A stretch of 32,000 bases of DNA from NCBI GenBank assembly GCA_963704705.1, contig OY969931.1:900001-932000 (forward strand). The letters are read 5' to 3'. The translations under genes were made by a program, and so were the position numbers. Below the pieces are notes generated by a model. That model was not told where the DNA came from, did not search any database, and worked only from the letters and a program-made list of their open reading frames with translations. The stretch comes from an uncultured bacterium. Lineage in GTDB: Bacteria; Patescibacteriota; Gracilibacteria; UBA1369; PNNO01. Every line of letters begins with the position of its first letter. Position 1 is the first letter of the stretch. Shown one piece after another: positions 1 through 32,000 of this stretch.

Positions 1-155
1 GAGTTTTCTGAAAGATCACCATAGCTGATTGCTTCTTTAATTCTGCCTGCAATTTCTTTACGTTTTAAATTTTTTAAATTATCAAGTTCCTCTTTTAGCT
101 TTTTATAACCATCCTTGGTTACTAAAGTTACTTTATCCTCATTTATATCAGCCAT
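1..155 (-). CDS. greA: Transcription elongation factor GreA, N-terminal part only (gene runs off the left edge)
   Basis: Hand translation of the minus strand from ATG at 155-153 gives MADINEDKVTLVTKDGYKKLKEELDNLKNLKRKEIAGRIKEAISYGDLSENS. This fits the GreA N-terminal pattern G..KL.EEL..LK...R.EI...I.EA...GDLSEN. It is absent from the ORF track because the window edge truncates it. Confidence 0.6.
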   Translation of the reverse strand, partial: MADINEDKVTLVTKDGYKKLKEELDNLKNLKRKEIAGRIKEAISYGDLSEN

Positions 156-178
156 AGTATAAAAGTTAATTATAATTT

Positions 179-1297
179 TTAAGTTGGGCGTATTTTTACG
201 CTCGTTGGATGTTCTTTAAGTTTTTGTAATACTTTTGCCTCAATTTGTCTGATTCTTTCACGTGTAACATTAAATTCATGACCCACTTCTTCTAATGTAT
301 GACCAACTCCGTCTTTTAATCCAAAACGCATTTCAATAATCTTTCTTTCACGTGGTGAAAGATATTGAAGCATTTCATGTATATTTTCTTTAATTATTTG
401 TCTGTTTGTTGCGTCAGCAGGAGAAAGTGCATCATCATCCTCAATAAAATCTCCTAGTTTGCTATCTTCTTCAGTTCCAACAGGCGCTTCCAAAGAAACT
501 ATATCCTGTGAAATCTTCATAATATGACGTACTTTTTTAACATCCATATCCATTTCAGCTGCCAATTCTTCAATTAATGGTTCACGGCCAAGCTCCTGTA
601 CCAATCTTCTCTGCGCATGAGTCAATTTATTGATTGTTTCAACCATATGAACCGGAATTCTGATAGTTCGTGCCTGATCAGCGATTGCACGCGTAATAGC
701 CTGTCTAATCCACCATGTTGCATATGTTGAGAATTTAAATCCTCTATTTGGGTCAAATTTTTCAACTGCTCTGAATAAACCAATGTTTCCCTCCTGAATT
801 AAATCAAGAAAAGAAAGTCCTCTACCAATATATTTTTTAGCAATACTTACAACCAATCTCAAATTGGCTTCAGCAAGCTTTTGTTTTGCTGTCTGGTCTC
901 CTTTTTTAATTGCGCGTGCTAAATCAATTTCTTCTTTAGCGGTTAATAAAGGAACTTTACCTATTTCACATAAATAAAGTCTAATAGAATCATTAGCGAT
1001 TTCTTTAAGTTCGATTTCTTTTTTATCTTTTATCATTTGCTCCTCTTCTTCTTCCTTATTTTTCCAAATCATCTCATCTTTGACATCAATTACATCAATG
1101 CCAAGATCTAAAAATAAACTATAGATCTCATCTAATAATAAAAGATCGTCTTCAACATTCGGTACAGCTTTTAAAAGCTCCTGTTGAGTTACGAAACCTT
1201 GTTCTCTACCCTTTTTTACAAGCTTTTTAACTGCATCCGGAAATTGTGCAAGCTTATCGTCAGATGGATGAACTATGAATTTTTTGGTACGTGCCAT
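179..1297 (-). CDS. rpoD: RNA polymerase primary sigma factor (sigma-70 family)
   Basis: Region 1.2 [20 protein letters not shown]; region 2 [30 protein letters not shown]; region 4 [29 protein letters not shown]. 372 aa. Confidence 0.92.
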
Positions 1298-1307
1298 ATT
1301 TAATATT

Positions 1308-3077
1308 TTAATTGCCCACTAAATTTTTGAGCTGTAATAAAAGATTTTTTGCTTTCTCTGATTCTCCGTTTTTTTCCGCTTCTTTAATTTGTGTTGATAA
1401 ACTCTTTTGCAGTCGTTCAGTTCTAAATCTTTTTTCGCTTTCAAGCAGAAGTTTGAATTCTTTTTTCAACATTTCTTCATTGAATGTACCGTATAAATCG
1501 TCTACAAATAAAGAAATAACCACTAATCGATCCGCGATTTCTTCACTGAAACATGACAAAAAATCCTTCCTCGTATCCTCTGCTCGAAGCAAATTATAGT
1601 GATCTTTATACGTATTGTAAATGCTTTTTTCAACTTCATTTAATAATTTTTCATCAATTTCCTTAATATAATCTTCAAAAAGCTCCGGATTCTCATAAAT
1701 AAGCCCAAAAACAATTTCCATACTAGTAATTTTATGTACTATTTGTTCATTTATTTGCTCGGATTTTTTTAATGTAGGTATAATTGAGCTCTTAAAATGT
1801 TTAATTTCATCATAAATAAAGATTTCTTTTGTATCTAATTTCTGAGCAATTATCCTTATATACTGATCTTTTTCAAAATTACTGCTTAATAAATTCAAAT
1901 ATGGGATAAGCTCGGATAAAATATGCTTTTTTCCATCAATTGTCTGTGAATTATATTTTTTTAGAGACAAATCGATACAAAAATCCATAAATGGGATTAT
2001 ATTTTTACTTAATTCTTCCCATTTTCCAGGATTTTCTTTGATGAAATCCGCGGGATCCTTAACTTCCAGACCGTTTATTACATAAACATTCATATCTTCA
2101 TGTACAGCAAGTTCAAATCCGCGTTTTGCAGCTTCGATACCGGCCTGATCCGTATCAAAACAAAAGACTAATTCTTTTGTAAGACGTTTAAATAACTTTA
2201 TTTGCTGCAGGGTGAGTGCTGTTCCGGAACTTGCGACCGCAATTCTAACGCCTTCCTGGTGCGACATAATCACATCAAAATAACCTTCGGTAATAATAAC
2301 CTTATCTTCTTTTTTAATATGTTCTTTTGCAAAATTATACCCGTAAACAACTTCACTTTTTTTATAAATAGGAGAATCAGGAGAATTTAAATACTTTGGA
2401 TTATCATCTTTTTTCAACGCACGACCTCCAAAGCCCACAATTCTTCCAACCGCATCATAAATAGGAATCATAAGCCTCATTCTAAAACGGTCATATATTT
2501 TGTTTGCATCCGTATCTTTGGCCACAGCGATTCCGCTTAATGCAATTGATTTACGGGAATAACCGGCTTTTACAAGATTCATATGCGTTTCTTCAAATGA
2601 ATCAGATGCAAAACCAAAATTAAACTCCTTTATTGTTCCATCTTTAAGACCTCTATTCCTCAAATAATCTAAAACTTTAACTCCTTCAGGAGTATTCCAA
2701 AGCTTATCAATATAAAAACTAAGTGTTTTATTATGCATTTCATACAGTTCTTCTTTTTCACTTTTGCTGTGCTTGGTTTCTTCTGAGAATGAGTAGTCGG
2801 CCATATCTAAACCGCATTTATCAGCCAAAATTTTAACTGCATCTTTAAACTCAACTCCTTCAACCTCTTCAATAAAAGCAATCATATCTCCGCCTTTATG
2901 ACACCCAAAACAATAAGCAAGCTGCTTTTCAGGGCTTACCATAAAACTCGGTGTTTTTTCATTATGAAAAGGACAAAGACCTTTAAAGTTCTTTCCTGCT
3001 TTTTTAAGCTGAACATATTGTCCAACAACATCTTCAATGTTTAATCTGGATTTTATATCTGAAACAACATCTGACAT
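1308..3077 (-). CDS. dnaG: DNA primase DnaG
   Basis: N-terminal CHC2 zinc finger [36 protein letters not shown] region [11 protein letters not shown] and FDTDQAG. 589 aa, directly upstream of rpoD as in the classical dnaG-rpoD arrangement. Confidence 0.9.
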
Positions 3078-3124
3078 GCGAAAATTTTACTGGGTTTTAA
3101 TTCTATAGCTCTTAACGCAATAAA

Positions 3125-4186
3125 TCAACTGGACTTTTTTAGTTTCTTAAGCCCATAAAAGACAATTATAGAGGCCATAATAACCATTATGAGCCCCATC
3201 ATTATAATAAGGTATAGTTTTTGAGTTGTTCCAAGAAATATCGCGCTTCCTCCAAAAAAAGCACATAATAAATAAATAAGTAAAAGTGCTTTCCTTTCAG
3301 TTAAACCCACTTCAACCAATCTATGATGTAAATGCTTTAAATCACCCTGCATAGGTGATCTTCCCTGAACAATTCTGCGTGTAATAACCCAAAATGCATC
3401 TAAAATCGGGAATCCAAGTACTAAAAAGGCTGTTGCAATCTTTCCGCCGGCAAATATTGCAAAAACTGCTATTAAAAATCCCAAAAACATACTTCCGGTA
3501 TCCCCCATTAGTATTTTTGCGGGATGGAAATCGAAAATCCAGAATACAAATGTCATTGTTGCTACAATAACAGCTAATGTTGCGACAGTACTCTGGTCAA
3601 CTATATTATATTCTCCGATTGATAAAACAAATAAAGTGGCGACAGCAATAAATGAAACTCCGCTAACCAATCCGTTTAATCCGTCTAAAAAATTCATTGT
3701 ATTTACGATCAAAACAATCCAAAAAATTGTAAATAGATCAGCAAGTAATGTGATTGTTAAAGCTGTATCCCCTATTGGAATAGTTAATTTTAATTGATCC
3801 AAAACAATAGGATCTCCCAATGGATTACTAATAGAAGCTATTCCTATACCTGAAATTACAACTGATAATGCGCCTAAAAACTGAATTGCTAATCTTATCC
3901 ATGGATTCAAACCTTTTAAATCATCCAAAAAACTTACTGTCGCAATCATAAATCCCCCAAGCAATACTCCAAATACTCGTGCATCAATCTTAACAAAAAT
4001 TAATGTTGAAACAAAAAATACAATAATGAATATTAATCCGCCATAATAAGGTATGGGTTTTCTTTTCAATCCATATTTTTTCGGACGATCCATCAAGCCC
4101 CATTTTGGAAAGAATTTAAGCGCCAGAAGCACTAAAATTAGAGTTAAAACAAATGAGAATATTGCTGGAGGAATATATTGGATCAT
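3125..4186 (-). CDS. Polyprenyl-phosphate sugar-phosphate transferase, GT4 MraY/WecA superfamily (WecA/TagO-like)
   Basis: Polytopic membrane protein with NTMNFLDGLNGL and MGDTGSMFLGF motifs. The C-terminal DLKHLHHRL resembles the WecA/TagO type more than the MraY PIHHHFE type. Confidence 0.65.
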   Translation of the reverse strand: MIQYIPPAIFSFVLTLILVLLALKFFPKWGLMDRPKKYGLKRKPIPYYGGLIFIIVFFVSTLIFVKIDARVFGVLLGGFMIATVSFLDDLKGLNPWIRLAIQFLGALSVVISGIGIASISNPLGDPIVLDQLKLTIPIGDTALTITLLADLFTIFWIVLIVNTMNFLDGLNGLVSGVSFIAVATLFVLSIGEYNIVDQSTVATLAVIVATMTFVFWIFDFHPAKILMGDTGSMFLGFLIAVFAIFAGGKIATAFLVLGFPILDAFWVITRRIVQGRSPMQGDLKHLHHRLVEVGLTERKALLLIYLLCAFFGGSAIFLGTTQKLYLIIMMGLIMVIMASIIVFYGLKKLKKSS

Positions 4187-5031
4187 ATATTTAATTTTTT
4201 CTTATATTTATATGCATTATTTTTTATCTTTTCTATAATACCAACAAGTTTATTGTTATAAAAGGCACAAACAATATCATCCTCAAGATCTTTTCTGATT
4301 ATAAACTGGCCTAAATTCAATTTTTCCAATTCCTCACCTAAAATTTCAATACATTTATATTTAAGACTCACAGCTTCTAACGGTATCAAATCTTCTTCAC
4401 TTACTTCGTTGATTTTAATTGAATCTTTAACTATAAAATTGCCTACTCTTGTTCTTTTAAGTTCATTCAAATAAGCGCCTGTACCTAATTTTTCGCCTAT
4501 ATCATTAGCTAAACTTCTAATATAAGTTCCGCTTGAACAGCTCACATCAAATTCCAAATTCGGATAATTATATGAGATTATTGCTATATTATTTATTGTA
4601 ATTTTTCTGCTTTTCATTTCAAATTTTTCTCCATTACGAGCCATTTCATAAGCTTTTTTGCCGTTAATTTTTAATGCAGAATATTTAGGTGGAATTTGCT
4701 CAATCTCGCCAATAAATCCGGCAACAATTTCCTGTATTTCATCAAAATCCGGTTTACGACTACCCACCTCTTCAATTTCACCTTCTGCATCATATGTATC
4801 TGACTTTTTACCTAAAATAATTTTTGCTGAATATTCTTTTTCATCTTTCATTAAAAATTCAATAAGTTTTGTTGCTTCACCAACAGCTACTATTAAAACT
4901 CCTTCAGCCAAAGGATCTAAAGTTCCTGTATGTCCCATTTTTTTTATTCCAAATTTACGTCTAAGTTCACGAATAACATCAAATGATGTCATTCCTTTTT
5001 CTTTATAAATATTTAAAAAACCGTAATTCAT
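4183..5031 (-). CDS. truB: tRNA pseudouridine-55 synthase TruB
   Basis: Catalytic motif GHTGTLDPLAEGVL near the N-terminus and YIRSLANDIG later. 282 aa. 4-nt ATGA-type overlap with the downstream gene. Confidence 0.85.
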   Translation of the reverse strand: MNYGFLNIYKEKGMTSFDVIRELRRKFGIKKMGHTGTLDPLAEGVLIVAVGEATKLIEFLMKDEKEYSAKIILGKKSDTYDAEGEIEEVGSRKPDFDEIQEIVAGFIGEIEQIPPKYSALKINGKKAYEMARNGEKFEMKSRKITINNIAIISYNYPNLEFDVSCSSGTYIRSLANDIGEKLGTGAYLNELKRTRVGNFIVKDSIKINEVSEEDLIPLEAVSLKYKCIEILGEELEKLNLGQFIIRKDLEDDIVCAFYNNKLVGIIEKIKNNAYKYKKKLNI

Positions 5032-5034
5032 ATA

Positions 5035-6339
5035 TTAAATTTGAACTTCAACTTCCCTGCTTAAAATTTCTTTAACTGCATTTCTGTCATCCCACGGAAT
5101 TCTTTCTTTACCTATAATTTGTATTTCTTCGCAACCTTTACCTGCGATCACTACTGTATCTTCAGGTTGTGCAAGTGTTAAAGCGAGCTTAATTGCTTCA
5201 TATCTATGTGGAATTTTCCAAAATCTATCCCCTTCTTTTCGATTGATTCCTTCTGCAACCTGATTAATAATTTGCCATTCGTCTTCTTCGTAAGGGTCAT
5301 CATTGGTTAAAATAATATAATCAGTATTTTTATCGGCAATCTTGCCCATTTTTGGACGTTTAGCTTTATCTCTTCCTCCGCCTGTTGCACCAAAAACTGC
5401 AATAAGTTTACCAACTGTAAGATTTTTATATAGATTAAATAATTTTTCCAAAGAATCCGGAGCGTGAGCGTAATCAACAATTATTGAATACGGCTGACCA
5501 TGTTCAATAACTTCCTGCCTGCCCGGAACACCATGTGCTCTTTCAAGAGCTGCCTTTATAGTTTTTAAATTTATATTGTTTGAAAGAGCAACAGTAGCTG
5601 CTGCCAAAGCATTTGAGATATTAAATTCACCCGGCATGTTTAAATTAATTCTAATAGAATCATTTGGAATATGAAGAATGAAAGTTGAACCTGAAGCATT
5701 CAATTCAATTGAACTTGCATGACAAGTCCCTTTTTTAAGACTGTAAGTATATTTTCTATCAACAATAAACTGATCAAAGTAATCAAACTGTTTATCATCT
5801 GCATTTAATACTGATAACTTTGGTATGTTCGGCTTTCTGCGTGACTGATTTAATTTTTTAAATAATGAACCTTTCGCATGCAGATACTCCTGAAAACTAC
5901 CATGATATTCAATATGATCTTCGGTAATATTTGTAAAAACAGCTGTATCAAAATTAATTCCTAAAACTCGCGATTGAGTCATAGCATGTGAAGAAACCTC
6001 CAAAACAGCATGAGTACAATTTTCTTTTACCATTCTTCTAAGCATTTTCTGAAGTGTAAACGGACTCATGGTTGTTTGCTTTGAAGTATTAACCCATTTG
6101 GTTGCACCAATTTGAAAATTAATAGTTGAAGCCATACCTACTTTATAACCTGCTTCTTCCAAAATCATCGTAGTTAAATTAACCGTAGTTGTTTTCCCGT
6201 TTGTACCTGTAATACCTATTACATTTAAATTTCTTGATGGAAATCTGTACACAACAACGGCAAGCGCTGCTTTTATCTGGTGATATAAAAGTCTTATCGG
6301 GTTTGTATCGGAAATCTTATTTTTAAGGAAATTTAGCAT
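5035..6339 (-). CDS. murE: Mur ligase family, MurE-like (UDP-MurNAc-L-Ala-D-Glu:amino acid ligase) lacking the usual N-terminal domain
   Basis: P-loop FPSRNLNVIGITGTNGKTTT starts at residue ~42. VDYAHAPDSLEKL and ILTNDDPYEED match the MurE C-terminal patterns VDYAHTPDALE and DNPR-region. 434 aa. Confidence 0.6.
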   Translation of the reverse strand: MLNFLKNKISDTNPIRLLYHQIKAALAVVVYRFPSRNLNVIGITGTNGKTTTVNLTTMILEEAGYKVGMASTINFQIGATKWVNTSKQTTMSPFTLQKMLRRMVKENCTHAVLEVSSHAMTQSRVLGINFDTAVFTNITEDHIEYHGSFQEYLHAKGSLFKKLNQSRRKPNIPKLSVLNADDKQFDYFDQFIVDRKYTYSLKKGTCHASSIELNASGSTFILHIPNDSIRINLNMPGEFNISNALAAATVALSNNINLKTIKAALERAHGVPGRQEVIEHGQPYSIIVDYAHAPDSLEKLFNLYKNLTVGKLIAVFGATGGGRDKAKRPKMGKIADKNTDYIILTNDDPYEEDEWQIINQVAEGINRKEGDRFWKIPHRYEAIKLALTLAQPEDTVVIAGKGCEEIQIIGKERIPWDDRNAVKEILSREVEVQI

Positions 6340-6703
6340 TTTTAATATCTTGTTTAATTTGTAATTGCAGGTCTTCTTTACTTTTGAATTCTCTCACATC
6401 ACGGATTTTTTTCAATGTTTTAAATTTTACTTCTTTATTATTGATACTTTTATTAAAATTTAATAAATGAATCTCGCAAAAAATTTTCTTATTATCATTA
6501 GTGCCGATTGATTTAGGACCTATATGCATTACTCCAATATAATGTTCCCCGTCAATTTTAACTTCGCAACTGTAAACACCATACTTTATATCTTTTGGAA
6601 CATCTTTTAAATTAATAGTAGGAAAATCAATCAGCCTTCCTATTCCGGCACCTTTTTCAATAACAGATTTATACCAAATATCATTCATTTTTTGATAATG
6701 CAA
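6323..6703 (-). CDS. Stand-alone riboflavin kinase domain protein
   Basis: GIGRLIDFPTINL, GVYSCEV, YIGVMHIGPK, EIHLLNF and KIRDVREFKSKEDLQLQIKQD follow the RibF C-terminal (riboflavin kinase) pattern. 126 aa. Overlaps both neighbours. Confidence 0.6.
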   Translation of the reverse strand: MHYQKMNDIWYKSVIEKGAGIGRLIDFPTINLKDVPKDIKYGVYSCEVKIDGEHYIGVMHIGPKSIGTNDNKKIFCEIHLLNFNKSINNKEVKFKTLKKIRDVREFKSKEDLQLQIKQDIKNAKFP

Positions 6704-8072
6704 AATTGACTCCTATTATAAGCCAGAATATTAATGACAAATCGTTTTTCCAGTAAGTAACATCTATTAAACCATGTATCAATAAATAACTGAGCATAAT
6801 TATTACAGCAATCGCTATATTTTTTTCTTCACCGGGCTTAATTTTTCTGTATTTTTTAAATGCAAAAACCACTATCCATATAAAAGACACAATACCTAAA
6901 AGACCAGTATTAAGCCATGTTTCCATGTACAAATTATGCGAATGTAACCTTGTCGGTTCCAAAGGCGGATGTCCTAGAATTTCTTCTGCTCTATATGAAT
7001 AATTTGGCTGAAATTGACCCAGACCAATACCTAACAGCGGGTTTTCTTTTAATAAAGTAAAACCTACCTGCCAAATTTCAAGTCGTGTAGAAATTGAAGT
7101 ATGTTCATCAATTCTTACTAAATTCTGAAACTTTTCAATATTTAAAGATGCAGTTAATGTTCCTGCCAAAGTAACAAATAAAATAATGAAAATTATAATT
7201 TTATTTAAGAACTTTTTAACCAAGAATTCACCTGTGGTAATTCTTGTATAAATAACAAATATAAAAATTGCTATAAACGCTCCCAAAAGCCCTCCGTAAG
7301 ATTGCGAAAGCACCAAAACTGCAAATAAAAACGCTGCGAATAATCCTAAAAATATTCTATGTTCAAATGCTGCAAATCTAGTATGCGCAGTTGCAAGTTT
7401 AAGATGCATAAATGTCTGTAAAAATCTTATGGCTGTGAAAATAAATGCCGGAGTTATATACATGGCAAAATAATTTGCTGATTCAAAAGGTCCGGAAACT
7501 CTTTGATCAATAGTAGCATAATGTCCTGATGCAGCCTGATACGAACCCCATAACGCCAATATTAATGCTGAACTCAAGTAAGCATATAATACAAAATTCG
7601 CGTCTCTGGAATCTTTAATTGTGACAAATAAAATATAGAAATAAATAAGGGGTATTATTACCCAGCTTTTTAATATTCCCAATGCATGCATAGCATCATT
7701 ACCCTGTACAATCAAAGCTGAAATCACACTTGCAATTAAAAACAAAACAATTGGGAAAAATGGTGACTTCAAAAAATCCTTAATTTCCCATTTTGCAGGC
7801 AAAAATTTGAGTTTTATAATATGCAGAATTTTATGAAAAAATCCCTTTGATAAAGCTTCACTATGACCAATTAATAAGAAATAAAAAACCGGTATTGCTG
7901 AAATTATTATTATTGCCTCAACAAAATATATAGGTATTCCAAATATATTTATTTCAAATAGATATAATGGAAAAAATAACGGAATTAAAAGTATTGAAAC
8001 CCTTAAATTTTTATAAACAAGCAATGCCCAAGCAACTAAAAGGATTATATAAATAATATATTCAAACGGCAT
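6681..8072 (-). CDS. O-antigen ligase / Wzy_C-like polytopic membrane protein
   Basis: More than 10 hydrophobic helices. A large loop carries RLHSHNLYMETWLNTGLLG, the H.HN.y...G..G pattern typical of the O-antigen ligase family. Confidence 0.55.
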   Translation of the reverse strand: MPFEYIIYIILLVAWALLVYKNLRVSILLIPLFFPLYLFEINIFGIPIYFVEAIIIISAIPVFYFLLIGHSEALSKGFFHKILHIIKLKFLPAKWEIKDFLKSPFFPIVLFLIASVISALIVQGNDAMHALGILKSWVIIPLIYFYILFVTIKDSRDANFVLYAYLSSALILALWGSYQAASGHYATIDQRVSGPFESANYFAMYITPAFIFTAIRFLQTFMHLKLATAHTRFAAFEHRIFLGLFAAFLFAVLVLSQSYGGLLGAFIAIFIFVIYTRITTGEFLVKKFLNKIIIFIILFVTLAGTLTASLNIEKFQNLVRIDEHTSISTRLEIWQVGFTLLKENPLLGIGLGQFQPNYSYRAEEILGHPPLEPTRLHSHNLYMETWLNTGLLGIVSFIWIVVFAFKKYRKIKPGEEKNIAIAVIIMLSYLLIHGLIDVTYWKNDLSLIFWLIIGVNFALSKNE

Positions 8073-8084
8073 ATTAAATTGTTA

Positions 8085-8663
8085 TTAGTAATTCTTTTTT
8101 TCAAGTTCAATCAATCCATAATCGCCATCTGCACGTCTGTAAACAACTGAAAACAAATTAGTATCTGAATTGATAAATGCATAAAAATCATGACCTAAAA
8201 GTTCCATTTGTTCAACTGCTTCGTCTTCACGCATTGGTTCATGATCAGTATATTTTTTTCGTTTTACAATTCCTTCTATTTCTTCAGTTGAGATTTCATC
8301 TTTCGTAACATTTTCTAAGGTTGATTCGGGTATCCAATTCCCTGATTTATCTCTTCTGTGCTTTTTGGCTTTATACCTTTCTATTTGTTTTTTAAGCTTT
8401 TCTACGGCCAAATCTGTGGTCTCTTCAATAGTTGATCCGTGTACTTCTGCTCTAATAACGGCATTTGGAATAAACATTGTTATTTGTGTGACAATTTTCT
8501 CATCACCTGATTGTACTTTTCTTTTTGCAACATCAACACGAATTATTGAAGCTTCATCTGAAACTCTTTCTTCGTATTTTTTTAGATTTTCGATTTTTTC
8601 ATTAATATAATCCTTTTGATTATCACCTAATGTAATTGATTGACCCACAATTTGAATTTGCAT
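8085..8663 (-). CDS. hpf: Ribosome hibernation promoting factor, long form (HPF/RaiA)
   Basis: N-terminal S30AE-like domain (MQIQIVGQSITLGDNQKDYINEKIENLKKY) plus a C-terminal dimerisation domain (HDFYAFINSDTNLFSVVYRRADGDYGLIE). 192 aa. Confidence 0.8.
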   Translation of the reverse strand: MQIQIVGQSITLGDNQKDYINEKIENLKKYEERVSDEASIIRVDVAKRKVQSGDEKIVTQITMFIPNAVIRAEVHGSTIEETTDLAVEKLKKQIERYKAKKHRRDKSGNWIPESTLENVTKDEISTEEIEGIVKRKKYTDHEPMREDEAVEQMELLGHDFYAFINSDTNLFSVVYRRADGDYGLIELEKKNY

Positions 8664-8698
8664 GTTTTTGAGGATTAAAAGTATTAAAAATTATAGAT

Positions 8699-9462
<764 letters not shown>

Positions 9463-9492
9463 ATTAGGATATTAATATAAAAACAAAAACCA

Positions 9493-12400
9493 ATGAAAAA
9501 TAGAAATTTACTCAAATTTTTTAATTATTTCGCATTAGAACAGCGAAATTTGTTCTTATGTGAAAGCAAACTTGCATTTAAAAATCCTAAGGCGGGAGTA
9601 AGTGCAAGCGCTGAAAGATTATCAGCAACTGAAAAGAAAGAACTTCAAAATAAGATTGAATTACAGAATAAACAAATACAGGCAAATGAGAAAAAACTAG
9701 AAGAATTTAATAAGATGCTTGATAAATTTTTTGTGAATAAAAGAACATTTGAAGTAAAAAATATTACAAATACAGCTGTTGTGCTTGAAGAGTTGATGGT
9801 TAATTCATCTGATTCCAGTTTATCGAAAGATAAGAACAGACTTGGTTATTTAAGAATGATGGCTAAAAATTTCAAATCTGCAATTCAACCACATGAGGCT
9901 GAATTAAAAAAACATCAACCTTTGAAAATAACTGTAAATCCGGGTGGAGTTATAGATTTTGCTGATTCAAAAAATCACAGATTACTAACAATCGATCTGA
10001 AAAAAGATTCATTTTATGCAGTATCAGTTGAAAATCTTAAGAGAAATATCGCAAATTTAAAAGAAAGAATCAAAGGGAAAAAAGAAGCTGTTGTAAGCCG
10101 CACACGCGAACAACATGTTTCGTATCGTGAAAATCTTGATTTGAAATCAAAATTTGGAAACTTACATGATGCGATTAAAGATTCTCCAAAACTTAAAGGC
10201 AAAGTTAAAGTTGTTCAAAACGGTGATTTCCAGGTTGTTAAATTCCTTGGAAAAAACAAAAAAGAAATTAAGAAAAATGAGTTGGCACTTAAAATTGAAG
10301 ACATTTACAACTTAAGCCTCGTAAACAGTTATCCTGATTCTGTTTTAAGAATTCAGGTTACAAACCCATACCAAGGGACTTATAAAGCAACTTATAACCC
10401 TCAGCGGGGCTCATTTTACATTGATGGCACAACTGAAAGAGCAAAAATTTATAATAACGGAAAAATTAAAGTTCTTGAATTTAGAGTTGTTCCAAAAAAA
10501 CCAAGATCAACAAAAGCAGCAATGAGCGGAGTTAAACCTGCTGAATCAAAGGCGGCTCAGGAAAAAGCAAAAAATGAAGCCTACGAGCAAAGGGAATTTG
10601 AAAAAGATCAAACAAAAGATTACTTATTCGACAAATACTACAAATATATTTTCAAAAAGGACCGTTTTGGCGGACATAAATTACTTCAATCAAAAGAAGA
10701 TTTTAAAAACTGGGGTAGATTATCTCATGTTTTAGGCCCGATTCTTGCTCAACCTCCATTCAACATAAGAAGATCATCATCAGAGCAAAAAAAATATATG
10801 GAGCTTGTAATTCAGGGAACCGGATTTTGGGATCCGAACTGGGAAATACAAGGTAAAGATTTCTTTAAATACGGAGGAATCCAATACAAAGGCGGATATG
10901 ATAAATTTGTTGAAGACTATGAAAAATTAACAAAAAAATACGATAAACTTGAGAAAGAAGGAAAAACTCTATCAGAAAAAGAACTGGAACAGCTAACAAA
11001 ACTCGAAGATATAGCAGTTGGAATCGCAAGAGTTTATGAAGCTCTTCAAACAATGAAACCATTAAAGGCTGATCAGGAATCTGAGAAAGAAAGACTGGAC
11101 AGAACAGTTCTGTTAAATGTACCTAAAGCAAACGAAACTGAATTAAAAGAAGTAAAATCAAATAGATATTTGAATTATTATTTGCCTTTATTGACTCATG
11201 AAAAAGAAACCACTTCTCATCAGGTAAATATTCTTGTTGGGTACTCAACAAACAAAAAACTTGTTCAATTAGTGCAACAGGCGATCAATTCAATTCCAAA
11301 AGGAATGATTAAAGAAGAGGTTTTATGGCAATATAAAATGAATCCTACAAAACTTCTGTTCTTAACATTTGGATTCGATTCATTGGTTGCTAAAGGCGCA
11401 ATTAAAAAAATTGACGATAAAAGATTTGTGCTTACCCAGACTCCTACAAATGCAAACTGGGCAATTGCGGCTTTAAAAATGCAGGGAGCTTCAAAAAACC
11501 CTGAATCAATGCAAAGCTGGGAAAAAGTAAGAGGTAAAGTTGATGCTCATCACAAAGCAGCAAACTTTATTAAAGCAATCTTTGGAGACAAAGAAACAAG
11601 TGTAAAAAATAATTTAAGAAGCAGATGGTCACGATTATGGCATTGGGAATGGGCAGATAAAAAATACGTGAGCATGGAAAATCTTGCTCAGGTTAAAACC
11701 TATGGTAAGAATGATTTCAATTTAGAAGCTGTTGAAAAACGCGGTTATTTGGATATGAAAGGCAAAGTTGCTGAAAGAGCCGGAGAAACCGGAATGTACA
11801 GAATTCCTGAAAAAAATCATGGCGCATTAATTAAAATGACAAATGATTATCTTGCAAAAGGTATTCAGATGACACTCGCAAATGCACCAAAAGGAAAAAG
11901 AAATGAAATTTTAAAAAACCTTACCAAAAAATTCGGAATTAATATTGAATTCGGAAAAGATGACGGAAAAATTGCAGCAGATATAGTTAAATTAATTGGT
12001 GTAAAAGGCTTAAATACTTCTGAACTTACTCCTGATAAAATCAAATTTATCAGACTTGGATTTTTGGAAGAAAGATACTTAAAAGCAGTTGAAAGTAAAG
12101 ATATGACAGATGAATACTTCTCTGCTTCACCTGAAATCAGAAAAATTCAGGACAAACTATATAAACAAGGTATGGCTTTAACTGAATTACCAAGAGTTGA
12201 AGCTGATATACATGCAGGATTAGCAGTGCTTGTTAAAAGCAGAGAAATAGTTGGTCCGGGCGGATTCGCTGGCTTTACTCTTAGATATAAAGCATTAAAC
12301 GGACATGAACTTTACACAACTGTTGGTCTTGGAGGATTACAATCCGGACTTACTGTATATGCAGCATTAGGCGCAAAAGTAAAATTAAGCGAAACATGGG

Positions 12401-15045
12401 ATTTATATATGGACGCAGGCGCAGCTGTTGGCACAGGAGGTGTCTCAGGAGGCGGAGTAGTAAGAATTGAAACAGGATTTACTCCAAAATCAGCAAACAG
12501 ATTTGGTTTGGGAGTTGGTGCAGGTGCAAGTATGGGTGGTGTTGGAATTTCATTATTGGCTTATTGGAGATATGACACTGATAAAGCCCTCGCAGAACAA
12601 ATAAACGAAGCAATGAAAAAATTCAAAGATATCGACGAAGAACCAAACTGGGAAAAGAAAGTTGAATTAATAAGAAAACATCCGCATCCAAGTATGAAAC
12701 AATTGGTTGCATATGCAGATAGATTATTCAAAGCTTCAGGAAAAGAATGCCCTCCAAAAATTCTTTACTTCTTATATAAAAGAACTAAAGGTAAAATCGA
12801 AAATGGGGTAAGATTAGACCAAAAACTTCCTGCAATAATTGGAGCAGGTGTTGGAGTTGGATTAACTCCTGTAGGAATTGGCGCAGGTCTTTATGTAACT
12901 TTCAAAATTCCTTGGACTGAAGAAGTTGTTGCTGTTAGAAGTCCAGTTCGAGGTTTTGACAGATACACAATGGAAAAAGAAGCTGAAGCAGATCTTAGTA
13001 AAGAATTAAAAACGCAGGTTACTTTAATTAAAGATTTTGAATTAAAAGGTGAAAATGCTTTTCTTTTTCATGATTCACAACTTGGAGGCAAAGGTTTGGC
13101 CAGAGTTGGTACTCTTCAAAGCAGCCAGATGGAAGAACTTTCAGCTGATTCAAGCTTTGAACAGATCAAAAAAATAATGGCAAGACTCAACATTGATGCA
13201 AAACTTGTTCCAAGAGATGCCAAAGATAAAAGTAAAGGTTACTACATACAAATTACACCATTAGATATAGAAGGTGGTAATGTTGAACTCCAGATTGACC
13301 CTGAACTTAGAAGCAAAGGACTTATTTTGGATAATCAAAGTACACCTCAAAGAATTTTATTAACTGCAAGTGCTGTTAAAGCATTGATGGTTACAAGAAA
13401 AAGAATTAAGTTCCCTTTCCAGTCACAAGGTGCGCTTAATTTGGATATTATTACATTTAAAACTGATACTGACAGACACACTCCAGAAATCAGAGAAGAA
13501 TCTGTACAGTATATATATAAAAGACAGGGTGAAAGATACCAGGTTGTTAACGGTGAGAATTCAAGACGTATTCCAAAAGACCTTAGAAACGTTATGAGCC
13601 TTGCGGAATTCCGAGGAAGCAGCAGAAAATTTGAAAAATTCGATAATGTACAACTAATTAATTATAGAAGATACAGAGAAGCTACCCAGTCTATGGACAG
13701 TGCTCTTCGGGTTCTTTCATCAAAAGAATTTGCTTTAAATCCAGGGAACACTCCACATTTAAATAAATTCGCAAGAAGATGGTACAGCTTAAATCAAAAT
13801 TACTTCTTACGAAAAATTATTGATATGAGAAAACCTGAAAGCGAAGACAGAATTAAAACACTTTTGTTTAATAAACTGGTAAAAGATTATGAAAGTTACA
13901 GAGCAAATATTCCTGGCACAAAACCATTAAGCCAGTATGAACAAAATATGCTCTATGCAATGCTTCTTGATAGATCATTCTTAAAAATTTCAAAAGAACC
14001 AACAAGAAGTATGCCAAAAGAACGTATTGAAAGAGCCTTGGATATCAGAAAAAGTTTATTTAGAAAATATTTAAATACATATATTAAAAAATGGATAGCT
14101 AAATATCCTAATGAATGGAATGAAATTAAAAAAGCTGATCCAGGCATAACTCCAGCTGCAGTAGCTAATCTTATTGCACTTGCAATGCCAAAGGATTACG
14201 CACACATGAAAGAAATGCTTCAGGAACCTACTCAGATTACTAGAGACATGAAATTCCTTTCTTACACTCAAAAATTAAGAAGTGAATCAATGCCTTCAGC
14301 TTATGGTGCTGCAAGCCCTGAGCCAATCAGAAAAAACTTCTTTAAAATGTTCGGGGTTACAAGATTTAATTTAAGTTCTAATCTTGATAAACGAAAACAG
14401 GCAGTAGCACGAGTTATTTTGAATCTTCTTTCACCATTACGTATGAGTGAACTTCAAAATAATAAAGAAAGAGTTGAGTTTTTGGATTCAGAATTACCTT
14501 TGATGCTTATATCTTTATATGATAAATCAAAAGGTATTTCTCCAATGATTGAAGTTCTTGGAATGGAAAATTTTGAAAACATGACAAAACTTTACAGTGC
14601 ACTTCGAAAAGAAAAAGATCCTCAAAAAGCAGCTGAACTATTAAAGAACAGTGCTATTAAAAAATCATTCGATGGATTTAGAGAAATGGTATTAAAAGTA
14701 CGAAACGCACAGCTTAGCGGGAAAAATTCAGCTGATTATAAAGGATTCACATTCCACTTCGACACTGAAGTAATGGCCGGCCCATACTTAAAATGTGCTA
14801 ACGGTACAATGGCTGTAAGACAAAGATTCAGAATTACAACAAAGAAAAGCTTGAGAGTACCTTGGACAGGTGCAAAAGCCGAAAGAGCAGTTGTTGTTAA
14901 AGGCCGATACAAGAAAGAAGCTGCATACCTTACACTTGCAGGAGGGTTCTTCTATAAGCCGGAAGTTAAACCTGAAAAACCTTATAACCCACCTAGCAGG
15001 CATGATGAGCCTGAAAAACCGTATACACCGCCTAGCAGGCATTAA
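9493..15045 (+). CDS. Giant orphan protein (1850 aa): Lys-rich and coiled-coil-rich, no signal peptide, central Gly-zipper/beta-strand-like module, C-terminal Pro-rich tandem ending in PSRH
   Basis: Uninterrupted 5.5-kb ORF. I recognise no catalytic motif. Only 3 Cys. Gly/Ala-rich hydrophobic block at residues ~904-1028 and 1112-1141. The C-terminus is ...KPEKPYNPPSRHDEPEKPYTPPSRH*. Confidence 0.8.
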   Translation: MKNRNLLKFFNYFALEQRNLFLCESKLAFKNPKAGVSASAERLSATEKKELQNKIELQNKQIQANEKKLEEFNKMLDKFFVNKRTFEVKNITNTAVVLEELMVNSSDSSLSKDKNRLGYLRMMAKNFKSAIQPHEAELKKHQPLKITVNPGGVIDFADSKNHRLLTIDLKKDSFYAVSVENLKRNIANLKERIKGKKEAVVSRTREQHVSYRENLDLKSKFGNLHDAIKDSPKLKGKVKVVQNGDFQVVKFLGKNKKEIKKNELALKIEDIYNLSLVNSYPDSVLRIQVTNPYQGTYKATYNPQRGSFYIDGTTERAKIYNNGKIKVLEFRVVPKKPRSTKAAMSGVKPAESKAAQEKAKNEAYEQREFEKDQTKDYLFDKYYKYIFKKDRFGGHKLLQSKEDFKNWGRLSHVLGPILAQPPFNIRRSSSEQKKYMELVIQGTGFWDPNWEIQGKDFFKYGGIQYKGGYDKFVEDYEKLTKKYDKLEKEGKTLSEKELEQLTKLEDIAVGIARVYEALQTMKPLKADQESEKERLDRTVLLNVPKANETELKEVKSNRYLNYYLPLLTHEKETTSHQVNILVGYSTNKKLVQLVQQAINSIPKGMIKEEVLWQYKMNPTKLLFLTFGFDSLVAKGAIKKIDDKRFVLTQTPTNANWAIAALKMQGASKNPESMQSWEKVRGKVDAHHKAANFIKAIFGDKETSVKNNLRSRWSRLWHWEWADKKYVSMENLAQVKTYGKNDFNLEAVEKRGYLDMKGKVAERAGETGMYRIPEKNHGALIKMTNDYLAKGIQMTLANAPKGKRNEILKNLTKKFGINIEFGKDDGKIAADIVKLIGVKGLNTSELTPDKIKFIRLGFLEERYLKAVESKDMTDEYFSASPEIRKIQDKLYKQGMALTELPRVEADIHAGLAVLVKSREIVGPGGFAGFTLRYKALNGHELYTTVGLGGLQSGLTVYAALGAKVKLSETWDLYMDAGAAVGTGGVSGGGVVRIETGFTPKSANRFGLGVGAGASMGGVGISLLAYWRYDTDKALAEQINEAMKKFKDIDEEPNWEKKVELIRKHPHPSMKQLVAYADRLFKASGKECPPKILYFLYKRTKGKIENGVRLDQKLPAIIGAGVGVGLTPVGIGAGLYVTFKIPWTEEVVAVRSPVRGFDRYTMEKEAEADLSKELKTQVTLIKDFELKGENAFLFHDSQLGGKGLARVGTLQSSQMEELSADSSFEQIKKIMARLNIDAKLVPRDAKDKSKGYYIQITPLDIEGGNVELQIDPELRSKGLILDNQSTPQRILLTASAVKALMVTRKRIKFPFQSQGALNLDIITFKTDTDRHTPEIREESVQYIYKRQGERYQVVNGENSRRIPKDLRNVMSLAEFRGSSRKFEKFDNVQLINYRRYREATQSMDSALRVLSSKEFALNPGNTPHLNKFARRWYSLNQNYFLRKIIDMRKPESEDRIKTLLFNKLVKDYESYRANIPGTKPLSQYEQNMLYAMLLDRSFLKISKEPTRSMPKERIERALDIRKSLFRKYLNTYIKKWIAKYPNEWNEIKKADPGITPAAVANLIALAMPKDYAHMKEMLQEPTQITRDMKFLSYTQKLRSESMPSAYGAASPEPIRKNFFKMFGVTRFNLSSNLDKRKQAVARVILNLLSPLRMSELQNNKERVEFLDSELPLMLISLYDKSKGISPMIEVLGMENFENMTKLYSALRKEKDPQKAAELLKNSAIKKSFDGFREMVLKVRNAQLSGKNSADYKGFTFHFDTEVMAGPYLKCANGTMAVRQRFRITTKKSLRVPWTGAKAERAVVVKGRYKKEAAYLTLAGGFFYKPEVKPEKPYNPPSRHDEPEKPYTPPSRH
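14971..15042 (+). repeat. Two 33-nt direct repeats separated by 6 nt, encoding PEKPY(N/T)PPSRH x2 at the C-terminus of the giant ORF
   Basis: cctgaaaaaccttataacccacctagcaggcat (14971-15003) and cctgaaaaaccgtatacaccgcctagcaggcat (15010-15042), separated by gatgag and followed by the TAA stop. Confidence 0.9.
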
Positions 15046-15077
15046 TTTATCATTAATAAAAATTAACAATATTAAAA

Positions 15078-15575
15078 ATGAAAAACAAAAATGGCAAAAC
15101 AAAAGGCCTATTCATAGCAGTCGCAGTACTTGTAGTACTAATATTTGCAGGCAGTCTGCTATATCTAAACTCACTTAAACCAATTGTTAAAATTGTAAGT
15201 GATAAACCTGCATATTTTCATACTGATGATCCTCAAATCGAAATTATGCTGCTTAATGCTAAAAAAGCTGATTCTGGATCAATCAGAATTAGTTATGATG
15301 ATAACATCCTGAATTTGGGAGCAAATGAATTGAGCCAAGGTGTAACAATGGATGAACTTCAAAACAACCTAATTTTTAATCTTTCAGAGGATTATTTTAG
15401 TAATAAAACTGACAGTGTTGCTAAATTGACTTTCAATTTTACTGGGGATGCAGGAAAAACCGAAGTAACTGTAGATGAAAATGAATCATTTTTAAATATA
15501 AAAGGTGAACAAATGCCAATCTCAAAAGCTGAAAACGCTTCATTTACAATTGGCGTAGCCCCATCTCGTCATTAA
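15078..15575 (+). CDS. Small N-terminally membrane-anchored protein with a cohesin-like beta-sandwich pattern, ending in PSRH
   Basis: The basic N-terminus MKNKNGKTKG is followed by one hydrophobic helix, LFIAVAVLVVLIFAGSLLYL. IRISYDDNILNL, VAKLTFNFTGDAGKTEVTV and ASFTIGVAP resemble cohesin-domain strand patterns, but the match is weak. The C-terminus is ...GVAPSRH*. It lies 32 nt after the giant ORF. Confidence 0.6.
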   Translation: MKNKNGKTKGLFIAVAVLVVLIFAGSLLYLNSLKPIVKIVSDKPAYFHTDDPQIEIMLLNAKKADSGSIRISYDDNILNLGANELSQGVTMDELQNNLIFNLSEDYFSNKTDSVAKLTFNFTGDAGKTEVTVDENESFLNIKGEQMPISKAENASFTIGVAPSRH

Positions 15576-15596
15576 TAATTTAATAACTAATATAAA

Positions 15597-18500
15597 ATGA
15601 AAACAAAAATTAAAATCCTACTTATTTCAGCTCTCTCATTGATGGCCGTAGTAACTGCATCCATTGCAAATGCGGGCTGGAATGCAAGCCCAGCTTCCGG
15701 ACAAACTTGTTACGGTCAGAATTGCAAAACCTGGCATAATAATGGAATCCAGCGTGAAGGGGCTTATAAACCTGGTACAAATTTTGCAAGTTTCAATAAT
15801 TATACTGACTCAACAGATAATTCAGTACCAAAACAGACATACACTGAGCAACAATTTTTATTGTTTGAAAAAGAATATGCAAATTCCAGCGGTTTTCCAT
15901 ATAAAACTCCTTGGGATGCAAATCGAGCTACACCTTATAATTTTAACAGCGGCTCAAGTTATAATATAAATTTTGTAAATAATCAGCCTCAAAGAGTTGG
16001 ATTCTGGATTTATATGCATAACAATGGAGTGGAAAATCAATACCCTGCTAATAATACAAAAGTTAAATTAATTCCAAATAAAATAAGTGGAAATACATAC
16101 AGACCTACTTCAACAATCACAGCAAGCAATGCAAAGCCAACAAATGTTATATCTGATGTTAATTTAACTGCAAATCAGGATTTTAATTTAATCCCTAAAG
16201 AAGTATGGGTATCAAGAGAAGACGGAGATGAACAAATGAATTCAGCTGAATTAAATGACTTACTATCAGCAAATGGTTTATTGGTAGGAAATTTAAGAAA
16301 TACTGATGGGACCTTTAATTCTTCTATACTTCACTATGTAGTCGTTTATGTTGAATTCGAAGCTGTACCTCAAACTCCGCCAGCAGAATGTAAATCATTA
16401 AATATTACTGACCCTAGCCAATTATTGGTAACAGTTGATCAAAACGGTTTCAACAACGAAAATTTAGCGTTCACTGTTGATAAAGATAATGGTGCTGTAA
16501 GTGCTTACAGAGTTCGATCAAATAACGGAACAATTACATTTAATAATGGTGGATCAAATATTCAATTAAATGAGGTTAGTAATGTAAATCAATTTAATGC
16601 AACTATGGATGGCGGCCCATCTAGTCCAAATAATAATGAAACTGTTTGGGTAAGTGCATTAAGACCAAATGGCACTGCATGGCCTGATTGTATTGATTAT
16701 TTCACTGTTCAACTTGAAGAAGAACAAGCTCCTGTTTGTGAGGTTTTCGGAACAAACCCTGGAAGTTTGGGTAGCCAACAGGTTGATATTGGTGTGACTA
16801 CAATCGAATTGAATGGTCCAACTGATACAAATGGAGACCCTTACAGACCTAACGGACAAATTCCAAATATCAGATATTGTTATACAAATGATGGAATTAC
16901 ATTTATGCCTTATTCAGGAAATGTAGTTCATCCAGGTGGCGACTTGCGATGTGCAATTGCACCTTTAACTGACCCAATGGTTGTTGATACAACTCAAACC
17001 GGCACAATGACTATCGAAGTTGTTGGTGCTGAAGATGATTGTAACGATATGTTTAAAACTGATTTCCAATACGGTGGCAAATGTTTACTCCTTGAATTCC
17101 GTCAGGATGAATTCACTAATGACAGAACTCAATATTGCGTAAATTTAAATGTTGAGCCAACAGTTCAAGGTTACAACGACCATATTTTATGGCAGGTTGA
17201 ACGTGATGGCGACACTGTACTTTCAAAAGATACTACAAACACTTTATGTATTGATCTTGATGATTACAACTATAATTTTGAACCTGGCGACACTCTAACT
17301 GCTCAGGCTCTTGATATCGATTATGAAGATGCTGCTTGTGAAGACAGCATAGGAAGTAGAAACCTTGTTTGTGACTCAATGGACTTAGATAAAGCTCATT
17401 TTGAAAGAGGTCAGGATAACGAAGTTTGCATAACTGACATTAATCCTGATGATTATCCTGCAAATGAAGTTGATTTAACAACTGATTCAGGCGAATCTGA
17501 CACAGTTCCTGTTGATGAAGATGGATGTTTTGTTATTAATGAAAATTTATTGACAGATGCAAACAGAGTTGATGTTTTCCTTGCTGATAAGTGTGAAGAT
17601 TCTTTAACAAGGGAAGTTAAACCTCCTACTTTCAGCAAAAACGTTAAAGATCAGGACGTAGGCGCTGTATTTGCTCATCGAGCAATCGCTAACTGGACTG
17701 ATGAAAAAGTATTCTACCAAATTAAATACGAACACAAAGACGACACTGCACAGGATGTAACAATCACCGATACAATCGGCACTGATGATTATATTCAGGG
17801 TTACATTGCTGATGTAAATGATTCTGATCTTTCAAACAATGAAGAAGGCGGAAGAATTTACTATGATGATGGTTCAATGAATGTTTATGTTGAAGGTGAA
17901 GGCAACATTGGAAACTGTGAAGATACAAACGATAACATTTGTTACTATGGTGATATCGGCAGTACAGGTGGTGTTACAGTTAAAAATGTACCTCCAAGAC
18001 GTGAAGTTGTTGTAAGTTACACAGGAGAAATAGTTGATTCATCTGTTAATCCTTCAAACTGTTCTAAGCCTGATGGATTAGGAAATGATATCTGTGGTGA
18101 AGTTTATCCGAACACTGCTGAATTTGAAGATGAAACTCCTTTCAGCGGCAGAGATAAAGCTGAAGTTGTTATTCCTTGTCCTTTCTTCATTATAAGATCA
18201 GGTGGCGAAGTATTCATGGAAAATCCATTTGATTATGGTGTTGATACCTTGGCTTGTTCTGAAATTGAAAATGTACCAAGTCCGTTCATTGTTCCTGATT
18301 ACACTCCTCCTCAAACTACACCTTCAACAGGTGCACCTGAAGGAATTGCACTTATAAAGACTTTGGACGATAGATTATGTAAATCTGATTCTGCTCAGGA
18401 AGCAGGATATGGAGGCGTAAGCAGAGCTTCATCATTAATTTGTGAAGTTACACTTAAAACTTCTGAAGAACTTACTCAATATGTAATTTCTCAGAATATC

Positions 18501-19091
18501 CAAAGAAATATAGATTTATTTGCAAGATACGATAAAGATTTAAATAACAGAGTTTCTGTTAACGGAAGCAGTGATCTCCCTTCAAATACAAGCAATGTAT
18601 TTGTTAAAGATAACGGAGACCTTGAGTTAAGCGGAACATTCAATAATGGCGCTCAGACAATCGTTGTTCTAAACCACGATGTAAAAATTACAGGCGATGT
18701 TAAGCTTGATGATACATCTGCAATTTTAAGCGACCCAAGAACTATTCCATCGCTTGCAGTAATTGTAATTGGCGGAGACATTCTTGTTCAGCCAAATGTT
18801 GGCGAAACAAACGGCGTATTCTTTACAATGGAAAATGCTGAAGGCAAAGGCGGTCAAATGTGCGAAAAAGACTGCGTTGACGATGATGCATTAAGCAGAT
18901 TCAACGACAAACAATACGTTCACTATGGATCAATCTACGGCGATATCGAACATTTGTTCAAATACAGAACATTCGCAGGCGATCCAACTAAACTTGAAGC
19001 AGCAGTATTAATTAAATTCGATTCACGAATCTTCTTAAATACTCCGCCGCTTCTAAATGAACTTATAAATGTAAGTCAGCAAGTGTTCTAG
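15597..19091 (+). CDS. Secreted giant orphan protein (1164 aa), acidic, Asn/Asp/Thr-rich, Cys-rich
   Basis: Sec-type signal MKTKIKILLISALSLMAVVTASIANA|GW. About 26 Cys by my count, an even number. Repeated modules start with Cys. Residues ~680-830 resemble a DUF11/CARDB-type beta-sandwich only loosely. It starts 21 nt after the previous gene. Confidence 0.8.
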   Translation: MKTKIKILLISALSLMAVVTASIANAGWNASPASGQTCYGQNCKTWHNNGIQREGAYKPGTNFASFNNYTDSTDNSVPKQTYTEQQFLLFEKEYANSSGFPYKTPWDANRATPYNFNSGSSYNINFVNNQPQRVGFWIYMHNNGVENQYPANNTKVKLIPNKISGNTYRPTSTITASNAKPTNVISDVNLTANQDFNLIPKEVWVSREDGDEQMNSAELNDLLSANGLLVGNLRNTDGTFNSSILHYVVVYVEFEAVPQTPPAECKSLNITDPSQLLVTVDQNGFNNENLAFTVDKDNGAVSAYRVRSNNGTITFNNGGSNIQLNEVSNVNQFNATMDGGPSSPNNNETVWVSALRPNGTAWPDCIDYFTVQLEEEQAPVCEVFGTNPGSLGSQQVDIGVTTIELNGPTDTNGDPYRPNGQIPNIRYCYTNDGITFMPYSGNVVHPGGDLRCAIAPLTDPMVVDTTQTGTMTIEVVGAEDDCNDMFKTDFQYGGKCLLLEFRQDEFTNDRTQYCVNLNVEPTVQGYNDHILWQVERDGDTVLSKDTTNTLCIDLDDYNYNFEPGDTLTAQALDIDYEDAACEDSIGSRNLVCDSMDLDKAHFERGQDNEVCITDINPDDYPANEVDLTTDSGESDTVPVDEDGCFVINENLLTDANRVDVFLADKCEDSLTREVKPPTFSKNVKDQDVGAVFAHRAIANWTDEKVFYQIKYEHKDDTAQDVTITDTIGTDDYIQGYIADVNDSDLSNNEEGGRIYYDDGSMNVYVEGEGNIGNCEDTNDNICYYGDIGSTGGVTVKNVPPRREVVVSYTGEIVDSSVNPSNCSKPDGLGNDICGEVYPNTAEFEDETPFSGRDKAEVVIPCPFFIIRSGGEVFMENPFDYGVDTLACSEIENVPSPFIVPDYTPPQTTPSTGAPEGIALIKTLDDRLCKSDSAQEAGYGGVSRASSLICEVTLKTSEELTQYVISQNIQRNIDLFARYDKDLNNRVSVNGSSDLPSNTSNVFVKDNGDLELSGTFNNGAQTIVVLNHDVKITGDVKLDDTSAILSDPRTIPSLAVIVIGGDILVQPNVGETNGVFFTMENAEGKGGQMCEKDCVDDDALSRFNDKQYVHYGSIYGDIEHLFKYRTFAGDPTKLEAAVLIKFDSRIFLNTPPLLNELINVSQQVF

Positions 19092-19135
19092 TCCTAGTCT
19101 TATAGGAACGCGGCTTACTTACAAAACTTATATAC

Positions 19136-19166
19136 GCAAATTGCTAGCTAAATGCTAGCTTTTTGC
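19136..19166 (+). terminator. Intrinsic-terminator-like hairpin after the three-gene block
   Basis: GCAAA-tt-GCTAGC-taaat-GCTAGC-tt-TTTGC, with a T5 run on the 3' side, 45 nt after the stop at 19091. The stem is short and AT-containing, so its strength is uncertain. Confidence 0.4.
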
Positions 19167-19169
19167 TTA

Positions 19170-19316
19170 TTCCTCCCGGGAGGAAAGTTCGCCTAAATCC
19201 ATTCACACATAAAAAAACATCGATTTTTTTAAATATTTAGCTTTAAATAAAGCATAATCGAAAGATTTCCGTCCCAGGACGAAATGCGTACTTTACGAAC
19301 TTCGATCCCGGGATCG
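19170..19316. repeat. Three GC-rich palindromes/hairpins sharing the core TCCCRGGA with different complementary arms
   Basis: TTCCTCCCGGGAGGAA (19170-19185, perfect). ATTTCcGTCCCAGGACGAAAT (19265-19285, one bulged C). CGATCCCGGGATCG (19303-19316, perfect). All sit in the 279-nt spacer upstream of holA. Confidence 0.7.
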
Positions 19317-19370
19317 CCTTGCCCCCCGCACCTTTCTCAATTATAATTCTATCCCCAAACTAGACTCTCT

Positions 19371-20357
19371 ATGGCTAAAAAGAACGTTCACTTATTTTTC
19401 GGAGATGACACGTACAGCTCGGCTCAAAAGCTTAAGTTTTGGCGTGAGCAATTCATGCAAAAATACGAAGGCGACACTAACATTGCTGAGCTTGAAGGCA
19501 AAACACTTGAAGCAAAAGACTTTGAAAGCGATATCCAGTCAACGCCTTTTCTTGCTGACAAGCGCCTGGTGATTGTTTATGACTTTTTGGCTAAGGGCAA
19601 TAAAGATCAGCAAAAGCGGGTGGCTGATATTCTTGAAGGCTTGGTGCCTGATTTCTGCATTATTGTGTTTTATGAATCAAAAGTGCCGGATAAGCGCGCA
19701 GCTTTATACAAAAAACTCAATAAACTGGGCCAGATTGAAGAATTTAAAGCATTAATGGGGCCTGAACTCACAAGATGGATCTCTAAAAAAGCAGAAGAAA
19801 TCGGCTTGCAACTTAATTTTGGTTTGGCTGATTATTTGGGCCAGGTTGCTGGCGGTGATTTGTGGAATCTTGCCAATGAACTCAATAAACTCAAGTTATA
19901 TTCCATTTCAAATCCCATTACTCGCGAAGTTATTGACGAGCTAGTGCATCCGAATCTAACTACAACCATATTCAAATTTACTGATTTTATTGCGCATCGT
20001 AATGCAAAGGGTTCGCTTGGTACGCTGCACATTTTGCTTGATAGCGGCGAAGACCTTATGAAGATTATCTTTATGATTGTGCGCCATTTCAGGATTCTTG
20101 TTCAGGTTAAGGATTTAATGGAACGCGGAAATGCAAAGTCGGATATTATCAGTAAGGTTAAAGAGCACCCTTATACGATTTCGACCACTATGCAACAAAG
20201 CCCCAATTTTAGCATTGAGGCTTTGCGTGATATATATGATTCCCTTTTACAGATCGATATTGGTATTAAAACCGGTAAGATTCGTATGCTGGCTGATGAT
20301 AAAAAGGAAATTATGCTTGCTTTGGAACAGTTTGTTTACAAAGTTTGCAGGAATTAG
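19371..20357 (+). CDS. holA: DNA polymerase III delta subunit
   Basis: 328 aa. The N-terminus VHLFFGDDTYSSAQKL...STPFLADKRLVIVYDF and the central GGDLWNLANELNKLKLY follow the HolA pattern. Confidence 0.7.
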   Translation: MAKKNVHLFFGDDTYSSAQKLKFWREQFMQKYEGDTNIAELEGKTLEAKDFESDIQSTPFLADKRLVIVYDFLAKGNKDQQKRVADILEGLVPDFCIIVFYESKVPDKRAALYKKLNKLGQIEEFKALMGPELTRWISKKAEEIGLQLNFGLADYLGQVAGGDLWNLANELNKLKLYSISNPITREVIDELVHPNLTTTIFKFTDFIAHRNAKGSLGTLHILLDSGEDLMKIIFMIVRHFRILVQVKDLMERGNAKSDIISKVKEHPYTISTTMQQSPNFSIEALRDIYDSLLQIDIGIKTGKIRMLADDKKEIMLALEQFVYKVCRN

Positions 20358-21772
20358 TGTTTGCTTAAATATTTATCGTATTCCCATTTGGTTACGCATG
20401 TTTTGTAATCAAACCAGTCGCTTTTGTGGGCTGCGTATATTGAATTAAACGCGTGTTCTCCAAGCGCGGCTTTAATTACCTCGTCTTTTTCAAGTTCTTT
20501 TGTTGCTTCCCACAAGTTTTGAGGCAAAGTTTGAATATTTAGTTCTTTTGCCTTTGCATCATCAAGATGAAAGATATCTTCATTAACCTGAGCAGGCGGT
20601 TCAATCTCGTTTTCAATTCCATCTAAGCCCGCTGCTAACATTACAGCAAACGCAAGGTATGGATTGCAGCTTGGATCAGGATTGCGAAGCTCTGCTCTTG
20701 TGCCTTTTTCACGGCCCGGTGTGTAACGAGGAATTCTGATAAGCGCGCTTCGGTTTGTATTGCCCCATGCAATGTAAGTTGGAGCCTCGTAGCCCGGAAC
20801 CAAACGTTTATAAGAATTAACAATCGGGTTTAAAATAGCTGCCATTGCTTTAATGTGCTTTAGCTGGCCTCCGATAAACTGATGAGCAAGAGTTGAAAGC
20901 TTTGTTTCGCTTTCCGCATCAAAAAATGCATTATCGCCATCTTTAAATAATGATTGATGAACATGCATTCCGCTTCCGTTTTGGCCTGCGATTGGCTTTG
21001 GCATAAATGTTGCGTGCAATCCGTATTTTTGTGCGATTGCCTTAACAGTATATTTAAGAGTTGCAGCGTTATCAGCGGTTGTTAGGGCATCAGAGTAAGT
21101 AAAATTAATTTCATGCTGGCCCTCCGCAACCTCGTGATGAAGAGTTTCAACATCAATATCCAAATCAATTAATGCGTCTGTTATTTCTTTTCTGATTTCT
21201 TCAGCAAGGTCAGTTGATAAATCAAAATAACCGCCTTTATCGTGTGGTAAAGGTTTTATTTCGTCATCTTCCTTTTTGAATAAAAAGAATTCAAGTTCAG
21301 GACCGGTATAGTAAGTTAAACCCAGTTTTGCGGCTCTTTCCATTTGTTTTTTAAGGATGTATCTTGGATCACCTTCAAATGGAGTGCCGTCAGGTTTGTA
21401 TACATCGCATATAAAGCGTGCTGTTACCCTTCCGCGTTCTCTTGACCATGGAACAATAGCAAAGGTGCTTAAATCGAGCTTTAAGTACATGTCGCTTTCA
21501 AATATTCGTGTGAATCCTTCGATTGAAGAACCGTCAAACCAAACATTGCTGTCTATTGCGTCTTCAAGCTTTGTTACAGGCAGAGTAATTGATTTAATGG
21601 TGCCTGTAATATCTGAAAACTGACACTTAAAATAACCAACTTCCTCTTTTTTAACTATTTCGAGGATTCTTTCTTTAAGAAGTTTTGGATCGTCATGTGC
21701 GAGTTTTGAAAGTTTTAATCTTTCACCGGTGTATGTGCGTACTTTTATTTTTGGGAGTGTGGTTGGTTCCAT
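20354..21772 (-). CDS. glnA: Glutamine synthetase type I
   Basis: NGSGMHVHQSLF, ALIRIPRYTPGREKGTRAELRNPDPSCNPYLAFAVMLAAGLDGI and an N-terminal beta-grasp (FSDITGTIKSITLP). 472 aa. Confidence 0.92.
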   Translation of the reverse strand: MEPTTLPKIKVRTYTGERLKLSKLAHDDPKLLKERILEIVKKEEVGYFKCQFSDITGTIKSITLPVTKLEDAIDSNVWFDGSSIEGFTRIFESDMYLKLDLSTFAIVPWSRERGRVTARFICDVYKPDGTPFEGDPRYILKKQMERAAKLGLTYYTGPELEFFLFKKEDDEIKPLPHDKGGYFDLSTDLAEEIRKEITDALIDLDIDVETLHHEVAEGQHEINFTYSDALTTADNAATLKYTVKAIAQKYGLHATFMPKPIAGQNGSGMHVHQSLFKDGDNAFFDAESETKLSTLAHQFIGGQLKHIKAMAAILNPIVNSYKRLVPGYEAPTYIAWGNTNRSALIRIPRYTPGREKGTRAELRNPDPSCNPYLAFAVMLAAGLDGIENEIEPPAQVNEDIFHLDDAKAKELNIQTLPQNLWEATKELEKDEVIKAALGEHAFNSIYAAHKSDWFDYKTCVTKWEYDKYLSKH

Positions 21773-21912
21773 CAGACAGGGATTAAGAATAAAACATCTT
21801 TTAATTTATTTGGATTTGGATAGATTGCAATAGCAAGTTTAAGGGCTGAAACAAGCTGTCGGAACAACTTTATACTCCCCTTTTTGTTTATCTTTTCATG
21901 AATAAAAAAACA

Positions 21913-21926
21913 TGTTAAACTTTAAC
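21913..21926 (+). promoter_or_regulatory. Possible extended -10 (TGtTAAACT) overlapped by the palindrome GTTAAAcTTTAAC, upstream of the TrmB-like gene
   Basis: TGtTAAACT lies at 21913-21921. The inverted repeat at 21914-21926 has perfect 6-bp arms and lies 39-51 nt upstream of ATG 21965. The same TGnTAAACT element occurs upstream of the giant-gene block. Confidence 0.3.
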
Positions 21927-21964
21927 TGTCGAAATTTTCTACAACAAATATTAACTTGACCCGC

Positions 21965-22696
21965 ATGCTGTTAGATGTCTTAAAAAATCTTGGTCTCAAT
22001 GACAAAGAAGCAAAAGTTTACCTTGCCACCCTTGAACTCGGATCATCCCCTGTTTCAGACATATCAAAAAAGGCGAAAATCAATCGTGTAACAACTTACG
22101 ACATACTCGAAAAGCTTATACAAAAGGGCTTTATTAATTATCTTACAAAAAATAAAATAAAATATTTTGACGCAGTAAAACCTGACACAATTTACAAAAT
22201 ATCCAAGCAAAAAACCGATGAACTTCGAAGCGCATTACCCGAATTAAAAAGACTCCACGGCGAAACAGCACATCCGCGCATCAGATATTTTGAAGGATTA
22301 AACGGAATCAAAGCAATTTACCAGGACACTCTAACCGCAAAAACCGAAATATTAAACTATGCGAATTCCGCGGAAATAAGAACCCACTGGCCCGAATACG
22401 ACAAAGAATACGTTGAAAAGCGCGCTGCAAAAGGCATCTTTTTAAAAGGAATCGCTCCCCTGGACGAAGCCGGATTAAAGGTTAAATCCGAAAACGAAAA
22501 ATACAACAGAAACATTCGCTTGATACCGAGGAATAAGTACGGCTTTAGTAACGAAATCAACATTTACGACAACAAAGTCTCAATAATTTCATTCAACGAA
22601 GGCCTGATCGGCATGATAATCGAAAGCAGCGAAATCGCAGAAACGCAAAGGGTAATATTTAAAATGGTGTGGGAGTTTGCGGGGCAGTTTAAGTAG
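21965..22696 (+). CDS. TrmB-family transcriptional regulator
   Basis: The N-terminal winged HTH LGLNDKEAKVYLATLELGSSPVSDISKKAKINRVTTYDILEKLIQKGFI matches the TrmB pattern. I prefer ATG 21965 over the track's TTG at 21956. Confidence 0.75.
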   Translation: MLLDVLKNLGLNDKEAKVYLATLELGSSPVSDISKKAKINRVTTYDILEKLIQKGFINYLTKNKIKYFDAVKPDTIYKISKQKTDELRSALPELKRLHGETAHPRIRYFEGLNGIKAIYQDTLTAKTEILNYANSAEIRTHWPEYDKEYVEKRAAKGIFLKGIAPLDEAGLKVKSENEKYNRNIRLIPRNKYGFSNEINIYDNKVSIISFNEGLIGMIIESSEIAETQRVIFKMVWEFAGQFK

Positions 22697-22702
22697 GGAC
22701 AA

Positions 22703-23038
22703 TTAGAAATAAAACGGCAAAGCAATTAAAACACCTATTATCTCAATTACTAATGAAGCAAAAATTAGAGTTTTTTTATTATTTTCAATTAATCCAACAA
22801 TGCTTAATATTAAAATTGTTACAGGGAGGATCCAAAATCCGATAATCCAGGATACAAATATAGGAATTGAAGTTAATAAAGAAAAAAATATGTTTATAAA
22901 TCCATTACTTATATTACTTAAAAATTTTAATTTATCTATTACCAGTAAAGGTATTAAAAATCTTACAGAAATTATAAATATCAAAAACAATAATGATAAA
23001 AAGAATGATATTTGCCCGTAAATTTGTTTCTTTTTCAA
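22703..23038 (-). CDS. Hypothetical small membrane protein (about 3 TM helices)
   Basis: 111-aa ORF that is almost entirely hydrophobic helices. No recognisable motif. Confidence 0.45.
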   Translation of the reverse strand: MKKKQIYGQISFFLSLLFLIFIISVRFLIPLLVIDKLKFLSNISNGFINIFFSLLTSIPIFVSWIIGFWILPVTILILSIVGLIENNKKTLIFASLVIEIIGVLIALPFYF

Positions 23039-23070
23039 ATTAATTTCTATTTAGACAAAATAAAAAATTA

Positions 23071-23424
23071 TTAAACTTCTATTTCCCTCCAAACCAATTC
23101 AATTGCATTGAAATAATCCTTTGTAAATTCAGCAGCTTTCTCAACAGAAAAAGGTTTGCAAGTATAACAATCAACAGTAAACAAAGGTGGGTTTGTGGGA
23201 TAAGAATAAAAAGTTGCACCTGAAGATTTCCAGTGGATCCAACCACCATAACCCATATCATGAGCGCTATATGCATGTGGTTCAGAGAGTTTATCCATAT
23301 TACAAACATTTGCCAGTTCATTTAGATACTCTTTTATCTTTTCTGGTTCAACTATCTTGTCAGTGGTTCCTTCAATTATTACTCTTTGACGTACAAGATC
23401 TGGAGCAAGATTTTTCCATTCCAT
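23071..23424 (-). CDS. Small protein with an S-adenosylmethionine decarboxylase (SpeH-type, pyruvoyl) related pattern
   Basis: GYGGWIHWKSSGATFYSYPTNPPLFTVDCYTCKPFSVEKAAEF is colinear with the SpeH core G.SGvvvisESHltIHTWPEygyaaiDvfTCG. The ES cleavage site and the His are not conserved. 117 aa. Confidence 0.35.
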   Translation of the reverse strand: MEWKNLAPDLVRQRVIIEGTTDKIVEPEKIKEYLNELANVCNMDKLSEPHAYSAHDMGYGGWIHWKSSGATFYSYPTNPPLFTVDCYTCKPFSVEKAAEFTKDYFNAIELVWREIEV

Positions 23425-23481
23425 AGAATTAAGTTATAAGTTAATTGTTCGTATGCATGCCCTACTTTCAAAATCAAATCC

Positions 23482-23727
23482 TTATTTATTTACTTTACCC
23501 TTTGAAGCATAATCACAAGCATACATACCGATATGTTCAGAAATAGCTGATTCTCCTGGTTTAACTTTCTCATAGGTTCCTTGCTTAATAATTATACAAT
23601 ATAAATCTTCAAGATAAGAAAAACCACTTTCCGATCGTGGTATAAACGGTTTAAGATCGATCAAAATTAATATGAATACGATGATAAAAATAATTTTTAC
23701 GATCAAATTTTTTCTTGAAGATTTCAT
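23482..23727 (-). CDS. Hypothetical small signal-anchored or secreted protein
   Basis: 81 aa. N-terminus MKSSRKNLIVKIIFIIVFILILI followed by a soluble tail with 2 Cys. Confidence 0.4.
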   Translation of the reverse strand: MKSSRKNLIVKIIFIIVFILILIDLKPFIPRSESGFSYLEDLYCIIIKQGTYEKVKPGESAISEHIGMYACDYASKGKVNK

Positions 23728-23776
23728 ATGAATTTTTTATAAGTATGGCTCACCTCCAAAACCCTCAATACTTATC

Positions 23777-24046
23777 CTAAGCTGATTTTAATTGAAATAA
23801 CTTAACAATTCCAGAAATTATTGAGAGCAGGACAAACCATGCCAGGGTCCAGATCAAAAAATCGATTATTAATCCAATATAAATAACTTCCGGACTTACA
23901 GGAGCCATGCTTACCGTGCTTAGTTTATAAAAATAGAATGGAAAGCCTCTGAGCATAGATTCAAATCCGTCTCTAATATAAAAATACGTCAGGAATGTGG
24001 TTATTAATCCCAATACGGGGCTGGCTATAAAAATTAATTTCTTCAT
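23777..24046 (-). CDS. Hypothetical small membrane protein (2-3 TM helices)
   Basis: 89-aa hydrophobic ORF with no motif. Confidence 0.4.
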   Translation of the reverse strand: MKKLIFIASPVLGLITTFLTYFYIRDGFESMLRGFPFYFYKLSTVSMAPVSPEVIYIGLIIDFLIWTLAWFVLLSIISGIVKLFQLKSA

Positions 24047-24063
24047 GCAAATAGAGTTAAAGT

Positions 24064-24264
24064 TTAAATTTGTGCAATTATTTCAATTCTCAAATAAATA
24101 TCTATCCTTTCTTGGTTTTGATAAATCAAATGATATTTATCATTTTTACCGCTTAGGCCAAGTTCCTTTGCGGATATAACTTTATATCCTTTTTCACGAA
24201 TAAATTCAATTAAATCCTCTTCTATATTTTCATCTGCATAAAATTTACACCTTCCAAATTTCAT
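24064..24264 (-). pseudogene. Truncated DUF5615-type PIN-like toxin remnant
   Basis: MKFGRCKFYADENIEEDLIEFIREKGYKVISAKELGLSGKNDKYHLIYQNQERI matches the N-terminal half of the family pattern (M.fLADENi...lv..Lr..GhdV....e.gl.G..D..il..A..e.R). The ORF ends after 66 aa, before the expected T.D.DF segment. There is no antitoxin ORF next to it. Confidence 0.4.
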
Positions 24265-24297
24265 AATTAATATTTACAATTTCAGCTAACTTACATT

Positions 24298-25737
24298 CTA
24301 CCTCCCCTCCTCATACTTCGCCCCCACCTTCAATATCAAATCCTCACTAAACTGCGGCCCTATAATTTGCATGCCTATCGGCAAACCTTTTTCGGCAGTA
24401 ACACCGCATGGCACATTCAATGCCGGCACTCCCGCTATATTAACCGGAACAGTGAATGCGTCCGCAAGGTACATTTGTAAGGGGTCGTCGGATTTTTCGC
24501 CGATTTTAAATGGAGGGAATGGTGAAGTCGGCCCGATCAATACATCAACGCGATTAAATAATTCATTCATTTCATTGATAATAAGCGTTCGCACTTTCTG
24601 CGCTTTTTTGTAGTAGGCGTCATAATAACCGGCGCTAAGCACGTAGGTTCCCATCATTATCCTTCTTTTAATTTCGTCTCCGAATCCTTCGCCTCTGCTG
24701 TTAAAATAATATTCAATCAAGTCTTCACCTTCTTTTTCAGGTTTTGTTCCGAAGCGAATAGAATCAAACCTCGCAAGGTTTGCGCTTAGTTCGGCAGGCA
24801 TAACAATATAATAAACCGCGATTGCGTATTTTATTGATGGAAAGCTTACTTCAACAACTTGCGCTCCTTTTGATTCCAGTACTTTAATTGCGTTTTTTAC
24901 GCTGTCGCTCACTTCAGGGTCTACATTTTTATCAAAAAATTCTTTTGGCACACCTATTTTTAATCCTTTTATATCACCTTCAATCAGTTTTGAGTATTCA
25001 GGCACTTCTTTTGGTGGAGTTGTTGAGTCCAGAGGGTCGGTTCCTGCTATTTTTTCCAATACAAATGCTGCGTCTTTAACATTTTTTGCAAAAGGACCGA
25101 TTGTATCGAGTGAAGATGCCATTGCTGTTACTCCGCTGCGCGAAACACGGCCGTATGTAACCTTAAGTCCAACCACTCCGCAAAACGATGCAGGCTGTCT
25201 TATTGAGCCTCCGGTGTCGGTTCCGATTGAAAATAGCGCACTGTTTGTTGCAACCGCAACTGCGCTGCCGCCGGAAGAGCCTCCCGGAACATATTCCGGG
25301 TCAACAGGGTTTTTAGTAGGGCCAAAATAACTGTATTCGGTTGATGCTCCGCACGCGAATTCATCCAGATTTGCCTTTCCAATCATTACTGCGCCCGCTT
25401 CTTTAAGTTTTCTAACAGCGGTTGCGTCGTATGGCGGAACAAAATCTTTAAGCATTTTAGATGCGCATGTTGTTTTAACTCCTTTTGTATTTAATAAATC
25501 TTTAATCGCGCATGGAATTCCTTCCAAAACTCCGATCTCAGTGCCTTTTGAAATTTTTTCATCAACTTTAGCTGCCACATTAAGGGCTTCTTCTTCGGTT
25601 AATGTAATTAAAAAATTAAGCTTTCTGTTTTCAGCTTTTGCATGATCCAAATGAGCCTGTGTAAGTTCTGCGCACGAAAACTCTTTATTTTTTAAACCGT
25701 TATGTGCGCTCTCAATTGTTAATTTCGATAAATCCAT
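24298..25737 (-). CDS. gatA: Glutamyl-tRNA(Gln)/aspartyl-tRNA(Asn) amidotransferase subunit A
   Basis: Amidase signature GGSSGGSAVAVA...GTDTGGSIRQPASFCGVVGLKVTYGRVSR. 479 aa, directly downstream of gatC. Confidence 0.92.
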   Translation of the reverse strand: MDLSKLTIESAHNGLKNKEFSCAELTQAHLDHAKAENRKLNFLITLTEEEALNVAAKVDEKISKGTEIGVLEGIPCAIKDLLNTKGVKTTCASKMLKDFVPPYDATAVRKLKEAGAVMIGKANLDEFACGASTEYSYFGPTKNPVDPEYVPGGSSGGSAVAVATNSALFSIGTDTGGSIRQPASFCGVVGLKVTYGRVSRSGVTAMASSLDTIGPFAKNVKDAAFVLEKIAGTDPLDSTTPPKEVPEYSKLIEGDIKGLKIGVPKEFFDKNVDPEVSDSVKNAIKVLESKGAQVVEVSFPSIKYAIAVYYIVMPAELSANLARFDSIRFGTKPEKEGEDLIEYYFNSRGEGFGDEIKRRIMMGTYVLSAGYYDAYYKKAQKVRTLIINEMNELFNRVDVLIGPTSPFPPFKIGEKSDDPLQMYLADAFTVPVNIAGVPALNVPCGVTAEKGLPIGMQIIGPQFSEDLILKVGAKYEEGR

Positions 25738-25739
25738 AA

Positions 25740-26030
25740 TTACTTTTTAATAGCGGGTTTAACACGAATCTGGTGCCTTTCTTTAGGCAAAGGCGAACAT
25801 TCCAAAAGATCATCTCCCGAACACTTTTTCTCAACTTCATCTGACTGCGAAACATTGGTTAAACCAGTAACCTGAGAGGTTTCAGCCACATCTGATGTAT
25901 CGGCTTCTTCAAGAATCTTTGCATAATCAAGTACATCGCCCAGCTGACCCGCAAACTTTTTAACCTGTGACTCGGTTAGTTCAAGTCTTGCTAGTTTTGC
26001 AACATATTTTACCTGATCTTCTGAAATCAT
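25740..26030 (-). CDS. gatC: Glutamyl-tRNA(Gln) amidotransferase subunit C
   Basis: MISEDQVKYVAKLARLELTESQVKKFAGQLGDVLDYAKILEEADTSDV is the canonical GatC N-terminus. Starting at ATG 26030 gives 96 aa. The track's start at 26108 adds 26 non-conserved residues and would overlap the divergent gene. Confidence 0.85.
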   Translation of the reverse strand: MISEDQVKYVAKLARLELTESQVKKFAGQLGDVLDYAKILEEADTSDVAETSQVTGLTNVSQSDEVEKKCSGDDLLECSPLPKERHQIRVKPAIKK

Positions 26031-26084
26031 ATCTTTATTATTAATCGTGAGTTTAGTATAATGGCGCTGGTCTAAAGATACAAT

Positions 26085-26390
26085 ATGCAAATAGATAAAA
26101 ATATTCAAAAAATAGCTTTGGTTTTCTTTTTCATCCTCGGATCTTTACATATATTGGCACATCTGATGCTGATTAATGAATATATGCCTGAAATTGCTTA
26201 TCCTGCAAAGAAAATACTTGAAATACCGTTTATTCTGACAGCTTTAACATACGGCTTTATAAGCTTTAAAATAAGTCTGGTTACTACAGAAAAAAAACAC
26301 ACAATCACAAATATAGTATTTGCTATTTTAATTATTGCTGTTTTTGGTATACTCATTTACCTCAACTTATTTATACCTGACAGAATATAA
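26085..26390 (+). CDS. Hypothetical small membrane protein (3 TM helices)
   Basis: 101 aa with three clear hydrophobic helices. A GC-rich hairpin follows it. Confidence 0.45.
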   Translation: MQIDKNIQKIALVFFFILGSLHILAHLMLINEYMPEIAYPAKKILEIPFILTALTYGFISFKISLVTTEKKHTITNIVFAILIIAVFGILIYLNLFIPDRI

Positions 26391-26398
26391 ATGTATTC

Positions 26399-26415
26399 GC
26401 CCCGCTTAGCGGGGC
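26399..26415 (+). other. GC-only hairpin GCCCCGC-tta-GCGGGGC
   Basis: Perfect 7-bp G/C stem, 9 nt after the stop at 26390. No U-tract follows, so it is not a canonical intrinsic terminator. Confidence 0.6.
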
Positions 26416-26475
26416 TCATGCTACGCTCGCGATCGTTCTATTCGCTCGCGAGACACTCGTTAACACTCGTGTCTG

Positions 26476-26922
26476 ATGGAAAATAATGAAGCTCCGGAAA
26501 AAATAGTAATGGCATTTGGAACATTTGATGTTTTTCATGCCGGACACGAACATTTTTTGAATCAGGCAAAAGAGCTTGGAGATTTTTTAATAGTTGTTGT
26601 TGCGCGTGATACTACAGTCAAAAACGTTAAAGGAGAGTATCCCGAACAACACGAAAGAGAGCGTCTTCATAATGTAAAAGAAAGCGGAATTGCCGATAAA
26701 GTTGTTCACGGTTATAATGATGATAAATATCGGGTTATTAAAAAATATAAACCCAATGTAATTGCACTCGGATACGATCAATTTGTATTTACGTACCAAT
26801 TGAATAAAATACTAATAGATGAACACATGAATACCGAGATTATAAGACTAAATTCATACAGACCTGATATTTATAAATCAACTCTAATTAAGATCAACAA
26901 TGCCCAAGAAGACCAAGGCTAA
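26476..26922 (+). CDS. Cytidylyltransferase-fold nucleotidyltransferase, RibL-like (archaeal-type FAD synthetase)
   Basis: AFGTFDVFHAGHEHFLNQAKELGDFLIVVVARDTTVKNVKG carries the (T/H)xGH nucleotidyltransferase motif. The ~148-aa size and the later KPNVIALGYDQ are colinear with archaeal RibL as I recall it. Confidence 0.55.
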   Translation: MENNEAPEKIVMAFGTFDVFHAGHEHFLNQAKELGDFLIVVVARDTTVKNVKGEYPEQHERERLHNVKESGIADKVVHGYNDDKYRVIKKYKPNVIALGYDQFVFTYQLNKILIDEHMNTEIIRLNSYRPDIYKSTLIKINNAQEDQG

Positions 26923-27877
26923 AAAGGCAGCACCAAAAGACAACACTAAAGCTGAATTCTACGAGTCTTTTTTAAGAGCATTGCATTTTAGTTTTTCAAA
27001 TATATGGAGAAATAAATTTATAAGCCTTGCGACAATTGTTGTTATGGCGATTTTGATTTTCATTTTCAATATAATGCTTGGAATTAATATGGTAACTCAG
27101 CAGGCATTAAGTGATCTTACAAAAAAAGTTGATATAATTGTTTATTTAAAAGAAGATGTTGAATACTATCAGGTACAGCAAATGATCAACGAATTAAAAG
27201 GTTTAAAAGGTATTGTTGATGTTCAATATACTTCAAAAACAGACGCACTTGATTTTGTTTCAAAAACTTATCCTCAAACAGCTGAAATTCTCGACAGATA
27301 TACAATCCCAAATCCCCTTCCGGCTAGTTTAAGCATAAGAACAGAAAAACCTGAACTCCATATAATGGTTCAGCAGTTCTTAAATCAGGAAAAATATCGA
27401 CATTTACTTGCAAATGTTGCAGGTGATAACGAAGAAAAAAATCTTGCCATGGAATCAGTAAGTAAAAACTTAATAACTTTATCGAATACGACTAATCAAA
27501 TCTCTTTTTGGATACTTGCAGTGTTTATTTTAGGATCTGTTTTAATTATTTCAAACTCGATTCAATTAACGATTTATAACAGACAGCGCGAAATTTATAT
27601 TATGCGTTTGGTTGGCGCAACAAAGCACTATATCAGATTGCCTTTTTTGATTGAAGGTTTATTTTACGGAATTATTTCAATGCTTTTGGGAAGTGTTTTA
27701 ATAGCGATAGTTTATTTTCAAATACTATCCGTTAATATTAATATAACTGATTATATTCAAAATATTCCTTTTGTTAGCTTATTCTTTAGTGAGCTTGGCG
27801 CAATTGCTGTTCTTGGAATTTTATGCAGTTTTATAGCGGTTTACAGGTATCTTCGAACTAAATTAATTTTAGATTGA
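26900..27877 (+). CDS. ftsX: Cell division permease-like protein FtsX
   Basis: N-terminal FSNIWRNKFISLATIVVMAILIF, an extracytoplasmic loop, then REIYIMRLVGATKHYIRLPFLIEG and three C-terminal TM helices. No ftsE lies adjacent. Confidence 0.8.
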   Translation: MPKKTKAKKAAPKDNTKAEFYESFLRALHFSFSNIWRNKFISLATIVVMAILIFIFNIMLGINMVTQQALSDLTKKVDIIVYLKEDVEYYQVQQMINELKGLKGIVDVQYTSKTDALDFVSKTYPQTAEILDRYTIPNPLPASLSIRTEKPELHIMVQQFLNQEKYRHLLANVAGDNEEKNLAMESVSKNLITLSNTTNQISFWILAVFILGSVLIISNSIQLTIYNRQREIYIMRLVGATKHYIRLPFLIEGLFYGIISMLLGSVLIAIVYFQILSVNINITDYIQNIPFVSLFFSELGAIAVLGILCSFIAVYRYLRTKLILD

Positions 27878-27879
27878 TC

Positions 27880-28497
27880 ATGCGAAGCCAAAAGATTAAA
27901 GGGATCATTATAAGCAAAAGATCCTTTGGTGAAAAAGATTACTCATTAACTATTTTAACGCCTGATTCAGGTAAAATTTTTGCAACTGTAAAAGGCGCGC
28001 GTGAAATAAAAAGCAAGTTTACAGGCCATGTTGATTTAATGAATGTCTGCGATTTTGAATTGTATGTGGGACCCAATTATACATATGTAAGCGAATGCCA
28101 GATCAATAAAAATTTTTCAAGCTTCAGTGATGATTTAAAAAAATTCTATTACGCTTCACTTGTTTCAAAAATATTAAATCGCTACACCACTGAAAATGAG
28201 ATCTCACATGAAATTTATGAACTTGCTTTAGACACATTTTTTTCAATTGAAAAATATAATAAAGAAGAATTGATTTATGAAGGTTTTAAAATCAAAGCCT
28301 GCCAAATACTCGGCTTAATGCCTGATATAAACGGAATAGAAAACATTGAACTGGAACATTTGAATCAAAATATCAAAGATATTATTTATTTTATGCACAC
28401 AAATAATTACGAAGAAATAAATAATCTCAAAGTTGATAAAAGTAATCTGGAAAAACTAAAACAAACAACTCAAAAAATGCTTGAACATACTTTTTAA
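27880..28497 (+). CDS. recO: DNA repair protein RecO
   Basis: The N-terminal OB-fold pattern KGIIISKRSFGEKDYSLTILTPDSGKIFATVKGAR and the ~205-aa size fit RecO. I prefer ATG 27880 to the track's TTG at 27874. Confidence 0.7.
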   Translation: MRSQKIKGIIISKRSFGEKDYSLTILTPDSGKIFATVKGAREIKSKFTGHVDLMNVCDFELYVGPNYTYVSECQINKNFSSFSDDLKKFYYASLVSKILNRYTTENEISHEIYELALDTFFSIEKYNKEELIYEGFKIKACQILGLMPDINGIENIELEHLNQNIKDIIYFMHTNNYEEINNLKVDKSNLEKLKQTTQKMLEHTF

Positions 28498-29744
28498 AGC
28501 CAGTTTGCTTCAATGTGGCGGCTGCTGTCACTTAATTTAAGGATTCTGCAGTCTTCTTTATGGATACTTAAAGAATTGCCCCTTGTAACATAAGCTTTAA
28601 TCGCGTTGTTTAACTTTGGTTTGCAGCATTGTGCCAGCCTTATTGGTAAACCTTTTTCATTTCCAACTGTTATCCTGCTTTCAATATTGCCCTTAAACTC
28701 AGCTTTTATCTTGGCACCCTTTGTTACTCTCCTCTTTTTTCCCAAAACTTCGTTATATGAATAGACTTTCCATACCAGTTGTGATGGAAGCAAGGTTCCG
28801 CTTCCAACCAGTCTTAGCAGTTCTTCACGTTTTTTATAATTTAACTCCTGACCCATATAATTTTTTAAAATTGTTAACTTTGGATCAAGCTGCGGCTTGC
28901 CAATTTCGCTTAATTTTTTATTAATTAAGTCTTTTCCGGTTTTAAAGTTTGTCTCCTGATCAAAACTATTATAAAAAGTTTTAATTTTAGTTTTTGCACC
29001 TGTTGTTTTAACAAAACTAAGCCATTCAAGTTTTGGTTTACTGTTTGATTTAGTAATAATTTCTACAACATCACCGTTATGCAGCTCATTATCCAAAGGA
29101 ATAATCTTACCGTTAACTTTAGCCATCACACATTTATTTCCAAGGTCTGTATGAACCGCAAATGCAAAATCAATAGGTGTTGAGCCGGCAGGCAAATCTT
29201 TAACATCACCCTGCGGTGTGAGAATAAAGATTCTGTCCTGAAAAATATCAACTTTTATCTCACTAATCATTTCATTTTCCTGGCTTATTTTAGCTAAATT
29301 TTTAATCCAGTCGATTTGAGACTGAACAATTTCATCTTTACCCTTTGTTTCTTTATAAAGCCAGTGCGAAGCAAAACCAAATTCAGCATCTTCATGCATA
29401 TTTTCACTTCTTATTTGAATTTCAACAGGTTCTTTAAATGAATGCGGAGCAATACCAACAACAGTTGTATGCAGACTTTTATATCCATTCGGTTTTGGGA
29501 ATCCGATATAATCCTTAAACCTTCCGGGAATCGGCTTCCATTTATTATGAATAAGCCCAATCAACTCATAAAGCTTTGAAACATTTTCATACGGTAAAAT
29601 AATCCTGATTGCAAAAATATCATGAATTTCTTCAATAGAAGTTTTACCTTTTTTCTTTAATTTTTTATAAATACTGAAAGCGTTTTTAAGTCTGCCCGAA
29701 ACATTGGCTTCAAAACCGTTTTCATTCAAATATTCTTTAACCAC
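28494..29744 (-). CDS. rel: RelA/SpoT-family (p)ppGpp synthetase, C-terminal segment (synthetase + TGS + Cys-rich zinc-finger domain), separated from its N-terminal domain by a frameshift
   Basis: GRLKNAFSIYKKL, DIFAIRIIL, FKDYIGFPKPNGYKSLHTTV and EIQIRSENMHEDAEFGFASHWLYKE mark the synthetase. IFILTPQGDVKDLPAGSTPIDFAFAVH marks TGS. LAQCCKP...SIHKEDC is the conserved Cys motif. No ACT/RRM domain. The track's start is a GTG. Confidence 0.85.
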   Translation of the reverse strand: MVKEYLNENGFEANVSGRLKNAFSIYKKLKKKGKTSIEEIHDIFAIRIILPYENVSKLYELIGLIHNKWKPIPGRFKDYIGFPKPNGYKSLHTTVVGIAPHSFKEPVEIQIRSENMHEDAEFGFASHWLYKETKGKDEIVQSQIDWIKNLAKISQENEMISEIKVDIFQDRIFILTPQGDVKDLPAGSTPIDFAFAVHTDLGNKCVMAKVNGKIIPLDNELHNGDVVEIITKSNSKPKLEWLSFVKTTGAKTKIKTFYNSFDQETNFKTGKDLINKKLSEIGKPQLDPKLTILKNYMGQELNYKKREELLRLVGSGTLLPSQLVWKVYSYNEVLGKKRRVTKGAKIKAEFKGNIESRITVGNEKGLPIRLAQCCKPKLNNAIKAYVTRGNSLSIHKEDCRILKLSDSSRHIEANWL

Positions 29745-29749
29745 GCGTG

Positions 29750-30394
29750 TTATTTCTTCAATAACATTCTTTTTTTCTTACCCAAAACTTTTAATTCTTC
29801 CTGAATATTTTTATATTCGTATTCTTTTAAATACTTAAAACATAAATCTTCAAGTATCGACCTTATTCTGTAAACTCCCAATCGTGCGGCAATTGGAACA
29901 TATATATCCATTGTCTCCTGCGCAATCAATTTTCTATCTTCTGTTGGCAATGATTCCAGGGTCTGCAGATTATGGAGCCTGTCAGCTAATTTAATTAAAA
30001 CAACACGTAAATCTTTTGCCATAACCAGCGATAATTTTCTCAAAGTTTCAAGTTCGTTCTGTTTTGCTTCTCTAATTACACTCATCTTTTCATATGCTGA
30101 AATCAAATTCCCGATATCTTTACCGAATTCTTTTGCAACATCAGCTGATTTTACACCTGTATAACTGTGCAATTCATGCAGCAAAGCAGCAATTATCGTA
30201 TCTTCATCAACCTTTTGGGTAGTTAAAATCTTCGCGGTTTCAGTTGCGTGGGATAATACGCTTCCGCCAGAACGTCTTTCGTGTCCTTCATATTTTTTCT
30301 TAGCATAATTATAAGCCTGCTCTAACCGTTTTTCGTTCAAACCGCCATTATATTCTTTAATCCTTTTTATTAATGATTTTAATTCTTTATCCAC
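29750..30394 (-). CDS. rel: RelA/SpoT-family N-terminal HD (hydrolase-like) domain segment, with degenerate catalytic motifs
   Basis: RRSGGSVLSHATETAKIL, AALLHELHSYTG, VMAKDLRVVLIKLADRLHNLQTL and DIYVPIAARLG are colinear with the Rel hydrolase domain. It ends 6 nt before the next segment, in another frame. The start is a GTG. Confidence 0.8.
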   Translation of the reverse strand: MDKELKSLIKRIKEYNGGLNEKRLEQAYNYAKKKYEGHERRSGGSVLSHATETAKILTTQKVDEDTIIAALLHELHSYTGVKSADVAKEFGKDIGNLISAYEKMSVIREAKQNELETLRKLSLVMAKDLRVVLIKLADRLHNLQTLESLPTEDRKLIAQETMDIYVPIAARLGVYRIRSILEDLCFKYLKEYEYKNIQEELKVLGKKKRMLLKK

Positions 30395-30450
30395 AAAGAG
30401 AAGCTTAGAGATTAGCTAGGATTTTAAATCATAACCTATTTTATTGCAAT

Positions 30451-32000
30451 CTACAAATCCCCTTCCTGAATAATAAGTTTCAGATCTGAACCTTTTATAT
30501 CAACAACTTTTATTCCGCTTATCAAAGCGCTTTTATTCAATTCTATATCTTTAATTCGTGCATCCATATTGGCAATTGCAGTATCAAATAATTCTTTAAG
30601 TTTACTTAGCGCATTATACTGAGCTTTTAGATCAACCTGTTTTGTTGAAGCATTTATAAATTCCACCAATATTTTATTTGATTCCTGACTATTTAAATTA
30701 TCTGTTGCTGTGAAGAAATCTTTTTCCAATTGATTTTTTGTTGTAGTGGTTGCATCGAATAACACCTTCAATTTATCTCGTTTTGTACTAAGTTCGTCAT
30801 AATCATCTTTAGCCTGATCCAAAGCTACATTGAGTTCACTTAAATGAACCTGCAATGCCTGTGCTCTGTTGCTTGAATTATCCAAAAGCTGTTGGATATC
30901 AGTAGCAAAAGCATTCTGTAATTTTGTTAAAGTAGCCATATAACTGGCAATAATATCCACTTCACCGCCAATAATTTCAGGCAGTCCAATATTATAAACA
31001 GCCTGAATCGCAGAAGACGCTCTTTTAATTTTTGGAATAGTTTCCCCTGTAACCAATGCAGTTCCAACACCTTCTTCGTAATTATCCGCTTCGGTTTTAG
31101 TTTCGGTTTGTGTTTCAACAGGTTCTGTTTCATCTTTTGTAACAATTATTTCTTCCTGCACAGCGCCCTCACTCGGCGCACCGCCCTGGAACATCCCGAT
31201 AATTCTTTGAGGTAATTTAAAAAGGAAAATTCCTGCAATTAAAACTATAATTATACAGCCTCCAAGGGCATACTTTGTTATTATTTTAATTATTTCTTTC
31301 TTTTCAGCTGTTTCATCCGCCCCAAGTTCTTCTTCGTGACTTTCAACTGGTACGGGTTCAACAACTTCAGCCTGTTCTTCTTCAGGAATTTCTTCTGAAA
31401 CAGATTCAGTAGCAGAGGGTTGTTCCTGAATTTCTTCAGAAGGTGCTACCGGTGCAACCAAAGGAACACCATCTTTTGTTCCTTCGTAATCTTTTTTAAT
31501 AGCTTCTTTTAATTGATGCCATCCTACAGGCCCTTCCACAGGTACTTTAGGTATAGGCTCTGCTGATGTAATATCCTCTGGCAATTCAGATGGCGTAGTT
31601 GTTTCCGGTACTGGTTCCTGCGCATTATCATCCGAAGCAAGAAAGGCCTCTTCTTTTTCTTCTTCAGGCGGCTCGCTTGGCTCAGGCGGCTCGCTTGGCT
31701 CAGGCGGCTCGCTTGGCTCAAGTGGCTCGCTTGGCTCAGGTGGTTCAAATTGTGTTTCATCCACAAAAATATCTTCAAGATTTTCATCTTTAGGTTCTTC
31801 GGGCTTTGTAGTGTCCGGCTTTGTGGTTTCCGGCTTTGTAGAATGAGATTCTTGCGGCTTCTTTTTTGGCCTTCTTCTTCTTTTCTTTTTTGGCTGAGTT
31901 GGCTGAACCGGCTTATCCAAAGCCAAAGCATCTTCAGTTTTTTTATTTATTTGTTCTGCTGGATGTAGATTTCTTGGCTTTCTTTTTCTGTTTCGCGGCC
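30451..32000 (-). CDS. Single-pass membrane protein with a disordered Pro/Glu-rich repeat N-terminus and a coiled-coil C-terminal domain; 5' end probably outside the window
   Basis: The track starts it at a TTG (31926). My hand translation shows the frame has no stop up to position 32000 (...PRNRKRKPRNLHPAEQINKKTEDALALDKP...). It has a basic stretch KKKRRRRPKKK, (EPSEPP)n repeats, the TM helix YALGGCIIIVLIAGIFLF, and a 250-aa helical C-terminus. Confidence 0.6.
   Translation of the reverse strand, partial: PRNRKRKPRNLHPAEQINKKTEDALALDKPVQPTQPKKKRRRRPKKKPQESHSTKPETTKPDTTKPEEPKDENLEDIFVDETQFEPPEPSEPLEPSEPPEPSEPPEPSEPPEEEKEEAFLASDDNAQEPVPETTTPSELPEDITSAEPIPKVPVEGPVGWHQLKEAIKKDYEGTKDGVPLVAPVAPSEEIQEQPSATESVSEEIPEEEQAEVVEPVPVESHEEELGADETAEKKEIIKIITKYALGGCIIIVLIAGIFLFKLPQRIIGMFQGGAPSEGAVQEEIIVTKDETEPVETQTETKTEADNYEEGVGTALVTGETIPKIKRASSAIQAVYNIGLPEIIGGEVDIIASYMATLTKLQNAFATDIQQLLDNSSNRAQALQVHLSELNVALDQAKDDYDELSTKRDKLKVLFDATTTTKNQLEKDFFTATDNLNSQESNKILVEFINASTKQVDLKAQYNALSKLKELFDTAIANMDARIKDIELNKSALISGIKVVDIKGSDLKLIIQEGDL
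31671..31742. repeat. Four tandem copies of an 18-nt unit (gctcgcttggctcaggcg and variants), encoding EPSEPP repeats on the minus strand
   Basis: Units lie at 31671-31688, 31689-31706, 31707-31724 and 31725-31742. The first two are identical. The last two each differ from them at two positions (aagtg and aggtg in place of aggcg at the unit's 3' end). Confidence 0.9.

Follow-up and report, generated by a model that had tools for sequence, protein, structure and literature searches.

Transmembrane beta-barrels count as a hallmark of the outer membranes of diderm bacteria, mitochondria and plastids, and of secreted pore-forming toxins. The window analysed here, a stretch of 32,000 nucleotides from an uncultured bacterium, contains a giant gene whose product carries in its middle a glycine-rich, amphipathic segment. 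This segment was first read, from the sequence alone, as a membrane module, either a small beta-barrel of the OmpA/OmpX kind or a set of glycine-zipper segments. Which of these readings holds, and what membrane could such a module enter?

The giant gene, its neighbours and its genome

The gene (P0001, positions 9493..15045, + strand) is an orphan of 1850 amino acids (aa), in which the module is flanked by some 900 N-terminal and 700 C-terminal residues, both flanks being basic (pI 9.7-9.8). Searches of the protein against Pfam, NCBIfam, PHROGs, PADLOC and PDB sequences returned nothing except a sub-threshold match to OMP_b-brl. It belongs to a block of three genes, preceded by a Sigma-70-like promoter (TTGACT-17-TAAACT with a TG extension, 9434..9462, +) and ended by a terminator-like hairpin with a T-run (19143..19159, +), both being assigned by consensus match only. 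One neighbour (15078..15575, +) is a 165-aa protein with an N-terminal membrane anchor, the other (15597..19091, +) an acidic, Cys-rich protein of 1164 aa with a Sec-type signal peptide, and both are always co-located with the giant gene. The anchored neighbour and the giant protein share the same C-terminal end, PSRH. As the neighbour's tail is placed outside, this match bears on the version, given further on, that involves the bacterium's own cytoplasmic membrane.

In the giant protein and 11 homologues, no signal peptide was present in the first 60 aa (12 proteins checked), in line with what had been claimed. The maximum 10-residue Kyte-Doolittle mean was 0.29-1.56 in these proteins, versus 2.63 and 3.70 in the two exported or anchored neighbours.

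In every relative the giant gene lies between tpiA and holA, a fixed housekeeping neighbourhood. Given this setting and the empty PHROGs and PADLOC searches, we rejected phage tape-measure-like and defence-island readings of the locus. Using HMMER with a profile of the module on 1.84 billion representatives, only 11 proteins were retrieved, ten giants (1399-2446 aa) and one fragment of 229 aa; at this profile sensitivity the module was found neither as a free-standing gene nor in other architectures. The family is confined to Peribacteria-type genomes, where it is always syntenic, and the module occupies a matching place in every member found. Between relatives the giant protein keeps 26-30% identity where the housekeeping neighbours hold 50-90%, so that it evolves fast.

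The genome of this ultra-small bacterium, of the Peribacteria/CPR, is a single contig of 1.37 Mb, 99.4% complete, in which no Omp85/BamA, LpxC or secretin was found, and the record titles of the relatives read Candidatus Peribacteria, Peregrinibacteria or Patescibacteria. The suspicion that the organism is a monoderm member of the CPR is thus supported, and an outer membrane of its own was rejected, since all three markers are missing. Peribacteria have no fatty-acid synthesis and must obtain lipids from outside (PMC4736985). They are thought to be symbionts. Most amino acids are also beyond their synthesis, and large surface proteins represent a heavy investment for them (PMC4736985).

Sequence pattern and predicted fold

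The nine segments quoted in the original prediction were all recovered within residues 904-1141 (nt 12202-12915), at aa 904-916, 924-935, 938-950, 952-966, 969-982, 986-996, 1003-1015, 1016-1028 and 1112-1141. Glycine makes up 26 of the 128 residues of the strand region (20%) versus 89 of 1722 (5.2%) in the rest of the protein, and charged residues 17% of the module region versus 25-36% in the other 100-residue bins. Hydrophobic and small residues had been said to alternate, and they do so beyond chance. For aa 901-1028 the period-2 hydrophobic moment averaged 1.118, versus 0.674 ± 0.114 when these residues were shuffled 2000 times (z 3.9), a single shuffle reaching the observed value. The 100-degree (helical) moment was 0.533, below the shuffle mean of 0.747 ± 0.082. 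The hydrophobic face holds 60 positions (V15 A12 L11 I5 F3 W2 Y2) with one charged residue, and the opposite face 67 positions with 26 Gly and 17 charged residues. The other spacing that had been noticed, that of glycine zippers, did not exceed chance: GxxxG occurs 8 times versus 5.0 ± 1.8 expected from shuffles, and [GAS]xxx[GAS] 16 times versus 17.1 ± 2.6. It is thus a by-product of Gly at every second position.

The module was then set beside a small set of yardsticks, four E. coli outer-membrane proteins (OmpX, OmpA, OmpW and NanC) and two soluble barrels (Blc and LolA). Its period-2 z was 4.1-5.3 versus 1.0-3.9 for the outer-membrane proteins, and was not significant in Blc and LolA (0.6 and -0.4). 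Gly reached 30-32% of the polar face, compared with 10-21% in outer-membrane proteins and 3-10% in soluble barrels, and charge on the hydrophobic face was 3%, compared with 2-10% and 11-12%, respectively. Aromatics on the hydrophobic face were fewer than in the outer-membrane proteins (10-12% versus 18-26%). Against these six proteins, the two-face composition of the module is more outer-membrane-protein-like than the E. coli yardsticks themselves, and unlike the two soluble barrels.

This composition is a family property. Over 18 sequences of 20-25% identity, the hydrophobic face carries 78% aliphatic and 0% charged residues in its middle third, and aromatics rise to 28%, at the cis end only; on the opposite face, Gly amounts to 44-45% in the middle and far thirds, and the cis mouth is 46% charged. 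Conservation of the Gly pattern, a check asked for at the outset, was found: 14 columns hold Gly at 70% or more, across 17 sequences only 20-25% identical. The Gly face is better conserved than the hydrophobic face (entropy 1.81 versus 2.09 bits), the latter consisting of interchangeable aliphatics, as expected of lipid-facing positions. Strand register, dyad pattern and W1025 are retained across 17-18 sequences at 20-25% identity.

AlphaFold2 (AF2) was run on monomers of a short construct (aa 860-1200, 4-sequence alignment) and of a long one (aa 861-1850, 11-sequence alignment). In both runs the strands, up to 10 in number and 11-16 residues long, were arranged in a matching up-and-down ladder. 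Strands b1-b8 (aa 901-1028; 12193..12576, +), placed by DSSP on the AF2 models, by the dyad analysis and by the sub-threshold OMP_b-brl match, are predicted to form four amphipathic beta-hairpins whose far-side turns have 2 residues (SR, QS, TG and MG) and are tight in the short-construct model. The first strand (aa 901-915) is uncertain, as model 1 draws it as a strand and model 2 as a helix. A charged insert of pI 9.5 (aa 1029-1114; 12577..12834, +), predicted as four helices, separates b8 from b9; the helices (aa 1029-1108, about 80 residues) had pLDDT 60-85 in the short and 58-82 in the long construct. In the models this insert shares its side of the barrel with both flanking halves of the protein, which makes it a candidate cap or plug. 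Strands b9-b10 (aa 1115-1138; 12835..12906, +) make a fifth hairpin with the turn PV in the two AF2 runs, and correspond to the segment quoted earlier as LPAIIGAGVGVGLTPVGIGAGLYVTFKIPW. The centre of 1112-1141 is polar in distant homologues (e.g. KTDQG, SPDIANT), in keeping with a hairpin but not with a single helix. In the short construct, with its 8 + 2 long strands, pLDDT was 71-83 for b1-b8 and 64-77 for b9-b10; the long construct reproduced b2-b10 with strand pLDDT of 46-67, lower despite the deeper alignment. With pTM at 0.47-0.53, the confidence of the predicted ladder is moderate.

Foldseek comparison of the short-construct model with the PDB returned the KdgM porin, OmpX, the designed barrel TMB10_163 (TM-score on target 0.71-0.73, rmsd 3.9), the invasin beta-domain, Ail and OmpA. 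In BFVD, the matches were phage porin, outer-membrane-protein and autotransporter barrels (E to 6.6e-6, TM-score on target 0.58-0.70). Every significant neighbour in PDB and BFVD was a transmembrane beta-barrel, and lower-ranked matches included the FMO protein and lipovitellin, open sheets round hydrophobic ligands. With the long construct KdgM and NanC were again best, but at E values of at least 0.055, and no PDB fold matched the rest of the C-terminal 990 residues. Structure prediction therefore sided with the barrel: the ladder came twice, its neighbours were membrane barrels, and no confident soluble fold emerged.

At the sequence level, the Pfam match to OMP_b-brl (PF13505; aa 927-1029, E 1e-4 to 1.6e-3) stays below the gathering threshold of 28.7 bits, the full protein scoring 19.1 and the excised module 23; in the genome scan, where it is the sole OMP_b-brl-like match, the score was 20.8. 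One of the 11 family members matches PF13505 at E ≤ 1, and one relative has a PagL match (E 0.013). Comparison by hhalign of a 16-sequence module profile gave probabilities of 0.8% with a bona fide PF13505 protein of a Patescibacteria genome, 2.2% with NanC and 0.2% with E. coli OmpX, so that at this sensitivity homology to known outer-membrane protein families was rejected. Sequence searches of the PDB, with the single sequence and with the family profile, gave no match. PF13505 scored above cut-off in only 1 of 401 sampled Patescibacteria genomes, and a literature search for barrels in Patescibacteria found nothing relevant.

Membrane barrel or another fold

We propose that aa ~897-1141 form a monomeric, outer-membrane-protein-like antiparallel beta-barrel that acts as a self-inserting membrane module, and would give this reading an even chance. 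Such a barrel would comprise five hairpins, that is 10 strands of 11-16 residues, with the 80-residue helical cap separating strand 8 from strand 9. On every strand, one face would contribute to a charge-free aliphatic belt sitting in lipid, with an aromatic collar at the 'cis' end, from which the 900 residues of the N-terminal part and the 700 of the C-terminal part would emerge. The opposite face, Gly-rich and polar with its charges grouped at the cis mouth, would line a narrow lumen with the helical insert as its cap. Most of the protein would remain on a single side of the bilayer, which only the tight tips of the hairpins would cross. Composition, conservation and the kind of structural neighbours lead us to infer closure of the barrel and the outward orientation of its hydrophobic face. 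Moderate AF2 confidence, no detected homology, no known route or insertase, fewer aromatics and a one-sided collar speak against a membrane barrel.

Insertion itself, and the membrane concerned, are a matter of deduction. Since outer membrane, BAM and signal peptide are all missing, the membrane would be that of another cell or the bacterium's own cytoplasmic membrane, entered from inside. The module may therefore serve as an anchor or pore that inserts itself into some other membrane, that of a host or prey cell, which would be reached after non-classical export or release. In its full form the proposal is that of a BAM-independent, self-inserting, porin-type barrel within a giant protein that a CPR symbiont with a single membrane would use as effector or anchor, and this we put forward tentatively, as possible but rather doubtful. 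In a first version, the barrel would be driven, after signal-peptide-independent export, into the outer membrane of a host or prey cell that is Gram-negative, and serve as an anchor or as a conduit for nutrients or lipids. In a second version, it would enter the own cytoplasmic membrane from inside, the C-terminal half being possibly passed outward in autotransporter fashion. We know of no beta-barrel integral protein of a bacterial cytoplasmic membrane.

The ladder could also close the other way round, aliphatic face inside, as a soluble barrel or half-barrel with a hydrophobic cavity for the binding or transfer of lipids or isoprenoids. LolA, lipocalins and the grooves of AsmA/VPS13-type proteins would be its models, and the Gly face would lie outside, packed on the insert or on other domains. 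Such a domain would agree with the missing signal peptide and outer-membrane machinery, with the need of Peribacteria for external lipids (PMC4736985), with the FMO and lipovitellin matches, with the fall of pLDDT in the long construct, and with a rough volume estimate, which would be compatible with a filled 10-strand barrel. However, 44-45% Gly with only 8% charge, as found in the middle and far thirds of the Gly face, would make a very unusual exterior for a soluble protein, and this supposedly exposed face is the better conserved one. Blc and LolA differ from the module by their lack of significant period-2, their low Gly and their 11-12% charge. Moreover, strand lengths of 11-16 residues and turns of 2 residues are those of membrane barrels, and membrane barrels are also the top structural neighbours, among which there were no lipocalin or FABP folds. 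We consider a soluble cavity unlikely.

Gly-rich amphipathic hairpins at the centre of a protein that is soluble elsewhere are also the signature of stems of the alpha-haemolysin or aerolysin type. The five hairpins could accordingly be a pre-stem stored on a soluble protein, with no monomeric barrel, until contact with a target membrane frees them to build a larger oligomeric pore with the hairpins of other copies. The pattern statistics (period-2, faces) serve this reading equally, AF2 modelled the monomer only and with moderate confidence, and the fast evolution fits an interaction or arms-race protein. Yet neither a cap, nor a rim, nor another pore-forming-toxin domain was found by Pfam, PDB sequence search or Foldseek, and the signal peptide is missing. 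In addition, five tandem hairpins suffice for a closed barrel, and the AF2 model matches monomeric barrels of 10-12 strands. A pre-stem appears to us distinctly less plausible than a soluble cavity.

Could the region have no defined fold, being a Gly-rich flexible or aggregation-prone linker over-read by AF2? The alignments were shallow (4 and 11 sequences), and the pLDDT of the long construct (46-67) and the pTM values (0.47-0.53) would speak for it. Against this, register, dyads, the 14 Gly columns and W1025 are kept among 17-18 sequences, the region has a constant place in all family members found, and strand boundaries agree between two constructs with different alignments, so we hold such a linker to be very improbable.

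Finally, alpha-helical transmembrane segments packed by GxxxG/AxxxG, suggested by many G-x-x-x-G seen by eye and by Kyte-Doolittle 19-residue maxima at 1003-1025 (1.48) and 1110-1138 (1.69), were rejected as hardly credible, with GxxxG and small-xxx-small at shuffle level, a helical moment below shuffles while beta reaches z 3.9, a single Kyte-Doolittle window above 1.6, hairpins in both AF2 runs, and a polar turn in the middle of 1112-1141 in distant homologues. Of the two membrane readings in the original prediction, the glycine zipper thus fails, and the beta-barrel holds, with AF2, Foldseek, the sub-threshold OMP_b-brl match, composition and Gly conservation on its side.

If the membrane-barrel reading is true, a conserved, porin-like ten-strand module in a signal-less giant protein is a new context for the beta-barrel fold, in a lineage that has neither outer membrane nor BAM. 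If the own-cytoplasmic-membrane version is true, the module would be the first natural example of a beta-barrel protein integral to the cytoplasmic membrane of a bacterium. Together with the secreted Cys-rich protein and the membrane-tethered, docking-like one, a self-inserting barrel would make a candidate contact or uptake device, which would address the question of how Peribacteria physically tap a partner. Should the barrel instead be soluble with a hydrophobic cavity, the module would nonetheless be a candidate for a domain that handles lipids, in an organism which must import them. The module, of ~250 residues, is clonable and open to direct assay in liposomes or planar bilayers.

Comparison with known systems

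With OmpX and the N-terminal domain of OmpA (PF13505, 8 strands), and with KdgM and NanC (12 strands), the module, as predicted, shares up-and-down amphipathic strands of 11-16 residues, with tight turns at one end and longer loops at the opposite one, a charge-free hydrophobic belt, an aromatic collar, a Gly/polar face that would be the inner one, and 'x-G-A-G-x-G' motifs. It differs in having 10 predicted strands, perhaps 11, in being internal to an 1850-aa protein, in the 80-residue helical insert after strand 8, and in being richer in Gly and poorer in aromatics than the E. coli yardsticks, with a one-sided collar. It also has no signal peptide and no terminal beta-signal, its genome is without BAM, LPS and secretin, and no profile-level homology was found. 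KdgM is the top structural neighbour, but the module has neither its predicted 12 strands nor, by hhalign with NanC, a detected sequence kinship with its family. PF13505 barrels, for their part, go with a Sec signal peptide and Omp85-dependent assembly, both absent from the giant protein and its genome.

Intimin and invasin resemble the giant protein as modelled here, in which a large C-terminal portion also comes after the barrel in one chain, and the invasin beta-domain ranks fourth among the PDB neighbours. These inverse autotransporters have 12 strands, depend on Sec and BAM, and sit in the producer's outer membrane, none of which applies to the bacterium of the giant protein; Pfam detected no LysM or Ig-like passenger domains in the latter.

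Beta-pore-forming toxins contribute one or two hairpins per subunit, need to oligomerise, and have signal peptides and cap or rim domains. Their stems enter a foreign membrane unaided by an insertase, and of each hairpin only the tip passes through the bilayer. The module shares with the stems of alpha-haemolysin and aerolysin its Gly-rich amphipathic hairpins inside an otherwise soluble protein (z 3.9-5.3), and differs by its five hairpins per chain, by the lack of a signal peptide and by the lack of a detectable toxin domain: no aerolysin, MACPF, leukocidin, cap or rim domain was found in the giant protein by Pfam, NCBIfam and PDB sequence searches, nor by Foldseek outside the barrel.

The best geometric match is with the designed barrels TMB10_163 (8uzl) and TMB2.3 (6x1k/6x9z), at TM-scores on target of 0.70-0.73 and rmsd of 3.9-6.7. 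TMB10_163, which is artificial, free-standing and of no evolutionary relation to the module, likewise has 10 strands, short hairpins and a Gly-rich, polar lumen. Designed transmembrane beta-barrels fold without BAM in vitro.

The strand module and its predicted fold

The giant protein (1850 residues, ORF at 9493-15045, + strand) had been predicted to carry a membrane-type module in its middle, and the nine peptide segments quoted for it were all found at their exact residues, 904-1028 and 1112-1141 (nt 12202-12915). Glycine accounts for 26 of the 128 residues at aa 901-1028 (20%), versus 5.2% in the remainder of the protein, and aa 901-1000 is its lowest-charge 100-residue bin. The period-2 (beta-strand) hydrophobic moment of aa 901-1028 has a mean of 1.118, versus 0.674 ± 0.114 in 2000 shuffles (z 3.9), and the helical (100 degree) moment lies below the shuffle mean. 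The alternation is therefore genuine and of the strand type.

An AF2 construct of aa 860-1200, built on a 4-sequence alignment (mean pLDDT 68.9, pTM 0.53), was predicted to form eight strands of 11-16 residues each at aa 901-1028 (b1-b8, pLDDT 71-83), four helices at aa 1029-1108 (block pLDDT 60-85), and a further hairpin at aa 1115-1138 (b9-b10, pLDDT 64-77). On one side of the strand ladder the turns are of two residues each (SR, QS, TG, MG, PV); the opposite side has loops of 4-6 residues and the 86-residue helical insertion. The strand number being even, the N-terminal 900 residues, the helical insert and the C-terminal 700 residues would all be on this latter side, called cis. A longer construct (aa 861-1850, 11-sequence alignment, 27-91% identity) again gave strands b2-b10 and the helical insert with unchanged boundaries, at a strand block pLDDT of only 46-67 and with the first strand drawn as a helix. 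As the strands of the two constructs match, the ladder is reproducible.

High-probability Foldseek matches of the short model in the PDB were transmembrane barrels only: the KdgM porin (E 6.4×10−4), OmpX, the designed 10-strand barrel TMB10_163 (TM-score on target 0.71-0.73, rmsd 3.9-6.7), the invasin beta-domain, Ail and OmpA. In BFVD, phage-encoded porin, outer-membrane-protein and autotransporter barrels were matched, with E down to 6.6×10−6 and TM-score on target of 0.58-0.70. With the long model, KdgM and NanC were again the best in the PDB (TM-score on target 0.58 and 0.45, E at least 0.055), and no solved fold there matched the rest of the C-terminal half. The predicted ladder likely closes into a barrel, and this half of the original prediction is supported with the moderate confidence that we grant to the AF2 models.

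The sole family match was to Pfam OMP_b-brl, at aa 927-1029 (E 1.6×10−3 to 1×10−4, 19-23 bits, below the cut-off of 28.7), and was the only such match in the whole genome; one other family member gave a weak PagL match (E 0.013). Hhalign of the family profile returned probabilities of 0.8% with a genuine PF13505 protein, 2.2% with NanC and 0.2% with OmpX. Membership of any described family is therefore not demonstrable; the module probably resembles a small outer-membrane barrel in look, and putatively in working. PF13505 is rare in the phylum, being above cut-off in one of 401 sampled Patescibacteria genomes; the protein concerned (L022, G461:C48:6142-6798, 49.7 bits) is of about 250 aa with a signal-peptide-like N-terminus, and its assembly, in 120 contigs, may be contaminated. 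The fold type of the module is a known one, and its context appears new: an internal domain with a helical insert, within a signal-less giant orphan of a BAM-less, single-membrane lineage.

The two faces of the strands

Face orientation was judged from sequence evidence, not from model coordinates. Over the ten strands, the hydrophobic face (60 positions: V15 A12 L11 I5 G4 F3 W2 Y2 T2 M1) holds one charged residue only, at an edge; the other face (67 positions) has 26 Gly, 17 charged residues, T5, Y5 and S3. Among 18 family sequences, the hydrophobic face has 78% aliphatic and 0% charged residues in its middle third, and its aromatics amount to 28% at the cis end, where they adjoin charged residues (LRYK, YWRYD, TFKIPW, ETWDLY), versus 11% and 5% deeper. 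On the other face, Gly makes up 44-45% of the middle and far thirds, and charged residues 46% of the cis mouth. This Gly face is also the more conserved (entropy of 1.81 versus 2.09 bits), with 20 columns where one residue reaches at least 70%, 14 of them Gly, versus 4 on the hydrophobic face, including the invariant W1025. The Gly pattern, for which alignment of homologues had been proposed as a check, is thus conserved.

Yardsticks were scored by the same unsupervised dyad analysis. The module gave a period-2 z of 4.1-5.3, 30-32% Gly on the polar face and 3% charge on the hydrophobic face. The E. coli proteins OmpX, OmpA (transmembrane part), OmpW and NanC gave 1.0-3.9, 10-21% and 2-10%, respectively, and the soluble barrels Blc and LolA z of 0.6 and −0.4, 3-10% Gly and 11-12% charge. 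Two distant relatives from the 16-sequence module alignment reached z of 4.1 and 6.0.

A charge-free belt of about 10-14 residues, an aromatic collar at one side only and the interchangeability of aliphatics on one face would fit a lipid-facing exterior. Strongly curved small barrels need inward-pointing Gly, and the conserved Gly of the other face fits a Gly-lined interior. The aliphatic face is therefore probably outward, and the Gly face inward. The main rival is a soluble barrel, whose aliphatic face would line a cavity, for instance for lipids. Such a barrel would be of interest too, in an organism unable to make fatty acids, but its exterior would then be the face that is rich in Gly, poor in charge and highly conserved, and we regard it as unlikely. 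The other membrane reading first proposed, a glycine zipper, is rejected, as GxxxG (8, versus 5.0 ± 1.8 expected) and small-xxx-small (16, versus 17.1 ± 2.6) occur at the level predicted by composition and the helical moment is low, so that the spacing is a by-product of Gly at each second position.

Gene block, family and cell envelope

The giant gene opens a compact block of three genes, which lies between a promoter-like site (9434-9462) and a terminator-like hairpin (19143-19159). Next come genes for a 165-aa protein with an N-terminal membrane anchor and for a Cys-rich, acidic 1164-aa protein with a Sec-type signal peptide. The remaining genes of the window are all housekeeping (sigA, dnaG, truB, Mur ligase, hpf, tpiA, holA, glnA, gatCA, ftsX, recO, relA/spoT parts). 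The giant protein and the adjoining 165-aa protein have a PSRH C-terminal tail in common (...PPSRHDEPEKPYTPPSRH at 15031-15042, ...GVAPSRH at 15561-15572), and by the positive-inside rule the C-terminus of the latter should be outside. Both flanking halves of the giant protein are basic (pI 9.7-9.8).

A word-based search retrieved three close homologues. When the module profile was run exhaustively with HMMER against 1.84 billion representative proteins, only 11 were retrieved, namely 10 giants of 1399-2446 aa, with the module at the corresponding position in the full-length ones, and a 229-aa fragment. In 301 genomes of the class, the matches all came from three families of the window's order, its own included. 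G-P-Y-L-K-C-x-N-G-T, the family's most conserved motif, was the sole peptide conserved enough to serve as seed for scanning the genome collection. It lies in the four- to five-strand sheet ending the best-predicted part of the C-terminal half (14728-14955, aa 1746-1821; pLDDT blocks of 87-95 just upstream), a region with no fold match in the PDB.

In every recovered locus, the giant gene lies between tpiA and holA, and the 165-aa and 1164-aa genes come after it. Between lineages the giant protein is 26-30% identical, the secreted 1164-aa protein 40-47%, and adjoining housekeeping proteins 50-92%. Given this fixed synteny and unequal identity, the giant protein is inherited vertically and evolves fast. 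In the perfectly syntenic loci L011-L019, rates of change are very unequal, identity to the window being 91-97% for SigA, 74-87% for the Mur ligase, 56-79% for tpiA, 39-47% for the 1164-aa secreted protein, 32-40% for the 165-aa protein and 26-68% for the giant protein. In two very distant relatives from other families of the order (L009 in genome G267 and L010 in G214, open frames of 2291 and 1606 aa), both the Gly-rich ladder of hairpins and the helical insert persist with sequence identity nearly gone, and the turn of the last hairpin is clearly polar (SPDIANT, KTDQG).

The lack of an N-terminal signal peptide in the giant protein was borne out, 0 of the 12 homologues examined having one. 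Nearly all family members carry, at about residues 15-30 and even amid a non-alignable N-terminus, the motif E-[S/N]-[K/R]-L-x-F-[K/R]-x-P (here 9556-9582, aa 22-30; examples are CESKLAFKNP, AENRLAFKKP, KENRLIFKKS and GESKTVFRNP), with no hydrophobic h-region after it. Export by a non-Sec route might use this motif as a signal for recognition or processing.

No Omp85/BamA, LpxC or secretin was found in the window genome (1,374,545 bp, single contig, rated 99.4% complete), while control genomes matched as expected. Related loci are in records labelled Candidatus Peribacteria, Candidatus Peregrinibacteria or Patescibacteria group. Complete Peribacteria genomes have been described as encoding peptidoglycan synthesis, S-layer genes, sortase, type IV pili and many large extracellular proteins, often Cys-rich, with no fatty-acid synthesis and a probably symbiotic lifestyle (PMC4736985). 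The single-membrane (monoderm CPR) cell considered in the original prediction is thus well supported. About 44 kb upstream of the window, a 787-aa open frame contains a VirB4/CagE-like ATPase (locus L021, G000:C1:856223-856627), whose match, 23.9 bits with its neighbours, is above the Pfam cut-off. In a genome without secretin or outer membrane, it is a conceivable candidate for a type-IV-secretion-like, signal-peptide-independent export route.

Putative modes of membrane entry

Insertion into a membrane, and a host membrane as its target, are both plausible, and we see the overall insertion model as evenly poised. The module would enter the bilayer from the side where the remainder of the giant protein stays, by means of five tandem hairpins with minimal tips and an aromatic and charged collar on the entry side only; the charged helical bundle would sit at the entry-side mouth of the barrel. 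In a first version, the giant protein would be released from the cell through lysis or a non-Sec route, and its barrel would be driven into a partner cell's outer membrane. The symbiotic lifestyle, fast evolution, two exported neighbours and the tail shared with the 165-aa protein are in keeping with this. In a second version, the barrel would go into the cell's own cytoplasmic membrane from the cytoplasm; an export signal would be unnecessary and the very basic flanks fit, and we know of no natural precedent for such a monomeric barrel. We place the foreign-membrane version somewhat ahead.

Small outer-membrane barrel families have a signal peptide, BAM and an outer membrane of their own, whereas the module is without all three. 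The entry logic proposed for it would be common to the stems of beta-pore-forming toxins and to outer-membrane proteins, with the difference that a single module chain gives all ten strands.

Follow-up and report, generated by a model that had tools for sequence, protein, structure and literature searches.

The window analysed here is a 32,000-nt stretch from the genome of an uncultured Peregrinibacteria (CPR) bacterium (contig OY969931.1, positions 900,001 to 932,000), in which three adjacent genes encode a giant protein of 1850 aa, a small protein of 165 aa and a third protein of 1164 aa. The features of interest are the following:

9434..9462, + strand: promoter-like site upstream of the giant gene (consensus match only)
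9493..15045, + strand: giant protein gene, 1850 aa (ORF and translation; no known family)
14971..15042, + strand: two 33-nt direct repeats (14971-15003 and 15010-15042) at the 3' end of the giant gene, encoding PEKPY[N/T]PPSRH
15031..15042, + strand: codons for the terminal Pro-Ser-Arg-His of the giant protein, cct agc agg cat, then taa
15078..15575, + strand: small protein gene, 165 aa (N-terminal anchor, cohesin-fold beta-sandwich, tail)
15561..15572, + strand: codons for the terminal Pro-Ser-Arg-His of the small protein, cca tct cgt cat, then taa
15597..19091, + strand: third gene, secreted protein of 1164 aa (signal peptide, ~30 invariant Cys; candidate tail reader)
19143..19159, + strand: terminator-like hairpin after the third gene (terminator-like site search)

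Gaps of 32 and 21 nt separate the three genes, and no terminator-like site was found between them on the + strand. Orthologues of the giant protein, at 31-88% identity, keep the same gene order, and the tight spacing is maintained across that whole range. The three genes form an operon conserved in Peregrinibacteria; a scan of viral contigs found no relative.

The giant protein ends in PEKPYNPPSRHDEPEKPYTPPSRH and the small one in GVAPSRH, each followed directly by the stop codon. The first-pass annotation had pointed to this identical PSRH end on two neighbouring proteins, and the translations bear it out (...PPSRH and ...APSRH), as well as the use of different codons for Ser and Arg (agc agg versus tct cgt), to which Pro can be added (cct versus cca). 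The two direct repeats it described at the end of the giant gene are also present; their copies are offset by 39 nt and 88% identical, and only the second one carries the free C-terminus. A repeat search found no direct DNA repeat joining the ends of the giant and small genes. Among the 27 window ORFs tabulated, none of the other 25 ends in RH, and the only other one that ends in His is the glutamine synthetase (...LSKH). We roughly estimate the chance of an identical C-terminal tetrapeptide at ~1e-5 for one given adjacent pair, which scales to a few times 1e-4 per window and to ~1e-2 per genome of ~1300 genes. Taken alone, the PSRH match in the window is suggestive and not decisive; it becomes significant because orthologous loci beyond the window can be compared.

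We collected 18 syntenic loci, representing 16 lineages once the loci ending in ...RH (the window, L001 and L026) are merged into one. The last residue of the giant and the small protein is identical in 14 of these lineages and takes six different states among them (H, N, I, F, L and V), the two exceptions (TY/SF and EM/EI) being conservative. Position -2 co-varies too: the matched ends comprise RH/RH, RN/RN, SI/SI, DF/DF, NF/NF, EL/EL and NL/NL, along with DL/EL, QL/EL, SV/GV and VV/NV. When pairings were shuffled, last-residue matches averaged 3.3 versus 14 observed and identical dipeptides 1.4 versus 10, and the observed count was attained in 0/200,000 shuffles for either measure. The signal is found within one sub-clade (7/8 matches, p=0.004), persists when the H/N clade is removed, and is seen as joint switches between sister lineages (L020 DF/DF versus L025 EL/EL; also L013 versus L021). 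Position -3 differs systematically, with a hydrophobic residue in the small protein against a polar one in the giant protein, and a P-x-R/D element is conserved in both. In most lineages the tails are disordered, acidic or Ser/Thr-rich, and end in [DEN]-hydrophobic.

As far as these sequences tell, the conserved feature is the match between the two ends, and PSRH itself is not a conserved tag. Even close relatives agree in the last two residues only (L001 PSRH/PARH, L026 HSRH/PARH), and orthologues at <=64% identity end otherwise (PSRN/PTRN, DSI/DSI, DF/DF, EL/EL etc.). The proposed check of orthologues hence cut both ways: they lack the motif, and the deeper claim emerged stronger since both ends co-vary. 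The proposed scan for other proteins with the shared end was carried out on the ORFs flanking each locus (~20 per locus; the genome is of 1.37 Mb), and on these the RH of the window trio, the RN of L002 and the DF of L006 appear nowhere else; L008, L009 and L013, scanned on the last residue only, gave three chance matches. The same comparison bears on the suggestion that the terminal His is a metal ligand common to both proteins. Although His ends both window proteins, it is replaced by Asn in both proteins of L002 and by Ile, Phe, Leu or Val elsewhere, the last residue being hydrophobic in most lineages, and we find this idea scarcely credible.

Between the two genes, matched residues are usually encoded by different codons (cac/cat, aac/aat, att/ata, ttc/ttt, tta/ctt, gtc/gta), which argues for selection on the peptide, as the first-pass annotation had held from the window and as the other loci now confirm, and against gene conversion. 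In L021, gat changed to aat at position -2 in both genes, 3 nt away from a ttc/ttt difference that was kept in the next codon. With synonymous codons differing in most loci and no DNA repeat joining the gene ends, gene conversion was rejected. A broader reading of this kind would deny the match any function and attribute it to repeated gene conversion or slippage at the 3' ends, or to chance acting on tails of similar composition. It could draw on the proneness of the giant gene tail to tandem duplication, on the low complexity of both tails, and on one locus, L018, in which the last 9 nt are identical in both genes; however, it has to face the codon differences, the parallel change in L021 and the lack of a joining repeat, and also the shuffling tests, which exclude chance, and position -3, which remains different between the proteins. 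We consider it largely refuted, and very improbable as an account of the data.

The small protein is made of a membrane anchor (aa 5-32, with the hydropathy maximum at aa 10-28), a beta-sandwich (aa 36-159) and a tail of 5-6 residues, APSRH. Its AF2 monomer (pLDDT 82.7) has strands across aa 36-159 and a disordered tail that is undocked in cis. Cohesin or cohesin-like modules make up all of the top 48 matches of a Foldseek search against the PDB (best E=1.1e-7, probability 1.0, TM ~0.6), and both analyses agree with the nine-stranded beta-jelly-roll of ~140 aa that characterizes cohesins. The profile of the small-protein family matches P0037, which has 14 Pfam Cohesin domains, at E=2.8e-18; a divergent family member (P0041) scores 19.8 bits against Pfam Cohesin (PF00963), for a cutoff of 24.1, and the window protein has no match in Pfam and does not reach the Cohesin threshold. 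Both the modelled fold and the remote homology of its sequence identify the small protein as a cohesin module on a membrane anchor, in agreement with the cohesin-like domain suspected at first, and its C-terminus is predicted to lie outside the cell. Cohesin modules are a protein-docking fold. A literature search on cohesin in Peregrinibacteria or CPR yielded no relevant report. Pilin-type and lipoprotein signals were considered and discarded, the aligned N-termini having no conserved Gly at -1, Glu at +5 or Cys. The distal long tail has been lost at least 4 times within the family; P0024, P0026, P0028, P0031 and P0032 are short-tail lineages.

The giant protein has a conserved N-terminus without signal peptide and ends in a Pro-rich disordered tail. 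Searches against Pfam, NCBIfam, PDB sequences, PHROGs and PADLOC returned nothing above threshold, a match to OMP_b-brl being sub-threshold, and the AF2 model of aa 860-1850 reached a pLDDT of 53.7 only, with nothing in Foldseek at E<=1e-3; a porin-like barrel, as the models hint, is only a lead. A profile-profile comparison of its C-terminal 330 aa with the small family gave an hhalign probability of 0.08%, so that the two proteins appear otherwise unrelated, as had been noted. In the giant protein of L002 the internal repeat copy reads PPDRG and the terminal one PPSRN, the latter agreeing with PTRN in the small protein; constraint, read from the alignments, falls on the free-end copy only. 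In the L004/L007 lineage the giant protein ends in ...STEI. The third protein matches no family in Pfam, NCBIfam, PHROGs, PADLOC or PDB sequences, and its own end, ...VSQQVF, is conserved without any co-variation. Large Cys-rich extracellular proteins have been noted in Peribacteria (PMC4736985).

The concerted change of both ends in 16 lineages suggests that one putative partner reads both free C-termini. We infer that such a common reader exists, while any statement on which protein it is must be speculative. The explanation that we tentatively favor, as a serious possibility still short of probable, is that both tails are matched short linear docking motifs, and that a single shared partner reads them by gripping the free C-terminus. 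The motif would have two parts: a proline-rich element beside the folded domain, P-[PA]-x-[RD], and the free C-terminal dipeptide with its carboxylate, set in most lineages on an acidic Ser/Thr-rich spacer. A pocket in the common partner would accept the last one or two side chains of both tails; were this pocket to drift between species, both tails would follow, and the proteins would end alike. In the window clade, the distal spacer would have been deleted from both genes, so that the proximal motif would now be terminal (P-x-R-H; in L002, P-x-R-N). On grounds of economy, the best candidates for the reader come from the operon itself: the secreted Cys-rich protein, or the cohesin module acting in trans. 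Such reading would be expected to join the giant protein to the small anchor within a single assembly of the cell envelope.

This docking explanation gains support because the small protein is a cohesin, hence a docking fold, that is anchored and has its C-terminus outside the cell. Several observations count against it. The tail of the small protein is undocked in cis in the AF2 model; the difference at position -3 implies that the two ligands are not equivalent beyond the last two residues; and the repeated loss of the distal tail implies that this part of the motif is dispensable. Also, as the giant protein has no signal peptide, its C-terminus may not share a membrane side with the tail of the small protein. 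Neither the operon proteins nor the remaining window ORFs yielded a PDZ, TPR or peptidase domain, and in the L006-like clade the switch between F and L/I is not followed by any column of the cohesin domain, a comparison of 9 sequences with low power. The search for such columns in the third and giant proteins drew on too few sequences, its result being confounded both by relatedness and, in the third protein, by a mosaic block.

The missing signal peptide of the giant protein can also be read in another way, with the tails as a shared signal for an enzyme or machine, be it non-Sec C-terminal export or recognition by a PDZ-type tail-specific protease, as a degradation tag. The giant protein has porin-like strands in the models and is encoded beside two exported proteins, and the P-x-R/D element could be a cleavage site in both. 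Type I and type IV secretion signals and class III PDZ ligands are disordered, acidic or Ser/Thr-rich and end in [DEN]-hydrophobic, which the tails of most lineages resemble. However, the window clade has R-H or R-N in place of [DE]-hydrophobic in both proteins, the small protein already has a signal-anchor that makes a second export signal needless, and no exporter, ABC transporter or protease gene is found in the operon or window. Known secretion signals moreover tolerate variation, unlike the residue-exact match seen here, and we know of no secretion signal that demands such matching between substrates. We judge a shared signal of this kind unlikely. The co-variation data would equally fit tails that touch each other, or that occupy equivalent sites in a hetero-complex, with packing symmetry and no third-party reader. 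A final beta-strand, E-x-A-x-x-T-[LI], precedes both tails (hhalign, not significant), but heterotypic contacts normally favor complementary and not identical residues, and both tails are predicted to be disordered, all of which makes direct contact improbable.

Returning to docking by a common reader, one of the closest known systems is the cohesin-dockerin assembly, with which the locus shares the cohesin fold and remote homology to Pfam Cohesin, a module fixed to the cell surface as in anchoring scaffoldins, and a presumed ligand that is a C-terminal appendage of another protein, tandemly duplicated like the two dockerin segments. It differs in that no dockerin (~60-70 aa, Ca-binding; e.g. 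Dockerin_1) was found in the three operon proteins or the window ORFs scanned, the candidate ligand being a free-ended peptide, rich in Pro and 5-40 residues long; the same tail is also borne by the cohesin protein itself, which, in the window, falls under the Pfam threshold. Recognition by PDZ domains, or of the SSB C-terminal tip (DDDIPF), relies on the free carboxylate and the last 1-3 side chains, which would explain a constraint on the terminal copy alone; as in PDZ ligands, whose last and -2 residues determine specificity, only -1 and -2 co-vary here. A further resemblance to class III PDZ ligands and to the SSB tip is that, in most lineages, a [DEN]-hydrophobic end follows a disordered linker, acidic or rich in Pro. 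In contrast, the tails of the window clade finish with R-H or R-N, the tail of the small protein is predicted to be extracytoplasmic, and a scan of the 27 window ORFs revealed neither a PDZ domain nor any other known reader.

Encapsulin cargo-loading (targeting) peptides and bacterial microcompartment encapsulation peptides are short terminal peptides that dock neighbors to a common partner. They resemble our case in involving unrelated proteins from adjacent genes, a short terminal peptide on a flexible linker and co-evolution with the partner; they differ in that here the motif is of ~2 residues and does not form an amphipathic helix, one of its bearers is a surface module anchored in the membrane, and no HK97-fold or BMC shell gene is present among the window ORFs. 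The sorting signals LPXTG/sortase, PEP-CTERM, GlyGly-CTERM, PGF-CTERM and the T9SS CTD share the C-terminal position and the occurrence on neighboring surface proteins. The tripartite ones nevertheless require a hydrophobic helix and a basic tail that are absent here, the motif being the very end of both proteins, and an NCBIfam search at E<=1 gave no match, so the first-pass view that no known sorting signal fits holds. Nor is there an 80-100 aa beta-sandwich domain as in T9SS, the tails being disordered and of 5-40 aa (no match in Pfam or NCBIfam). Type I secretion substrates commonly carry RTX repeats; the operon and window have no ABC transporter or membrane-fusion protein genes.

None of the three proteins carries an annotation ("dark matter"), and their operon is a core one, inherited vertically, in a CPR class whose members are thought to live attached to other cells. 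The co-variation of the ends of two of them is an unusual hint, drawn from evolution alone, that a giant protein and a cohesin module work through a shared partner, and it provides an experimental handle in the form of a free C-terminal motif of 2 residues with natural specificity variants. The approach can be generalized, since a genome-wide scan for terminal-residue co-variation between neighboring genes could reveal hidden interaction motifs. In its boldest form, which we hold to be rather doubtful, our proposal is that Peregrinibacteria possess an undescribed envelope assembly in which an operon-encoded reader, either the Cys-rich protein or a dockerin-independent cohesin module, takes the last two residues, with their carboxylate, of the anchor as well as of the giant porin-like protein, the drifting dipeptide acting as a lineage-specific code. 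Should free C-termini indeed be read by a cohesin module or by a Cys-rich protein of the surface, this would be a new mode of recognition in bacterial surface assembly.

The two proteins in question are encoded next to each other, and the gene for a third, cysteine-rich protein follows them in the same operon:

9493-15045, + strand: giant protein, 1850 aa, ending PEKPYNPPSRHDEPEKPYTPPSRH
14971-15003 and 15010-15042, + strand: 33-nt direct repeats at the 3' end of the giant gene, 88% identical (repeat search)
15078-15575, + strand: small protein, 165 aa, ending GVAPSRH
15597-19091, + strand: third protein, 1164 aa

The PSRH ends and the repeats, as described in the first-pass annotation, were all found at these coordinates. 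The giant gene writes the shared tetrapeptide as cct agc agg cat and the small gene writes it as cca tct cgt cat, and a repeat search of the window found no direct DNA repeat joining the two gene ends. The remaining 25 tabulated ORFs of the window lack an RH ending. By our rough estimate, the chance of a shared terminal tetrapeptide is ~1e-5 for one adjacent pair and ~1e-2 per genome. Taken alone, the match in the window is suggestive but insufficient, and the related loci carrying the same gene trio (L numbers) are far more informative.

Last four residues of the giant and small proteins at the 18 loci with both gene ends (giant / small)
Window: PSRH / PSRH
L001: PSRH / PARH
L026: HSRH / PARH
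L002: PSRN / PTRN
L005: GDSI / IDSI
L017: TGNL / EGNL
L014: TDVV / TENV
L009: DSSV / PFGV
L008: GSQL / YEEL
L016: DSTY / FDSF
L006: DTDF / SIDF
L022: SNDF / AVDF
L020: ASDF / ALDF
L021: NTNF / ALNF
L018: SGEL / SLEL
L025: SDEL / AFEL
L013: SNDL / PLEL
L024: HPEM / SLEI

The matched ends of the giant and small proteins are real and statistically robust. Counting the three loci that end in RH (window, L001 and L026) as one leaves 16 lineages. In 14 of these the two proteins share their last residue, where shuffled pairings average 3.3; they agree at the second-last residue (position -2) in 11/16 (2.6 expected) and over the whole terminal dipeptide in 10/16 (1.4 expected). A match by chance is disfavored, as none of 200,000 shuffles attained the observed count for the last residue, position -2 or the dipeptide. 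The signal also holds after leaving out the H/N clade, and the last-residue match holds inside the L006-like sub-clade of small-protein lineages alone (7/8, p=0.004). Moreover, the two ends switch together between sisters in a neighbor-joining tree of the small-protein domain (L020, DF in both proteins, versus L025, EL in both; L013 versus L021). The conserved PSRH tag proposed from the window sequence did not hold up, since orthologous ends differ among lineages; what stays is the match between giant and small. The same comparison makes it unlikely that the terminal histidine serves as a metal ligand, another role proposed at that stage, because asparagine replaces it in both L002 proteins.

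Copying of DNA between the gene ends could also produce such matches. Yet gene conversion is disfavored, because the matched residues are mostly written with differing codons: at most loci the giant and small genes finish on different codons (cac/cat, aac/aat, att/ata, ttc/ttt, tta/ctt, gtc/gta, gta/gtt), and F-ending lineages retain ttc in the giant gene and ttt in the small gene. In L021 the adjacent codon has changed from gat to aat in both genes beside the retained ttc/ttt difference, a pattern that no conversion tract can account for. The first-pass annotation had argued for selection on the peptide and against a DNA duplication artefact, and these codons support it. The constraint is carried by the free end itself, since the internal repeat copy of the L002 giant protein reads PPDRG and only the terminal copy, PPSRN, agrees with PTRN in the small protein. 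Across lineages, position -3 holds a hydrophobic residue in the small proteins and a polar residue in the giant ones. In the tails of L006-like small proteins, the residue at position -2 goes with the one at -1 ([D/N]-F versus E-[L/I]), which would suit a fixed-size pocket that accommodates both side chains.

Both tails open with a proline-rich element directly after the final beta-strand: the small protein has [AIP]-P-x-[RD], the giant one PP-[SH]-[RD]-[HDG], often in tandem repeats. In most lineages a spacer of 10-40 residues, acidic and rich in Ser, Thr and Gly, comes next and ends in [DEN]-hydrophobic. The distal part is absent from both genes in the window clade (window, L001, L026 and L002), so that the proximal element has become the C-terminal end. 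The L004 giant protein, as close to that of the window as is its L002 counterpart (68% identity), keeps a long tail ending in STEI. Representatives of the small-protein family (P0021-P0036) show at least four independent losses of the long, acidic distal tail, and short-tail forms end in QER, GRR, KIK, IKQ or GTQ.

The small protein is predicted to be a cohesin module that is anchored in the membrane and exposes its C-terminus outside the cell. It combines a strongly positive N-terminus with a single hydrophobic helix; its AF2 model (pLDDT 82.7) consists of a helix (5-32) and a beta-sandwich (36-159) and ends in a disordered tail; cohesin or cohesin-like modules account for every one of its top 48 Foldseek PDB matches; and the family profile matches a protein bearing 14 Pfam Cohesin domains (E=2.8e-18). 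The agreement with cohesins is thus one of fold and remote sequence homology, whereas a dockerin counterpart is absent from the operon proteins and the window. The family is rare, with only ~20 representatives among 1.84 billion proteins, and has no detectable homology to the giant protein.

The giant protein has neither a signal peptide nor a family match. Its Gly-rich amphipathic strands at aa ~924-1138 (window 12262-12906) give a sub-threshold match to Pfam OMP_b-brl (E=0.0016). In an AF2 model of low confidence the stretch forms 7+2 long strands, and its weak Foldseek matches are membrane beta-barrels, including the KdgM porin (TM 0.61 normalized to target). We take this possible barrel-like stretch as a lead only. 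Candidatus Peregrinibacteria/Peribacteria are part of the Candidate Phyla Radiation (CPR), and such a stretch is unexpected in a CPR protein devoid of signal peptide. The third protein, with a signal peptide and ~30 invariant cysteines, is in keeping with the large Cys-rich extracellular proteins reported in Peribacteria, for which a role in attachment has been proposed (PMC4736985). Its alignment columns ~600-700 form a mosaic block of two sequence types at odds with the small-protein tree, suggesting an exchange of modules.

The simplest account of the match is a common reader of both C-termini. A single partner would recognize both through a pocket that takes up the carboxylate together with the terminal side chains, and any drift of the pocket would oblige both tails to follow. 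We infer this mechanism because the co-variation is residue-exact, switches repeatedly and is restricted to the terminal dipeptide at the free end. Reading of free ends is known for PDZ domains, SSB-tip partners and encapsulin targeting peptides. Docking would be a natural role, as a cohesin fold is encoded in the same operon; no cohesin-domain columns were found to track the F versus L switch (a comparison of low power), nor any PDZ or peptidase domain among the window proteins scanned. The main rival is that the tails are a shared export or processing signal. It stays alive because the giant protein lacks a signal peptide, so that the two tails may face different sides of the membrane. Neither tail has the features of tripartite sorting signals or of the T9SS C-terminal domain, bearing out the earlier remark that they do not resemble C-terminal sorting signals of these kinds.

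The trio is an ancient operon passed on vertically rather than a mobile insertion, since the order tpiA, giant, small, Cys-rich, holA is kept even in relatives whose giant protein is at 31-32% identity. The genes are 32 and 21 nt apart, with a promoter-like site 5' of the trio and the sole + strand terminator-like hairpin after the third gene; bacterial housekeeping genes flank them (rpoD, dnaG, truB, Mur ligase, tpiA, hpf, holA, glnA, gatA/C, ftsX, recO, rel). The rel/spoT gene looks split (28494-30394, - strand) into a RelA_SpoT+TGS ORF (28494-29744) and an HD-domain ORF (29750-30394), 5 nt apart in different frames, which could reflect a frameshift, a sequencing error or a genuine split. 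The interval between the TrmB-type regulator and gatA (window 22703-24046, - strand; L001 23263-25224; L002 23133-24330) seems to be a local site of variation within a region that is syntenic elsewhere: its small ORFs vary by lineage, with a Phage_lambda_Ea47-domain gene in L001 and an AdoMetDC-like ORF (23071-23424) in the window. Genes for a Wzy_C protein (O-antigen ligase / O-oligosaccharyltransferase-type; 6681-8072) and for a glycosyl transferase of the GT4 family (Pfam Glycos_transf_4; 3125-4186) lie upstream of the operon and run on the opposite strand, and their synteny is kept at every locus for which the upstream flank is available. The tails, rich in Ser/Thr and Pro, might be candidate targets for glycosylation.

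Devices of this general kind, in which neighboring proteins share terminal docking or targeting peptides, are already known. In the literature and libraries searched we found no precedent for a two-residue, lineage-variable free-end code on a giant protein and an anchored cohesin module. The matched ends are worth following up, and there is a real chance that this free-end code in a core operon of CPR bacteria represents a new mode of recognition.
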